Below, piece by piece: positions 1-64,000 of a stretch of DNA of 64,000 nucleotides. The stretch lies in assembly GCA_965197585.1 (NCBI GenBank), contig OZ240215.1, forward strand, positions 160,001 through 224,000, in the 5' to 3' direction. The translations under genes and the position numbers were made by a program. The notes under the pieces are model-generated. The model was not told the origin of the DNA, searched no databases, and saw only the letters and a program-made list of their open reading frames with translations. Every line of letters begins with the position of its first letter. The first letter of the stretch is position 1. Source of the stretch: Dehalococcoidia bacterium (GTDB lineage Bacteria; Chloroflexota; Dehalococcoidia; Plut-88900).

Positions 1-1443
1 GTACAAGGCCATGCCTTCAAAGTCACCAACTGGAACCGAGCTGACGTAGGCGCCATACTCCAAGCTCACTATCTCTACTTGGATATCTATCAAAGACAAA
101 GAACTGGCGATGAATTCTGCTTCCTGGACCAGCGTGGGGCCATAATCCGCAGTGGCGACCAAGGTGATATCGAATCCATCCTGGTATCCCGCTTGAACCA
201 TTAGCTCCTTGGCCAACTCTTGGTCAAACTCGTAGAACTTGAGGACATCAGGGTTAAGCTCGCTATCAGGCAGCCACCACTTTATGAACCCTGGGGAGAT
301 CTCTCCCCGTCCGACCTCCGCATGCCCTCCATATACTGTGTCCACAATGGTACGGCTATTCAAAACTGACCGTATAGCTTGCCTCACCCGAACATCGTCT
401 AAAGGAGGACGGTCCGTCCGCATCAGGATGGGGTCGGTGCACTGAGGGAAAGGATGAGAGTTGTAGACTACGCCGGGCACCTGTGACAGGGCACTACGAT
501 CACCTCCGGCTATGGTGAAGTAATTGCTGTAATTGACTGAGACAAAGTCAAGGTCCCCAGCCTGGAACGATGCAAAGGCCGTATTGATGTCTGGGACAAC
601 CTTCCACACCACCTCATCAAGATAAGGCAGTGGGGTCCTATAGTAGTCGGGGTTTCTTTCGAACACTACCTCGACTCCAGGGTTGTGACTTTTGAGAATG
701 AAGGGACCTGTGCCAATGACTGCCTCAGCGGTTTCTAGGGTGCCGAACTCCTCCAGGACCTCGGGTGCGTACATGGGGTACTGGTTCGCAGCCAGGATTT
801 GGGGTAGGGCAACATATGGTTCCGAGAGATTAATCACCACTGTTAGGGCATCCCTACATTCCACAGAGTCAATGGGACCCAAGAGATAACTAACAGGCGA
901 CTCTGGGTCCAAGTAACGGTTTATGCTGAATTGAACGTCGGAACACGCAAATTGACGTCCGTTAAGAGGAGGCAGATTTTGCCATTTGACTCCCTCTCTC
1001 AAGTCGATCCTCAACCGGGTAGGTGTTTCAAACTCGTAGTCTCTTGCAAGGTCACCCTGGAATTCATAGTTGAGCACATACTCAACAGAGTTAGGATCTG
1101 CAAAGTTCGGCCCATTGAAGTATCTGAACAACCTGCTGTGGGTCATGGAATTGGAGTTCATAGTCCCGAAATCCGCTACCCTACTGGCATCAAAACCAAA
1201 AGGATCCGCGTACACAGGCATTGTCACTGTTCCACCAGGAATCGGCCCTTCCATTGAAGTGGCGGCTTCAGTGGGGGCAGCAGATGGTGATGTGGGAGTA
1301 GCTTGGGTTGTCGGACTTGTGGCTGTGGGATCAACCGTCTCCTCTTCTCCACCTCCACATGCCACCACTAACAACACGATTGCTGCCACTAACCCTACGG
1401 CCAAGATCAGGTTCATTCGTCTCTTCGGCCTGTAGGCAAACAT
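1..1443 (-). CDS. ABC transporter substrate-binding lipoprotein, peptide/nickel (family 5) type; runs off the window edge
   Basis: Not in the ORF track. Manual translation from ATG at 1443 (RBS AGGAG): MFAYRPKRRMNLILAVGLVAAIVLLVVACGGG (lipobox), Pro/Thr linker, then GDLA..YE...LREGVKWQNLPPLNGR...DVQFS and IGTGPF, typical of SBP_bac_5. Confidence 0.85.
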   Translation of the reverse strand, partial: MFAYRPKRRMNLILAVGLVAAIVLLVVACGGGEEETVDPTATSPTTQATPTSPSAAPTEAATSMEGPIPGGTVTMPVYADPFGFDASRVADFGTMNSNSMTHSRLFRYFNGPNFADPNSVEYVLNYEFQGDLARDYEFETPTRLRIDLREGVKWQNLPPLNGRQFACSDVQFSINRYLDPESPVSYLLGPIDSVECRDALTVVINLSEPYVALPQILAANQYPMYAPEVLEEFGTLETAEAVIGTGPFILKSHNPGVEVVFERNPDYYRTPLPYLDEVVWKVVPDINTAFASFQAGDLDFVSVNYSNYFTIAGGDRSALSQVPGVVYNSHPFPQCTDPILMRTDRPPLDDVRVRQAIRSVLNSRTIVDTVYGGHAEVGRGEISPGFIKWWLPDSELNPDVLKFYEFDQELAKELMVQAGYQDGFDITLVATADYGPTLVQEAEFIASSLSLIDIQVEIVSLEYGAYVSSVPVGDFEGMALY

Positions 1444-1937
1444 ACGCTTTCTCCTCCTTAATGTCCCTATATCCAGTGCTTATTTGTAGAAGCGTGCAGC
1501 TTATTGTTGAGTTAGTGTATGTCTCCTACAACGATTGTCAGCCTTACCAAAATCTAGCATTGATGCCGATAAGGCCTGGCGCAATGAGTGAATGGTACTT
1601 TCCAATAGCCTAGGAGGCACATAACCCGTCCTTTAGAGGGACATCGTTTGCCGAGGCAACGGAAATGACTTTTGTCCGTTGGGTATCGTGCCTGTTGCAT
1701 CAGCAGGACATGCGGCCACACCTACGCCAGAGCTATTGTCTAGGTACGGACCTTCCAATTCACGCAGGCGGTGATCCATATCGCGATTTTGTATCTAGAA
1801 CTCCAAAGAACAGTAGGGTTGTTTTCGGTCGGATAAACACAAGGTGGGCGCATAGCCCAGCAAGGCTCAGATGGGACTCCTTTTAGGGGCTTCCTCGGTC
1901 AGCACGGTCACACAGCAGTCAAACAAGCAGCCCAATC

Positions 1938-3101
1938 CTATAGGTTATATGTCTTTATCCCGTTTTCCGATAGGACCTTCCTTTGGTCCTCCTCCGACAA
2001 GGGTGCTATCAAAGCCTTTACTTTGTTGAGGACTCCAGGATATCCATCGTGGTGTGGAAAGTCAGTAGCCCAGAAGAACCTGTCTGCTCCCCACCGATTT
2101 ATTACATGGGGTATTAGTTCCTCTTCTGGCTCAAAGGAGATCCAACACTGCCGCTGGAAATATTCACTAGGCTGTAGACTGAATTGGACAGTAACTTGTT
2201 CTCGCTCCCATCTATCGTCCATCCGCTCAAGCCAATAAGCTATCCAGGTGGCGCCAGTTTCCAGAAGCACAAACTTAAGCTCAGGGAAGCGGTCGAACGC
2301 ACCCCTGCTTGTCATACTGAGGAGCGCTAAGTGGGATTGAAACGCTACTGTCTGGGTGGTCCACCAGAAATTGGAGAACAAGAAATCCATGGAATCGTTG
2401 ACTTCTTCGTATGGGTCCATACCCATATAGTTCAGGTCTGTGGTGGGGTGGGGTGCAACAGGTAAGCCCGTTTCTTGGACTTCTTTAAAAAGGGAATTGA
2501 AATATGGGTCACCCCAGTGGCGATCATTGGGGCAAGCGCTATAGATCATAAATCCCTTTACTCCCAGATCGGCGGTTCTCTTCACTTCTTTCACTGCCTC
2601 TTGCACATCCATGGTCGGAATATGAGCTATGGGAAAGAGCCGGTCTGGATAGGGTTTGCAGAAGTCCATTAACCAGTCGTTGTAAGCACGGCAATATGCG
2701 GCGGCCGCTTTAGGGTCATCACACTCAGCTTCCCAGTAGAGCCCTAGGGAGGGGTAGTGCAGAGCGATGTCAACTCCTTCTGCATCCATCCATTCAATTC
2801 TAGCGTGAGGGTCGTGTGCCGCGGGAATCATACCGTCGTAATAGTCCACACCTCCAGGGGTGAAGAAGGGCAGCAGCTCCTCTGGGGTCGCACCGAACCC
2901 TTTGCCGGCCTCAAGACCTAGGCCCGCCCCACCCTGAAGCATAATAGACTTCTTGCCGTTGATCTCCACATACTCCAGACCCCTTTCATCTTTTAACAAG
3001 CGCAAGGGGCGATCCTTAAATGCCGGATCAAGGTACTCGTCCATGATTAGAGTTATGGGCTCGGCCACATGAGCGTCAATATCCACAGTTTTGAAGGCCA
3101 T
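1938..3101 (-). CDS. Amidohydrolase family protein (Amidohydro_2)
   Basis: DIDAHVAE N-terminal metal motif, YPSLGL, AYNDWL, LETGATW, WATDFPHHDG. Confidence 0.9.
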   Translation of the reverse strand: MAFKTVDIDAHVAEPITLIMDEYLDPAFKDRPLRLLKDERGLEYVEINGKKSIMLQGGAGLGLEAGKGFGATPEELLPFFTPGGVDYYDGMIPAAHDPHARIEWMDAEGVDIALHYPSLGLYWEAECDDPKAAAAYCRAYNDWLMDFCKPYPDRLFPIAHIPTMDVQEAVKEVKRTADLGVKGFMIYSACPNDRHWGDPYFNSLFKEVQETGLPVAPHPTTDLNYMGMDPYEEVNDSMDFLFSNFWWTTQTVAFQSHLALLSMTSRGAFDRFPELKFVLLETGATWIAYWLERMDDRWEREQVTVQFSLQPSEYFQRQCWISFEPEEELIPHVINRWGADRFFWATDFPHHDGYPGVLNKVKALIAPLSEEDQRKVLSENGIKTYNL

Positions 3102-3141
3102 CGTAAATACCTGCCTTTCTGGTCAATATCTCCTAGAGATG

Positions 3142-4869
3142 TTACCCGCCCACCGCATAGTCATAGCTACGAAGTAGTTTACCCGGCAAGGCGCCGGTAC
3201 ATTGATTGTCATCTTCGAATGTTACTACTCCGTTTACAAGCGTGTAGCGATATCCTTCGGCCTTTTGGATTAGGCGCCGGTCCCCACCCGGCAAATCATT
3301 AGTGAAAATGGGAGAGTCATACTTAACACGCAGCTTGTCAAAGTCATAGACTATGATATCGGCTGCCATTCCCTCACGTAGCATGCCACGGTCTCGGTAT
3401 CCAGCGATCCAGGCTGGCAAAGCGCTCAGCTTGTAGTGAGCCTTTTCCAGACTCATGATCCCTCTATCACGTACCCAAGTGCTCAGAAGATCGGTGGGCC
3501 AGAAGGCCATCTGGACGAAGCTGAAGTGCGCTCCGCCATCAGATATAGCTGGATGCGTACCCGGATGATTGAGAATCTCAGCGGTTGCGTTCGGCTCGGA
3601 ATTAACGAAACATGGGAACGCCAACTCAGTGAGCAAGTCTTCATCAAGAGCCAGATCAAGCAGGGCGTCCACCGGGTGCTTGCCCATCATATTGGCAACC
3701 TCACCTACACTAAGACCGTCATATTTACGGTTGCGGTCCCTGGCGGTCTTTACAACCATGACTCTGTTCCAGTTGTTGTGGAAGTCTCCTGTCCGGCCTT
3801 CATCAACATCCTTCTTCATCGCTTCCCTTACTTCAGGCTTGCGGAGTTTAGCCATACGCTCTTCAGCCGTGCCCACCAGAGGTTGGACCCAACTAGGAAT
3901 GTGATCGAAGAAGTTAAAGTCGACCAGGCGGAACTGCATATCCAAGGATATAGAACTGGTCTGAGCATAGATGGGAAGCCCTAATGTATGGTTTTCTTCA
4001 GTCCACTCAAGAAGCTCTTTCCACTCGTCTTGGTCGCCTTCCTTATGCTGTATGATTCCGAGCCACTGCACTGGTCTCCCACTGACTCGGGTCAACTCCC
4101 TGATAAATTCCTCCCCTTCTTTGGGTGTTCCCTCCATTTCACCTCTTGTCCAGAAGATGTGTCCTATCCCATACTCACCCAATATCTCTGCCAGCGCTAG
4201 ATATTCCTCATTTGAACCTAAGTGGGTGGGTAGATAGCCCCCATCTCCTGCTCGGTCCTCTAGGCTCTTGTGACCCGAGAAACCCCAAGCACCTGCTTCC
4301 ATACCAAGGCGGAACAATGCCTTCATCTCCTCCAGTTCCGTATCCGTCATCGAAGTTCTTTGCCTTGACTCATCCGGACCCATAACGTGGGCCCTTAAAG
4401 GTGAGAAAGGAACGAGAGAGGCCACGTTTACACCCAGTCCCTGCTTATCTATGCTGTCTAAGTATTCTGGAAAAGTAACCCAATCCCAACGCATCCATTT
4501 CCGCAGCGACTCTACAGGGAGTGACATTACCCGGCTCAGCATCGCCAGGTAGGCGTCTCTGTTTTCCGGTTTGCAGGGCGCCCATCCAAATCCACACCCC
4601 CCGATGGTGACGGTGGTCACTCCATGCCAACCTGATGAGGTGCAGTATGGATCCCACTGAATTTGAGCGTCGTAGTGGCCGTGTATCTCTACGGCCCCTG
4701 GCGCTACAATACATCCTGTGGCATCGATTTCCCTTTTGCTGTTCGTATTTATTCGACCGCTGATTTGGGCAATTGTGCCATTCTTGATACCCAAATCTGC
4801 TTTGTAGGCAGGCAGTCCGCTACCATCTACTATTGTTCCATTGCGAATTACTGTATCAAAATCGGACAT
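3142..4869 (-). CDS. N-acyl-D-amino-acid deacylase-like amidohydrolase
   Basis: DTVIRNGTIVDGSG, VAPG..E.HGHYD, GVTTVTIGGCG, SDGGAH, RGMLREGMAADIIVYD. Start moved to ATG 4869 behind the GAGGAGG RBS. Confidence 0.85.
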   Translation of the reverse strand: MSDFDTVIRNGTIVDGSGLPAYKADLGIKNGTIAQISGRINTNSKREIDATGCIVAPGAVEIHGHYDAQIQWDPYCTSSGWHGVTTVTIGGCGFGWAPCKPENRDAYLAMLSRVMSLPVESLRKWMRWDWVTFPEYLDSIDKQGLGVNVASLVPFSPLRAHVMGPDESRQRTSMTDTELEEMKALFRLGMEAGAWGFSGHKSLEDRAGDGGYLPTHLGSNEEYLALAEILGEYGIGHIFWTRGEMEGTPKEGEEFIRELTRVSGRPVQWLGIIQHKEGDQDEWKELLEWTEENHTLGLPIYAQTSSISLDMQFRLVDFNFFDHIPSWVQPLVGTAEERMAKLRKPEVREAMKKDVDEGRTGDFHNNWNRVMVVKTARDRNRKYDGLSVGEVANMMGKHPVDALLDLALDEDLLTELAFPCFVNSEPNATAEILNHPGTHPAISDGGAHFSFVQMAFWPTDLLSTWVRDRGIMSLEKAHYKLSALPAWIAGYRDRGMLREGMAADIIVYDFDKLRVKYDSPIFTNDLPGGDRRLIQKAEGYRYTLVNGVVTFEDDNQCTGALPGKLLRSYDYAVGG

Positions 4870-4981
4870 GCTCAGCCTCCTCGTAAACGATAGCCTCACA
4901 GTTGACCCTCAATGAAATGCTGGAAGACTGATTAAAAGCCATTTCCGACATTACAACTTAGGCTTAAGTTCATTGAGGGTA

Positions 4982-5038
4982 ACAGTACGCCCATGGCCAA
5001 AGAGGGTCAAGGATACGCGGCTCAATAGCTAGTGTCAA
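4982..5038 (-). promoter_or_regulatory. Two tandem sigma70-like promoters upstream of the deacylase/amidohydrolase genes
   Basis: Minus strand: TTGACC(5010-5005)-17 bp-TACTGT(4987-4982) and TTGACA(5038-5033)-17 bp-TATCCT(5015-5010). Confidence 0.5.
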
Positions 5039-5389
5039 GAGTTGTATCGACTCCCCGCGGCTCATAGCCGTTTAGGGAAATAGATTCACTCCGGCTAACG
5101 GGAATTTGGAATACAACACGGTACAGAAGTGGGGCATCCAACATTGGCATATCACATGTATGCGCTCGTCCAATCGGACCAGCACTCTCTTGGGCTCGTA
5201 CGTAGTCTCAACGCCAGGTGACGTCAGCATGGCTGATCCTCTTTGGTTGATAAGACGTTATCAACGGCAGCATGCAGGCATGGGGTTGGACCATATAATT
5301 GCACTACGGTTCCCAACTTTTGGGCAAGGATTGAAATTAGTGGAACTCCTACGGGTAGTACCATAGGTAATCGTCCCGGCTGCCTATGG

Positions 5390-6376
5390 CTAGTAGAGGT
5401 GGCAGGCGACGGAGTGGCCCTGGGTGGTCTGCTTTAAGACGGGAGTGATTTCCCGGCAGACGTCCATGGCGAAGGGGCAACGGGGGTGGAAGGAGCAGCC
5501 TTTTGGGGGGTCGATGGGGCTGGGTACGTCGCCGGTGAGGATAATTCGCTCGCGGGAGGCCTCGACTACGGGGTCGGGGATGGGGACGGCGGAGAGAAGG
5601 GCACGGGTGTAAGGGTGCTTGGGGTCTCGGTAGAGTTCGTCCCTGCCGGTAATCTCGACGATCTTGCCCAAGTACATGACCGCGACCCTGTCGGAGATGT
5701 GCCTCACGACAGAGAGGTCGTGGGCGATGAAGAGATAGGTTAGGTCGAAGCGCTCCTGGAGGGAACGGAGCAGGTTGATGACCTGGGCCTGAATCGAAAC
5801 GTCGAGGGCGGAGACGGGTTCGTCGCAGACGATGAAGGTTGGGTTTACGGCGAGGGCTCGTGCGATGCCGATCCTCTGGCGCTGGCCACCACTGAACTCG
5901 TAGGGGTAGCGGTCCATCATGTTGGGATTGAGGCCCACAACCTCGAACAGCTCCTGCACCCTGTTCCTTCGCTCGTTTCGGTCGCCAATCTTGTGGATGA
6001 TGAGGGGTTCTTCGACTATAGCGCCGACGGTCATGCGGGGGTTCAAGGAGCCGTAGGGGTCCTGGAAGATGACCTGAAGTTCTTTCCTGAGGGGACGCAT
6101 TTCCTTGCCGGAGAGCTGGGTAAGGTCCTCGCCCCGGAAGCGGACTTCACCGCCGGTGGGTTTGAGGAGCTGGAGGATGCACCTGCCGATGGTGGTCTTG
6201 CCACAGCCGCTTTCGCCGACGAGGCCGAGGGTCTCTCCGCGCATGATCTGGAAGGATACGCCGTCGACGGCCTTGATTTCGCCCACCTTGGACTGGAAAA
6301 TGACGCCCTTGCTTACGGGGAAGTGCATCTGCAGGTCACGAACGTCCAGGAGGATGTAGGGGTCGGGAATCATCAT
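5390..6376 (-). CDS. oppF: Oligo/dipeptide ABC transporter ATP-binding subunit (OppF/DppF type)
   Basis: [47 protein letters not shown] 6376 overlaps the upstream stop. Confidence 0.9.
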
Positions 6377-7368
6377 AAGGCGGGCTCCGGGGTGCGACGG
6401 GTGACGTCTACGAGGCATGCTGCGGAGTGTCCGGGCCGCTTTAGCTCCAGGAGCGGGTCAGTGTGAGCGCAAGCGTCTATGGCAAAGGCGCATCGTGGGT
6501 GGAAAGAGCATCCCGCAGGTCGGTGGGCCAGGTCGGGGGGTGCGCCCTCGATGGGGACGAGTTGCTCCCTGATAGACTCGTCTAGGCGAGGGACGGAGGC
6601 GAGGAGGCCGAGGGTGTAGGGGTGGCGGGGAGTCCCGTAGACGTTGTGAGCGGAGGAACTTTCGACGATTCTGCCGGCGTACATGACGTTGACGGAATCG
6701 GCGTAACGGGCCACGACGCCGAGGTTGTGGGTGATGATGACTACTGCGGTGCCGCGCTCCTTGGAGAGCCGGCTGATGAGCTCGAGGAGTTGGGCCTGTA
6801 TGGTGACGTCGACGGCTGTGGTGGGTTCGTCGGCAAGGAGCACTTTAGGCTCGCAACTGAGGGCCATGGCCACCATGACGCGTTGCCTCATGCCACCGCT
6901 CATGCGGTGGGGGTAGTCGTCGAGCCTGCGTCCGGGGTCGGCTAAACCGACCTCTTCGAGGAGCTCACCGGCGCGGGTGTTGGCGGCTCTTCCGGAGAGG
7001 CCGAGGTGCACTTCGAGGGCCTCCGTCATTTGACGGCCGATGGTGAGGACGGGGTTGAGGGAGGTCATGGGCTCCTGGAAGATAATGGCGATGTCCTTGC
7101 CGCGCCGGCGTCTCATCTGGTCGTTGCTGAGCTTGAGCAGGTCTTGGCCGTCGAGAAGGACCTCACCTTCGACGATCTCGCCCGGGGGTGAAGGGATGAG
7201 GCGCATCAGGGAGAGAGCGCTGACGGTTTTGCCGCACCCGCTCTCGCCGACAAGGCCCATTGTTTCCCCGGCCCTGAGAGAGTAGGAGATGCCGTCGACG
7301 GCCTTGACCACACCGTCCTCGGTGTAGAAGTAGGTCTTAAGGTTTTTGACCTGTAGGAGCGGTGGCAT
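6373..7368 (-). CDS. oppD: Oligo/dipeptide ABC transporter ATP-binding subunit (OppD/DppD type)
   Basis: [37 protein letters not shown], Cys-rich C-terminal tail. Confidence 0.9.
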
Positions 7369-7499
7369 GGTTTGTTATTTGTGGCGGGGGACTTGGGGTG
7401 GGGTGGGAATCACTAATGACAAGTTTACCAGTGAAGGGGATGGAATCGGCAAGCAGGGGAAGGTAATGGGCGATCAGGCTTTGGGATCTACTCGTGAAG

Positions 7500-8100
7500 T
7501 AGGAGGTGAATTCCCTCACCAAGGTGGAGAAATCTCACCACAACCTGCTGGAAATGGTGCTGCCGGGAATCGACTAGTTCGAACTGATGAAGCGCATCGT
7601 GCGGATCACCATTGCGCCGGCGGCCTTCCTTCGTTCCGGGACGGGAATCAGAACATCGCTCGGGCCTTCGAAAAGGGGGCCGACGACTACATCATGAAGC
7701 ACTTTTCCTCCACAGAACTGGTGGCGGAGAGTCAAGGCGTCCCTGCACAGGCGAGGGGTCGCATGGAGTGTGCCTCTCGAACCCTATGTGCTGAGGGACC
7801 TGACCATCAATTATGGAAACGTCTAGTGACTGGAGGGGGCCGCTCGGTGAAGCTGATCCCGACCGAATAGAAGCTTCTATTCGAGCTTTCGGTTCACGCC
7901 GGACGAGCATTGACCAACGATCAGCTACTGCGACGGGTCTTAGTACAGAGAGAGCCGGGCGATCCACAGGTGGTACGCGCCTAAGTGGGACGTCTCAGCG
8001 GCAGGCCGAGAGACCACGCCTACAGCCCAGACTACACCTTCAACGAGTCCCGGGTGGACTATCGCATGGCCAAGGGCGAGACGCAGGAACGGGAGGAGCC
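7500..8100 (+). pseudogene. Decayed OmpR/KdpE-type response regulator
   Basis: Fragments in shifting frames with stops: LLEMVLPGID*FELMKRI, IARAFEKGADDYIMKHFSSTELVA (receiver), GGRSVKLIPTE*KLL and PDYTFNESRVDYRMAK (winged-helix end). Boundaries approximate. Confidence 0.7.
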
Positions 8101-8185
8101 GTGTCCTTTGGGGCGCTGAATGGCCGAAGACTCCCAAACCGAACACCCCCGCTGCCCTGCGGCGGCATCTGAGGCAACCCGCCAG

Positions 8186-9067
8186 TCAACGGTAGGCTTT
8201 CACCTGACCATGTATGTCCAGCACCAGTTTACAAGGCCAAGACGAATACCAAAGTGAAAGTTCTTGATTTTGTCCAGTTTGGTGGGGAGTGAACAAGCCC
8301 ACGAACCCCACTACACCCGCCAGGGACACCGCGGCGCCTGCCAACACCCCCGCGGAGGACAACGCTACTAATCGGGTAGTTTTGGGGCTGGCCCCCAGCT
8401 GCCAGGCAAGCCGGTCGCCTAGTACTAGAAGGTTCAGCCGCCCTGCCGCCAGGACTGCGAGGCCTAGTCCGAGAGCAAGGTAAGGAATCGCCGGCGTGAC
8501 GTCTTCCCAACCTCGGTTGGACAAACTCCCGCTGAACAGGGACAACGCTTGCAGGCTGAAAACTCGTGCGTGAGTGAGGATGGCTGCGGCGATTGCCAGA
8601 GTCAGAGCCCCTATGGATACTCCAACTAAAGCGAGTCGAGTCGGGGTCAGGCTTTCCCGTGAAGCCAACAGGAATATGAGAAGGGCGCCGATAAGTCCCG
8701 CGGCAACCGAAAGGGAGGTTAGTCCCCAGGCCCCCACTGTAATCGCCCCGGATAAGGCCAAGGCCTGGACGATGGATGCCCCACCGCCCAACCCAAAGAT
8801 CTGGGGGTCTCCCAGTGGGTTTCGGGTAGCGCTTTGAATCAGCGATCCCGCAGCGCCCAGACACGCACCTGCCACCAGCGCTGCTACGACCCTGGGAATG
8901 CGTAGGGAACGAACTATTACCTCGGCGGTGGGGTCTCCACTGTCGGTGAAGAGGGCCTTAAGGAGTGTTGAGGCGTCCAGGTTCGCACTGCCGAAAGCGA
9001 TCCCGACAATGCAGCCTCCCAGTAAGGCAACGGCGAGGCCAGTCAGAACCAGGATCGGGCGTCGCAA
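8186..9067 (-). CDS. FecCD-family iron-chelate/cobalamin ABC permease, C-terminally truncated (probable pseudogene)
   Basis: LRIPRVVAALVAGACLGAAG, RNPLGDP..FG, LGD..A..LG, GVVGFVGLFTPH. The sequence after this is unrelated and the last TM helices are missing. Confidence 0.8.
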   Translation of the reverse strand: MRRPILVLTGLAVALLGGCIVGIAFGSANLDASTLLKALFTDSGDPTAEVIVRSLRIPRVVAALVAGACLGAAGSLIQSATRNPLGDPQIFGLGGGASIVQALALSGAITVGAWGLTSLSVAAGLIGALLIFLLASRESLTPTRLALVGVSIGALTLAIAAAILTHARVFSLQALSLFSGSLSNRGWEDVTPAIPYLALGLGLAVLAAGRLNLLVLGDRLAWQLGASPKTTRLVALSSAGVLAGAAVSLAGVVGFVGLFTPHQTGQNQELSLWYSSWPCKLVLDIHGQVKAYR

Positions 9068-10213
9068 CTATGGGGCGCTTCCTACAATTTCGGCCATGGC
9101 TTCCACGGCCTCGGCTATGCGCGGCCCCTGGTTGCGCAGGAAGATCACGACGTCGAGTTCATGCAACTGGCCACTTGTAATTGCCCGTAGGCTCGAGAAT
9201 CCGGGTATGCGAGGCAGCATCACCGAGAGTCGGGGCGCGGGTTCCGGCGCAGGTGTGATCGTGAACAGGAAGTCCGGGTCCATAGTGAGCAACTGCTCAG
9301 CCGAAATCTGGGCGAAACCCGGAAACGTCCCGCTGTCGGGCAAGTCGGCCGCCGGGTTTGACAGTTGCAGCATCGAAGTTATGGCCCCGGGGTACGATTG
9401 TGGCTTGGCGACATACAGGTTTCTGTCCGCGTCCGAGATCAGGACCAGCGCACTAGTGCCGACGCTCGTATTCCCGATCGCCGACTCCACCCGTGCCTCT
9501 ATCTCCCTAGCCGCCAGCTGAGCCCCTTCCTCCTTCCCAATAATCTGCCCCAAAAGCTTGATTCCCATCGTCACGTCCTCCAGCGAGGCCGCACGAACCG
9601 CCACCACTGGCGGTCCCAGCTGTGATAGCGGCCCTAGGAACCGTGCCTGGGTCAGTGCCTCAATTAGTATCAGGTCCGGGCGTTGGGCCGCAATCGCCTC
9701 GAAACTGGGCGAGTAGGCGCCTCCCAACTCCGGAAGGCCGAGCACCTCGTCAGGAAAAGTCGAGCTCGAGTCCCGTGCCACTGCCATACCGCCTGCAACG
9801 TAAAGCATCTCCGTCGCCGTTGGGCTGATGCTCGCTATCCGCACTGGCTTGGCTGCAATCTCCACGGGCCTGCCCATCATGTCCGTAATCTGCAATGGGT
9901 AGGGTCCCGGCATGGCCTCAGGGGTCGACGTCGGTTCAGGTTCAGGCTCGGGTGTGGCCTGGTCGGCCGGAGCCGGAGTTGGGGTGGGCACATGGGTTGG
10001 AGCAACCGTGGGCAATGGGGTCGGGGCTACGGTGGGCACGGGTGTCGGAAGCGGTGAACTCTCAGTGGGAGCCACCGTGGCAGTGGGTCGCACGGTATCA
10101 TCGCTCCATGGTCCCAAGTTTAGACACGGGGGTATGATCAGAACCAATGCCAGCGTGAAAAATAAGGATACAGCCAATACTCTAGTTCGTGTAATGATGT
10201 TCAACTTAATCAC
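9068..10213 (-). CDS. Iron-siderophore/heme/cobalamin ABC substrate-binding protein (Peripla_BP_2) with Pro/Thr linker
   Basis: N-terminal hydrophobic anchor, PT-rich linker, ITDMMGR.V.I...PVRIASISPTATEML, PSFEAI...PDLI, GPRIAEA. Confidence 0.85.
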   Translation of the reverse strand: MIKLNIITRTRVLAVSLFFTLALVLIIPPCLNLGPWSDDTVRPTATVAPTESSPLPTPVPTVAPTPLPTVAPTHVPTPTPAPADQATPEPEPEPTSTPEAMPGPYPLQITDMMGRPVEIAAKPVRIASISPTATEMLYVAGGMAVARDSSSTFPDEVLGLPELGGAYSPSFEAIAAQRPDLILIEALTQARFLGPLSQLGPPVVAVRAASLEDVTMGIKLLGQIIGKEEGAQLAAREIEARVESAIGNTSVGTSALVLISDADRNLYVAKPQSYPGAITSMLQLSNPAADLPDSGTFPGFAQISAEQLLTMDPDFLFTITPAPEPAPRLSVMLPRIPGFSSLRAITSGQLHELDVVIFLRNQGPRIAEAVEAMAEIVGSAP

Positions 10214-10390
10214 TTACTAGACCTCTCTTATGTCTTCGCGCGGCATCAAGCGCTGAATTATCCCTGTCCCGGCCCGCTACTTCACTGACGACAAAACGAC
10301 CTGGTTTCTTATGGTCCCCACGGTAAATGGTCATGGTCCATGCCGTGAAAGGATTGCCACCTGCCCAGTCCTTGAGACGGCTGCCAAGAA

Positions 10391-11731
10391 TCAGAAGGCG
10401 GGGTGTACCGCGGTTATCTTTCGTTCCGGCGATCTTGCTTCTCCCCGACCCACTCCCTTGTATTTGAAGCCCATCTTGGCCAACTCGTCAGGGTCCAGGA
10501 CGTTTCTGCCATCGAAGATGAACTTGGGTGGCAGCATATTGCGGGATATCGACCCCCAGTCAGCGCGTGAGAACTCATCCCATTCGGTCAGAAGCGCCAC
10601 CGCATGAGCTCCGAGGCAGGCCTGTTCTACAGAATCCATGAACAGCACCGAAGGTGGAAGCACGGCGCGCGCCGCTTCTGTGGCTCGGGGGTCAAACGCC
10701 TGCACCCGCGCTCCCCGCCGGATCAACTCATCGATTGCTGTTAGGGATGCTGCCCCGCGGACGTCGTCAGTGTTCGGCTTGAAAGCCAGCCCCAGGACCC
10801 CGATGGTGACACCCGATAGGTCACCCCCGAATCGGGCCGCAAGGGCCTCAACCGGCAATCTGCGCTGCCGATCGTTCACCTGCGCCACCGACTTCAGCAG
10901 CTTGAGTTCAACGCCGCTGGACACCGCGAGGTGGTTTAGTGCGCGAATGTCCTTGGGGAAGCAGGATCCGCCGTACCCTACTCCCGCCTTCACCATGCTT
11001 CCTGTCCTGGCATCCATGAAGATTCCCCTGGTCACTGCGTCTATCGAACCCCCGACCTCGTCGCACAAAGCAGCGATCTCATTCATAAACGAGATCCGAG
11101 TGGCCAGAAAGGCATTGCTGGCGTACTTGATCATCTCTGCGCTAGTGACGTTTGTGACCAGGAATGGCGCATCGATACCCGTGTGCATCTCCTTCACCAC
11201 CTTCACGGAACGACCATCAGGCGTCTCCGCACCGATGACTATGCGGTACGGAGACTGCCAGTCTTCCAGGGCTTGTCCTTCCCGCAGAAATTCGGGATTG
11301 GAAACGTAGCTCGCACCAGTCCCCCTCAACACCCGCTCCATGATGATACGGCCCGTTCCGGGCGGCACCGTACTCTTCATAATCACCACAACTCCCCTTA
11401 GGTCGAAGCGCTTAATCCAACCAAGTGCTGACCAGACCTGTCGAAGGTCCGGGGCGCCGTTGTTCATCGGCGGAGTCCCCGTGGCGATCAGGACTATGTC
11501 GCCGATCATTCCCTTCATCTCATCCTGGTGAATGAATCGCAGGTTACCCTTCTGCAGGCCCCACTTGATCCAGGCACTGAGCCCCGGCTCATACATGAAC
11601 AACCTCTGCGATTTGAGCATTTGAACGCGTTGCCGGTCAACGTCCACGCCATTGACTTGATGTCCCGTTATGGCCAGCCCTGCGGCTGCCGCCATTCCCA
11701 GATGTCCGAGCCCCAATACTGTAATTCTCAC
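10391..11731 (-). CDS. ugd: UDP-glucose 6-dehydrogenase
   Basis: GLGHLG Rossmann motif, KSTVPPGT, NPEFLREG, IKYASNAFLA, GYGGSCFPKD, GLAFKPNTDD.R, DGRN. Confidence 0.92.
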   Translation of the reverse strand: MRITVLGLGHLGMAAAAGLAITGHQVNGVDVDRQRVQMLKSQRLFMYEPGLSAWIKWGLQKGNLRFIHQDEMKGMIGDIVLIATGTPPMNNGAPDLRQVWSALGWIKRFDLRGVVVIMKSTVPPGTGRIIMERVLRGTGASYVSNPEFLREGQALEDWQSPYRIVIGAETPDGRSVKVVKEMHTGIDAPFLVTNVTSAEMIKYASNAFLATRISFMNEIAALCDEVGGSIDAVTRGIFMDARTGSMVKAGVGYGGSCFPKDIRALNHLAVSSGVELKLLKSVAQVNDRQRRLPVEALAARFGGDLSGVTIGVLGLAFKPNTDDVRGAASLTAIDELIRRGARVQAFDPRATEAARAVLPPSVLFMDSVEQACLGAHAVALLTEWDEFSRADWGSISRNMLPPKFIFDGRNVLDPDELAKMGFKYKGVGRGEARSPERKITAVHPAF

Positions 11732-11860
11732 CTGTCGTGCCTCCCGATCCTTCGGTATCCGGCTAACGCCGGGAATTCCCTGTCAGCGGTCTTCGGCGGC
11801 CGAGCGCCAGCCCCGCCGGAGCATTTCCAGAAATTGATTTGGATTACCTTACTACGGGTA

Positions 11861-11888
11861 TTGACAAATGGCAATATAGCAGTAATAT
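11861..11888 (+). promoter_or_regulatory. sigma70-like promoter for the 11958-19005 operon
   Basis: TTGACA(11861-11866)-16 bp-TAATAT(11883-11888) in the AT-rich divergent intergenic region. Confidence 0.5.
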
Positions 11889-11957
11889 CACCACAACTTT
11901 CACAATTAGGTAACACATAAATCATAAACATGCAACTACCTATTATCTGAGCTACTG

Positions 11958-14900
11958 ATGCAGCACAATGCAATTTCGCCTGACGAACAGGCCGCGATGC
12001 ACACCCCTCCTCCAGGCCCTGGCGCCAAGGATAGTCCCCGCGCAGGAGGTCTATTCTCTCTTTCTCCAATACGGATCATTGTTGCAATTACTCTTGTGGT
12101 TGCGGTTGCCATGGTAGTGGTCTTCTTCGCGGACAGGGGTCACCTGGAGGCCGCATTTTCGGGATTTAGGGCCAGACCCCTTTGGCTGCTGCTTTTCCTG
12201 GTTGCCTATACGGCAGCCTTCTTGCTGCGAGCCGTTGCGTGGAGAGTCTTGTTGGGGCCCGGTGGTGGCATTTACCGCCTTTTCGTCGCCATACAGGCTG
12301 CTTTGTTGGCAAATCACCTCCTTCCCTTCAAGCTGGGGGAGTTGGTCCGGCCTATAGTGGCCCACAGATCAGGGGTCCCACTGGTGCAGGCCACCGCAAC
12401 TACCGCAGTAGCGCGGATGTTGGACCTCGCCGCCCTCGTGGTGATCGCCGGCCTTGTCGGGCCCTTCGTTTCCCTTTCCACCGGCGACGACTTCTGGATG
12501 CAGGCTATGGCCTTCCCGGCATTGGCACTGCTTGCGGCGGTAGTATTGCTCGAGGTCATCCGAAGGTGGGGGTTGGAGACCCGGCTCCCGGCACCTGTTT
12601 TGCGCCGCTTCACCGAGTTCAGGTCACAACTCAAGCAGGTCTCCGCTGCAAGAATCGTCCACGCTGCCCTGTGGACTCTCCCGAGCTGGGTCCTGGAAGC
12701 TTCAGTTCTATTTGCGGTGGCGAGGGTGCTTGGAATCGAGCTATCTATCACAGCAGCGATAGCGATTACCGCCTTCACAATCCTGTTCCAGATATTCCAC
12801 CTGACACCCGGCGGCATCGGCGTCTATGAAGGGGTGATGTCCGGTGCCCTGTATGCCCACGGAATTCCATTTGAGGAAGGACTTGCCCTGGCGGCCCTTA
12901 CCCACGCCCTGAAATTCGCCTACTCCTACACCGTATCGCTGGCATTCACCCTTACAGCCGCGCGCCACCTGCCCGAGCTGAACCCTCTGAGCAAATTGCG
13001 AGGTTCCTCGGATGGCGCAAAGGCTGCCTCACGCTTCGAGGTCATTGCCGCCCGGCTCTGGAACGTCCTCAACGAAGGCAAGCCCTTCACACCCGTGTTC
13101 GTCCTCGGTGTCCTGGGGCTGATAAGCCTCCTCCACGTGACTGACGCCTCATACTGGCCTAAGGCCGGTATTGCTCTCCTTGCCCTGATACCCCTCTCAC
13201 TGGTCTTCTACCGTTTCGACTTTCCCCTCAAGCTGCGCGTCGCACTGTGGGTATTCCTGGGCATCTTCTTCGGCGTGTTCCGCTTCGTAGACCCGGTAGC
13301 CGCGGCGATTACCGTGGGGCTCTATATTGCTTTTACCGTCTTCCTTTGGGGTTCCGTCTACTACCACCTCCGCATCGGAACGCCGTGGACCAACTTCACC
13401 AGGTTCTGGCGGCTGGTCCTGGAAAACCCTGACCCTACCAGCGGCAATTTCTTGGAGCAGGTCCCCAAGGCCCTGCTGTTGGTCTTGTCGTTCCAATTGA
13501 TGGTCCAGCAGCCCGGACTGAGTACGGCCCTAGGATTGGAGTTCTTCTTCCTGGGCATTGGGGTGGTCGCGCTTCTGGCCCACCAGTGGTTCTTCACCTG
13601 GCCCCCGGCCCATTCGCTGGCGGCTACCCGTGCGCCATACGGCGGTCAGAGCAGTCGAGGCAAACGGTTTATAGCCATCGTCATCGATGGGTGCCGCGCC
13701 GACCGGCTGCTCGAAGCGGACACGCCGTTCATCGACCGCCTCCGGCGTGAAGGAGCAGACTATACAAACACCGCGACGGTATATCCCGCTCGGACGGTGA
13801 CGGGCTTCAGTTCCATGCTCACAGGCGCCCCGCCCAAACTCCATGGAATGCGCAGTAACTTCGTTCCCAACCTGGGAGTGAAGTGCGAATCCATATTCGA
13901 CTCTTTGCGGGCTGCCGGGATGACCGGAAAGCTGGTGGGCATTGCTCACTTGGTGGATGCCTTTGGCCATAAGGACGTCGAGACCGTCACAGCCGTCACC
14001 CACAACGACGAAATCGACAACGCCCTCGTGGCCCGGGCAAAGGCCGTCATGGATCGAGAAAACCCCGATTTGCTGGTCCTTCAACTACTGAGTGTAGACC
14101 AGACCGGCCACGCCCGTGGCAGCTACAACACCGAGTACCTCGAGAAAATAGAGATAACCGATCGCATAATCGAGGACTTCCTCGCATGGTGCCGGGAATC
14201 CGGCTACCTCGAAGATGCCACCGTGCTTATCACTTCCGACCACGGCCAAGGCATAGGCATAGGCGGCCACGGTCACATGAGCCCATCAGAGGTCCATGTC
14301 CCATGCATTATGTGGGGGGCCGGGGTGGAGCAGACCGGAGCGTTTGATAGACCCCGGTCTGTCATGGACGTAGCGCCAACCATCGCTCACTTCCTCGGTG
14401 CAGACCCTCCATCTCAGTCGGTGGGTCAGGTCCTGGGTGTCGCTGACCAATGTGAGAGTGCGAAGCCGTTGGCTGTGATAATTCCTGCCCACAACGAAGC
14501 GGAAAACCTGCCCGAGACACTCTCATCAATTCCCAGGACCCAACTGTCCAACCTCCGAATCATCGTCGTGGACGATGGGTCTACGGATGGAACCGGACAG
14601 GTCGCTCGATCGCACGGGGCCGACCTCGTGGTACGGCACGACAAAAACCGCGGGTTGGGCGCTGCCTTGAGGACAGGAATGGAAACTGCCCGGCAACTGG
14701 ACGCTCGGGCCGCGGTCTACATCGACGCTGACGGAGAATACCCGCCTTCCCAAATACCCGACCTCCTAGCCCCCATCAATGCCAGGGAGGCTGACTACGT
14801 GCTTGGCTCCCGCTACATGGGCGGCATAAAGGGCCAGTCCATCGTGCGTCGGATGGGCAACTTTTGCTTCACCGCCCTGCTGTCCCTCGCCGCCGGCCGG

Positions 14901-15140
14901 CGCATCACTGACGGTCAGACCGGCTTCAGAGCTTTCTCCCGCCGCGCCCTGGAATGCGCTGAGATCATCCATGACTACAACTACGCACAGGTCCTCACCC
15001 TGGATCTACTCAAGAAAGGGATGAAGATGAAGGAAGTTCCCATCTCTTACCAGCCCCGATCCAGAGGCAAGTCCTTCATAAGCCTCAAGTATTTATGGCG
15101 GGTACCGGTCGCCATGTTCAGACAGATGCTGAATACGTAA
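11958..15140 (+). CDS. Three-part fusion: LPG-synthase/UPF0104 flippase-like TM domain + membrane-anchored alkaline-phosphatase-superfamily domain + GT2 (DPM1-like) glycosyltransferase
   Basis: LRAVAW..LL, NHLLPFKLGELVR, TPGGIGVYE (UPF0104); VIDGCRAD, PART, DQTGH, TSDHG, GHG (AlkP/NPP metal sites); VIIPAHNE, VVDDGSTD, DADG, DGQTGFRAF (GT2). Confidence 0.85.
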   Translation: MQHNAISPDEQAAMHTPPPGPGAKDSPRAGGLFSLSPIRIIVAITLVVAVAMVVVFFADRGHLEAAFSGFRARPLWLLLFLVAYTAAFLLRAVAWRVLLGPGGGIYRLFVAIQAALLANHLLPFKLGELVRPIVAHRSGVPLVQATATTAVARMLDLAALVVIAGLVGPFVSLSTGDDFWMQAMAFPALALLAAVVLLEVIRRWGLETRLPAPVLRRFTEFRSQLKQVSAARIVHAALWTLPSWVLEASVLFAVARVLGIELSITAAIAITAFTILFQIFHLTPGGIGVYEGVMSGALYAHGIPFEEGLALAALTHALKFAYSYTVSLAFTLTAARHLPELNPLSKLRGSSDGAKAASRFEVIAARLWNVLNEGKPFTPVFVLGVLGLISLLHVTDASYWPKAGIALLALIPLSLVFYRFDFPLKLRVALWVFLGIFFGVFRFVDPVAAAITVGLYIAFTVFLWGSVYYHLRIGTPWTNFTRFWRLVLENPDPTSGNFLEQVPKALLLVLSFQLMVQQPGLSTALGLEFFFLGIGVVALLAHQWFFTWPPAHSLAATRAPYGGQSSRGKRFIAIVIDGCRADRLLEADTPFIDRLRREGADYTNTATVYPARTVTGFSSMLTGAPPKLHGMRSNFVPNLGVKCESIFDSLRAAGMTGKLVGIAHLVDAFGHKDVETVTAVTHNDEIDNALVARAKAVMDRENPDLLVLQLLSVDQTGHARGSYNTEYLEKIEITDRIIEDFLAWCRESGYLEDATVLITSDHGQGIGIGGHGHMSPSEVHVPCIMWGAGVEQTGAFDRPRSVMDVAPTIAHFLGADPPSQSVGQVLGVADQCESAKPLAVIIPAHNEAENLPETLSSIPRTQLSNLRIIVVDDGSTDGTGQVARSHGADLVVRHDKNRGLGAALRTGMETARQLDARAAVYIDADGEYPPSQIPDLLAPINAREADYVLGSRYMGGIKGQSIVRRMGNFCFTALLSLAAGRRITDGQTGFRAFSRRALECAEIIHDYNYAQVLTLDLLKKGMKMKEVPISYQPRSRGKSFISLKYLWRVPVAMFRQMLNT

Positions 15141-15220
15141 TGCCACGCTGCGGGCCGGGCGAACAAACTTAACGGCTCAAGAAGAAGAGTTCCCGCAAAA
15201 GTAACAGGAGGGATTTGAAA

Positions 15221-16507
15221 ATGGCCACTAGGGACAGAATCAGGCCTAGAGGCGTCAAGGGCTACGTCTTGGTCGCCGGTTTGGCGATTCTCTTGGCGCT
15301 GCTGCTCATTGCAGCCTGTAGCGACGACGCCGGAGAAGATCGCCCCGGCATCCAGGTAATTGACAGCGAGAGCGGCTCCGTTAGCGCATCCGCAAGCGGG
15401 TCCGTCAGTGGCACCGGAACGACGACCGGCTCAGGAACAGGGACCGTTTCGGCTACTGGAACCGGCACAGGAACAGTTTCGGCCACCGGGACCGGTATGA
15501 CGTCCGGATCTGGAGAGGGTCGAGGCCTCTGGATTCCCGTCGGTCAGGAGCCCGAGACCGAAGGGCCCACGAAGTCAGACGGTTACTACACCCCCACCAC
15601 CAACCGGGAGATTTACCAGAAGATCTCCTCCGACTACCAGGAGATAGTCAATCTCACCAACGTAATCAAAGAGGGTAATCCCTTGCCCGCAGCGGAGATA
15701 TGGCTTATGTACGAAGCGGGTACGCATACCCGCATAGGCGCACAGAGCCGCACGCTTCGGTCCTTTGCGGCCGGCACGACGCCGGGGACGTATTTCCCGG
15801 ACTCGGTGGAGTTCTACGGCTCAGCCCGCTTCCTTGACTCTCCGATATCAAATGCCATACGCGGGCGCGGAGAAGCGGAGAACTACTCCGATGCTCAGAA
15901 ACGACAGGCGATAAATAAGTCCGCCCTCAGAATCGTCTACCACTGGGCCAAGTTCTACATGATCATTGGCGGCGAGCAGATGAGGTCCGGTTTGGTCGAT
16001 GAGGCTTGGGCCATCTACGTGGGCGAGGAAGTGGACGGGGCATACCCGAACTCACTGGCGGCCACCGCCCAAAGTCGGGAGGGCAACTTCGGCCGGGAAG
16101 GCACGATCGACATTCCCCTGCGCCAGGCCATGGACAGGGCAAGACAGGCAGCTGATGAGATGGACGCCGCAGCCTATGAGGCTGCAGCTCAGGAGGTCTA
16201 CTCACGCTTTAACGCCATCTTCTACCTCGCCACGGTCAGGTACATCGGCAGCGTATCGAATGATGCGGAAGCCGGCGACCACGACAGCTTGGGGACGCAC
16301 CAGGTCGAAGCGTTGGCCTTCTACCGGTCCATTCAACCCGAGGTCGCAAAGACTGACGCGGCTGCCGACGAGACCATCGTCGCCTACCTCGTAGCCGAGC
16401 CAGACCAGATCACTACTGCGGCCCGTGACGAGGCCCTTGCTGCCCTCAACCGGACTTCATCGGCACTCCTTCTGACTGAAGATGACCTTGAAACCAGCTA
16501 CGAGTGA
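15221..16507 (+). CDS. FEA1-like (low-iron-inducible) lipoprotein with Ser/Gly/Thr-rich linker
   Basis: Lipobox LIAAC; linker SGSVSASASGSVSGTGTTTGSGTGTVSATGTGTGTVSATGTG; YTPTT start of the globular domain, VDEAWAIYVG and EALAFY motifs reminiscent of FEA1; located among iron genes. Confidence 0.55.
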   Translation: MATRDRIRPRGVKGYVLVAGLAILLALLLIAACSDDAGEDRPGIQVIDSESGSVSASASGSVSGTGTTTGSGTGTVSATGTGTGTVSATGTGMTSGSGEGRGLWIPVGQEPETEGPTKSDGYYTPTTNREIYQKISSDYQEIVNLTNVIKEGNPLPAAEIWLMYEAGTHTRIGAQSRTLRSFAAGTTPGTYFPDSVEFYGSARFLDSPISNAIRGRGEAENYSDAQKRQAINKSALRIVYHWAKFYMIIGGEQMRSGLVDEAWAIYVGEEVDGAYPNSLAATAQSREGNFGREGTIDIPLRQAMDRARQAADEMDAAAYEAAAQEVYSRFNAIFYLATVRYIGSVSNDAEAGDHDSLGTHQVEALAFYRSIQPEVAKTDAAADETIVAYLVAEPDQITTAARDEALAALNRTSSALLLTEDDLETSYE

Positions 16508-16546
16508 TAATCTCCATAACCTCATAACAATGCCAAGGTCAAGAAA

Positions 16547-17581
16547 ATGAAAACAGAGTTAAGTAAGAGCCAGATTGTAAAGATGCTGATTGCCGCCACC
16601 CTAGTGGTGGCGGCAATCAGCGCTTCCCTGGCATGTGGGGGCGGCGATAATACCTTGACCGTCTACTCGGGCCGGTCTCAAAACCTGGTGCATCCACTCC
16701 TGGAGGAGTTCATCGAGCAGAGCGGCATAAATGTGCGCGTCAAGTATGCGGGCAGTTCCTCCATCGCAGCCACCGTGTTGGAGGAGGGGGAAAACACCCC
16801 GGCAGACGTGGTGTTCATGCAGGATCCCGGCACTCTCGGCGCCCTCGCCGATGCCGGTAGGCTCGAAGAGTTGCCTGAAGAACTACTTGCCAAGGTGGAT
16901 CCGAACTTCAGGTCTCCTGACGACCTGTGGATAGGCACATCCGGCCGAGCTCGGACCCTGGTCTACAACACCAAGGCCATTGACCCCGAAGTTGACCTTC
17001 CCGCATCCATAAGGGACTTCACTAAACCCGAGTGGCGAGGCCGTATAGGCTGGGCGCCCCAGAACGCATCCTTCCAGACCTTCGTCACTGCCTTTCGCGT
17101 AAAGTGGGGAGAGCAGGCAGCTCGGGAGTGGCTGGAGGGCATCCATGCCAACGAACCGCGCCAATACCCCAACAACGTCACCACGGTAGCCGGAACGGCC
17201 AGGGGAGAGGTGGACGTAGGTTTCGTGAACCACTACTACCTGCAGAGATTCCTCGAGGAAGAAGGGCCCGACTTCCAGGCCCGTAACCACTTCCTCGGCG
17301 ATGGCGATCCGGGTAGCCTCATTCTGGTAGCCGGGGCAGGGATCATTAAGGAGTCCGAAAACAAGAAAGCTGCAGAGCAATTCATCGAGTTTCTGCTTTC
17401 CGACATCGCCCAGAACTACTTCTCCGAGAGCACCAAGGAATATCCCTTGGCATCGGGTGTAGCTCCTGATGCAGGGCTTCCTCCCCTGGACGCTTTGGAC
17501 CCCGTACAAATTGACCTTGGGTCTCTAAGCGACCTCCAGGGCACACTTGATTTGCTTCGGGAGGTAGGCCTCATCCCGTGA
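16547..17581 (+). CDS. Fe(III) ABC transporter substrate-binding lipoprotein (FutA/FbpA type)
   Basis: Lipobox SLAC, LTVYSGR, EEG.NTPADV, SGRARTLVYN, N.SFQ, FVNHYY (Fe-binding tyrosines), EYPL. Confidence 0.9.
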   Translation: MKTELSKSQIVKMLIAATLVVAAISASLACGGGDNTLTVYSGRSQNLVHPLLEEFIEQSGINVRVKYAGSSSIAATVLEEGENTPADVVFMQDPGTLGALADAGRLEELPEELLAKVDPNFRSPDDLWIGTSGRARTLVYNTKAIDPEVDLPASIRDFTKPEWRGRIGWAPQNASFQTFVTAFRVKWGEQAAREWLEGIHANEPRQYPNNVTTVAGTARGEVDVGFVNHYYLQRFLEEEGPDFQARNHFLGDGDPGSLILVAGAGIIKESENKKAAEQFIEFLLSDIAQNYFSESTKEYPLASGVAPDAGLPPLDALDPVQIDLGSLSDLQGTLDLLREVGLIP

Positions 17582-19005
17582 CCCAAGTATCAAGCTTCAT
17601 TCGCCGGCGAGGGCTGCCGCTCAGCGCGGCAGCCCTCTTTCTCTTGCTGCTCGGCGCCTACATGTTCTCGATAGACATACGAGCGAGTCGGGGCGCGTCA
17701 ATAACAGGCGATGAGCCCTTTTACCTTCTCACTACCCAGAGCCTGATCCAGGACGGTGACCTGGACCTCACCAACCAGTACGACGCCAGATCTTACGAGA
17801 GTTTCTTTGATCACCCAGATGGGCTCTGGCAGCAATCTGTGCGCTCCCCGGACGGGCGTCTGCTAAGTCCCCACAACCCGGGACTTTCATTGCTTCTGAT
17901 CCCGGGATTTGCATTGGGTGGCCTTGTGGGTGCGCAATGCCAGTTGCTTCTAATCAGCGCTGCGGCCTTGACCCTCGCCTACCTACTGGCTAACCGTCTT
18001 TCCAAGAGTCGACGCCTCAGCTGGACCCTGACCATGGTTGTGGGTCTCTCAGCCACACCGTTCATCTACTCTACCGAGATCTATCCAGAGTTTCCTGCAG
18101 CACTTGCCTTGCTTGTCTGCCTCTTGATGGTTACCCGGCAAAAGAAGCTCTCCGCGGATGATGGGTTGTACATGGCAGTCGCGCTGACTGCGCTATGCTG
18201 GCTCGGAGTCAAGTATGCGCCCTTGGCCGCGCTTGTTGCGGCTTACTTTCTCTACAGGTCAGACAAATGCGGGAAGTTTACTTTATTGACGTCCGGGGCA
18301 GTGTCAGGGGCGTACTTCATCTGGTTCCACCTCTCTACTTTCGACAGCCTTACCCCGTACAACGTTAACGTGGTCTACGCCGGCCAGTCCTCCTTCGAGT
18401 TGATTGACAGTCACGTATCGTTTATCGACCGGTTCTACAGGCTATGGGGCCTTTTCATGGACCGGCGCTTCGGGATCGGCAGATGGACCCCCATTTTCTT
18501 GGTTGCGGTACCCGCCATGATTCTATTGCTCCCACGAGACGGGAATCGACGGCTCCTTCTCGGTCTCGTAGTCATCCAATTGCTTATCGCCACCTTCGTG
18601 GCCATAACAATGATGGGTTGGTGGTTTCCCGGCAGAACCATGCTGACCGTTTTGCCATTGTTCGTAGTCCCGCTCACCTTGATCGCCTCCAGGATGGGTC
18701 GACGATTAAGATGGATGATGGTGGGCTTGGCCACCTACAGCATTGCGGTCACTGGAGGTCTCGCATACGCCGGTCATACACGAGAAGTCACCATAGCAGT
18801 GGACCCGTTTGACATGGAATTCCCCCTGTTTAGGGGACTGTCGTGGGCCTTTCCCCAATACACCTACTGGAATTGGGAAACCTGGACGCTGACGGTCATA
18901 TGGCTGGCCATTGCTGCTATAGCGATTGGAGTAACTGCAAGACACATCTTTGGTAACGCTAGCATGAAACCCTCAGCCACCGACGGAGACTTAGAACCTA
19001 CTTGA
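17578..19005 (+). CDS. Multi-pass membrane protein of the GT-C (ArnT/PMT-like) glycosyltransferase type
   Basis: TM1 followed by TGDEPFY..., SPHNPGLSLLL, YSTEIYPE, ~11-13 TM helices, PGR. Its GTG start overlaps the futA stop. Confidence 0.6.
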   Translation: MTQVSSFIRRRGLPLSAAALFLLLLGAYMFSIDIRASRGASITGDEPFYLLTTQSLIQDGDLDLTNQYDARSYESFFDHPDGLWQQSVRSPDGRLLSPHNPGLSLLLIPGFALGGLVGAQCQLLLISAAALTLAYLLANRLSKSRRLSWTLTMVVGLSATPFIYSTEIYPEFPAALALLVCLLMVTRQKKLSADDGLYMAVALTALCWLGVKYAPLAALVAAYFLYRSDKCGKFTLLTSGAVSGAYFIWFHLSTFDSLTPYNVNVVYAGQSSFELIDSHVSFIDRFYRLWGLFMDRRFGIGRWTPIFLVAVPAMILLLPRDGNRRLLLGLVVIQLLIATFVAITMMGWWFPGRTMLTVLPLFVVPLTLIASRMGRRLRWMMVGLATYSIAVTGGLAYAGHTREVTIAVDPFDMEFPLFRGLSWAFPQYTYWNWETWTLTVIWLAIAAIAIGVTARHIFGNASMKPSATDGDLEPT

Positions 19006-19984
19006 GATCCCGCGCCCATTCCCGATTCTCCATATACCAGTCCACAACCCGTCCGATCCCCTCTTCTACACCAATTGTCGGTCTCCACTTCAATAGCATG
19101 CCGGCACGGGTGACATCCGCCCACGTGACTAGTGGGTCGGTGCGATGCCTCTCCCGAAATGCGATCCGAGCCTTCCTGTCGACCCTCTTCTGTATGATGT
19201 TGATGACCTCATTGATGGATACGGGACTCTCATTGCCGAGGTTGACTGTCTCATATCCCTCAAGACCCAGCGCCGCCACTGTACCCCGGGCGACGTCAGT
19301 CACGTAGGTGAAATCCCTCCGCTGGGTTCCATCTCCATAGACTGTTATAGGTTCACCCTCGACGATGCCCCTTACGAAACGGAAAATGCTCATGTCAGGC
19401 CGACCCGCTGGCCCATACACTGTGAAGTAGCGCAAGACCGATGCATCGATCCCGTACAGATGATGGTAGGAATACAGAAGGGTTTCCGCGGCTATTTTGG
19501 ATGCGGCATAGGGAGACAATGGTCGGCTCGATTGCGCATCCTCGCTGACCGGCCCCTTAATTTCAGAGCCGTATACGCTCGACGTGGAGGCAAGAATAAA
19601 TTTTCCGATATCGAGCTCCTTGCACATTTCCAGCAGGTTAACGCACCCTAGGACATTTGCCTCATAGTAGGCTCGGGGCTCTTCCACGCTACCTCCGACC
19701 CCAGCCCGGGCAGCGAAATTAATGATCACCGTTATTGGATTGACTTTATGTTCCTGCCGGATCGTGGATTTCAACGAATCAAGGTCGGAAATATCCAGCT
19801 TCTTAAAGGTGAATCCTGGGTTCGCAGTGAGACTGTCAAGTCGCCACTTTTGCAGCCGAGCGTCGTTCCCACCGTGCAGGTTATCGATTCCAAGCACCCT
19901 ATGACCCTCTTCAAGCAGAAGCTTGGCCACGTTGGACCCTATGAAACCCGCACAGCCTGTGACAAGGACGTTCAAATAAGTCAC
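18998..19984 (-). CDS. NAD-dependent nucleotide-sugar epimerase (UDP-glucuronate 4-epimerase-like)
   Basis: VTGCAGFIG, ASTSSVYG, SPYAASK, LRYFTVYGPAGRPDM, RDFTYV.D. Confidence 0.85.
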   Translation of the reverse strand: MTYLNVLVTGCAGFIGSNVAKLLLEEGHRVLGIDNLHGGNDARLQKWRLDSLTANPGFTFKKLDISDLDSLKSTIRQEHKVNPITVIINFAARAGVGGSVEEPRAYYEANVLGCVNLLEMCKELDIGKFILASTSSVYGSEIKGPVSEDAQSSRPLSPYAASKIAAETLLYSYHHLYGIDASVLRYFTVYGPAGRPDMSIFRFVRGIVEGEPITVYGDGTQRRDFTYVTDVARGTVAALGLEGYETVNLGNESPVSINEVINIIQKRVDRKARIAFRERHRTDPLVTWADVTRAGMLLKWRPTIGVEEGIGRVVDWYMENREWARDLK

Positions 19985-20264
19985 GTCTTCCTGATCAATT
20001 CCATTGCCGCTTTCGGTTGCCAGAAAACTCCGACATTCCTACCTTCAGAGGGCTAATCCAGGCAAGTACAGTCCAGTTACTGGACGGCCTTTTTGCATCA
20101 GTAGCCGTTTACTCTCCCAGGTCATTCGTCCCACACCTGATAGCAGGATAGAATCGGGCCGGGTCCAAGACCGATTCTATCCTACACCGGATACGGCTAC
20201 CGCAAACTACAGATTGATTGAGAAACTTTTCCGTTAATGTGCTTACAAATGCTCCATATTAGTA

Positions 20265-20293
20265 TTGACATTGAAGCTTGTCTTGTCTAGACT
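20265..20293 (+). promoter_or_regulatory. sigma70-like promoter for bfd-bfr
   Basis: TTGACA(20265-20270)-17 bp-TAGACT(20288-20293). Confidence 0.55.
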
Positions 20294-20338
20294 ACCGACA
20301 ATCTGTGCATAGCCTATAGCAATGAGGAAGCCCCCACT

Positions 20339-20584
20339 ATGTTACTATGTGTGTGCAAAGGCATAAGGGTCTCTGAGGCAGTCGATGCGGCCAGATCGGG
20401 CAACAGGTCACCTGCGTCATTAATCAACAGGTTTGGGCTCGAAGACGATGATTGTTGCGGCAGGTGTGCGAGTGACATCGTCCGGCTGACCAGCCTTGTG
20501 AACGGGGAACTCGCCAGAGCAGATGCGAGGCACAGCTCCGTCCAGTATAATAGCCCCAGGGTACCTGCTACCGTCTCGATCTAG
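20339..20584 (+). CDS. bfd: Bacterioferritin-associated (2Fe-2S) ferredoxin
   Basis: MLLCVC...CCGRC pattern directly upstream of bfr. Confidence 0.8.
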   Translation: MLLCVCKGIRVSEAVDAARSGNRSPASLINRFGLEDDDCCGRCASDIVRLTSLVNGELARADARHSSVQYNSPRVPATVSI

Positions 20585-20599
20585 TAGAGGAAGGCACAT

Positions 20600-21076
20600 T
20601 TGAGGGCTAAAGAAGGCGTAGTTGAACGCCTGAATAACATACTGACGATTGACCTGACGGCCATAAACCAGTACTTCATCCATTCGGAGATGTGCAAGAA
20701 CTGGGGTTTTAACCGGATGGCCCACAGCCTCCGGTCCAACAGCTTCGAGGAGATGAAGGATGCCCAGAACCTGATCCAACACGTCCTCTATCTGGAGGGA
20801 ATCCCTAACCTGCAAAGGCTCAATCAGGTAAAAGTTGGGGAGTCGGTCCTGGAGGACCTACAGCTGGATCTTCAGTCGGAGAAAGAGGCGGTTGAGATCC
20901 TAACGGAAGCGATCACACACTGCGTACGGGTGGAAGACTATACGACCCGAGGCCTGCTCGAAGGGATGGTGCGCTCAGAGGAAGAGCACATCGACTGGCT
21001 TGAGACCCAGTTGGAAACCATAAATACCATAGGACTGGAACTGTACCTCAACCAGCAGATCCACGAAGACGACTGA
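20600..21076 (+). CDS. bfr: Bacterioferritin
   Basis: LTAINQYF.H, EEMK.A, LEG.PN.Q, EEEHIDWLETQL; 158 aa. Confidence 0.93.
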   Translation: MRAKEGVVERLNNILTIDLTAINQYFIHSEMCKNWGFNRMAHSLRSNSFEEMKDAQNLIQHVLYLEGIPNLQRLNQVKVGESVLEDLQLDLQSEKEAVEILTEAITHCVRVEDYTTRGLLEGMVRSEEEHIDWLETQLETINTIGLELYLNQQIHEDD

Positions 21077-21119
21077 CAAGCCTGCCCCAACATTAGTGTC
21101 ACAATCTTAGGTTACCGTT

Positions 21120-21155
21120 AGCGCTCGAGCCATTGTTGCTCGGGCGCTGGTTTTT
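21120..21155 (+). terminator. Rho-independent terminator after bfr
   Basis: AGCGCTCGAGC-cattgtt-GCTCGGGCGCT stem (one G-U pair) followed by GGTTTTT. Confidence 0.6.
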
Positions 21156-22162
21156 GGCCTCTACTCACCCAGTTTACTGAGAAACTCGGCATTTATCCTC
21201 TTTACATCTTTACGGAACCGGCAAAGAGGATTCGTATGGGAAAACCCAAAATCACTGTGGAAAACGTGCGTAGCAACGTGGAACGCACCGGAGGGGACCC
21301 TGCTATAAGCCAGTACGTCTGATTTATTGGTCCTGGTTGGCTTATTGAATGGAAGAGGGTTTAGCGTGTGACTCGGGCTCCCTTGATATTCTGCGAAATC
21401 AACCATAAACATTCGCTAGAAAACAAGACCTATACAATTCCAGTCGAAGCTGGACAGAACCGACGCAGCGTTCACAGCGCAAGTCTATACCTAAGTAAAA
21501 GAGTTCTCGATTTTGTCAAGTTTGTTGGCCCCAACCGCATAAATGACAGAACCTTTTCGGTGAGGTTCAGGATAGGCCTTCAGTGGTCGGAGCATATATT
21601 CCGCCAAGTGAGTCGAATCCACGTTGGTGGACTATATGATCCCGTACTGTGGGTGTTGTCCTTGAATGTGTCGCTCTGGGTGGACACGCCAGACTCTTTA
21701 GATTGTTCGGCATGCCTGAGGCTTCACCTTCTCAGTCCTTGAGTTCATTGGACTTCTGGACCGCCATCCCCCCGCAGTCCCGAGGCATCACACCAATTGC
21801 GAGGTCAAATCGGATATTCTATAGATCTGCACGATTGGCCTGCAATGTCCACCTGGGCCTGTCGGATAGATTCGATCAATCCTAGGTATCAGGCTCTGGT
21901 TAATGGCATCAACCGGAAGAGACGCTTACGCCCCCTCTACCCTGTAACCTTTCCATAACTATCCATATATCCGGACTCGCACCCCATCCCGAGGCTTGAG
22001 TGATACTGCCTAGTCTTTGAGACTACTCGTACCCTTAATGGTCTTTTCATCCCCCACAACGAACGCGGAGGACCTCGCCACTTTTGCACGCCTCTTCCAT
22101 CTCGGGGTGCTATATCCCCGTAATTGCCCTCGAACGACTTAAATTTGTTGGGCAATTAACTG

Positions 22163-22311
22163 TTGACACTTAACAAAAGTTAGTCTAATCTGCCTTCCGC
22201 GATTAGGTTAGGCCACCCTAAATATTGTTATGTGTAAGCCAGAATATATGGGTTAGTCTTACCTAGCTGTGGCACTTGTCACGATATAGTTCATTAGAGT
22301 GGCAATCCTAA
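22163..22311 (+). promoter_or_regulatory. sigma70 promoter with an array of DtxR/IdeR-like iron-repressor operators
   Basis: TTGACA(22163)-17 bp-TAATCT(22186). Matches to TTAGGTTAGGCTAACCTAA: 22203-22221 (17/19), 22248-22266 (14/19), 22175-22193 (12/19, over the -10), 22293-22311 (11/19). Confidence 0.7.
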
Positions 22312-22685
22312 GCTAATATAGGATCCTCAACAATGTCGGCTTGAGAAACGGTAACTAATGCCCCCCACTCACTTGCCAATTACTCTCTTGGCTATACTCG
22401 CAGATTTGCGCTACGTCAGCTGCAGATCCGATCCACCTCCAACTTCTCCCTCACCGACCACCGCCCCGCCTCTCCCCACTCCAACCAAACCCTTGAATTC
22501 CGCTACCACAGAGGCTCTCGCTCAGAATCCAACCTCTAGCCCTGTTCCCGCATTTCGGTTTGCATGAAATTCGGCTTGCTCCCACATTATGGAGGCGAAG
22601 ATGTAATTGTAGGCGCGAAGCAAGACCAACGAAAGGTGTCCTTGAAGGAGTCCCGGATATACAAAAGAAGATTAGGAGGAAAAGT

Positions 22686-23837
22686 ATGCTCAGAATGGCA
22701 TTAGTGTTGCTGGTCATATCCGCCTTGGCCTTCGCCATGGCCTGCGGCGGGGGCGGAGCCAGCGACGACCTTAAGACCCAGGTAGTCGACAATTATGCCG
22801 CGGGTGCCCACGCGTCTTATGCCCGAAGCCTCGCTTCCGCAAGAGCGATGGATTCCGCCATTGATAGCTTCCTAGCTGCCCCGTCCCAGCACCGTCTGGA
22901 TGCCGCCAAGTACGCCTGGCTACTGGGCCGCGACGACTACGGAGTCACCGAGATTTACCGCTTCTACGATGGCCCAATCGACAACGAAGAGGACGGCCCT
23001 GAGGGCCTCATCAATGCCTGGCCTCTGGACGAGTCCTACATAGACTACGTCGAAGGCGCCCCGAGCGCCGGCATCATAAACAACCCCGAGGAATTCCCGA
23101 CCATCGACGCTGATTTGCTGGTATCTCTTAACGAGGTAGGCGGTGAAGAGAACGTCTCTACCGGTTGGCACGCCATCGAGTTCCTGCTGTGGGGTCAGGA
23201 CCTCAACGCCGACGGCCCCGGCTACCGCCCGGTTGAAGACTACACGGTCAATGAGAACGCAGACCGCAGGGCTGCCTACCTTCGCGTGGCTTCAGACGTC
23301 CTGCTGGGCCACATGCAGGACATGGTCGACGCCTGGGCCCCGGGCGAGGGCAACTACCGCGCGCAGTTCGTGTCCAAGGACTCCGACGAGGCTATAACGG
23401 ACATAATCACCGGTATCGGAGAGATGAGCCGGGGTGAACTTGCGGGCGAGCGCATGACCGTAGCTTACGAGGAGAGGTCGCAGGAAGATGAGCATTCCTG
23501 CTTCTCCGACAATACCACCGCCGACATCATTGCCAACGCAGTCGGCGTCCAGCGGGTCTACTTCGGAGACTACGGCGACGTTAGCGGCCCCGGCATCATG
23601 GACCTGATCGCCGCCGAGGACGAGGCTCTCGCCGAGACCCTGGCAAACGAGATCAACCGTTCCGTCGCATTGGCAAGGTCTATTCCTATTCCTTTCGACA
23701 GACACCTTGCCGAGGGCCTCGCGGACTCCGACCAGGGGCGCAAGGCGGTGCTTGCAACAATTGAAGCTCTGGAAGACCAGACCGATACGATTGTCCAGGC
23801 AGCCGAGAACGTTGGCATTACCATCAGCGTAAGCTGA
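22686..23837 (+). CDS. Imelysin-family iron-regulated lipoprotein (IrpA/LruB-like)
   Basis: AGGAGG RBS + ATG 22686, lipobox AMAC, INAWPLDE..IDY, TGWHAIEFLLWGQD (GxHxxE), EDEHSCFSDNT. Confidence 0.9.
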   Translation: MLRMALVLLVISALAFAMACGGGGASDDLKTQVVDNYAAGAHASYARSLASARAMDSAIDSFLAAPSQHRLDAAKYAWLLGRDDYGVTEIYRFYDGPIDNEEDGPEGLINAWPLDESYIDYVEGAPSAGIINNPEEFPTIDADLLVSLNEVGGEENVSTGWHAIEFLLWGQDLNADGPGYRPVEDYTVNENADRRAAYLRVASDVLLGHMQDMVDAWAPGEGNYRAQFVSKDSDEAITDIITGIGEMSRGELAGERMTVAYEERSQEDEHSCFSDNTTADIIANAVGVQRVYFGDYGDVSGPGIMDLIAAEDEALAETLANEINRSVALARSIPIPFDRHLAEGLADSDQGRKAVLATIEALEDQTDTIVQAAENVGITISVS

Positions 23838-23843
23838 TTTAGC

Positions 23844-25265
23844 ATGCACCATTCCGGGTTGGTGATTAGGTTGTGGTCACGGCCGCTGACAGCAGTGCTT
23901 CTCGTGGTCGTGATCACAACTGCCATCGCCTGTGGGCAGGATGAATCGGACGTTGATCTGGATGAGGTCTACAACGTCCTTCTCGGCGGAGAGACCACTG
24001 CCTTCAGTGCCGGTACGAACGCCTTCGAACTCTCCGCCCGAAACCTGACCAACGAGCTCCGACGCACCTTTGAAGTGGGCGACAGCTTCTTTAATCAGAA
24101 TTGGGTTGCCGCGCCCGCAAGCACCGTGGCCCGGGACGGTCTCGGCCCCACCCACAACGCCCTGTCCTGCTCCTCCTGCCACAGCCACGACGGTCGTGGC
24201 AAACCACCTGATGGCCCCGACGACCCGGAACGGGGCCTCCTCATCAGGCTGAGCATCCCGGGCCCCGACGGTCCCATAGACGATCCTGTATACGGAGGCC
24301 AGTTGCAGGACAGGGCTATTCTCCTCGTGCCACCCGAGGGTCGCGTGCTAATCACGTACGAAGAAATGCCGGGAACGTATCCGGACGGCACGGAATACAG
24401 CCTCAGACTTCCAGTCTATACTTTCGAGGGCCTTGCCTTCGGCCCATTGCATTCTGAGATCATGACCTCGCCGAGGGTGGCGCCCGCCGTCATAGGAATG
24501 GGGCTCCTGGAGGCCATCCCGGAAGAGGACATACTTGCGCTCTCTGATCCCGACGACGCCGATGAGGACGGCATTTCCGGACGCCCGAATAACGTTTGGG
24601 ACATCCGCCGCGGCGAGAAGGTGGTCGGCCGTTTCGGTTGGAAAGCGGGACAACCTACTGCAGAGCAGCAGGCTGCCGGTGCATTCTTGGGAGACATAGG
24701 AATAACTTCCACACTATTCCCAGACGATAACTGCCCGACTGTCCAAGAAGCATGTCTGGCTGCACCCGATGGCGGCGAACCGGAGATCCCCGACGAACGT
24801 CTGCAAAAGGTTGCAGTTTACCTCCAGACCCTGGCCGTTCCGGCCATGCGCAACACGGAGGATGAGACGGTTCAGCAGGGCGCCACGCTATTCGTACGCT
24901 CCCAGTGTGCCGCATGCCATACCACTCGCTACGAGACCGGAGATACGCACCCCGTCGAGCCGCTCCGCAGCCAGGTCATATTTCCCTTCACAGACCTCCT
25001 ATTGCACGACATGGGCTCCGGCCTAGCAGATAACCGGCCCGAGGCTGATGCAACCGGTAGCGAATGGCGTACACCCCCCCTGTGGGGTATCGGATTGGTC
25101 GAGACTGTAAACGGGCATACAATGTTTCTGCACGACGGCCGCGCCCGAAGCTTGGAAGAGGCCATCCTCTGGCACGACGGCGAGGCAGCCGGGTCCCGTG
25201 ACCTCTTCATGAGCCTGACCGCAGAAGAACGTGAAGCGCTCATCAAGTTCCTGGAGTCACTGTAA
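23844..25265 (+). CDS. Di-heme oxidoreductase (DHOR) family c-type cytochrome lipoprotein
   Basis: Lipobox AIAC, DGLGP.HNA.SCSSCH, GRFGWKA, CAACH, DLLLHDMG, WRTPPLWG, LHDGRARSLEEAILWH. Confidence 0.9.
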   Translation: MHHSGLVIRLWSRPLTAVLLVVVITTAIACGQDESDVDLDEVYNVLLGGETTAFSAGTNAFELSARNLTNELRRTFEVGDSFFNQNWVAAPASTVARDGLGPTHNALSCSSCHSHDGRGKPPDGPDDPERGLLIRLSIPGPDGPIDDPVYGGQLQDRAILLVPPEGRVLITYEEMPGTYPDGTEYSLRLPVYTFEGLAFGPLHSEIMTSPRVAPAVIGMGLLEAIPEEDILALSDPDDADEDGISGRPNNVWDIRRGEKVVGRFGWKAGQPTAEQQAAGAFLGDIGITSTLFPDDNCPTVQEACLAAPDGGEPEIPDERLQKVAVYLQTLAVPAMRNTEDETVQQGATLFVRSQCAACHTTRYETGDTHPVEPLRSQVIFPFTDLLLHDMGSGLADNRPEADATGSEWRTPPLWGIGLVETVNGHTMFLHDGRARSLEEAILWHDGEAAGSRDLFMSLTAEEREALIKFLESL

Positions 25266-26351
25266 GTGCGGTACAAACTGAGCAAGATATTCCCGGTATC
25301 GATTGTCATCGTCCTTCTAGTTGTGGCGTGCGGTTCGGGTGGCCCTTCCGACAAGGACGTGATGATAAGTCTCACGGATAACGTAGTGATTCCCGCCTAT
25401 GAAACAGTTGCTGAGGATGCTTCCCAGCTGGACCGAGACGTACAGACCCTGTGCGGTGCTCCAGATGATGGATCATTGCGGGCTGCCCGGGAGTCCTGGC
25501 GCAAAGCAGTAAGGTCCTGGAGTTACTCTGAGGCGATGTGGTTCGGGCCCGTAATGGACCGGCGGTCGCTGCGACTTCTCGACTGGTCCCCTACCGACAC
25601 CGCCGCTATCGATGAACTCCTCGCCAAAAGATCATCTATCTCCATTGATGAGGTCAGGGAGGTGCTGGCTTCCAACCAGCGCGGGTTCGGGGCTATCGAA
25701 TACGCATTATTCGACAACCTTGCCTTGCCGAATCTCAGCGGTTCCCCCATTTATTGTGCTTATCTAACTGCCCTGACCCTGGTTGTGCAACAGGAGACTG
25801 CAGCCATTCTTTCCGATTGGGCGACCGGGTCTGATCGCGCTCCATACAAGGACTACTTTACCGACCGCGCCGATATCACCCTTGTTCCCAGTGACGCCGT
25901 AGCAGAGGTAATTCGTACTCAAGTCTTTCTAATTCGCAGCATGGTGGACATGCGGTTGGCCTCGGCCCTGGGCCTCCGGGACACCTCCCCCGACCTGACG
26001 GCCATTCCCGGAAACGCCGCCGACAACGGTCTGCAAGACCTCCGCAACGAGATCCTCGGAATGCAGGCCGTATACGAGGGGGTGGGGCAGGATAAATTGG
26101 GTATTTCAGCCCTTGTTGCCCATCTATCCGAAGATACCGATACTCGGATGCGAGGCCAGTTCACCGCTGCCATTGAAGCTATAGACTCAGTGGAGGGCTC
26201 GCTTCGACAGACCCTCTCCAAAAACCCCACGCGTATCCGTGCTGTCTACGACCGCCTGTCCGATGTCCAGCGTACCATTTCCACTGAAGTAGTCAGCTTG
26301 CTTGGCGTCTCCGTCGGTGTCAGTGAATCCGACGGAGACAGCCTGCGCTAG
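25266..26351 (+). CDS. Second imelysin-family lipoprotein
   Basis: Lipobox VVAC, V.PAY..., AR..W, FGP, RGFGAIEYALF (His of GxHxxE replaced), C-terminal LGV..G.SESDGD. Confidence 0.8.
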   Translation: MRYKLSKIFPVSIVIVLLVVACGSGGPSDKDVMISLTDNVVIPAYETVAEDASQLDRDVQTLCGAPDDGSLRAARESWRKAVRSWSYSEAMWFGPVMDRRSLRLLDWSPTDTAAIDELLAKRSSISIDEVREVLASNQRGFGAIEYALFDNLALPNLSGSPIYCAYLTALTLVVQQETAAILSDWATGSDRAPYKDYFTDRADITLVPSDAVAEVIRTQVFLIRSMVDMRLASALGLRDTSPDLTAIPGNAADNGLQDLRNEILGMQAVYEGVGQDKLGISALVAHLSEDTDTRMRGQFTAAIEAIDSVEGSLRQTLSKNPTRIRAVYDRLSDVQRTISTEVVSLLGVSVGVSESDGDSLR

Positions 26352-26360
26352 AACGCCTCA

Positions 26361-27806
26361 ATGTCTTTCTTAGGCAGTGTCGGTGCGCACCATGTAGGCA
26401 CAGTACGCCCGAGGATTGGCGCCTGGGGCTTGGCCGACAAAGTGATCCGTGCCGGGTCTGAGCCCGTCTCCCCTGCATCGGCGGCCATCTTTCGTATCAT
26501 ACTCGGTGTTGTTGGTGTTTTTGCAGTCTTACGGATCGCCGCCAAAGGCTGGATCTCGGAACTGTACATAGAGCCTGCCCACCACTTTAGCTACTACGGT
26601 TTCGGCTGGATCCAACCTTGGCCCGGGTGGGGTATGTACCTCCACTTTGCCCTTCTCGGACTGGCGAGTCTCGGTGTGGCCCTGGGCTACCGCTACCGGC
26701 TGTCGATAACCGCTTTCTTCCTTCTCTTCACCTATATCGAGTTGATCGATAAGACCACTTACCTGAATCACTATTATTTCATTAGCCTGGCCAGTTTCAT
26801 CATGATTTTCTTGCCCCTTCATCGCGCCTTTTCTTTGGATGCCCGGATAGGGACGGAGAACGAAAGACCGTCGATTATCCCCGGGGCAACTCTCTGGATG
26901 CTCAGGGCGCAGGTCGGTGTAGTCTACTTCTTCGCGGGCGTTGCCAAGCTGAATCCCGATTGGCTTTTCCACGCCGAGCCCCTCGGTATCTGGCTTTACA
27001 ACAGCTCCGACACTGTACTTATCGGCCCGTTCCTCAGGGAGTCGTGGGTCGCCTATGGTATGAGTTGGGCCGGGGCCTTCTTTGACTTGACCGTAGTCGG
27101 CTGGCTCTTGTGGTCCAAGTCTCGTCCTTTCGCCTACGCTGTCCTCATATTATTCCACCTTTTGACGGCACTCATATTCCCTACCATTGGCGTATTCCCC
27201 TTGATAATGACCGGGTCTGCCTTAATTTTCTTCAGTCCTGACTGGCCTGTTCGATTGGTCAGACGTTTACGTTCTCTTCCGGATGAGCCAGGAACCCCCG
27301 GTCATCTCACAGCAACCGGCGCGCGGACAGTCTCCTGGCTGGCCCGAGCGGCCCTCCTCCTCGCTGTTGTCTTTTTCACAGTCCAGGTCGCCATTCCTCT
27401 GCGACATTTTGCTTACCCCGGCAACGTCCGATGGACCGAGGAGGGTTATCGCTTCTCTTGGAGGGTGCTCGTTACCGAAAAGACGGGGTTGGTCAAGTTC
27501 CGAGTTACCCCGGAGGGTGCTGGGGAAGAATGGTTCGTCTACCCGGAGCAATACTTGACGCCTCTTCAAGTCGAGCGGATGGCCTACCAGCCGGACATGA
27601 TACTGGCCACCGCCCACATCATTCGAGACGGCTACGGCTATAAGGGGTACGAAGGCGTTGAAGTCCGTGCCGACGCCTTCGTCACGTACAACAGACGTCC
27701 TTCAACCCGCCTGATAGATCCGAACGCCAATCTGGCCAGCGTAGAAGCAGGTATTGGGCCCAAGCGTTGGATTCTTCCCCCTCCAAACGGGCCGCCCCTA
27801 AACTAG
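26361..27806 (+). CDS. HTTM-domain protein (vitamin K-dependent gamma-carboxylase-like)
   Basis: FRI..G, HFSYYGFGW, LGYRYR, KTTYLNHYYF, VYFFAGVAKLNPDW, WTEEGYRFSWRV...EK, QPDMIL..AH, LIDP. Confidence 0.88.
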   Translation: MSFLGSVGAHHVGTVRPRIGAWGLADKVIRAGSEPVSPASAAIFRIILGVVGVFAVLRIAAKGWISELYIEPAHHFSYYGFGWIQPWPGWGMYLHFALLGLASLGVALGYRYRLSITAFFLLFTYIELIDKTTYLNHYYFISLASFIMIFLPLHRAFSLDARIGTENERPSIIPGATLWMLRAQVGVVYFFAGVAKLNPDWLFHAEPLGIWLYNSSDTVLIGPFLRESWVAYGMSWAGAFFDLTVVGWLLWSKSRPFAYAVLILFHLLTALIFPTIGVFPLIMTGSALIFFSPDWPVRLVRRLRSLPDEPGTPGHLTATGARTVSWLARAALLLAVVFFTVQVAIPLRHFAYPGNVRWTEEGYRFSWRVLVTEKTGLVKFRVTPEGAGEEWFVYPEQYLTPLQVERMAYQPDMILATAHIIRDGYGYKGYEGVEVRADAFVTYNRRPSTRLIDPNANLASVEAGIGPKRWILPPPNGPPLN

Positions 27807-27929
27807 TGTTCGGATATTCTGCCTCGGCTGACGAGGCTGCGCCCAAAGAGAAATGGCCAAGTCAGACTATCCTTCACTCTCTATCCAATAGCGCTCTTTG
27901 CCGCTCTCGATCGGAGCTGCCTGGCAAAT

Positions 27930-28511
27930 CTTCACGCCGGTTACGCAATAAGCACCAAACTCTGCACTACTCCTGGGCAACAGAACTGAACTCCCCTTCG
28001 GAGAGCTAGCTGACCGAGGGTTCACTTCTTAAGCCTTGGCGAATGCTAGTTCGAAGGTTGTAGGCATGCGGAGATACATACAGCATCTTTCTCTCAAAGA
28101 GAGGTGAGATTGAGAGGGGTAATCGCAGACTCACGCATGATCATATTGTAGGATAGGCCCTGCCAATTTAAGCTCGGAGGAATCCCATGGAAGCGTATTG
28201 TGTGAAGTGCCGGTCCAAGAGGGAGATGAGTAGCCAACAGGCCATTACGATGAAGAATGGGCGCCCGGCCACACGGGGTGTCTGCCCAGTCTGCTCCACA
28301 AGGATGTTCCGGATTGGCAAAACCGCATAGTCCAGCGGTCTGCAACTGACGAGATATATCCGCTTTAGCAGGGACCTCTTGCTACTATCTGAGCTACCGG
28401 TTGTCCTGCTCAGTCGGTTCTTGGTGGGTTTCGCACGACGTGGGAGGACAGGAGTTTGACTACAGGTCCAGCACGAACCTCAAGGAGAAGGTTATCCAAT
28501 TCGTCCAGTTG
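27930..28511. repeat. Long direct repeat, copy 1 (~580 bp)
   Basis: Aligns with 56880-57462. The 5' ~180 bp are visibly diverged and the 3' ~400 bp are near-identical. Confidence 0.92.
28187..28330 (+). CDS. DUF5679-type small CxxC...CxxC (zinc-ribbon) protein, 47 aa
   Basis: GGAGG RBS; MEAYCVKCRSKREMSSQQAITMKNGRPATRGVCPVCSTRMFRIGKTA. Below the ORF-track length cutoff. Confidence 0.8.
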   Translation: MEAYCVKCRSKREMSSQQAITMKNGRPATRGVCPVCSTRMFRIGKTA

Positions 28512-28524
28512 TTGGCCTCTTTGA

Positions 28525-28827
28525 TCACCGCTCACACACGACGCCATCCCCGTCCCTGGAGCTGGGAACCATCTCCTTAGGAAATCCCCTCCCTCCACCC
28601 TCACTCCCCTCCACTCTTGACTCGCCGGCATTCTCCGCTTCCTCGCACGACTCGTATACCCCGCCTTCGCTTTCAGGTTCCGGCTGCGGCCTGGGGACGC
28701 CCTCCGCTCTTGCTGCCTCTACCTCGACGGGTTTTTCGCAGGTGTCCAGCATCGCGATGAGCGCCTCCGCCTCCCCCTGGGTCAATAGTGCTTGTGTACT
28801 TGCGCTGTTTTTGGGAACAGGTTGCAT
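28525..28827 (-). pseudogene. 3' remnant of a protein ending in an Excalibur-like calcium-binding domain
   Basis: YESCEEAENAG...RDGDGVVCER pattern; no convincing start or signal peptide. Confidence 0.5.
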
Positions 28828-28973
28828 GGTGGCCGGTATATGGATGGGATAATGTCGATAAATTCAAAACACATCCCGTCAACTGCTGACCCGACCCATT
28901 GACACTCCCTCTCTCTCTTGGGAACCTTCTGCCGTGGGCAAATCAAGGGAGTTCTCAACCAGCGAAATGCCCC

Positions 28974-29456
28974 CTATCTCTGCTTGTCTTTGATGAACGA
29001 TGCACACCACTCAATCGCGTCTCCAGTCAATGTGGTGATAATAAGAATTGCTGGTATCGTGATAGCAAACAAACCGATAGCAGCAGCAGGCGCTAACAAT
29101 GGGAAAGGCTCCCCGTTAGTCTGGTCAAGAAGTAGATTCCATGTAGCCAATAAAGCTAATAACGCACCAGCAAGGCGTGTTAACCACGGCGCTATTCTGG
29201 TAAAGATTTGGGCGTTGCCATTTGGGAGCAGTTCGTAGAACAGTGCAACTGCGCCCCCAAATGCAAACATCACTCCCTTGACGCCATAGCTGTAATCGGC
29301 ATCCAGTCCGTCTCCGAATTGTAGCCTCAAGGCCATGACTATCCCGAGGAAAGAGACTAGGACTTTTACCATAGGCAACATCACGCTAGTCAGCCATCGG
29401 GTAGGTTGTTGTTGAGTCTGTTCTTCTGATTTTGCAAACTGTCCTGTCATGGTCAA
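28974..29456 (-). CDS. Hypothetical membrane protein (about 4 TM helices)
   Basis: 160-aa ORF with four hydrophobic segments and an AAGGA RBS. Confidence 0.55.
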   Translation of the reverse strand: MTMTGQFAKSEEQTQQQPTRWLTSVMLPMVKVLVSFLGIVMALRLQFGDGLDADYSYGVKGVMFAFGGAVALFYELLPNGNAQIFTRIAPWLTRLAGALLALLATWNLLLDQTNGEPFPLLAPAAAIGLFAITIPAILIITTLTGDAIEWCASFIKDKQR

Positions 29457-30011
29457 TTTCCTTGGGGTGGCTTTCCTTCCATCATATCCAAAGTTCGAAT
29501 TCGTTCTTAACCAGCGAAATTTCCCGTCCCCGTTTTCCCTGCCTTTCAGCCCCCAAACCCCCTTCTTTCACGCCTATACTTGACAGAACCATCATTATGC
29601 ACCTTCCTCAGCCCCACGGAGGCCATAGGACAACGCCGGTCCAGGGCATTAGAACGCGGGGTGCGGGCCGGAGTTCCACGGAATGAATAGAGGAAATAAG
29701 TCTACAAAGTCTCCCCTGAAAGAAAGCCTCAGCCCTACACACTAAGCACAAAACTCAGCGTGAAAGTTCTCTATTTTCCTCAGGGGTTTTGGGCCTAATT
29801 GGAGAGTAGCCAGTACCGCCTTCGAGGTGTGGTTCGCCTTGCCGGGCTAGCCACGTCTTGTAGCTGCCCGGTCGAGAGAACGTCCTGCCACAATGGCATG
29901 TGCCGGCGACAACTACGCCGTTGCTAGAACGAAAATCTCCGTCCCGGGCCCCGGGCCGTCCGCATTGCCGTTAAGCCAGTCGCCCAGTTTTAAGGATAAA
30001 GACCTGGTGCA

Positions 30012-31505
30012 TTACTTTTCCTCCCTCTCCCAACCAGAACTCAATCTCTTGGCATCAATGCAACCGGGGAGCCCCGCTTTCTCGAGGCGATCGCTAACAC
30101 GCTCGCCCAACCAGCGAGTTTCTTCGGCCCAAATGCGGTGCTCCCCGTCGACATCTCGTATCAGGACTCTAGCTGTTCCATGAGGGTCTACCACGATCTT
30201 TGCGGCGGACTGGCTTTTCGCCGGGATTTTCAAAGTAATCTCGACTAGACTTTCTTCGCTAATCGATATCGTCTCTATCGGATCGTTGAATGCTGCACAC
30301 AGTTGGCGAATTACCGGCTCCGAATGCCAGCCGGCCGCTGCTATTTCCACATTCTGGTCATGACCGTCACCACGTCTTTCGATTGCATCTCGCACCGCGC
30401 CCTGCAGTGCTGTCACACCTGAATACTCAGTTGTGAGTTCATCTAAATTGCCAGGTGGGTCATCGGCAGCGTACGGATGAGGTGAGTAGCGAGGCGAACT
30501 AGGCTCTCGAATGGGCAACAGCGACGTAAACTTCCGCGGGAGTGGATCTTCCGGCTCCGTAGATACGACTTGTGGAATAACCTGGGCGGGTTAGCCTCGG
30601 AGATGCCCTCTCATAGTTCCAAGCAGGGCAGGCGAGGCGGCTAGGTCCACAGTCTCTTCCTCATCAGGAGGCTCTTCTTCCGCAAGGACCGCAAATCGGT
30701 ATTCCCGCTGATCCTTGTACTTGATGTCTTTTACAAATATGGACTTCATCACGAACTGGAGGTCAGACGGAGAGTTGGCGATTACTCGATACGGGTCCTC
30801 AGAATAGACGACGGGGCCGTGATAAACAATTTGTTGCTTGTGGATGGTGCGGATCTTGTGTTCACCATTAAATGTATGTGTCATTTCATCTTCTTTGCCT
30901 CGTGGCCCAAGCTGCTCAGCCACCATCGAAGCTAGAGCGAGAGCAAACTCTCGTGGACGATAAATGTACGAGACATGATCATAGTCAGACTGCATAGACC
31001 TCCACCATGCCGATTCCTCGTTATCATCTCGCGGCTCCAAGGAAGCGCAGGACATCCACCCGTACTTATGGAAAGATAGCCACCTTCTATTTGTGTGCGT
31101 TCTCTTTGTACTATTGGTGGTTATCGAATCCTTCAAGCCCAAGAGTCTTGCTGCCTTGTTAATTTCGTCATTGAGGACGCGTTTCCCAGTTAGATGACGT
31201 GGGTCGTTGACGATCACGACTTCCGGCTGGGTATGTGTTGCGTATCCTTCTCCGCAATCCCGAATGAGCCCTTCTCCATATTCCCAGAAACGCGATGGCT
31301 TGGAAATGCGAACCTTCTTGAGAAGGTCAATGGCATGTTCCTTACGGCACCCTTTGGCCAAGACTGTCACTGGGATGAGGTCTTCTGAAGCGCGGAGATC
31401 AACGTACATTGTCGAAATGAGGTTGCCGAAACTGTCGATATGTAATCCTTCATTCAGTAGAAAAGGTCTAGTCATATGTCGCTCCAGTTGAATCATTGAG
31501 TTCAT
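30012..31505 (-). pseudogene. Hypothetical protein probably split by one in-frame TAA (30591-30593), or two adjacent hypothetical genes
   Basis: The 304-aa and 168-aa ORFs share a frame and are joined by 24 open codons (PAQVIPQVVSTEPEDPLPRKFTSL). The N-part has a K...Y..Q.EYRF motif. Confidence 0.55.
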
Positions 31506-31737
31506 TGTACATTCCTTGCCATCTAGCTTTCAGTCGTTGTTTCTACGGAGGAATGACCGGCTTGTGCTTCTTCAGCATGTCTGGCTCCAAGCCCCTAGTC
31601 TGCACTTGGCTCAGCCGGACCCGAGGGCGACAACCCTACCGCAACGGGCAGTCGATCTACAGGACTGCTCGTGGGTAGGGCATAGACGGCTCACTCTTCC
31701 CGAGCGCCTACAGCACAGCGCAACCGGGAATCCGGTA

Positions 31738-31779
31738 GGGCCTTGTAGGGGCGTACATGTGTACGCCCCTACAAGGCCC
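31738..31779. repeat. GTAG-family REP-like palindrome
   Basis: GGGCCTTGTAGGGGCGTACA-tg-TGTACGCCCCTACAAGGCCC: perfect 20-bp arms containing GTAGGGGCG...CGCCCCTAC. Confidence 0.75.
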
Positions 31780-32456
31780 ACCAGCCTGAATTCGAACCAC
31801 CGACCTTACTATCCGCTCCGACGGCTAAAGGGCTAGACCAGAACTCATAGAAAAGGTTCTGCCTTTAATACGGTCGGGGTCACCTGCCCGGATTCGAAAC
31901 GAAAAGAACGCCTCGCCATTTATGGCAACGTTGCCTAGATTGACACAACCCGTCGAAAGGTTCTCTCTGCCGTACCGTTTGGCATGCCGACGGGCAGGAA
32001 GTTCAATGGGCGGCGACAGGGTGCATCTCAGGGACGGAGAGCAAGTTTCCCGCCTAAGCCCCAGTTATCAGTTTGAGCACTTCCAGCCGAGCAGGACGAT
32101 ATTGAGCGTTAGCGTAACTATGGAAGCGAATTCGGAAGGTCAAGAAAGTCCAATGAAATGGAACAAGATCATGCCGGAAGTCGCCCAATGGCGACCTCCC
32201 GTCAACAAGAATCCTTCGTCAAAAGGTGATTTGTCGATCACGCGGCGCCACCCCGCGCAAGAGTTGCCCGGAAGGGCCGGCTCTCGTTGTATCCGTCCGC
32301 CGGTGGGCATGGCAAGCTTGAAGGCCGAGGACCGGTGGCGTAGGATTAGCGCGAGTGTTGGCGTAGAACCGTGAGGTTCCTTTAGCCGGGGTGGCCGGCA
32401 TTCGCTGTTCAATACTAGTCGATTCGGTATTTCTTGATAAGGCTAGGAGGCTAATT

Positions 32457-32852
32457 ATGAGCACTACCGTGGAAAACAAGGCGGTGCAGGTAGTCCATGG
32501 CACTCAGGACCCAACTACCACGAGCCAAACCCGGGGCATGATCAGAAAGCCCGGTATTGACTCCAACACCGTTGGCGCCGGCAAGATCTGGCTAGGCCAC
32601 GTGACTTGTACGCCTAATACCTTGGGACCGCCACACCATCATGGGGAGGCGGAGACCGCAGCCTTCGTGTTGAGCGGCCAGATTCGGGTCTATTTCGGAG
32701 AGAATCTCGAAGAATACGTGGACGCTGGCCCAGGAGACTTTATCTTCGTGCCGGCTCATACGCCCCATATCGAAGGGAACGTAACCGACGAACCTGCTGA
32801 GGCGGTGCTCTCGAGGGGGCCGGACAACATAGTGATTAACCTGGAGGAGTGA
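32457..32852 (+). CDS. Cupin domain protein
   Basis: AGGAGG RBS; HHHGEAET..FVLSG and GPGDFIFVPAHTPHIE cupin motifs. Confidence 0.85.
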   Translation: MSTTVENKAVQVVHGTQDPTTTSQTRGMIRKPGIDSNTVGAGKIWLGHVTCTPNTLGPPHHHGEAETAAFVLSGQIRVYFGENLEEYVDAGPGDFIFVPAHTPHIEGNVTDEPAEAVLSRGPDNIVINLEE

Positions 32853-33046
32853 GCACTCCCAGGTTTGCTATGGCTGGGCTTCTAGGCGAAGGCCGCTCAC
32901 ACCGCCTCTGATTAATGACAATCCCACCTCACCCTGGTGTCCCATGGCCCATCGAACTAAACAATGCCGAGGGCCTCAATGCCAAGGTATAGCTGCGGAC
33001 CTGCAATTGAGGACCGACACGTAGTGAGAAAGACGGCAGAACCCGA

Positions 33047-33376
33047 ATGTAAGGGTTCCTCCCCTGGCTATTCCTGGCATTTCTCCTGGTCCTAGCCGCC
33101 TATTCGATTGAAATACCGCCTCCTGAGGAGACCCCATTATCTGTCCCGGCAATGCTGGGCCCCACTTCCACGGCGCAAGTTCCGGAGGACATCACGCCGA
33201 CATCTCGGGCCACCATAGAGTCCGCGGCCGCGACCGGCAATCCGTCACCTGGCTCCTTAAAGAGAACATCCTGCCCGATACCAACCCAGGTGCGAGCTGC
33301 GCCTCCAGAAACCCCGGTGCCGGGCTTGGCCGCCGCCTTCCCGATAACCGTGGAGCCAGGCACCGCGGAAATATAG
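33047..33376 (+). pseudogene. Remnant of a Pro/Thr-rich lipoprotein gene
   Basis: ATG-TAA followed in frame by GFLPWLFLAFLLVLAAYS (lipobox Cys apparently mutated to Tyr) and a P/T-rich linker. Confidence 0.45.
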
Positions 33377-33386
33377 AGAGGGCGAT

Positions 33387-34241
33387 CTACTCACCCGTCC
33401 CGGGCGACCAGTTGTATATCTTTTCAAGCGTTCCGCCCATTAGCGCGGAGCGCTCCGAATCCGAAAGCTGGTCAGCAACCCGGAATGCTTCAACACCTTG
33501 CTTATAGGTCAACAGTTTAACTGCCCGGGTCCAGTCAGTACCCCACATGCATCGATCGAAGCCGAACGCATCGAACACCTTGCCCAGATGCCCCCAGATG
33601 TCCGCGTACGGAAATGGCTCGTGGGAGAGGGTACAGGCTCCGGAAATCTTGATGGCCACGTTGTCATATTCGGCCAGTGAAAACACATCGGCCAGGTCAG
33701 CAAACGGTTCCGGAGGTGGGGGTGGCTTGAAGGGTTGGACCAGGCCCACATGATCGATCACCACCTGAGTGTTTGGATGGCGGCGAGCCAGCTCGCCCAT
33801 TAAGGGTAGCTTTCCCCAACACAAGACGTTCACCGGAACGCCCACGAGAGCACCGGCAGCGAGGATGCGATTTAGACCCGGGTCGTCCGCTTCGAATGGC
33901 CGGTACGCAAGCATGATGCGGGCGCCGACCACGCCAGGCAAACCGGTCCACTCCACCATCTCGTCAGCCGTCGCTTCGGACTGCGGATCGAATGGCTTGA
34001 TCAGGCCGAAACTGCCGGGATGTTTCGCGTATACCTCGAGAGCGTAGCTGGCATCGTAGCCATACATGGAGAACGGCGAAACCAACAAGGCCCCATCGAC
34101 GCCTACCGAGTCCATCGCGGCCACCATATCGTCGCCAGTCACCTCATCGGGGCCCTCCAAAAAGCCACTCCAGGGGCGCTCAGGGCGGTTACGCTCGTAC
34201 GCATGGACCTGCGAGTCAATTGTGGGAGTGCGAGTCGTCAT
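33387..34241 (-). CDS. Amidohydrolase family protein (Amidohydro_2, lactonase-like)
   Basis: IDSQVHAY, MDSVGVD.ALLV, VIDHVG, NVAIKISG, FGFDRCMWGTDW. Confidence 0.88.
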   Translation of the reverse strand: MTTRTPTIDSQVHAYERNRPERPWSGFLEGPDEVTGDDMVAAMDSVGVDGALLVSPFSMYGYDASYALEVYAKHPGSFGLIKPFDPQSEATADEMVEWTGLPGVVGARIMLAYRPFEADDPGLNRILAAGALVGVPVNVLCWGKLPLMGELARRHPNTQVVIDHVGLVQPFKPPPPPEPFADLADVFSLAEYDNVAIKISGACTLSHEPFPYADIWGHLGKVFDAFGFDRCMWGTDWTRAVKLLTYKQGVEAFRVADQLSDSERSALMGGTLEKIYNWSPGTGE

Positions 34242-34796
34242 CGCCTTCCTCCTTTTCATTCATGGATTTCGGGTGGTTGCATGAGGCTCTGCGCCAGAGT
34301 GCCCCTGAGCTATAAACCGATACATGTCAGACCTATATTCTTCATTGCAACTGCCCGGCGAGACATTCGCCGCACGGTACGTGTAGCCCTACCAACACTG
34401 CCGGGCCGACAATTCATCCAATACGCTTCATGTTTTGTAGTGCGCCTGTCAATATACCCGAGTGCTGTTGTCGCGCCACATGGGTGGTGCATTAAAGTAT
34501 GGCCAATTGTTCCCGGACATCTTGGTCTTGTAGCCATGGTCGGCGCTTCTGGAATCAGATTCCTGCCATCTGTTGGCGCTGGATGCGCCTGCTTGTCCTT
34601 AAGGACAAACAGACTGCCAAAGAAAGCGTAGTGATGTATTATGCAACGAGCCCCCCTAGACTGCCTTTCCTCCAACGACTCCGTAAGGTTTACCTGAACC
34701 CCTTCTGCTAAGTGCATATGTATCTATCCCCTATGTTACAAACGAACCTTTTCACAGGAACCGTACAGCGTAGACTACTTTTGTTGAGGCTTTGAT

Positions 34797-36056
34797 TTGG
34801 AGATGACTGTACGAAATGCGGTTGTTCAGTCCCGACGCGCGGTCGGGCGTACTGGTATTGACTACCTGCGCTTCGGACTGAGGATTTCAGTATGGTTCCG
34901 ATGGTTCGCTGTAATTGCGTGGTTGGCCCAGCTGCACCATCAAGTCTCCTTCGCGCACCCCGGCTATATCGCCCAGATGCTGTTCGGGGTGTTGCTGTTG
35001 GCACTGAACGGCTACGTCCTCTACCGTATCGAAACGAAACGGACGGCGTCGTGGCGGTGGGTCTTGGCACTGAGTGCGATGGACGTAGTGATGCTCACGG
35101 GCGGGCTGGTGGTCTCAAGCGGATCCGGGGACGACTTCTTCGTGCTGTATTACGCAGCACTTGCCATGTTCGCCGCCGTGTGTGCGTCCATCAGGGTCAG
35201 CTTCGCGGGCGCCACGGCTATATCAGCAATGTACATTGCTCTGAGTCTGACGTCAGAGCCGGGCGGCGGCTTCGAATTCGAAGAAGAGGAGGTCCTGCTC
35301 TCTAGGATTATCGCCATGTACGCTGTGGTAGCAGCAGTTGGTCTCGTGGCAAGGTTCGAGAGAATCAGATCGAGTTACGATCGAGCCAGAAGACGGAAGG
35401 CGGTGGAACGGGAACGCGAGCTCCTGCAGGAGCGGATCGAACTATCACAGACCATCCATGACACTATAGCCCAATCGGCGTACCTGATTGGGCTTGGACT
35501 GGAGTCAGCTATTGAGATGGCCGAGGCCCGAAGAAACGAAAACCGTAGAGAGCTTATAGCCAAATTGGAGGCCACCCTGGCCCTGTCAAAGTCCGCCATG
35601 TGGGAACTGAGGCATCCCATCGACATAGGAGCGATATTCGAAGGGCAAGGCCTGAGCTGGGTGCTGCAGTCCCACGCTTCTACATTCACCACCGTCACTT
35701 CGATTCCTACTGAAGTGCTCCAGTCTGGAAAGGAGCCGGAACTTCCTACGGCCACGCGGAGAGCGCTATTCTCAATAGCCCACAACGCCCTGACGAACGC
35801 ATTTCGCCACTCAAGAGCCAGCAAAATTATTATCAAGCTGGACTTTGAGGATGATTGGCTTCGAATGTCCATATTGGACGACGGTATTGGGCTACCCGAC
35901 GACTTTTCTGACCGAGGCCAGGGCTTCAGGAACATGAGGGCCGACGTGGAGCGTATGAGCGGCAGTATGGTGGCCGGCCCAGGCGAATCCGGACAAGGCA
36001 CTACCGTATCGTGCACTATTCCATACCACCCAGATAAAGAGGGGTTGGTGCATTGA
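34797..36056 (+). CDS. Membrane sensor histidine kinase (HisKA_3, NarX/LiaS-like)
   Basis: About 6 TM helices, ERIELSQTIHDTIAQ (H-box), ALTNAFRHS (N-box), DDGIG, GQG..NMR, GTTV. Confidence 0.88.
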   Translation: MEMTVRNAVVQSRRAVGRTGIDYLRFGLRISVWFRWFAVIAWLAQLHHQVSFAHPGYIAQMLFGVLLLALNGYVLYRIETKRTASWRWVLALSAMDVVMLTGGLVVSSGSGDDFFVLYYAALAMFAAVCASIRVSFAGATAISAMYIALSLTSEPGGGFEFEEEEVLLSRIIAMYAVVAAVGLVARFERIRSSYDRARRRKAVERERELLQERIELSQTIHDTIAQSAYLIGLGLESAIEMAEARRNENRRELIAKLEATLALSKSAMWELRHPIDIGAIFEGQGLSWVLQSHASTFTTVTSIPTEVLQSGKEPELPTATRRALFSIAHNALTNAFRHSRASKIIIKLDFEDDWLRMSILDDGIGLPDDFSDRGQGFRNMRADVERMSGSMVAGPGESGQGTTVSCTIPYHPDKEGLVH

Positions 36057-36715
36057 CCCCAGAAGCACAAACCCGATTGATGCTCGTGGACGATCACGAG
36101 ATTATGCGGGACGGTCTCCGCGAAGTCCTTGAGCATTCGGGTGAATTCCGAGTTGTTGGCGAAGCCGGAGACGGCGACGAAGCGGTGACGGTCGCGCTGA
36201 ATATCAAGCCCGATGTCATCATCATGGATGTGATGATGCCGGTAAAGAACGGCATCGAAGCGTGCCGTGAGATAACGGCGATTCTGCCTGACACCAGAGT
36301 TCTTGTTCTGACAGCATCCCGGCAAGAATACGCTGTTATGGAAGCATTCGCCGCGGGCGCAACGGGATACCTCCAGAAGTATTCGGGCAAAGAGCAGTTG
36401 CTGCGCACCGTCCGGGACGTTGCGAATGGAGAATACCGAATGCCTGCCGACGCCATTAGACGCGCTTTCGCCGGAGTAAAGGCCACGTCGAATCAGATTG
36501 GCGCCCCAATGCCGGGAAGATTAACCCAGCGAGAGCGAGAGATACTGACGCTGTTCAGCCAGGGGCTGTCATATATTGATATTGCCAAAATCAGGGGCAA
36601 CAAGTGGGTGACAATCCGCAACGCAATCTACGGTATCCAGGACAAGTTGGGAATTAATACGAAACAGGAACTAGCGGTCTGGGCAGTGCGAAACGGTCTA
36701 CTTGATGACTACTAG
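36053..36715 (+). CDS. NarL/LuxR-family response regulator
   Basis: LVDDHEIMRDGL, PDVIIMDVMMP, GATGYLQK, LTQREREIL HTH. Overlaps the kinase stop. Confidence 0.92.
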   Translation: MTPEAQTRLMLVDDHEIMRDGLREVLEHSGEFRVVGEAGDGDEAVTVALNIKPDVIIMDVMMPVKNGIEACREITAILPDTRVLVLTASRQEYAVMEAFAAGATGYLQKYSGKEQLLRTVRDVANGEYRMPADAIRRAFAGVKATSNQIGAPMPGRLTQREREILTLFSQGLSYIDIAKIRGNKWVTIRNAIYGIQDKLGINTKQELAVWAVRNGLLDDY

Positions 36716-36865
36716 CCAGATAAACAGCGCTGGGATACACAGCTTCGTGCAGCATCTGGTTGCCAAGGAATAAGCCTGCCGCAGTTTACGATTCTTGGAC
36801 TGTTACCTTTTGTCCTGAAGTGGTTAGCAGTGAAGTTCTGAGTGGCGGAGTTGAGGGATGGGAAC

Positions 36866-39800
36866 ATGAACATTGTCGATGGCTGGCCTCGGCCAGCCAT
36901 GCTGGCCCTGAAGTCGGCGGTGGGCATGCTCGCCCTGATAGCAATACTGGCTTGCGGTGATTCTGCCGACGAGTTGTCGCCGACCGCGACCCCGCCGTCA
37001 ATTCAATTCGCCACCCCTCCAGGCGCTACATCCACGAGTGCCGACGACCAATCCGGCTCCGATATCGACATTCAACTTGACGGGACGCCAACTCCCTACC
37101 CGACGGCAACTCCTTACCCTACTGCCACTCCATATCCCACGGCCACGCCGTATGTCGTGGATGCTGGCACGGACGGAAAGACGGCCACTGAATCGACTGC
37201 TGGTGACTCAACAGAATCTTCTACATCCGGGCCAACAACCGGTATCACGATACCGAAGAAGACCGACTTGGAACGTCCCAAGGTGGGTTCGAAGCTAGAT
37301 GGCCTGATTGCGAAGGTGGAGGCGGGAGAAATATCGCCACGGGAAGCCGCAAGAGAAGCGCCCCTGCACTTAGGAGAGTCGGTGGGCGTAACCATCTGGC
37401 TCTCCGGCAACGTGGACGGTGTCGTGCGCTTCTTGGAAAACAATGGGGCCACCAACATAGCCGCTGGCGAGGACTACATCGAAGCTTACGTACCGGTATT
37501 GCTGCTGGTGGAAACATCCCAGCAAGCAGGCGTGCTGCAAATCAGGCTCATCCAACCCCCAGGAGAGACAGGAAGCACTTTTCAGATCGCCGGCAATGGC
37601 CCCGGAGTGCATGGCTCGGCGGCCTGGAACCAGGCGGGATATAGCGGGCAAGGCATCAAAGTAGGGGTGATAGACATCGGGTTCTCTGGGCTTCAGGAAG
37701 TCCTGGGCACCGAAGTGCCGGCGAACGTACAGGCCAGGTGTTACACGGTTTTGGGACTGCACACTCGGAATTTGTCTGATTGTGGCGGGGGTACCCACGG
37801 CACTGAGGTTTCCGAGTCGGTCGTTGACATTGCTCCGGAAGTAACGCTGTACATTTCGGACCCCAGGTCTCGAACGGAATTGCAGGACGCCGTCGACTGG
37901 ATGATCTCGGAGGGCGTATCGGTAATCAACCACTCGAGACTATGGCCATTCGACGGCCCGGGAGACGGCACTTCCCCTTTTTCCATTAGCCCGCTGAACA
38001 CTATTGATACAGCGGTGTCGGCGGGCATCGTCTGGGTTAACGCGGCTGGAAACCAGGCCCGGGGCGTGTGGTTTCAACGCGGTCCTTTCGAGTACACAAC
38101 CATAAATGTGGATGGTGAGGACGTGAAGTTTCTCAGATTTTCGGGATCTGAATTCAAGAATACGGGTTCCTACGTCGGGGGCAAGCTAGAGTTGCGATGG
38201 GAGGACGACTGGGGCAGGGCTAATACCGACCTGGACCTTTTTGCCCTGGCGCGAGGAACAGACGATATAGCGCTGCAGAGCATTGATCTCCAGTCGGGTG
38301 GGGAGGGTCACTACCCCTACGAAACGGTGGGCGGCCTGGCCACATTTGACATCCTGGTTGCGCACCGCGGCGGCTCGGAGCCCGATTGGATCCAGTTGAT
38401 CGGCTGGGGCCCGACTCGGCTAACGGTGAACTCGTCCGGAGCCGGTAGCATTATCAACCCGGCAGAGAGCGCCAGCCCCGGTCTGCTGGCAGTGGGCGCC
38501 GCCCCCTGGTACAGCGCAAGCACCATAGAGGGTTTCAGCAGCCGCGGGCCCACTCCGGACGGGAGAATCAAGCCGGATATAGTAGCCGCGGACTGCGGCC
38601 AAACGGCAACTGGCGACAGGGGATTTTGCGGCACCAGCCAGGCATCCCCTCACGTGGCCGGCATGGTCGCCTTGGTTCGTCAGCGGTTTCCCCAGTATAC
38701 CCCGGCTCAAGTTGTCTCCTATCTGAAGGAGAACGCCCAACAGCGGATTACCAGCCCTGACCCCAACAACACATGGGGCCACGGATTTCTCGTCCTTCCC
38801 CCAATCACCGGAATAACCACTACGATAGCGCCAGCGGCACCGACCGCATTAATCGCCTCGGCGGACGGCCAGACTCAGATCATTCTGTCGTGGAGAGCGC
38901 CGTCTGATGATGGTGGCACGCCCATCACCGGCTACCGGATCGAAGCCTCGACCAACGGCTCCGCCTGGAGCGATTTGGTGGCCAATACCCGCTCCACCGC
39001 CACCAACTACTCCCACACCGGCCTGACGGCGGGCAGCACCCGCCACTACCGAGTGTCGGCCATTAACTCCGCCGGCGCGGGCACGGCGTCCAACGTCGCC
39101 AATGACACTACTGACGTCGCATCCGTATCGGACCTCTTGGTGGACTCGCCCACGGTGAGCGATAGCGCTCCGGCAGCACGAGCGCGGTTCACGCTGAACG
39201 CCACAGTGCGTAACGAGGGCAACGGCCCATCAGCGTTCACTACGCTGCGGTACTATCAATCCAGCGACGCAACCATCACAAGTTCTGACACCCCCGTTGG
39301 TACGGACTCCGTGTCCCGCCTAGATGCATCGGAGAGCGGAGACGAGTGGATTAGCCTAACAGCTCCTTCCACACACGGGACGTATTACTATGGGGCCTGT
39401 GTGGACTCGGTATCAGATGAGTCCAATATGACCAACAACTGCTCACCCGCGGTGGCCGTATTTGTCGGTGTTGCACCTGCGCCCGACCTTGTAGTGGATA
39501 CGCCCACGGTGGACGCCAGCGCTCCGGCAGCGGGAGCGCGGTTCTCACTGAGTGCTAAGGTGCGCAACGAGGGCAACGGCTCTTCGGCGTTCACCACGCT
39601 GCGCTACTACCAATCCAGCGACTCAAGAATCACAAGTTCTGACACGTCCGTTGGCACAGACTCAGTGTCCAGCCTCGACGCATTGGAGAGCGGAGACGAG
39701 TCGATCAGCCTGGTCGCTCCGTCCACACCCGGAACCTACTACTATGGTGCGTGCGTGGACTCGCTATCAGATGAGCTCGATGCCCAGAATAACTGCTCGT

Positions 39801-42800
39801 CCGCGGTGACCGTAACGGTTGGCGTAGCTCCCGCACCTGACCTGGTGTTGGACACGCCCACGGTCAGCGAGAGCGTACCGGCAGCAGGAGCGCGGTTCAC
39901 GCTGAACGCCACGGTGAGGAACCAGGGTAACGGCTCATCGACGTTCACGACGCTGCGCTATTACCGGTCCACCGATTCCGCCATAACAACTTCCGATAAT
40001 CCCGTCGGCACGGACCTATTATTCCGGCTTGACGACTCGGAGGCCGGAGACGAATGGATCAGCCTGACCGCTCCCTCGGACCCCGGCACCTACTACTATG
40101 GAGCGTGCGTGGACTCGGTAACAGATGAACTGGACACGACCAACAACTGCTCGTCCGCGGTAACCGTAACGGTTGGTGTTGCTCCCGCACCTGACCTGGT
40201 GATGGACACACCCACGGTCAGCGAGAGCGCACCGGCAGCAGGAGCGCGTTTCACGCTGAACGTCACGGTGCGCAACCAGGGCAATGGGCCGTCGGACTCG
40301 ACTACTCTGCGCTACTACCGCTCCACTGACTCTACGATCACGACCGGCGACGCGGAGGCAGGCACGGACTCCGTGTTCCGGCTTGGGGTATCTGCCAACG
40401 GAGACGAGTGGATCAGCCTGACGGCTCCCTCGGACCCCGGCACGTACTATTACGGAGCGTGCGTGGACGCGGTATCAGATGAGCTGGACACGACCAACAA
40501 CTGCTCCGCTGCCGTGACCGTTAATGTGGGAAGAGCGCCCGCTCCCGACTTGGTCGTTGGCCCCCTCAATCTAGGGGGCAGCATCCCGCTAGCAGGAAAG
40601 TCCTTCCTTTTGAACGGCGGCGCGGAGAACCAGGGCGACGCCCCATCAGCCAGTACCACCTTGCGCTACTATCTTTCGACCGACACTACAATCACTACGA
40701 GTGATACGGAAATAGGCAATGCATCGGTTATCCCACTCGGTCCGTCGGGAGGTTACAGAGCCGGTATCAGGCCCACTGCTCCCTCTACTCCCGGAACTTA
40801 CTACTACGGTGCGTGTGTGGACTCGGTATCCGGGGAGTTGGACACTACCAACAATTGCTCCACTGCGTTGGAAGTCGTAGTTGGGGCAGCCCCGGTTCCC
40901 GACCTGGTCGTAGACACGCCCACGGTCAGCGAGAGTGCACCGGCTGCAGGAGCCCGGTTCACCCTGAGCGCCACGGTGCGTAACCAGGGCAATGACCGGT
41001 CAGACTCAACCACCCTGCGCTACTACCGGTCCACCGACTCGACCATCACAGCTTCCGATACTGCCGCAGGTACGGACTTCGTGTCCCGGCTTGACGGATT
41101 GGAGACCGGCGATGAGTTCATCAGCGTAACTGCTCCTTCTGATCCGGGCACCTACTACTACGGAGCGTGCGTGGACTCGGTAACCGAAGAGTCTGACACG
41201 ACCAACAACTGCTCCTCGGCAGTGACAGTATCAGTCGGAGCAGCCCCTGCACCTGACCTGTTCGTAGACACACCCACGGTCAGCGAGAGGGCTCCGGCTG
41301 CAGGAGCCCTCTTCACCCTGAGCGCCACGGTGCGTAACCAGGGCAATGACCGGTCAGACTCAACCACCCTGCGCTACTATTGGTCCACAGACTCGACCAT
41401 CACAACTTCCGATACTGCCGCAGGCACGGACTCGGTATCTGGACTTAGCTCGAACGGGACCAGCGATGAGTCGATCAGCGTAACTGCTCCTTCTGATCCG
41501 GGCACCTACTACTATGGGGCCTGCGTGGACGGGGTAACCGATGAGTCTGACACGACCAACAACTGCTCCACTGCAGTGACCGTTAATGTGGGAAGAGCGC
41601 CCGCTCCCGACTTGGTCGTTGGCCCCCTCAATCTAGGGGGCAGCATCCCGCTAGCAGGAAAGTCCTTCCTTTTGAACAGCGGCGCGGAGAACCAGGGCGA
41701 CGCCCCATCAGCCAGTACCACCTTGCGCTACTATCTTTCGACCGACACTACAATCACTACGAGTGATACGGAAATAGGCAATGCATCGGTTGTCCCACTC
41801 GGTCCGTCGGGAGGTTACAGAGCCGGTATCAGGCCCACTGCTCCCTCTACTCCCGGAACTTACTACTACGGTGCGTGTGTGGACTCGGTATCCGGGGAGT
41901 TGGACACTACCAACAATTGCTCCACTGCGTTGGAAGTCGTAGTTGGGGCAGCCCCGGTTCCCGACCTAGTCGTAGACACGCCCACGGTCAGCGAGAGTGC
42001 ACCGGCAGCAGAAGCGCGGTTCACGCTGAACGCCACGGTGAGGAACCGGAGTAACGGCTCATCGACGTTCACGACGCTGCGCTATTACCGCTCCACTGAT
42101 TCGACTATTACAAGTTCTGACACGTCCGTGGGCACGGACTTGGTATCCGGGCTTAGCTCGTCCGGGAGCAGCGATGAGTCGATCAGCCTGACTGCGCCTT
42201 CTACACCCGGGACCTACTATTACGGGGCCTGCGTGGACTCGGTAACCGATGAGTCTGACACGACCAACAACTGCTCCGTAGCGGTGACAGTGGTCGTGGG
42301 TGCAGCACCTGCGCCCGACTTGGTAGTTGCCATGCCCACAGTTAGCGATAACAGCCCGACTGCCGGAGCGTCCTTCACACTGAACGCCACGGTGCGCAAC
42401 CAGGGCAACGGCTCATCGACGTTCACGACGCTGCGCTATTACCGCTCCACCGATTCGACTATTACAAGTTCTGACACGTCCGTGGGCACGGACTTCGTGT
42501 CCCGCCTAGATGCAGCAGAGACCGGAGATGAGTCTATCAGCCTGACGGCTCCCTCAGACCCGGGCACCTACTATTACGGAGCGTGCGTGGACTCGGTAAC
42601 AGATGAGCTGGACACGACCAACAATTGCTCGTCCGCGGTGACCGTAACGGTTGGTGCAGCTCCCGCACCTGACCTGGTGATGGACACGCCCACGGTCAGC
42701 GAGAGCGCACCGGCTGCAGGAGCCTCCTTCACCCTAAACGCGACGGTGCGGAACCAGGGCAACGGCTCATCGGCGTTCACTACGCTGCGCTACTACCAAT

Positions 42801-45800
42801 CCAGCGACCCAACCATCACAAGTTCTGACACGTCCGTGGGCACGGACTCGGTATCCGGGCTTAGCTCGTCCGGGAGCAGCGATGAGTCGATCAGCCTGAC
42901 TGCTCCCTCGGACCCCGGCACCTACTACTATGGGGCCTGCGTGGACGAAGTATCCGACGAGTTGGACACCGCCAACAATTGCTCCTCTGCCGCGTCTGTC
43001 ACTGTCGGCGCAGCGCCCGCTCCCGACCTGGTCGTTGGCCCCCTCAATCTAGGGGGCAGCATCCCGCTAGCAGGAAAGTCCTTCCTTTTGAACGGCGGCG
43101 CGGAGAACCAGGGCGACGCCCCATCGGCCAGTACCACCTTGCGCTACTATCTTTCGACCGACACTACAATCACTACGAGTGATACGGAAATAGGCAATGC
43201 ATCGGTTAACCCACTCGGTCCGTCGGGAGGTTACAGAGCCGGTATCAGGCCCACTGCTCCCTCTACTCCCGGAACTTACTATTACGGCGCCTGCGTGGAC
43301 TCGGTATCCAGGGAGTTGGACACTACCAACAATTGCTCCACTGTGTTGGAAGTCGTAGTTGGGGCGGCCCCGGTCCCCGACCTGGTCGTAGACGCGTCCA
43401 CGGTCAGCGAGAGCGCTCCGGCGGCAGGAGCCCGGTTCACCCTGAGCGCAATGGTGCGCAACCAGGGCGATGACCGGTCAGACTCAACCACTCTGCGCTA
43501 CTACCGGTCCACCGACGCAACAATTACGACTTCAGACACATCCGTGGGCACCGACTCGGTGAACGGGCTGAATGCATCCGGGAGCAGTCCCGAGTCGATC
43601 AGTCTGACTGCACCGTCAACACCCGGTACCTACTACTACGGCGCCTGCGTGGACTCGGTCACCGGGGAGTCTGACACGACGAACAACTGCTCCGTAGCGG
43701 TGACAGTGGTCGTGGGTGCCGCACCTGCCCCTGACCTGGTAGTCGGAGTGCCTAATCTAGGAGGCAGTGTTCCGACCGCAGGAAATACCTTCATTCTGAA
43801 CGCCTCTGTGCGCAACCAAGGCAGTGCCCCTTCGGCCAGCACCACCTTGCGCTACTATCTCTCAACTGACTCAACCATCACCACTGGTGACACACAACTC
43901 GGCACAGTCTCGGTGATCCCACTAGGGGCGCCGGGAGGTTCCGTAGGCAATATCAGGCCGACTGCGCCGTCGACACCCGGGACCTACTATTACGGGGCCT
44001 GCGTGGACTCGCTATCAGATGAGTCCGATACGACGAACAACTGCTCCAGTAGCCTTATCGTGACGATTTATCCTCCGGACCTCGTTGTCGACACGCCTAC
44101 AGTCAGAGTCAGCAGACCGCGTGCCGGAGCGACCTTCACGCTGAACGCCACGGTCCGCAACGACGGCGAAGGTTCATCAATTGCTACCACCCTGCGCTAC
44201 TACCGCTCCACCGATTCTACTATCACAAATTCTGACATGTCCGTGGGCACGGACTCAATATCCGGGCTTTCCTCGTACCTGAGTAGCTATGAATCGATCA
44301 GTGTGACTGCACCGTCGACACCCGGTACCTACTACTACGGCGCTTGCGTGGACTCGGTCACCGGAGAGTCCGACACGACGAACAACTGCTCCATTGCGGT
44401 AACCGTGGGCGTGGGTGCTGCGCCTGCGCCCGACCTTGCAGTGGACACGCCCACGGTTAGCAACAGCAGCCCGACTGCAGGAGCGTCCTTCACTCTGAGC
44501 GCCACGGTGCGCAACCAGGGCAGCAGTTCATCAACTTCTACCACTTTGCGCTACTACCGCTCTACCGATTCGACTATCACAAGCTCTGATACATCCGTTG
44601 GCACGGACTCGGTATCCGGGCTTAACTCGTCCGGGAGCGGCGATGAATCGATCAGTCTGACTGCACCGTCGACACCCGGTACCTACTACTATGGCGCGTG
44701 CGTGGAATCGGTATCCGGCGAGTCCGATACGACCAACAACTGCTCCGCGGCGGTGGCTGTAATTATCGCCGCAGTCAGTGTTCCGAGTTCCCCCTCTGGA
44801 TTGACAGCAACCGCGAACGGTTCGACACAGATCGACCTGTCGTGGACGGCACCCTCGGATAACGGTGGTGCTAACATTGCCGGCTACAAGATAGAAGTCT
44901 CCACCGACGGGTCGTCGTGGAGCGACCTTGTAGCCAACACCAATGCCACCGGCACCAGTTACAGCCACACAGGTCTCACGGCGGGAAGCACCCGGCACTA
45001 TCGGGTCTCGGCCATCAACTCTGCTGGGACGGGCTCGGTATCAAATGTCGGCATGGCCACTACAGTCTCCCAGCCCAACAGAGCACCGGTTGCTGTCGGT
45101 ACGATCCCGGACTGGGTTAGTGTACCGGACGGTTGGGAATGGCTAGACGTTTCCTCCTACTTCAGTGATCCGGACGACGACACGCTTTCCTACAGTGCAG
45201 TATCAAGCGACACCGCCGTGGCGATTTCGGATGGCGTGCTCGGCAGCCGGGTATTGATCAGCGCGCTCAAACTCGGAACCGCGACGATGACGGTCACCGC
45301 CCGTGATCCCGGCGGACGGGAAGCCACGCAGACTATCAGCGTAACAGTCAAGTATCCCAACCGACGACCGGAGAGAGTTGGAACAATTCCCAACCAGTCC
45401 ATCGTGGTTGGCCAGACCACCATGGTGGATGTTTCCTCCTACTTCCGCGATCAAGATGGGGACCTGTTGTCCTACGGGGTCGAGACCTCAAACGTAAACG
45501 CAGTCACGGTCTCCGTATCCGGAAGTACGGTGACTATCAGGGGCGTAAGCGCGGCCCCGCTCACGTGGGTGTGGGTGATCGCTCGCGATCCGGACGGTAA
45601 CGAGGCCAGACAGCAATTCAGCGTGGGGGTCCGGGAGCCGGTCACGTTGCGCATTACACAATGCTTCATCTTTGAGAATCAACATTTTGCCAGGTTTAAA
45701 GTTACGGCGCGCGTTTCCGTGTCCTCCCTAATCGTCAAGACGTACGCAGTCGACTCCAGAAACAACGAGCAACATATTATGGAGACCACAAATATAGGTG

Positions 45801-45910
45801 ACCTCTCCGCTGGTAATTCCCACGAAGAACTAACAACGAGGTACTTCCCAGCACACTTGGCCAGATTCCTCACAACTTGTGGTGTAAGTGCGACTGCGAC
45901 TAGCAATTGA
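36866..45910 (+). CDS. Giant (~3000 aa) lipoprotein: S8 subtilase + FN3 + 16 CARDB-like repeats + FN3 + 2 cadherin/Ig-like domains
   Basis: Lipobox ILAC; catalytic VGVIDIG / THGT / GTSQASPHVAG; FN3 (W.AP.D.GG..I.GY) on both sides of the repeats; PDL.V...NQG...YYYGACVD...NNCS x16; NR.P..VGTIP...YF.D.D.D.L.Y x2. Confidence 0.9.
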   Translation: MNIVDGWPRPAMLALKSAVGMLALIAILACGDSADELSPTATPPSIQFATPPGATSTSADDQSGSDIDIQLDGTPTPYPTATPYPTATPYPTATPYVVDAGTDGKTATESTAGDSTESSTSGPTTGITIPKKTDLERPKVGSKLDGLIAKVEAGEISPREAAREAPLHLGESVGVTIWLSGNVDGVVRFLENNGATNIAAGEDYIEAYVPVLLLVETSQQAGVLQIRLIQPPGETGSTFQIAGNGPGVHGSAAWNQAGYSGQGIKVGVIDIGFSGLQEVLGTEVPANVQARCYTVLGLHTRNLSDCGGGTHGTEVSESVVDIAPEVTLYISDPRSRTELQDAVDWMISEGVSVINHSRLWPFDGPGDGTSPFSISPLNTIDTAVSAGIVWVNAAGNQARGVWFQRGPFEYTTINVDGEDVKFLRFSGSEFKNTGSYVGGKLELRWEDDWGRANTDLDLFALARGTDDIALQSIDLQSGGEGHYPYETVGGLATFDILVAHRGGSEPDWIQLIGWGPTRLTVNSSGAGSIINPAESASPGLLAVGAAPWYSASTIEGFSSRGPTPDGRIKPDIVAADCGQTATGDRGFCGTSQASPHVAGMVALVRQRFPQYTPAQVVSYLKENAQQRITSPDPNNTWGHGFLVLPPITGITTTIAPAAPTALIASADGQTQIILSWRAPSDDGGTPITGYRIEASTNGSAWSDLVANTRSTATNYSHTGLTAGSTRHYRVSAINSAGAGTASNVANDTTDVASVSDLLVDSPTVSDSAPAARARFTLNATVRNEGNGPSAFTTLRYYQSSDATITSSDTPVGTDSVSRLDASESGDEWISLTAPSTHGTYYYGACVDSVSDESNMTNNCSPAVAVFVGVAPAPDLVVDTPTVDASAPAAGARFSLSAKVRNEGNGSSAFTTLRYYQSSDSRITSSDTSVGTDSVSSLDALESGDESISLVAPSTPGTYYYGACVDSLSDELDAQNNCSSAVTVTVGVAPAPDLVLDTPTVSESVPAAGARFTLNATVRNQGNGSSTFTTLRYYRSTDSAITTSDNPVGTDLLFRLDDSEAGDEWISLTAPSDPGTYYYGACVDSVTDELDTTNNCSSAVTVTVGVAPAPDLVMDTPTVSESAPAAGARFTLNVTVRNQGNGPSDSTTLRYYRSTDSTITTGDAEAGTDSVFRLGVSANGDEWISLTAPSDPGTYYYGACVDAVSDELDTTNNCSAAVTVNVGRAPAPDLVVGPLNLGGSIPLAGKSFLLNGGAENQGDAPSASTTLRYYLSTDTTITTSDTEIGNASVIPLGPSGGYRAGIRPTAPSTPGTYYYGACVDSVSGELDTTNNCSTALEVVVGAAPVPDLVVDTPTVSESAPAAGARFTLSATVRNQGNDRSDSTTLRYYRSTDSTITASDTAAGTDFVSRLDGLETGDEFISVTAPSDPGTYYYGACVDSVTEESDTTNNCSSAVTVSVGAAPAPDLFVDTPTVSERAPAAGALFTLSATVRNQGNDRSDSTTLRYYWSTDSTITTSDTAAGTDSVSGLSSNGTSDESISVTAPSDPGTYYYGACVDGVTDESDTTNNCSTAVTVNVGRAPAPDLVVGPLNLGGSIPLAGKSFLLNSGAENQGDAPSASTTLRYYLSTDTTITTSDTEIGNASVVPLGPSGGYRAGIRPTAPSTPGTYYYGACVDSVSGELDTTNNCSTALEVVVGAAPVPDLVVDTPTVSESAPAAEARFTLNATVRNRSNGSSTFTTLRYYRSTDSTITSSDTSVGTDLVSGLSSSGSSDESISLTAPSTPGTYYYGACVDSVTDESDTTNNCSVAVTVVVGAAPAPDLVVAMPTVSDNSPTAGASFTLNATVRNQGNGSSTFTTLRYYRSTDSTITSSDTSVGTDFVSRLDAAETGDESISLTAPSDPGTYYYGACVDSVTDELDTTNNCSSAVTVTVGAAPAPDLVMDTPTVSESAPAAGASFTLNATVRNQGNGSSAFTTLRYYQSSDPTITSSDTSVGTDSVSGLSSSGSSDESISLTAPSDPGTYYYGACVDEVSDELDTANNCSSAASVTVGAAPAPDLVVGPLNLGGSIPLAGKSFLLNGGAENQGDAPSASTTLRYYLSTDTTITTSDTEIGNASVNPLGPSGGYRAGIRPTAPSTPGTYYYGACVDSVSRELDTTNNCSTVLEVVVGAAPVPDLVVDASTVSESAPAAGARFTLSAMVRNQGDDRSDSTTLRYYRSTDATITTSDTSVGTDSVNGLNASGSSPESISLTAPSTPGTYYYGACVDSVTGESDTTNNCSVAVTVVVGAAPAPDLVVGVPNLGGSVPTAGNTFILNASVRNQGSAPSASTTLRYYLSTDSTITTGDTQLGTVSVIPLGAPGGSVGNIRPTAPSTPGTYYYGACVDSLSDESDTTNNCSSSLIVTIYPPDLVVDTPTVRVSRPRAGATFTLNATVRNDGEGSSIATTLRYYRSTDSTITNSDMSVGTDSISGLSSYLSSYESISVTAPSTPGTYYYGACVDSVTGESDTTNNCSIAVTVGVGAAPAPDLAVDTPTVSNSSPTAGASFTLSATVRNQGSSSSTSTTLRYYRSTDSTITSSDTSVGTDSVSGLNSSGSGDESISLTAPSTPGTYYYGACVESVSGESDTTNNCSAAVAVIIAAVSVPSSPSGLTATANGSTQIDLSWTAPSDNGGANIAGYKIEVSTDGSSWSDLVANTNATGTSYSHTGLTAGSTRHYRVSAINSAGTGSVSNVGMATTVSQPNRAPVAVGTIPDWVSVPDGWEWLDVSSYFSDPDDDTLSYSAVSSDTAVAISDGVLGSRVLISALKLGTATMTVTARDPGGREATQTISVTVKYPNRRPERVGTIPNQSIVVGQTTMVDVSSYFRDQDGDLLSYGVETSNVNAVTVSVSGSTVTIRGVSAAPLTWVWVIARDPDGNEARQQFSVGVREPVTLRITQCFIFENQHFARFKVTARVSVSSLIVKTYAVDSRNNEQHIMETTNIGDLSAGNSHEELTTRYFPAHLARFLTTCGVSATATSN
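39125..44770 (+). repeat. Tandem coding repeat, 16 units of mostly 354 bp (118 aa)
   Basis: YYYGACV motif recurs every 354 bp (one unit is 345 bp); two sequence subtypes. Confidence 0.9.
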
Positions 45911-45979
45911 TTGCGACAAGAGTAGAGATCAACTGACCTAAACATATGGGAGCAAGAGTTGCTTCTGAGGAGGTGAGAC

Positions 45980-46651
45980 GTGAATCATCTTGAGGGCTTA
46001 CACCGAGCTTTAAGACCGTGTTTGACACTGATAGTGGGCACTCTGGCCCTGCTGACGATGTTTGCCTGCAGCGGCTCAGAAATGATGCCCGAGCCCACCG
46101 TCCCATCCGAAGCGCCGCCCACGGCTATTTCTGCAAATGAAACAGAGAGCCCGACGCTGCCCCCGAAAGAGCAAGAACTCTACGATGCTATCTGGAAAAG
46201 CAGTGTCTCCCCGGATGAGTTGCGTGCGCTCATTTCCCAGGACAACCTGGTAAATGCCAACGACGAAGATGGCGACCCATTCCTGTATACAGCCATCTGG
46301 CGGGCCAACCCTGAGAAGGTGCAAATCCTGGTGGACGCCGGTGCGGAAGTGAACGCCAAGGATTCCTCTGGCGAACCGATGCTATACACAGCCATCTGGC
46401 GTGACAGGATTGAAGCGTTGAAGATTCTAGTAGACTCGGGTGCGGACGTGAATGCTCAGGATTCGGACAATGATCCGCTCTTGTACACCGCGGTGTGGCG
46501 GGACAAACAAGAGGCTCTGAAAATCCTGATAGAAGCAGGCGCTGACGTAAACGCACGAAGGGCCAACGGCGAGTCGTTGTTGTACGTAGCTCGCTGGCGG
46601 GGGAATGCGGAGATCGAGCAGATTCTCCTTGCCGCAGGGGCCACGGAATAG
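45980..46651 (+). CDS. Ankyrin-repeat lipoprotein
   Basis: Lipobox MFAC; four 33-aa repeats NAxDxxGxPxLYTA[IV]WR...ILxxAGAxV. Confidence 0.88.
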   Translation: MNHLEGLHRALRPCLTLIVGTLALLTMFACSGSEMMPEPTVPSEAPPTAISANETESPTLPPKEQELYDAIWKSSVSPDELRALISQDNLVNANDEDGDPFLYTAIWRANPEKVQILVDAGAEVNAKDSSGEPMLYTAIWRDRIEALKILVDSGADVNAQDSDNDPLLYTAVWRDKQEALKILIEAGADVNARRANGESLLYVARWRGNAEIEQILLAAGATE

Positions 46652-46707
46652 TTACGGGCGGCCGTCCGGGGTCGGCTTCGGTCGATATGTGTCGGAGGAA
46701 GTGAAGC

Positions 46708-47268
46708 ATGAACGATACACCCAACAGGAGTCTAATTTCCAGCCGGTCCATGAAATTGGTCGCCGGTGGGGTGTCTCTCCTGGCACTGGCCCTCTTGGCG
46801 ATGCTCGCGGTCGGCTTATTTGCCGCCGATCCAGAGCCGACTGTCACCAATTCCGCATCGGCCGCCCGGGATAACGAAGATTCTTCCCCCGAGGGCCGGG
46901 CCCTTCATACAGCCATTGCCGGGGGTGATAGCGAGACCGTTCGGATTCTGGTTGAGGGAGGCGCCGACGTAGGTGCTACAAACGACTTCGGCGATCCGGC
47001 CTTGCATGCCGCCATTGACGGAGAAAACCGCGAAATTGTCAGAATACTCGTGACGGCCGGCGCCGATGTTGACGCCAAGAACAGCTTTGGGGAGGCGGCC
47101 CTTCATAGCGCCATTGTGAAGGGAGACAGCGAATCGGTTCGGATTCTGGTGGAGGCAGGGGCGGACGTCAACATCACCAATGCCTTCGGTGATTCGGCCT
47201 TGAGCCGGGCGGTCCACGAAGGCAACAAGGAGATTCTGCAGATTCTAGCCAACGCCGGAAACAACTAA
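46708..47268 (+). CDS. Ankyrin-repeat protein with N-terminal signal/TM anchor
   Basis: Hydrophobic N-terminus; repeats N.FG..ALH.AI..G..E.VRILV.AGADV. Confidence 0.88.
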   Translation: MNDTPNRSLISSRSMKLVAGGVSLLALALLAMLAVGLFAADPEPTVTNSASAARDNEDSSPEGRALHTAIAGGDSETVRILVEGGADVGATNDFGDPALHAAIDGENREIVRILVTAGADVDAKNSFGEAALHSAIVKGDSESVRILVEAGADVNITNAFGDSALSRAVHEGNKEILQILANAGNN

Positions 47269-47286
47269 CAATGTCATATTGGTACA

Positions 47287-48231
47287 ATGATACGGTGGAC
47301 GGGGGCCTTTACAGGTAGACTGACTGGAGAAAACGAGCAAATTTTGGAGAGCAACGCCGGGCGTAGGACACTGAAAATACTCTTGAAGATCGCAGTTGGC
47401 ACGCTGGTGTTGCTGGCAATAATTGCCTGCAACGGCCCTGATGAGGGCTCAGCGTCTTCACCCACACCTCCTACCGGTATGTTCTCCACCCTGCCCACAA
47501 CGGAACCTCCCATAGAGGGTGACCAGCCGCCCACCGTCGAGCTGAACACGCCCCAGCCAACGCTCACACCTAATCCCACCTACACCCCAGTGCCGACTCC
47601 CACTCCCAATCCGACGGGCACTCCAGAACCCACACCCACCCCCAACCCGACAGGCACTCCCGTGCCGACGCCAGAGCCAACACCTGATCCTACGCCCGTG
47701 CCAACACCCGAGCCCACGCCTCAGCCAACACCCGTACCTACGCCGACTCTCAACCCCACTGCCACTTCCAATCCCACAGCCACACCCGACGGAAATAATA
47801 GTGGAACTAATACGGCCGGTGACGGGGCACTACACAGAGCGGTTGGCAATTGCAATTTAGAACTTGTCAAGATCCTCATTGCAGCAGGTGCAGATGTTAA
47901 TTCGAGAGATGAATGGCCCACTGAAGATATGCCCCTCCATAAGGCTCTTAAGAGAAATTGTGATTCTGCCATGGTGCAGTTCCTCGTAGAGTCGGGCGCG
48001 GACCTTAACGAGTTATCGGACTGGCCAGGAGAATACACCCCCCTCCAATTGGCAGTATGGGAAACGATAATTGCTGACAACAGTGCCGATAGGGATGCAA
48101 TGCTGATTGTGGTACAGGTTCTTGTCGACTTGGGGGCTGACATCAACGCAGGCGCATTCTCGCCCCTTGAAAACGCGGTAGCAAATGAGGACTCTGCTCT
48201 GGTGCGAATCTTGACTGGTGATTCCAACTAA
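47287..48231 (+). CDS. Ankyrin-repeat lipoprotein with long Pro/Thr stalk (start uncertain)
   Basis: Lipobox IIAC, (PTPxPT)n linker, ALHRAV...[15 protein letters not shown]...GADLN, TPLQLAV...GADIN. Confidence 0.85.
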
Positions 48232-48381
48232 TCCAATTTATTGTCCGCTCACATCCCGCAAATCGGTCACTGGCAATTCCTCCGTTACACAAGCCAGGGA
48301 TTCATCGCAACCGTAATACATCCATTCTTTGAGATATTCACGGAACCGAGTCACGTCCCTTCTGGCGAAGACGTGATAAGG

Positions 48382-49188
48382 CTAGCCACCGCCATCCACA
48401 CGCACTGCCTCCAGAGCGTGTGCTGGTGTCCAGCCCTTGAGCTCTCCACCCGGAAGGGCGACCTGCAACCAGCCGTGGCGTGAGTCGACCAGGCGCACCT
48501 GGGCTCCGCTGTGGAGAGCGAATACCTCCTCGTATTGCTGACCGGGACCGCTCAGTACCTCAACGGTGTCTTCAGTTACCACGCCCGTGTTCTTGTAGGG
48601 ATTGGAGTAGAGCATACTCAACAACAGAACCAGGCATATCAGCATGGCGGCAAAGCTGGCGGCGGATCCACCCCTGAGAATGTTTCTTCGTTGCATATCC
48701 GTTCGGATTATTAGTGTGCCTACTGCCGCGGCACCCGCTGCCCAGAGTAGTAGTGCCGCCGCGCCGAACTCTCCTGTAGTGGCCCATCGGCGCCCAAAAT
48801 CCGATATGCTCGCGACGAGGGAGTCTCCTTCGGCCTCTAACTGGTCCACCGTCCTGCCGCGAGCGAGTTCAAGATTAGCGAGTATGTCCGGGTCGCGGGG
48901 CGACAACTCCTCGGCCCGCAGGTAGTTCAGGATTGCACGTCCCAGGTCGCCGCTCTCCAGGTAGGCGTTGCCGAGGTTGTAATGTACGCCGGCGTCCCGG
49001 TATCCCCGCCCGATCAGGGCTTCATACTGCTGTACGGCTTCTGCGTACTCTTCACGGTCGTAGTGGACGTTGGCTCTGGCCATCAACTCTACCGGAGACG
49101 GCTCTTGGGCGATAACGCCTCCGGCCAGCGCCGCAAGCAGCCCTAGCGCCGCCACCGGAACGATCAAGAGTTTCCACAACGCTGTCAT
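48382..49188 (-). CDS. batE: BatE-like TPR + SH3b protein
   Basis: HYNLGNAY...GDLGRAILNYLRA..LSPRD.DI..NL, two TM helices, SGP...LH.G..V...W...GW. Position at the end of the bat operon. Confidence 0.8.
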   Translation of the reverse strand: MTALWKLLIVPVAALGLLAALAGGVIAQEPSPVELMARANVHYDREEYAEAVQQYEALIGRGYRDAGVHYNLGNAYLESGDLGRAILNYLRAEELSPRDPDILANLELARGRTVDQLEAEGDSLVASISDFGRRWATTGEFGAAALLLWAAGAAAVGTLIIRTDMQRRNILRGGSAASFAAMLICLVLLLSMLYSNPYKNTGVVTEDTVEVLSGPGQQYEEVFALHSGAQVRLVDSRHGWLQVALPGGELKGWTPAHALEAVRVDGGG

Positions 49189-50582
49189 TGGCCGATAGCC
49201 CCCTCGAGTTCGGACAATAGCTGCGCCGCCCGATTGGCGTAATCCCCGGCCTCAATGGAACTATCAGACGGCGGGGAATAGCTTACAGCCTCGCCCGCAG
49301 ACAGGCTTTCTTCAACCCGCCGTTCCAAATCAGAACCGACCCCAGCGTCCCGAATCCGCTCCAGGAGCCCCTGGCGTGTGAGGCCGCTCACCGGCGTTTC
49401 AAGCCGAGCCGAGAGGTAAGACACCACTGCCTGGGCGGTGGCGGCCCTCGGGTCAACCCCTGTGGTTAGGGCGCGCGACAATGCCTCCTGAGCATCGGGC
49501 AGTGCGTTTCGCTTAAGGGCCTCGGCGCGTGCAGTTTCCAACCTCGCTCGTCTGCGCCGCCAGAGCACCGCGCCCACAATAGCCAGCGCCGGTAGGCTCC
49601 ATACGGCCCAGTACAATGTGCTGCCAATGAACTCTCTCCCGGCCTGGCTGAGAGACGGAGGCGCTGGTTTGATGGATTTCATCTCAGGGCCCTCCTCCCC
49701 TGTCGCCGGGTCGGGGAGGGGCGGGACCTCAGGCAGTCTTTCGGCTCCGACAACGGAAATGACAATAGGAGCAGTCCCGGCCTCAACGTACTGCTCCAAC
49801 CCCGGGTCGAAATGGGTATACCCGATTTCGGGGATAGTCAGTTCTCCGGCCTGTTCCGGGACCAGGACAATTCCGTAAGTGCGGCTTCCGGTGATCTGGC
49901 CCGCGACTACTTGACTGTCCGTATCGGCTGGGGATTCGATGACGCGCCAGCCGGCGAACTCAGGCCATGCAGGGTCCGGGAGCGCCTCGATATTCCCCTC
50001 CCCCGAAACCGTTACCCTGAGTTGCACAGGTTCATTCACTTGCCCGGCAGCTGAATCCGCCTCGGCGAAGATGTCGAACCTGCCGACCGCACCGGTGAAT
50101 CCACCCGGGGATCCCGAAGGGAGTGGCCGCACCTGGACTGTCACGGGAGGGGCCTCCAATTTGCCCTGTCCTCCGGGGGTCCCGTCTGGGATTGTCAAGG
50201 CAGCGGCCTTAATGGCAACCGTTCCCTGGACAGTGGGGAACAACACCGTTCGCAGTTCGATGACCTGGTATTCGTTGGAATCTATGGTCTCGGTATACTC
50301 ATCCTGCTCCACCGATTGGCTGTTCCAGAATCCTGCGAAATCCGGCGACTCATACCGCACTTCTCCGGACGGCAGGGTGACACCTGACTTTTGGTAGAGC
50401 TTGAATATATATGTTATCTGTTGTCCCAAGTAGGGCCGATCATTATCCACTGAAGCCCTGACGAACAGAGAAGCATCTGGGGGAGACTGAGCGTGAGCGG
50501 ATGGAAGGATCACCAACGACATCGTTACTACTACGATGGATGTGACGGTCAAAATCCGGAGAAACTTTCTTAAGTCTGACAC
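49185..50582 (-). CDS. batD: BatD-family protein
   Basis: Signal peptide, Y.GQQ.....LY, P.F.GFW, V.PLP...FTGAVG.F, V.GEGNI, C-terminal TM. Confidence 0.8.
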   Translation of the reverse strand: MSDLRKFLRILTVTSIVVVTMSLVILPSAHAQSPPDASLFVRASVDNDRPYLGQQITYIFKLYQKSGVTLPSGEVRYESPDFAGFWNSQSVEQDEYTETIDSNEYQVIELRTVLFPTVQGTVAIKAAALTIPDGTPGGQGKLEAPPVTVQVRPLPSGSPGGFTGAVGRFDIFAEADSAAGQVNEPVQLRVTVSGEGNIEALPDPAWPEFAGWRVIESPADTDSQVVAGQITGSRTYGIVLVPEQAGELTIPEIGYTHFDPGLEQYVEAGTAPIVISVVGAERLPEVPPLPDPATGEEGPEMKSIKPAPPSLSQAGREFIGSTLYWAVWSLPALAIVGAVLWRRRRARLETARAEALKRNALPDAQEALSRALTTGVDPRAATAQAVVSYLSARLETPVSGLTRQGLLERIRDAGVGSDLERRVEESLSAGEAVSYSPPSDSSIEAGDYANRAAQLLSELEGAIGQ

Positions 50583-50590
50583 TTGCGGGC

Positions 50591-51289
50591 CTACCAGTCG
50601 AACTCACTGGGGGGTTTAGGAGATACCAGCGTCTGACCCCGCCGCTCCTGGAGCGTTTGAGCGCTTTCGCCAACAGACTCCAGTATCTGTCGGGCTTGCG
50701 CTTCAGTTATGGGGTTCTCTTGCTCTTGTTTCTCTTGCTCTTGTTTCTCTTGCTCTTGTTCCTCTTGCTGCTGGTCCTCCTCCTCTTCCTCCTGTTGTTC
50801 GTCCTGTTCCTGTTCTTCCTCCTCTTGTTCCTCTTGTTGCTGGTCCTGCTCCTCTTCCGGCGGCGGTAGCTGGTTCAACGCCAGTTCCAGATTATGCTTG
50901 GCGTCTTCGTCATCCGGGTTCATCCGCAACACTTCCTTATAGGCTTCGACCGCCTGGCGATATTGCTGCTGCTGAAATAAGGCGTTGCCCCGGTTAAAAA
51001 ACCCACTGGACCGCAACTCACCCTGAGCGTGCTTTAGAGACTCGTCGAAATCCTGAACCGAGTCCTCATACTCTCCCGTGCGATACAGAACGTTCCCGGA
51101 GTTGTAGAACGGTTCTCCCGACTTGGAGGAGCGTTCCTGCGCGAATTGATACGCCTCAAGGGCGGCGAGATAATCGCCGCTGAGGTACAGGTCATGGCCC
51201 GAGTTGTTAACCTCCGCCGATGTAGTCCCGCATGCCATCAGGCAGATTGCGAGAACTGCAGTGGCAGCTAGGATTCCCCGACTAAACAT
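50591..51289 (-). CDS. batC: BatC-like TPR lipoprotein with Gln/Glu-rich tail
   Basis: Lipobox LMAC, YN.GN..Y, FNRGNALF..A.EAYK..LR.NP.D.DAK.NL, Q/E tract, terminal DW. Confidence 0.8.
   Translation of the reverse strand: MFSRGILAATAVLAICLMACGTTSAEVNNSGHDLYLSGDYLAALEAYQFAQERSSKSGEPFYNSGNVLYRTGEYEDSVQDFDESLKHAQGELRSSGFFNRGNALFQQQQYRQAVEAYKEVLRMNPDDEDAKHNLELALNQLPPPEEEQDQQQEEQEEEEQEQDEQQEEEEEDQQQEEQEQEKQEQEKQEQENPITEAQARQILESVGESAQTLQERRGQTLVSPKPPSEFDW
50715..50759. repeat. 15-bp tandem repeat x3 in the BatC low-complexity tail
   Basis: TTCTCTTGCTCTTGT repeated three times perfectly. Confidence 0.8.
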
Positions 51290-52328
51290 CTCCCGCCCTT
51301 TCTGGGGCCTCCCACCGACTTCTTCTCCGCCGAAGTAATAGACTGTCGGCCATCACCTCGACCAAGACCAGGCAAAGAGCGCCTGCGAGAAGGAACAGCT
51401 GGAACCGCTCTACCTTTCTCTGACTGAACTCGCTCTGAAGAGCCTCGTCCTGGAACGATCGAATCTCGTCTGCCAAGTCCGCCATTGCCCCGCGCTCGGC
51501 TGCCCGGAAGTAACGTCCCCCGCCGCTGTCAGCAATCTGCTGTAGAGCGATCTCATCTATTCTTGAGATAAGGGCAAGGCCTTGGACATCCTGACGGAAC
51601 CCGGTGATGTTGCCTTGGTCGCCGAATTCGGGGACAGGCCCTCCGTCCGGTGAACCGAACCCCACGGTATATATCACCACTCCTTCTTCTGCGGCACGCC
51701 TCGCCGCGGCAATGGGATCATCCTCGTGGTTCTCGCCGTCGGTCATTATGACTATTATTCTCTGGCTCTCCCGTTCATTGCTGAAGCCGACCATCGCGGT
51801 GTCAATGGCCTCGGCAATCACGGTGCCCTGTCTGCTGATGGCATTGGGGCTGGCATGATTCAGGTAGGTCCGGGCAGTGGCGTAATCGGAAGTCAACGGA
51901 AACTGGATGAAGCTGGCGCCGGAGAACAGGACGATACCGACCTCGTCACCTTCCAGACGCGAAATCAGGCTGGATATTTCGAGCTTCGCCCGGTCGAGGC
52001 GGTTGGGTTTGATATCCTGGACCAACATACTGCGCGATATGTCCAGGGCCACCATGACCTGCACACCCCCCTGCTCAACAATTTCGATCTCACTGCCCCA
52101 TTGGGGCCGAGCCAGAGCAACAATAAGGAGGGTGACAGCCACGAACCATAGAGTGAACCGAAGAATGCGCATCTTGCCGTTCGCCGCCGGGCTCAGCCGC
52201 CCCACGAGGGCGGGATCCCCGATGCGCTGTACCAAAGCCGTACGCCGTGACAATGCCCAGCGCAAGAACAAGACCAATACAGGCAGCGCAGCCAGGAGGT
52301 AGAGGGATTGTGGCATGCCAAAGGACAT
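51282..52328 (-). CDS. batB: BatB-like VWA domain protein
   Basis: ALARPQWG, DISRSM (MIDAS), PNRL..AK, PLT.D, TDGENH. Start moved to ATG 52328. Confidence 0.85.
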   Translation of the reverse strand: MSFGMPQSLYLLAALPVLVLFLRWALSRRTALVQRIGDPALVGRLSPAANGKMRILRFTLWFVAVTLLIVALARPQWGSEIEIVEQGGVQVMVALDISRSMLVQDIKPNRLDRAKLEISSLISRLEGDEVGIVLFSGASFIQFPLTSDYATARTYLNHASPNAISRQGTVIAEAIDTAMVGFSNERESQRIIVIMTDGENHEDDPIAAARRAAEEGVVIYTVGFGSPDGGPVPEFGDQGNITGFRQDVQGLALISRIDEIALQQIADSGGGRYFRAAERGAMADLADEIRSFQDEALQSEFSQRKVERFQLFLLAGALCLVLVEVMADSLLLRRRRSRWEAPERAGDV

Positions 52329-52335
52329 TATTAAC

Positions 52336-53319
52336 CTACGGCAGCCTTCTGAATACGGTCTGAGAGAGAACCAAGTCCAGCAGCAGGAGTGCAAGAGCCG
52401 GGGCCAGCAACCAGACCAGGACCTCTCGATAGCGGGTAAATACCAAAACCTCCACCTCAGACTTCTCAAGGGCGTTGATCTCGGCGTAGATGTCGCGCAG
52501 TCCCTCCGTGTCCGTAGCCAGATAGAACTTGGCGTCTGTAATGTTCGCTATCTCCCGCAGGGTCTCCTCATCCAGCGGACTTTCCTGTGAACCTCCACCT
52601 TCCCCAGAGCCTCCGGGCTGGCTTGTCCCAACTCCTACGGTGTACAGCTTGATGCCCAAGGCCTCGGATGCGGTGGCAACGGTGATCGGGTCCAGTTGGC
52701 CGGCGTTGTTAACTCCATCCGTAATCAGGGTCACCAGCTTGCTCTCTGAGGTAGAGTCCTTCAGCATATTGGCGGCCGTAGCCATGCCAATTCCCATTGC
52801 CGTTCCATCTTCAATCCCCAGCTGGTCTGCCAGATGTACGTCGGTCAGCAGCCGAAGCAGGACACCATGGTCAAGAGTAGGCGGACTCTGGATGAACGCC
52901 TCCTGTGAGAATACGACCAACCCAATGCGATCATATTTACGCTCCTCGATGAATTCCGCCACAATCTGCTTTGCCGCTCCCAGCCTGTTCGGAGCAAAGT
53001 CTGTCTGTCCCATGCTCCCGGAAATGTCCAGTGCGATGGCTATGTCCACCCCCTCGCCGCGAATGACCTCCCGAGCCTCAGCCACCTGGGGGCGGGCAAC
53101 GGCGACAATCAACAATGCCAGCGCCAGGAACCGCAACACCGGGACGAAGGGCATTATCCGAAGGCGGAGGGACCGGCTGCCGGAAGTCAGCCGGGTGTCT
53201 GCGTACCTCATTGTTGCGGGAGCCATGCGTTTTCTCCACATGTAGGGCATCGCTGCGAGTATGGGCACCCCTATCAGCAGAATAAGCAGCCATGGAGAGG
53301 CGAAGCTCAACTCACTCAC
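52336..53319 (-). CDS. batA: BatA-like VWA domain protein
   Basis: ARPQ, EGVDI.IALDISGSM, DRIGLVVF, GTA.G.G...A, TDGVNNAG, I..LEKS. Confidence 0.88.
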   Translation of the reverse strand: MSELSFASPWLLILLIGVPILAAMPYMWRKRMAPATMRYADTRLTSGSRSLRLRIMPFVPVLRFLALALLIVAVARPQVAEAREVIRGEGVDIAIALDISGSMGQTDFAPNRLGAAKQIVAEFIEERKYDRIGLVVFSQEAFIQSPPTLDHGVLLRLLTDVHLADQLGIEDGTAMGIGMATAANMLKDSTSESKLVTLITDGVNNAGQLDPITVATASEALGIKLYTVGVGTSQPGGSGEGGGSQESPLDEETLREIANITDAKFYLATDTEGLRDIYAEINALEKSEVEVLVFTRYREVLVWLLAPALALLLLDLVLSQTVFRRLP

Positions 53320-54395
53320 GTCGCCCCCCCAATCGTTGCAGGGGAGCCGTACTGCAGTGTCGCTTGTTCAAGAGCTGGTCTGGTTGCATCGACGAAGTGT
53401 CGGATCTGCCTAACAACCTCATTGGCCCGGCCAGCGGGTGGTGAATTATTGGCGAACTTTACCAGGTCAGCCTCCTGGAGCAGTTCAATTACCTCTAGCG
53501 AGTTACGGGAATCAAGCGACGACAGCGATATCGCTGCCTTGATTTCTTCCGTGGACATATCGAGCCCGCCCGCCTGCCCCTCTTTTTTAAGATATGTCGC
53601 CCCTAGATAGGTCCGCAGGGTTCCGGCGACGAGGGTGTAGTGCTCTTTAAAGTCGCCACGCTCCGGTAGATCAAGCCGGCCGATGCGGGTTAGTTCCTGA
53701 TGCGCCACTTCCCAGGGCTTCCGGGAGTCAGTTTCCTGGACTACCACACTGACTAGTGCGCGTGACCGACGGTATACATAGAAGCCAACCGCTACGGACA
53801 TCCCTACAACGACCAGGCCAGCAATAACTAGAACGGCTGGCCGTTTCCAGAGGGGAGTCGAGAGGTCGGCAGGAGGACGTATGTCCTTCAACTCCTCATC
53901 CGGGCCTGCCAATACCGAATTTACGGTCATCTCCACCGGGTCAGGATATACTTGCTCTATGCTGCCATCCGAGTTGCGGATGGAAATTGGCAGGTCGGGA
54001 GTCTCAAAAGCGCCCGGGGAGAACAGGGCTACCTGAATCTGTTTGGCGATGGTCTTTACGCCGTCACTAAGGGATATGGTCTGGACCGAGGTCTGAGCCT
54101 GAACCTCGAATGGGCCCCATTCGCGTTCGAGCCTTGGTAATACCACGACAAGATTATCTGGATGAGAGACCACAAGGCTCAATATAGCCACATCGCCCAC
54201 GGTCATCTCAGGACGGTCGACGGTGAAGGATATGTGGACGGCCGACGACGAGGCTGTCTGGGCCGCTGCGGTGTCAACGGTGTCCATTACCAGCGACACG
54301 GCAAGGAGGAAGGGAAGCAAGATTCGGACTATCAGCCCATTGCTGCCCCTACGATTCGCAAGAGACCTCCAGTCAGGCACGGTGCACAATATCAT
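53316..54395 (-). CDS. Bat-operon membrane-anchored protein (between DUF58 and BatA)
   Basis: Signal/TM, VGD.., LKDIRP, central TM, P...A..EL, LR.YL, ADLVKFA; conserved operon position. Confidence 0.75.
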   Translation of the reverse strand: MILCTVPDWRSLANRRGSNGLIVRILLPFLLAVSLVMDTVDTAAAQTASSSAVHISFTVDRPEMTVGDVAILSLVVSHPDNLVVVLPRLEREWGPFEVQAQTSVQTISLSDGVKTIAKQIQVALFSPGAFETPDLPISIRNSDGSIEQVYPDPVEMTVNSVLAGPDEELKDIRPPADLSTPLWKRPAVLVIAGLVVVGMSVAVGFYVYRRSRALVSVVVQETDSRKPWEVAHQELTRIGRLDLPERGDFKEHYTLVAGTLRTYLGATYLKKEGQAGGLDMSTEEIKAAISLSSLDSRNSLEVIELLQEADLVKFANNSPPAGRANEVVRQIRHFVDATRPALEQATLQYGSPATIGGAT

Positions 54396-55279
54396 CGTCT
54401 CAGCCTGCGAAGCCGGTCTTTGAAGAACGCTCCCACCTCTGCGACATAATCTCTCTCTGTGGTGACGCTGATCCGGTCAACTCCAGCCGAAGAGAAGACA
54501 TCGCGTTTTCCTTCTTTCAGTCGGGTTACCTCATCGGCAAACTCCTGCCGCCAATCCCTACTGCCGGTATCCACCCAGCGGCGCTCTCCGGTCTCGGCGT
54601 CTTCCAGCGAGAGGATGCCCACGTCTGCCATTTGGTGTTCCAGCGGATCGCTCAGGTCGAAAGCAATCACATCGTGGCGCCGGTTGGTTATCATCATCGC
54701 CTGGCGGTAGGACTCCGGGTCCGCGAGGAAGTCGGAGAGTAGGAATACGATGCTGCGGCGCTTTAGCATCTGATGGACGGTGTTAAGCGCCAGCGTGATG
54801 TCGGTGCCCGAACCTGTGGGATGGAACACCAGCAGGTCCCGAACCATCCTTAGAACGTGGCTTCTTCCCTTGCGGGGCGGTACCATCGACTCGACGCGAT
54901 CAGTAAATAGGAGAAGACCGACCTTGTCGTTGTTGGTGGTGGCTGCAAAGGACATGACGGCAGCCAACTCGACAGCCAACTCCCGCTTGAACCGATTCCT
55001 GGTGCCGAAGTCCCCGGAACCGCTAACGTCAACGACCAGCATGGCTGTCAGTTCCCGCTCCTCGATGAAGCTCTTCACATACGGTTCCCCGGTGCGGGCC
55101 GTGACGTTCCAGTCAATGGTACGCACGTCGTCCCCGGGATGATACTGACGGACCTCGTCGAACTCCATGCCACGGCCCTTGAAGACCGACTGGTACTCTC
55201 CGGCAAAGCTATCAGTGACCAGCTTCCGGGTTGTTATTTCGATTCGTCTTATTCTGGCAATCAGGTCGCCGGTCAGCAT
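54392..55279 (-). CDS. DUF58 domain protein
   Basis: GEY.SVFKGRGMEFDEVRQY.PGDDVR.IDWNVTAR, EEREL, DVSGS, SDF. Confidence 0.92.
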   Translation of the reverse strand: MLTGDLIARIRRIEITTRKLVTDSFAGEYQSVFKGRGMEFDEVRQYHPGDDVRTIDWNVTARTGEPYVKSFIEERELTAMLVVDVSGSGDFGTRNRFKRELAVELAAVMSFAATTNNDKVGLLLFTDRVESMVPPRKGRSHVLRMVRDLLVFHPTGSGTDITLALNTVHQMLKRRSIVFLLSDFLADPESYRQAMMITNRRHDVIAFDLSDPLEHQMADVGILSLEDAETGERRWVDTGSRDWRQEFADEVTRLKEGKRDVFSSAGVDRISVTTERDYVAEVGAFFKDRLRRLRR

Positions 55280-55280
55280 G

Positions 55281-56276
55281 TCAGGGGACTTCCACGTTAT
55301 CCAGTATGCGCTGAACTATCTGTTCGGAAGTTACATCCTGGGCTTCCGCCTCGAACGTAGTGATGATTCGGTGCCGGAGAACGTCTGGGGCCAGTTGCTT
55401 TACATCGTCGGGAACGACGTAGCCGCGTCCCTTTATGAAGGCATACGCCCGCGTCGCCATGATGAGGAAGATTCCCGCGCGGGGCGATGCGCCAAATGAA
55501 ATCAGGTTCGCCAAATCGCCAAGCCCGGCCGTGCTGGGGTTCCTTGTGGCGATCACGAGATTCAGGACGTAGTCCTTTATCTTCTCGTCTACATAAACTT
55601 GATGCACAATTTCCCGGGCGTTTAGGATGTATTGTGAGTCCACCACCGGACGCACGTCCGGCGGACTGCCGGACGTCATCCGGTCGATTATCTCTCGCTC
55701 TTCCGTCGGCTCCGGATAGTCCACAACCACCTTCAGCATGAACCGGTCTACTTGTGCTTCCGGCAGGGGGTACGTACCCTCTTGTTCAATGGGGTTCTGA
55801 GTCGCCAGGACCAGGAATGGGGCCTCCAACGGAAACGTATCGTTTCCGATAGTGACCTGCTTTTCCTGCATCGCCTCCAGAAGTGCGCTCTGCACCTTGG
55901 CCGGAGCTCGGTTGACTTCGTCGGCGAGAATCAGGTTTGAGAAGACAGGCCCCTTCTGGACGCTGAATTCCCCGGTGCGGGGATTGTAGACTCGCGTGCC
56001 GATGAGGTCCGCGGGCAATAGATCAGGCGTGAACTGGATGCGCGAAAACCCGGCTTGAATCGCTTGGCCGATGGTCTTGATCAGCAGTGTTTTTGCCAGC
56101 CCCGGCACGCCTTCCAGCAGAATGTGCCCATCGGCCAGCAGGGCCACCAGAGCCCGTTCCACCAGCCGGTCCTGGCCAATGATCGCCTTGCGGATCTCGG
56201 CATCGAGAGATTGAACGAATCGCGCCTCCCTCTCTACCATCTCGTTTATCTGTCGGAAGCCTGCTAGAGTCGACAT
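55281..56276 (-). CDS. moxR: MoxR-family AAA+ ATPase
   Basis: GHILLEGVPGLAKT, RIQFTPDLLPAD, DEVNRAPAKVQSALLEAM, ATQNPIEQEGTYPLPEAQVDRF, GASPRA. Confidence 0.93.
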   Translation of the reverse strand: MSTLAGFRQINEMVEREARFVQSLDAEIRKAIIGQDRLVERALVALLADGHILLEGVPGLAKTLLIKTIGQAIQAGFSRIQFTPDLLPADLIGTRVYNPRTGEFSVQKGPVFSNLILADEVNRAPAKVQSALLEAMQEKQVTIGNDTFPLEAPFLVLATQNPIEQEGTYPLPEAQVDRFMLKVVVDYPEPTEEREIIDRMTSGSPPDVRPVVDSQYILNAREIVHQVYVDEKIKDYVLNLVIATRNPSTAGLGDLANLISFGASPRAGIFLIMATRAYAFIKGRGYVVPDDVKQLAPDVLRHRIITTFEAEAQDVTSEQIVQRILDNVEVP

Positions 56277-56879
56277 ATCAATCCTCGGGCTCCTTTAGCG
56301 AGCGATGTGCAATGTTTTGGACTGTTCCTTGCGACCGAGTTCCAAGTATCCGGTTGCAGACCGATCGGATGTATGCGCCTCAACGGATAGGCTACGTCCT
56401 TCGCGCTGACGTTACCCTCTCCAAGGCAATGCTGTAAGGTTCGTTAGCACCTGTTGAGACAGATACAACTGTAACTGCCGCGTGAGTATAAAGGAATACT
56501 GTTGCTGTAACTCAACGGAGCGGTCCGCAAAATCCAAGCTTGGATCTGGAAACTCACTGTGGCAGAGTCCGGGAGCATTTAGGTAGGAGTTGGGGGATGA
56601 TGGTCCTGCAGGCTGGCAAGAAACTGGATTGCGGACCTCATGGCTTCCTGCATTCTCAAGTATGTAGCCTGCAGCTATCGCATCCGGACGGGGCGCTAAG
56701 CGCAAAGATGGCCCTTCGGAGTACTACTACAGTTTTCGGCCAAGCTGTTTTTGCCGCGACCCATTCAATTTGTGACCTGAGGTGTAAGGCGGCCGGCTCT
56801 CCTACCTCGCTTGGAATCACCTGCATGCCGACTTTCCCATCATGCCTTTAAAACCATCCGGCGCCAGCCTATCCAACGC

Positions 56880-57462
56880 CTTCACGCCTGTTGCGCAATA
56901 GACACCAGACTCTGCACTACTCTTGGGCAGCAGAACTGAATTCCAATTCCGAGAGCTAACTGACCGAGAATCTATCCGTAAAAGCCTTGGCGGTTGCTAG
57001 GTCGAAAGTTATTGGCAGGGGTGAATACTTACAGTGCCCTTCTCTCCAAGAGAGCTGAAATTGAGAGGGGTAATCGCAGACTCACGCATGATCATATTGT
57101 AGGATAGGCCCTGCCAATTTAAGCTCGGAGGAATCCTATGGAAGCATATTGTCTGAAGTGACGGTCCAAGAGGGAGATGAGTAGCCAACAGGCCATTACG
57201 ATGAAGAATGGGCGCCCGGCCACCCGAGGCATCTGCCCAGTCTGCTCCACAAAGATGTTCCGGATTGGCAAAACCGCATAGTCCAGCGGTCTGCAACTGA
57301 CGAGAGACCTCCGCTTTAGCAGGGACCTCTTGCTACTATCTGAGCTACCGGTTGTCCTGCTCAGTCGGTTCTTGGTGGGTTTCGCACGACGTGGGAGGAC
57401 AGGAGTTTGACTACAGGTCCAGCACGAACCTCAAGGAGAAGGTTCTCCAATTCGTCCAGTTG
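56880..57462. repeat. Long direct repeat, copy 2
   Basis: Aligns with 27930-28511 at an offset of 28950-28951. Confidence 0.92.
57138..57281 (+). pseudogene. Second DUF5679 copy with in-frame TGA at the second Cys of the first CxxC
   Basis: MEAYCLK*RSKREMSSQQAITMKNGRPATRGICPVCSTKMFRIGKTA; TGA at 57159-57161 where copy 1 has TGC. Confidence 0.75.
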
Positions 57463-57547
57463 GGCGGCATCTTTAGAGAGCGATGAAACAGAGCTGAGCA
57501 GGGTTGTTGTAAGGTTGCGTCCCAGGCAGGCCGATGTCGATCTTTCT

Positions 57548-58318
57548 CTAGCCAAGGGACTTAAGGAAGTCGAGAAATATCCCGTTGGTGGCCATTGGCC
57601 GTTCAATGGACGGGCAATGGCCAACGTTCTCAAGCCAGCGGGCCTGGGCACCGGGTATCTTGTCGAGCAGCACCCGAGATTTCTCCGCATAGGCGTCCTC
57701 ATCACCGCACATTACACAGGTGGGGACATCTATCTTTCCTAGCTCCGCTTCAACGTCGAAGCTGTTGCACGCCTCGAAGTCCCCGATCTGTGAGTCTAAA
57801 GGGGTGGTCTTGTTATTCCATTCGTGCAGCTCGCGGATGGACCGGGGCGTACTTCCAGCAAAGTTCACCTCCATGCCTTCCGTGACGGCTCGGTTGAAAT
57901 CGGTTTTGTAGAGGTCCACGAAATCTTGGGGTATGAACCAGCTGGCTCCCGCCCCGACTAGTATCAAAGCCTCGGCTCCGGAGTAGTGCAGAGCGTAGTC
58001 GAGGGCTACGGACCCACCCATAGAGTGGCCGGCTAGAACGAACGAGTCCAGACCGAGGGCATTGACCATGCCTTTAAGGAATTCGCGATATTCGGAGACG
58101 TCGGTTGAGCCGGGTCCTTCGGAGTCGCCGTGGCCCGGGAGGTCGATTGCTATGGGGGTATGGTCTCTGGCCAGTGCCCGGAGCTGGGGCAACCATATCA
58201 GGCGATTGCCCCTGGCGCCGTGGACTAGGACCACCGCCTTCCCCCGCTTTTCTCCGTTGGCAATATCCCGTGGACAAGCGTAAAAGGCCGTCTTACCGTT
58301 CACCTGTACATGAGCCAT
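57548..58318 (-). CDS. Alpha/beta fold hydrolase
   Basis: LVHG, DLPGHG.S, GHSMGG nucleophile elbow, G..D, GH. Confidence 0.9.
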   Translation of the reverse strand: MAHVQVNGKTAFYACPRDIANGEKRGKAVVLVHGARGNRLIWLPQLRALARDHTPIAIDLPGHGDSEGPGSTDVSEYREFLKGMVNALGLDSFVLAGHSMGGSVALDYALHYSGAEALILVGAGASWFIPQDFVDLYKTDFNRAVTEGMEVNFAGSTPRSIRELHEWNNKTTPLDSQIGDFEACNSFDVEAELGKIDVPTCVMCGDEDAYAEKSRVLLDKIPGAQARWLENVGHCPSIERPMATNGIFLDFLKSLG

Positions 58319-58352
58319 TCCTCGCCTCCGATACTAGTTCTGCTACAGGGGT

Positions 58353-59492
58353 CTAACGCGTTCCATGATCCCGTGGGAAATGATAGAGCCGAGCGGCGTT
58401 CCTTCCCACGATTTTGCGGGTCTCGTCATCTGGGACGTCTGCGAAAGTGTGTTCGATTACTTCCTTTGAGTGGGGGAAGGTGCCTTCGTCATGGGGATAG
58501 TCACTACCCCAAATCAGCCCATCGACCCCGGTTACAGAGCGATTTGTCAGGCCCACGGCATCATCCCCGAAGGTGGCATAGCCTTGGCGCTTGAAATATT
58601 CGCTGGATTTCATGGGCAGCTTGGGGTCGGCCCACATGTGGCGCTTGATCTGCATCTCGTCCATCAACTGCAATACCCAGGCAAGCCAACCAATCCCTCC
58701 TTCGACCAGGACGAACCTGAGACCTGGGTGGCGGTCCAAAACCCCCGAGGCTATCAGCAGAGTCAGGGGACTCATGGCATTGGCCATCAGGGTCACAGTG
58801 AAGGCCATGTTGTCCCCGGGCCCTTCCGGCTGGTATTCGATTTCTGCCTTACCCGTCGTTCCATAGGTAAAGACGTGAAATGCAACCGGGACCTGCAACT
58901 CCTCCACCGTTGCCCAGAAGGGTTCGTAGGCAGGGTTGTTATAGGGGAGCAACGGTATGGCCTGGGGCACGGACAAAGAGCGACAGCCCTTTCGGGCCGC
59001 CCTTCTGGCCTCATCCATTGCCGTAGATATATCGACCATGGGCAGAAGGGCTGACACCGCGAACCTATCGGGAAGCCCGCCAAAAATCTCGTGATACCAA
59101 TCGTTGTACAGGCTGGTCAGCGCTCGCTGGTAGCCCGTGTCCGGCGAGGCGAAGGCCTTGAAGATGCCTTGGGGATAGATCACCTCGGCGGCGACCCCGT
59201 CCTCTTCCAGATCAGCCAGGCGGAGAGGAATGTCTATGCCGCCTCCCCGATTGCTGGGACCGCTCATAGGAAGCTCTCCCTCCTGGGTAGTCTCTCTAAA
59301 GAAGCGGCGCATGTCTTCCTGGTTCAGAGGGTTGGGGGCGTCCAGGGGCATGTCCTGCTGCCCCTCCACGTATAGGTATCTTCGGCCATTCTTGAGGATG
59401 ATGTGCGGAGCCGGGGGCCTGTATTCCCGAGGCAGACGCTGGTAGAGCTCCTCGGGCTCCTCGGCATGAGAATCGGCAGAAATGATCAGCAC
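58353..59492 (-). CDS. Amidohydrolase family protein (Amidohydro_2)
   Basis: ISADSH..EP, DGV.AEVIYP, YNDW, VEGGIGW, WGSDYPH.EG. Confidence 0.9.
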   Translation of the reverse strand: MLIISADSHAEEPEELYQRLPREYRPPAPHIILKNGRRYLYVEGQQDMPLDAPNPLNQEDMRRFFRETTQEGELPMSGPSNRGGGIDIPLRLADLEEDGVAAEVIYPQGIFKAFASPDTGYQRALTSLYNDWYHEIFGGLPDRFAVSALLPMVDISTAMDEARRAARKGCRSLSVPQAIPLLPYNNPAYEPFWATVEELQVPVAFHVFTYGTTGKAEIEYQPEGPGDNMAFTVTLMANAMSPLTLLIASGVLDRHPGLRFVLVEGGIGWLAWVLQLMDEMQIKRHMWADPKLPMKSSEYFKRQGYATFGDDAVGLTNRSVTGVDGLIWGSDYPHDEGTFPHSKEVIEHTFADVPDDETRKIVGRNAARLYHFPRDHGTR

Positions 59493-59519
59493 TTAACACA
59501 CCTCCTCTTTCCCTCTCCC

Positions 59520-60248
59520 TCAGACGACGATCCTGCCGCCGTCGATGGGCAGCTCGATCCCGGTCACGAAAGAAGACTGGTCCGAGGCCAGGTATAGGGC
59601 GCCTTCGGCTATCTCCTCGGGCCGGCCCATTCTGCCCATGGGCAGGTCGTGGAGTGTCCTCGTGCCTGGCATACCGGTGTCGATTGGGCCAGGGTGAATG
59701 GAGTTTGCGCGTATGTTGTACCTGCCGTACTGGGCGGCCGTGGCCTTCGTCAGTATCCTCAGTGCGCCCTTGGAGGCCGTGTATGCAGCGGCCTCGTAGG
59801 TTGCCACAATGCCGAAGGCGGAGGACATGTTTACAATCGATCAGCCGCCGGCCTTCTTCATTTCCGGTATAGCCAGCTTGGTCCCGATGAAGGGACCGGT
59901 GGCATGGACCGCCATCGACTGTTCCCAGGTCTCAAGGCTGGTCTCGTCTACGATTTCGGGGCTGTAAATGCCGGCGTTGTTGACCAGGACGTTCAGCTTG
60001 CCGAACTCCTTGACCGTGGCATCGATGGCGGCCCGCCAGTCCTCCTCCTTGGTCACGTCAAGGGCCACAAATAGGGCCCGTCCTCCAGCGTCGGCTATCT
60101 CCCCGGCTACCCTCCGGCTCTGCTCGACGAGAATATCGCCGATGGTGACGCAGGCACCCTCCTCGGCGAAGAGCCTGGCTATCGCCTCGCCGATTCCCCT
60201 GGCTCCCCCGGTGACTAAGGCCACCTTGTCCTCCATTCTCACGGTCAA
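59520..60248 (-). pseudogene. Short-chain dehydrogenase/reductase interrupted by one in-frame TGA
   Basis: TGGARGIG, NNAGI, then KKAGG*SIVNMSS (TGA at 59841-59843 where Gly is expected), YTASK, HPGPIDT, DGG; both ORFs share a frame. Confidence 0.85.
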
Positions 60249-60424
60249 TCACCCCCTTTTCCATCGTCTGCTAGGCGAAATCCGAGCCCGTGCCGCCACT
60301 TGTGACTCCACCTTATTTGATTCGTCCACTGCCCCGTCTGGTCTATCAGATTTACTCAACCCTCTGTACGCCAGTCCTAAGAGAGGATCGGTAATGTCAT
60401 ATGGCGCAGAGGCAGGGGGGTAAA

Positions 60425-61567
60425 CTAATTTCCGAACCGGAAGAGTTTTGCGGCGTTTGAGTATACGAACTTAGTCTGCTCATCTGCGGGAATATCTTTC
60501 AGGATCTCGCCCAGGACCTGCTGGGAACGGGGCCAGGTCGACTCTCTGTGGGGATAGTCGGAGCCCCACATGATGTTGTCGACGCCAATCAAGTCTCGGT
60601 GGGTCATTCCGATGAGGTCCTCGGTGAAGTTTACAAACACGTTGGAATGCCAGAAGTCGCTGGGCTTCTTCCCATCCTTGAAGTGGGCCTCTTGCGTGTA
60701 GCGCAGGTCGCTGTAATTCCTGTCCATGCGTTCCAGGTAGTAGGGCGCCCATCCCATTTCGAACTCTATGAGCGCCAGTTTGACCCCCGGATAGCGTTCG
60801 AATACCCGGCCGAAAATCATGGCGGAAATTGACCGCAAAGCCCAGTCGACCGGGTCGAACCCCGAGGCGGCTCCCTGCACCCCAAAGCTTGTCCGGGCGA
60901 AAACGGTTGGCGGGCTGCCCGGCCCGTGGCGCTGCGTGGTGGTGTGAATGACCAAGGGTCTTCCTGCATCCTGCGCTCTCTCCCACAGCGGTTTATATTC
61001 CGGCTGGTAATATTGCTTCTCTTCGCCCGGGAATGATGTGATTAGCACCGACTCCAATCCCATATCGAGGCACCGTTCGTATTCCCCAACGCCATCTTCA
61101 ACGTCGTCTACGTTGATCGATCCCAGGCCTTTCAATACGTCGGGATACGGCCTGCAGAAATCTGCCATCCAGTCGTTCATGGTCCTGAAGCAGGCGGAGA
61201 GGAACTCGGCGTCTAGGGGAAGGCTGTAGAATCTTGTTGATACCGTGGGGATAACTACTTCCCCAACCACGCCATCTACTTCCAGGTCCTTCAGGCGGGC
61301 GTGAGGGTCGTAGGCCCCTCTCCGGACTCCCTCAAAGCTGGAATCTATGCTCATAGAGTCCGGATCATCGTACCTCTTGCCCGCTTCGGAGAGGACCTCA
61401 CCCCCAGGCCCCGCCGGGGTATCTCCATCGACGAACCAGGTATGAGTATTGCCCGTCCACACCAGCCTCGGGGCCCGGTCTCTGAACTCCGGGTCTATCC
61501 TCTCCGTCCAGATATCCGGCGGCTCGATCACATGAGAATCGGCCGATATCAGCTTGTTCAGTGCCAT
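60425..61567 (-). CDS. Amidohydrolase family protein (Amidohydro_2)
   Basis: CAGGAGGG RBS; ISADSHVIEP, GAYDPHARL, NDWM, WGSDYPHRE. Confidence 0.9.
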   Translation of the reverse strand: MALNKLISADSHVIEPPDIWTERIDPEFRDRAPRLVWTGNTHTWFVDGDTPAGPGGEVLSEAGKRYDDPDSMSIDSSFEGVRRGAYDPHARLKDLEVDGVVGEVVIPTVSTRFYSLPLDAEFLSACFRTMNDWMADFCRPYPDVLKGLGSINVDDVEDGVGEYERCLDMGLESVLITSFPGEEKQYYQPEYKPLWERAQDAGRPLVIHTTTQRHGPGSPPTVFARTSFGVQGAASGFDPVDWALRSISAMIFGRVFERYPGVKLALIEFEMGWAPYYLERMDRNYSDLRYTQEAHFKDGKKPSDFWHSNVFVNFTEDLIGMTHRDLIGVDNIMWGSDYPHRESTWPRSQQVLGEILKDIPADEQTKFVYSNAAKLFRFGN

Positions 61568-61994
61568 CACACCCTCCTGTTTTTGCCAATCCCACATAAG
61601 GCTGGTCCTACTCTGTGGACTCCTAAGAACAGCTGCTTGGAAGCAATTCCTATCGGCAGCGCTGATGAATACAGCCAAAGGTCCAGTCAATCAGCTCCAG
61701 GTCAGAGACTGTACGATAGGCTGGGTACAACCCTGATCCAGCGCTGAGCCCATCGTGAACCTAGAAGCTCCTATTCCACCACGGAGCCCGGCAATTCCGG
61801 AGCGCCAGCGCATGCAAGTTACCCATATGCCGGGTCTGGGTGGGCATTCTTAAGGATCTTGGTCTTCGCCTTCAATATAACGGGCGCGCCAGTCAACGAC
61901 AACCGGATCTCCCGGAGGCTGTCGAGGCAGGAATTCAGGGATTACAGGCAGTCAGCACCACTCCATTGGGGCTTCCCTCATGGATACTCCCCTA

Positions 61995-62323
61995 CCCAGG
62001 CCCCGCTCCACGTGCATCTGGGGGTCGTACTGTATCTCCGTATACACGACATTCTGGGACTTTTACTTCAACAGGAATGCGCAGGTCAGATCGTAGAAGT
62101 CCCGCTCCGTCTTCAGCACTTTATCAGCCTCGCATCAGATGTCGAACCACATCATGATGTCGGGGTAGACATAAGTGGCCGCTATCTCATCCGACGTGGC
62201 GTACGGCAAATCCACTTCGGTGCACCTGGCAAGCTCCAACCGCAGGGCAGGCTCCATAGTGGACTCCAGATGAACGTGGAGCTCCGCCTTGGGCATGCGC
62301 CGGATGAACGTTGTCACATCCAA
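61995..62323 (-). pseudogene. Adenine/adenosine deaminase pseudogene (N-terminal third)
   Basis: FIRRMPKAELHVHLE, then DI*CEADKVLKTERDFYDLT.AFL.K*...NVVYTEIQYDPQMH..RG with two in-frame stops; homology is lost afterwards. Confidence 0.8.
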
Positions 62324-62741
62324 TGGTTCAGTACGTCCTTCAGATCGTTCGATGGAACTGCGGGTCGAGCGATAGTTGGATTTTCCTCGAAAACAAGGGG
62401 ATCGTCCACTCGGCAATGTGTAGGGAAGCAAGATGGTGGACCAAGTTGGGCTATACCGCTGACTTCTCTGTGCAGGATTTCCGTTTGGGAATCACCCCAG
62501 AAGTCATGTAACACCCTGCCGGTTCGAATTCGGCTGGGTAGACCTTACTTGACCGGACCCAGTGGCATTTCCGAAATGTATGTTGACCCGCAGCTATAGC
62601 CAGGCTCAGGTTAGTGGACTTCGCAGGTTGACCCAGACCTTCTTGTTCCGACAGGAGCAAGTTGCAGGAGTGTCGCGAGGGGCGGATACTGGACTGCGAG
62701 CGGGCGACCTGAAGACAACCCCAGACTGGCTGGAGATGATC

Positions 62742-63623
62742 ATGGCCTTCGCAAATCCGGAGTTCCTCGTTTCGACCGATTGGTTGGCGGAACACCTGGG
62801 GGACGACGATGTCCGCGTCTTCGAGACGATCGTCTTCCTCCATCCCCGCGACGGCGGCGGCTATCGCGTCGAGTCGGGACGAAGCGAGTACGAGTCGGGA
62901 CACATTCCCGGAGCGGGATTCCTGGACCTGCAGGGCGACTTCTCCGATAACGACCAACGCTTCCGTTTCATGATGCCCTCGGCCGAAGCGTTTGCCGAGG
63001 CGGCCGGAATGCACGGAATCTCGGAGTCGTCGAAGCTGGTCCTCTACGACCGGTCAGGTTCGATGTGGGCTGCGAGGCTGTGGTGGATGTTTCGGTCAAT
63101 GGGCTGTCATGGTGCGGTGGTGCTGGACGGAGGCTGGCGTCGCTGGGTCGCTGAGGGCAGGCCCGTGTCGACTGGTCCACCGACGCACCAACCAACGGCC
63201 TTCACGCCGACTATCGATGCAGCCAGGTTCGCCGACTTGGACGAGGTCATGGCGTTTGTCGAGTCCGGCGGTGTGGATGGCAGCTGCCTGATAAACGCAC
63301 TGGGTCGGGAGCAACACTCGGGGGCGGATGGGGGGAGAATCTACGGGCGTCCCGGGCATATCCCCGGCTCGGCCAACGTACCGGCGGCGGAGCTTACCGA
63401 TGCTGAGACCGGCCTATACCGCCCGGCGGAGGAGCTGGCGCCATTGTTTGAAGAGGCGGGTGCGGACAGGACTCGGCGCGTGGTCACCTACTGCGGCGGG
63501 GGCATCGCAGCATCCAACGACGCCTTCGTACTCTCGCTACTGGGATACGAGGACATCGCGGTATACGACGCCTCAATGTCGGAGTACGCCGCCGATCCGT
63601 CTCTGCCACTGGAACTCGCCTGA
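62742..63623 (+). CDS. Tandem-rhodanese sulfurtransferase (SseA/MST-like)
   Basis: LVSTDWL, GHIPGA, AARLWW, LDGG...W, GHIPGS, active site YCGGG..A, YD.S..E. Confidence 0.9.
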   Translation: MAFANPEFLVSTDWLAEHLGDDDVRVFETIVFLHPRDGGGYRVESGRSEYESGHIPGAGFLDLQGDFSDNDQRFRFMMPSAEAFAEAAGMHGISESSKLVLYDRSGSMWAARLWWMFRSMGCHGAVVLDGGWRRWVAEGRPVSTGPPTHQPTAFTPTIDAARFADLDEVMAFVESGGVDGSCLINALGREQHSGADGGRIYGRPGHIPGSANVPAAELTDAETGLYRPAEELAPLFEEAGADRTRRVVTYCGGGIAASNDAFVLSLLGYEDIAVYDASMSEYAADPSLPLELA

Positions 63624-64000
63624 GCGCAGTGCATCACCGGCAAGTGTCCCAGGCACTTCCACAACCAGGACGCGGAGCTTGCGCGGTGCGAGGGCGTGCT
63701 GCGGGTTAGACGGGCTGAGCCGACTCGCGGCCAAGGCCCGCAGGACGAGTGGGGAGCGCCTCCGCCAGCACTGGGAACAGGAGGGGCACATGTGGCCTTT
63801 GAGTGACCTTGCCTCCTAAAGGCCTGTCACACTTACGTCCGCGTCACGTAGCATCTCAAACTTCGCCCAGTGACCCATATCTTCCAAGGGCCGGTAGTCC
63901 TATCTCGCCTGGCGAACGATGCGTGCCAGGTGATGATCTGCATTTCGCCTGCCGGCTACAACGGCCCAGTAATGACCGCGGGATTCTTCGCACCACCCTC

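Follow-up and report, generated by a model that had tools for sequence, protein, structure and literature searches.

In a Dehalococcoidia bacterium, the genes for a lipid-carrier glycosylation machinery stand together with those of two iron lipoproteins, here in the order fusion>FEA1>FbpA>GT-C; their association recurs far beyond chance, in 72–73 of 80 related loci. We give roughly an even chance to the reading that this operon and the flanking ugd and epimerase genes form one unit for Fe(III) capture, in which a surface lipoprotein acquires its mature form through a dedicated lipid-carrier glycosylation pathway. The initial annotation of the window, the whole 64,000-nucleotide stretch of contig OZ240215.1 analyzed here, had proposed an iron-starvation pathway that loads a uronic acid on a polyprenyl phosphate, flips it, and transfers it to a surface acceptor. 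As a whole, this interpretation is partly supported.

Organization of the locus

All genes named in the initial annotation were recovered as open reading frames with Pfam and NCBIfam searches, and the strand layout of nucleotides 8186–21076 is as it described. The forward-strand operon has one strong promoter-like site, a sigma-70-like TTGACA-16-TAATAT (11861–11888, 10 of 12 matches). Of 72 regions upstream of fusion genes, 65 contain a TTGAC -35-like element. Downstream follow the genes of a 1060-residue fusion protein (11958–15140), an FEA1-related lipoprotein (15215–16507), an FbpA/FutA/HitA-class ferric-iron-binding lipoprotein (16547–17581), and a 475-residue membrane protein with a predicted GT-C fold (17578–19005), whose start overlaps the FbpA stop by 4 nt. 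A reverse-strand gene for a short-chain dehydrogenase/reductase (SDR; 18998–19984) is convergent with the GT-C gene and overlaps it by 8 nt. On the other side, ugd, encoding UDP-glucose 6-dehydrogenase (10391–11731, reverse strand), diverges from the operon. An IdeR- or Fur-type operator was looked for at the operon promoter and none was found; IdeR-like boxes are present at the nearby imelysin cluster and at the second fbpA operon.

The reverse strand also carries genes for a Peripla_BP_2 binding protein (9068–10213, Pfam and NCBIfam), whose linker is rich in Pro and Thr, and a FecCD permease (8186–9067, PF01032, 181.6 bits), which had been counted as part of the unit. They are kept in just 2/80 and 1/80 loci, respectively. 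The FecCD gene is present as annotated, but the copy is 3′-truncated: it aligns to residues 1–262 of a 325-residue paralogue encoded at another site and is not followed by a gene for a cognate ATPase. An intact paralogous binding protein-permease-ATPase operon lies at G000:C1:~1885215-1888037, and the pair in the window is a partial duplicate outside the conserved unit.

The surroundings are rich in iron genes, with Bfd-Bfr and imelysin/DHOR/HTTM. The forward-strand genes for a Bfd-like ferredoxin (20339–20584, Pfam) and the bacterioferritin Bfr (20600–21076, TIGR00754, 180 bits against a cut-off of 125.6) have their own promoter-like site at 20265–20293. In 16/80 loci, a Bfr gene is found no more than 10 kb from GT-C, and Bfd-Bfr is iron storage loosely linked to the operon.

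The fusion protein and the GT-C membrane protein

The fusion protein consists of four parts, delineated by Pfam, NCBIfam and an AlphaFold2 model (pLDDT 80.6). Residues 46–321 form an MprF-type flippase-like domain (LPG_synthase_TM), and six predicted transmembrane helices with a highly conserved loop span residues ~377–545. Residues 570–826 match Phosphodiest, Sulfatase and Metalloenzyme. The last part, residues 838–1060, is a polyprenyl-phosphate GT2 of the Dpm1/ArnC/GtrB type with a Glycos_transf_2 match at 840–1000. Foldseek placed it nearest to the Dol-P-Man synthase 5mlz (E = 2.2e-10), ArnC and GtrB. AglJ and a haloarchaeal Dol-P-hexose transferase lead its NCBIfam matches, with PgfS matching weakly (E = 6.4e-10). 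The four parts constitute a single open reading frame in 66 of the 69 loci that have all of them, and the catalytic motifs are invariant in 25/25 aligned sequences. The domain initially called a phosphatase is indeed present; in detail, it belongs to the NPP-type alkaline-phosphatase superfamily, with Xac NPP as its nearest Foldseek match, and is predicted to be cytoplasmic, since it comes after the six predicted transmembrane helices and runs straight into the GT2 domain.

The protein encoded by 17578–19005 matched no Pfam family. Its AlphaFold2 model (pTM 0.77) found GT-C enzymes as the best Foldseek matches, and VIA-align matched it to, among others, Pmt1/2 (Z 20.7), ALG12 (20.5), ArnT (19.0) and PglB (19.0). 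The top 20 are all GT-C proteins with Z-scores of 11.1–20.7, and the next match has a Z-score of 7.4. A D45-E46-P-F-Y motif follows the first transmembrane helix, in which D45 and E46 are invariant among 26/26 sequences. The protein thus models as a membrane glycosyltransferase with a GT-C fold, whose family is unannotated. The initial annotation had staked its reading on this fold beforehand, and both the model and the all-GT-C top 20 bear it out. The model contains no extracytoplasmic soluble domain. The three-component logic of GT2, flippase and GT-C is likewise supported by the Pfam, NCBIfam and Foldseek matches.

The iron lipoproteins and the Gly-Ser/Thr tag

The FEA1-related lipoprotein matches NF038033 over its full length (E = 3.4e-40), although with 138 bits it stays below the curated cut-off of 250, and Pfam Fea1 is not matched. 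Its protein-language features lie nearest to the PF07692 Fea1 and DUF4856 clusters (score 0.91). The lipobox Cys35 is followed by a G-E-D-R-P motif (residues 40–44), a (Gly-Ser/Thr) repeat tag (residues ~53–100; nucleotides 15371–15514) and a conserved FEA1-like domain of ~320 residues. This combination of a conserved GEDRP motif and a (Gly-Ser/Thr)n tag on FEA1 is a new observation. The tag is conserved: 79 of 86 sources show an [ED]xRP motif with Gly/Ser/Thr repeats behind it. In many relatives the tag sits behind a long Ala/Gln-rich stalk, not beside the lipid anchor. Exactly one protein of the GEDRP-plus-repeat kind, FEA1, is encoded in the genome of the window, where such Gly-Ser/Thr repeats occur in just two reading frames, FEA1 being one.

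The closest solved relatives of FbpA are 7w3w (2e-79) and 4elo (1.7e-61), with which its Tyr-Tyr pair aligns. In the window, nothing but a short Gly linker follows the lipobox LAC of FbpA, and in many relatives a Pro/Thr/Ala-rich linker of 30–100 residues is found, which is not conserved. The locus encodes no FbpBC permease/ATPase, so that FbpA is an orphan binding protein there; a complete fbpABC operon resides elsewhere in the genome (G000:C1:1108168-1111808). The acceptor would be more narrowly defined than the Ser/Thr-rich linkers of the iron lipoproteins, which had been one initial suggestion: it is most probably a single tagged protein, FEA1. FbpA in the window has no such linker. From its exclusive co-occurrence with the GT-C gene, described below, and the uniqueness of the tag in the genome, FEA1 is likely the best candidate for receiving the sugar.

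Sugar supply

Ugd carries three UDPG_MGDP_dh Pfam domains and matches TIGR03026 with 360 bits (cut-off 189.8). The SDR is most likely a UDP-glucuronate 4-epimerase, as had been annotated, judging from its solved relatives 5u4q (6.7e-67), the 6zl6/6zla series (1.2e-62) and MoeE5 6kv9 (4.4e-48); UDP-GlcA decarboxylase and GalE match less well (~1e-40). Homologues of Ugd and of the SDR lie no farther than 10 kb from GT-C in 35/80 and 47/80 loci, respectively; between the SDR and GT-C genes, the median gap is 96 nt. A second variant of the FEA1/FbpA/flippase-GT2/GT-C core lacks the phosphatase domain and has a UDP-galactopyranose-mutase (UGM)-like flavoenzyme instead of Ugd, which tblastn did not find in the fetched stretches. 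A uronic acid is therefore not universal to the system. The NPP-type domain goes with the Ugd/epimerase variant.

Conservation of the arrangement

We fetched 80 species-level loci by the GT-C alignment alone and scored presence within 10 kb. FEA1 and FbpA are each found in 73/80 loci, the flippase/six-helix/alkaline-phosphatase parts in 72/80 and GT2 in 71/80, which are not counts of independent events because all loci come from a single phylum. The recurrent linkage of the glycosylation-gene homologues to FEA1 and FutA, as predicted initially, is hence confirmed. The order fusion>FEA1>FbpA>GT-C holds in 53 of the 80; in 15, FEA1 and the fusion gene are inverted downstream of GT-C, and others show further orders. 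The same core appears in distant families and in another class (G033, G037 and G325).

FEA1 was not detectable in seven of the 80 loci. Three of these are on contigs of 2.6–11.4 kb or end near the match. The others comprise L075 and L095, with fusion and FbpA present, L091, with the fusion and a homologue of a cupredoxin-like protein, and L087, with part of FbpA only. In L075, FbpA itself bears the tag, and in G037 and G185 a neighboring cupredoxin-like lipoprotein also does.

Presence and absence of FEA1 and GT-C agree both ways in the sampled genomes. Among 41 relatives, FEA1 was found in five, all with a close GT-C, which occurs in six; FEA1 was not found in the sixth genome (G021), a 380-contig assembly. 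Among 301 genomes of the phylum, FEA1 occurs in three, and close GT-C relatives (E ≤ 1e-51) in the same three. Within the genus, the unit is patchy (2/9 genomes).

Comparison with known systems

The closest known systems are Ppm1/Pmt, AglD/AglS and Pgf. In actinobacterial O-mannosylation, lipoproteins, among them solute-binding proteins, are O-glycosylated on Ser/Thr-rich linkers by the polyprenyl-phosphate-sugar synthase Ppm1 and the GT-C enzyme Pmt, and yeast Pmt1/Pmt2 is the best structural match of our GT-C model. However, Ppm1/Pmt is a general, genome-wide system with a different sugar and an unlinked PMT bearing MIR domains, whereas the enzyme here is dedicated to its operon and shows neither a PMT/PMT_2 Pfam match nor a MIR domain. 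In the Rhizobium RgtE/RgtA-D system, where RgtE makes the lipid-linked GalA donor, and in Arn (Ugd, ArnC, ArnE/F, ArnT), a GT2 loads undecaprenyl phosphate with a Ugd-derived sugar, which is flipped and then handed to the acceptor by a GT-C; our GT2 and GT-C count ArnC and ArnT, respectively, among their best structural matches. The acceptor in those systems, however, is lipid A or the LPS core of diderms, and Dehalococcoidia are not known to have lipid A. The locus also lacks the ArnA/ArnB/ArnD chemistry, and the flippase type differs.

The archaeal step adds the last sugar to the S-layer N-glycan, which AglS serves to complete, and lacks a six-helix or NPP insert and a link to a transporter. 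In AglD of Haloferax volcanii, a Dpm1-type GT2 is described as fused to an MprF-type flippase-like domain, and archaeal genes of this kind adjoin that of a PMT/STT3-like membrane enzyme, resembling our locus in both respects (PMC5898192). The GT2 is N-terminal in AglD but C-terminal in our fusion. The Pgf cluster of Streptococcus mutans, as described, co-encodes machinery and Ser/Thr-rich substrates: PgfS (GT-A), PgfE (epimerase), PgfM1/PgfM2 (GT-C) and the adhesins Cnm/CnaB/CbpA, a disordered region of which is shielded from proteolysis by the glycosylation (PMC12041528). The unit proposed here would resemble it in a lipid-linked sugar made by a GT-A, a donor from an epimerase, and GT-C transfer outside the cell to Ser/Thr-rich disordered regions (PMC12041528). 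Pgf differs in its GT-C of the YfhO family, in GalNAc instead of a probable hexuronic acid, in modifying many unlinked membrane proteins instead of one tagged candidate, and in having no fused flippase, NPP domain or iron link.

Algal FEA1/ISIP2a (phytotransferrin) is described as a family of extracellular proteins with a link to the high-affinity uptake of Fe(III); iron is bound by Ostreococcus Fea1, and a role in concentrating it at the membrane has been proposed for FEA1 (PMC7676907). The kinship is distant, as indicated by the Pfam and NCBIfam results above, and in contrast to algal FEA1, ours is a repeat-tagged lipoprotein from a bacterium, paired with FbpA instead of FTR1/FOX1.

A putative mechanism and its alternatives

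The acceptor, the sugar and the iron regulation are inferred. Judging by family membership, Ugd and the 4-epimerase would make UDP-GlcA and UDP-GalA in the cytoplasm, and the GT2 domain, with its Dpm1/ArnC/GtrB-type fold and motifs, would load the sugar onto polyprenyl phosphate. By analogy with AglD, the MprF-type domain of the same polypeptide may flip the lipid-linked sugar. At the inner face, the NPP-type domain might target a phosphodiester or pyrophosphate in either the carrier lipid or the donor. Outside the membrane, GT-C would transfer the sugar to Ser/Thr residues of the FEA1 tag behind GEDRP. The glycosylated tether could stabilize and extend the stalk holding the FEA1 domain at the cell surface, charging it in the Ugd variant, and FEA1 might hand Fe(III) to FbpA, which would dock on the FbpBC encoded elsewhere. 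Against this reading, a membrane-embedded GT-C without a soluble domain would have to reach a tag that in many relatives lies far from the lipid anchor, and Ugd and the epimerase are nearby in only part of the loci. The seven loci without a detectable FEA1, the variant with a UGM-like enzyme and the failure to find an IdeR- or Fur-type operator at the operon promoter also count against it.

The same two points of reach would suit a pathway that is identical except in its acceptor, which would be a lipid of the membrane or a polymer of the envelope close to the transporter, the co-encoding with FEA1/FbpA reflecting a shared need, e.g., an envelope remodeled so that the lipoproteins work. Most characterized bacterial three-component systems do modify lipids or polymers (ArnT lipid A, GtrB-type systems O-antigen or LTA), and the Z-score of ArnT is within 2 units of the protein O-mannosyltransferases. 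We nevertheless hold this to be unlikely, at perhaps one chance in several: a general envelope modification would be expected in FEA1-less genomes too, whereas close GT-C was found only in FEA1 genomes except the fragmented G021, and the conserved GEDRP-repeat tag, which moves onto other cluster proteins where FEA1 is missing, would be otherwise unexplained. Distinctly less probable is that the pathway serves, as initially proposed, to display the carboxylates of uronic acids, on the tag or on lipids, so that the polyanionic surface accumulates Fe(III) when iron is scarce. The flanking Ugd and epimerase-like SDR, the many sugars that long Gly-Ser/Thr repeats could carry and the iron-rich neighborhood fit this idea, but carboxylates cannot be the general rationale when the same core occurs with a UGM-like enzyme and without a detected Ugd; moreover, the operon promoter yielded no iron-responsive operator, and with FEA1 and FbpA there are already protein sites for Fe(III).

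That GT-C glycosylates FbpA, or both lipoproteins, instead of FEA1 seems improbable. Even though fbpA is the gene nearest to GT-C (median gap 99 nt) and the protein has a long linker in many relatives and the tag in L075, the short Gly linker in the window and the poor conservation of FbpA linkers relative to the FEA1 tag speak against it. A mere co-travel of uncoupled glycosylation and iron genes on an accessory island would agree with the patchiness within the genus and with the other iron systems and truncated duplicate in the region. It is strongly disfavored, and the most improbable of all, as the linkage has withstood inversion, reshuffled gene orders, a change of sugar-supply genes and passage between families and between classes, with presence and absence agreeing both ways.

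With two iron-capturing lipoproteins nearly always encoded beside a three-step sugar-attachment machine and a likely acceptor tag on one of them, iron uptake in these uncultured Dehalococcoidia seems to require a glycosylation step of its own.

Gene Organization of the Locus

Every gene named in the initial annotation was recovered in the ORF map and in Pfam and NCBIfam scans. On the reverse strand, these place a FecCD permease gene (8186-9067), the gene of a Peripla_BP_2 binding protein with a Pro/Thr-rich linker (9068-10213), and ugd (10391-11731). The forward-strand operon starts at a strong promoter-like site (11861-11888) and encodes a 1060-residue fusion protein (11958-15140), a FEA1-related lipoprotein (FEA1, 15215-16507), an FbpA/FutA-type lipoprotein (FbpA, 16547-17581), and a polytopic membrane protein of 475 residues (17578-19005) without a Pfam family at E ≤ 0.01, whose gene start overlaps the fbpA stop by 4 nt in the ORF map. 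An SDR gene (18998-19984) is convergent with the operon, and bfd and bfr (20339-21076) lie downstream of it. Just past the locus, a cluster of imelysin, di-haem oxidoreductase (DHOR), imelysin, and HTTM genes occupies 22560-27806. Further along (34797-48231), the genes of a histidine kinase and a LuxR-type response regulator stand ahead of that of a 3022-residue secreted protein, which combines a subtilase S8 domain with 16 CARDB repeats and fn3 domains; two ankyrin-repeat proteins come next.

The FecCD gene had been counted among the iron-uptake genes of the locus. The gene is present but truncated, corresponding to residues 1-262 of a 325-residue paralogue, and has no ATPase. The region looks like a decayed partial duplicate of an operon at approximately 1885215-1888037 on contig C1 of the same genome. 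Within 7370-9067, the approximately 800 nt downstream of FecCD hold only ORFs without a Pfam family. Two ABC ATPase genes of the oligopeptide type (5390-7368; DppD/DppF-like, oligo_HPY) abut the truncated region and do not represent the missing FecE.

FbpBC are absent from the locus. A complete fbpABC operon lies outside the window, approximately 0.93 Mb from the locus (C1:1107566-1111808), next to a DtxR-family regulator gene in divergent orientation and to an IdeR-like box that overlaps the promoter. The operon's FbpA is 55% identical to that of the window, whose orphan FbpA probably finds its membrane partner in this operon.

Domain Architecture of the Fusion Protein

The fusion protein was modeled with AlphaFold2 with a pLDDT of 80.6. 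Residues 46-321 are assigned by profile matches to an MprF-type flippase-like domain, scoring 122.9 bits against PF03706 (cut-off 33.4) and 40.2 bits against TIGR00374, slightly below the cut-off of 43.2. Six helices with a strikingly conserved loop connect this domain to residues 570-826, which match PF01663 with 89.9 bits and align to the Xac nucleotide pyrophosphatase/phosphodiesterase (NPP; 2gsn), including the region of the nucleophilic Thr. All 25 aligned sequences share the metal-ligand and nucleophile residues D577, T613/T615, D714, H718, D761, and H762; by these motifs, the domain belongs to the NPP/alkaline-phosphatase (AP) superfamily. Stand-alone Bacillota proteins of approximately 490 residues share the AP-superfamily Pfam domains (language-model search, score 0.96-0.97). 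Both ends of the six-helix block are rich in Lys and Arg. Because of this charge distribution and the direct junction of the NPP domain with the following GT2 domain, the NPP domain is predicted to face the cytoplasm. Foldseek superpositions of the helical and AP parts on PbgA/YejM and MCR-1 gave r.m.s.d. values of 16-19 Å and are not taken as homology to the periplasmic EptA/LtaS architecture.

The C-terminal GT2 domain (residues 838-1060) scores 105.5 bits against PF00535, and its top NCBIfam matches, AglJ, Dol-P-hexose transferase, and PpgS, all fall under the equivalog cut-offs. The best Foldseek match is Dol-P-Man synthase (5mlz, E 2.2e-10, 28% identity), followed by ArnC and GtrB. The domain has a GT-A fold with DxD-type motifs, and all 25 aligned sequences retain D873, D923, and D925. 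The structural proximity to Dol-P-Man synthase, ArnC, and GtrB thus makes it a predicted polyprenyl-phosphate sugar transferase of the Dpm1/ArnC/GtrB type. The fusion is a single ORF in 66 of 69 loci.

The 475-Residue Membrane Protein Has a Predicted GT-C Fold

The initial annotation had proposed that the membrane protein encoded at 17578-19005 would model as a GT-C fold, and structure comparison bears this out. The AlphaFold2 model, built from 26 sequences, has a pLDDT of 70.5 and a pTM of 0.77. GT-C enzymes or GT-C-like subunits fill the top 20 places in VIA-align (Z 11.1-20.7, 273-342 aligned residues), including Pmt1/Pmt2 (Z 20.7), ALG12 (20.5), ArnT (19.0), and PglB (19.0), before the next match drops to Z 7.4. 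Foldseek agrees, with ArnT, STT3, and Emb as the best matches. The model thus places the protein in the GT-C glycosyltransferase superfamily, and we refer to it as GT-C. Only the fold comparison is informative here, as the 26-sequence profile found no solved chain in the PDB at E ≤ 10. Directly after the first transmembrane helix (residues 4-30), an acidic motif, D45-E46-P47-F48-Y49, is invariant in 26 of 26 aligned sequences; it lies in the first extracytoplasmic loop, which has low model confidence. Solely from the adjacent Dpm1/ArnC-type GT2 and flippase-like domain, we infer that GT-C uses a polyprenyl-phosphate-linked sugar donor.

Membership in the PMT family (GT39) was rejected since the protein has no PMT or PMT_2 Pfam match, no MIR domain, and no PDB match by profile. 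Nor is there any soluble loop domain in its 475 residues. At best, GT-C would work like a PMT enzyme, not being a member of that family.

Putative Iron-Binding Lipoproteins and a Probable Sugar Nucleotide Epimerase

FEA1 matches NF038033 (E 3.4e-40) over positions 5-405 of 406, with 138 bits against a curated cut-off of 250, and gave no match to PF07692 (Fea1) in Pfam at E ≤ 0.01. Its language-model features are nearest to the Fea1 and DUF4856 clusters (score 0.91), and no solved relative was found by sequence. The role of FEA1 in algae is itself only partly established (PMC7676907).

FbpA has solved relatives in 7w3w (2e-79), 4elo (1.7e-61), and 6iwf (3.4e-61). Its Tyr-Tyr pair aligns with the YY of solved ferric-binding proteins, a pair that provides iron ligands in FbpA-class proteins. 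The protein is accordingly classed, by sequence, as a close relative of the ferric-iron-binding FbpA/FutA/HitA proteins.

Among solved proteins, the SDR is most closely related to 5u4q (6.7e-67; its deposited name is dTDP-glucose dehydratase), followed by the 6zl6/6zla series (1.2e-62) and MoeE5 (4.4e-48), compared with only about 1e-40 for the UDP-GlcA decarboxylases (UXS) and GalE. 6zl6 and MoeE5 are UDP-GlcA 4-epimerases. No NCBIfam equivalog scored above its cut-off for the SDR. It is likely a UDP-glucuronate 4-epimerase because it is nearer to 6zl6/6zla and MoeE5 than to the decarboxylases and GalE.

Linkage of GT-C to Iron-Uptake Genes

We fetched related loci with the GT-C alignment alone, leaving the iron genes outside the query. 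At one genome per species, 188 stretches encode a GT-C relative, and the best 80 of the 188 were kept with 10-kb flanks. Neighbors were scored by tblastn with the window proteins (E ≤ 1e-8, at least 50% coverage). As the initial annotation had supposed, the homologues recurrently lie beside iron genes: among these best 80 loci, FEA1 and FbpA were each found in 73, the flippase, six-helix, and NPP parts of the fusion each in 72, and GT2 in 71. The epimerase was present in 47 and Ugd in 35, followed by imelysin within 10 kb of GT-C (22), Bfr (16), the Peripla_BP_2 binding protein (2), and FecCD (1). The seven loci lacking FEA1 are three on very short or edge-limited contigs (L050, L079, and L090) and L075, L087, L091, and L095. 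The gene order fusion-FEA1-FbpA-GT-C occurs in 53 of the 80 loci; another 15 have FEA1 and the fusion downstream of GT-C in inverted orientation, and 12 show other orders. The loci are labeled as Dehalococcoidia, Tepidiformaceae, or Chloroflexota MAGs.

The phyletic distribution shows the same association, in counts that come from related genomes and are not independent events. Among 41 relatives, FEA1 is present in five (the window's own genome, G008, G010, G033, and G037), and a close GT-C in these five and in G021, a 380-contig assembly in which it lies on a 2.2-kb contig. The remaining 35 carry neither; in one of them, G014, GT-C has two distantly related paralogues (E about 1e-17). In a sample of 301 phylum genomes, FEA1 occurs in three. 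GT-C matches at E ≤ 1e-15 were found in 12 of these genomes, and close ones (E ≤ 1e-51) only in the three FEA1 carriers; the other nine are 26-33% identical paralogues within larger proteins. GT-C adjoins the FEA1 gene in both carrier genomes outside the class. One carrier, G325, has FEA1, FbpA, flippase-GT2, GT-C, an FAD enzyme, the epimerase, FbpB, and FbpC on one strand in this order. Persistence through rearrangement and across classes is a stronger argument than the counts. Within the genus, 2 of 9 genomes carry the unit, which therefore acts like an accessory module whose genes come and go together.

The two closest carriers seem to hold an eroded, or else a wrongly assembled, copy of the unit. 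In G010 (locus L014, 5739-11283), all that remains of the fusion ORF is the GT2 part (501 residues), with no flippase or NPP domain by Pfam, and GT-C has an in-frame TGA. In G008 (L017/L013), GT-C is split near residue 420, and the neighboring binding-protein and DHOR genes are fragmentary.

A metagenome scan with the FEA1 alignment yielded 28 loci, mostly on short contigs. Close FEA1 relatives show FbpA, FbpBC, the fusion, and GT-C where contigs are long enough (L103, L104, L105, and L108). For 19 distant FEA1 relatives (23-38% identity), tblastn, an insensitive search here, gave no GT-C or flippase-like match, and ORF maps of these high-GC stretches were unreadable; one of this group (L115) has a weak GT2 match about 9 kb away.

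A Repeat Tag on FEA1 as Candidate Acceptor

Following the lipobox Cys35, FEA1 carries the sequence G-E-D-R-P (residues 40-44), a short hydrophobic stretch, and approximately 48 residues of Gly-Ser/Gly-Thr repeats. The arrangement of [ED]xRP, [GTS][IV]xVI, and Gly/Ser/Thr repeats, which we call the tag, recurs in 79 of the 86 sources examined (85 tags in total), including genomes of other classes. GEDRP with repeats is found on exactly one protein of the window's genome, and across that whole genome just two reading frames, FEA1 being one, contain such repeats. At L075, where FEA1 is missing, FbpA bears the tag. In G037 and G185, the cupredoxin-like lipoprotein of the cluster bears it as well, and a second FEA1 copy of G185, not adjoining GT-C, is without it. 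The close GT-C subfamily and the tag always occur together, a pattern that would suit an enzyme and its cognate substrate. Counting against the tag as the GT-C substrate, it follows a long Ala/Gln-rich stalk, not the lipid anchor, in many relatives. A predicted complex of GT-C with FEA1 residues 34-130 scored 0.01 against a mark of 0.32 and carries no weight either way.

Many of the related loci (L022-L096) encode FEA1 proteins of 800-950 residues in which two FEA1 domains stand in tandem and the GEDRP tag is preceded by a long, probably helical stalk rich in Ala/Gln/Glu; FEA1 of the window has one domain and no stalk. The cupredoxin-like lipoprotein of approximately 190 residues (L015 15743-16333 in G037; L100 11230-11796 in G185) lies between or beside FEA1 and FbpA in some relatives and carries ExRP with a Gly/Ser repeat. 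It shows a weak match to the EfeO N-domain (E 4.4e-4) and a Cys/His/Met spacing like that of a type-1 copper site. The window's genome encodes a 45% identical homologue of its C-terminal part (approximately 2094882-2095277), in which no such tag was found.

A Variant With a Different Sugar Supply

A fusion without the NPP domain occurs in G033, G037, G325, and locus L097, and tblastn found no Ugd in the stretches fetched from these four. A 462-residue flavoenzyme, with UDP-galactopyranose mutases (UGM) as its best solved relatives (4dsg, E 2.6e-15), follows GT-C in the three genomes and lies ahead of the fusion in L097. This UGM-like enzyme is missing from all 72 NPP-containing loci. This NPP-less variant with another enzyme therefore leaves FEA1, FbpA, flippase-GT2, and GT-C as the conserved core, and the sugar supply of the system is exchangeable. 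The initial annotation had seen the rationale of the system in a carboxylate-rich surface. This view is weakened because the sugar supply is exchangeable, the core being found also beside a UGM-like enzyme with no Ugd detected.

Candidate Signals of Iron Regulation

The window's genome encodes two Fur-family genes and one DtxR-family gene. For 11700-19100, sequencing data comprised five DNA-type entries from two studies and no RNA entry. An IdeR/DtxR scan with a 19-nt box consensus found good sites in the window only upstream of the imelysin cluster, at 22203 (2 mismatches) and 22248 (5 mismatches). No site in the 3.43-Mb genome matches better than the former, and one further genome-wide site lies in the dtxR-fbpA intergenic region (1107864, 4 mismatches). 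The two boxes (22203-22266) lie downstream of a TTGACA promoter element. The ugd-fusion intergenic region of the window holds no IdeR-like site at ≤ 6 mismatches. Of 72 upstream regions, 35 have a site at ≤ 7 mismatches, where mononucleotide shuffles give about 12.5, a weak enrichment, and 1.69 Mb of related loci contain only one site at ≤ 4 mismatches. A Fur-box consensus gave nothing above shuffles, and a k-mer motif search of the upstream regions returned only promoter elements and clade-specific palindromes.

A Possible Mechanism and Its Relation to Known Systems

Lipid-carrier three-component glycosylation is well known from LPS, teichoic acids, S-layers, and, recently, disordered regions of streptococcal proteins, and Ppm1/Pmt, Arn, and Rgt are functional analogues. 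In the locus described here, Ugd and the epimerase would make UDP-GlcA and UDP-GalA, the GT2 domain would move the sugar onto polyprenyl phosphate, the MprF-type domain would flip the lipid-linked sugar, and GT-C would pass it to the tag. The glycosylated tether would then hold the FEA1 domain, which may feed FbpA and the distant FbpBC.

A more specific joint reading is that a GEDRP-directed GT-C loads the FEA1 repeats with hexuronic acids. It would be a single-substrate system, building an Fe(III)-concentrating, polyanionic, "proteoglycan-like" brush on a monoderm surface that feeds FEA1 and FbpA, and lipid-linked uronic-acid synthesis would gain a new accessory step in the cytoplasmic NPP domain. 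We consider this combination improbable as a whole.

The closest organization is that of the Pgf cluster of S. mutans, which unites a GT-A, an epimerase, GT-C enzymes, and Ser/Thr-rich substrates (PMC12041528). All four kinds of gene are present at our locus, the likeness being one of organization only, known from the genes. The Pgf GT-C enzymes belong to the YfhO family, unlike the GT-C of the window. Pgf glycosylation protects a disordered region from proteolysis (PMC12041528). Also close is the archaeal AglD-type GT2-flippase fusion with a neighboring PMT/STT3-like enzyme (PMC5898192). A preprint surveying MprF-like ("PplT") domains reports, in its available text, N-terminal GT-A fusions in Euryarchaeota and GT-B fusions in Chloroflexi; a C-terminal GT-A or NPP fusion, as found here, is absent from the list in that text (10.1101/2022.03.11.483950).

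The feature is real, conserved, and previously unannotated. Literature outside subscription journals and supplements yielded no description of the cluster and no three-component glycosylation co-inherited within a metal-uptake operon. We see in the locus a variation on the three-component glycosylation already known, built into an operon for Fe(III) uptake and equipped with a tag that can be predicted. If this model is correct, GT-C would stand for a new family with a recognition tag of its own, so that enzyme and substrate could be paired from sequence, and the compact single-polypeptide synthase-flippase with its short tag might serve as a glyco-engineering module. The model would also provide the first functional handle on bacterial FEA1-like proteins, and it would mean that an environmental lineage that is widespread and for the most part uncultured needs a dedicated glycosylation step to acquire iron.
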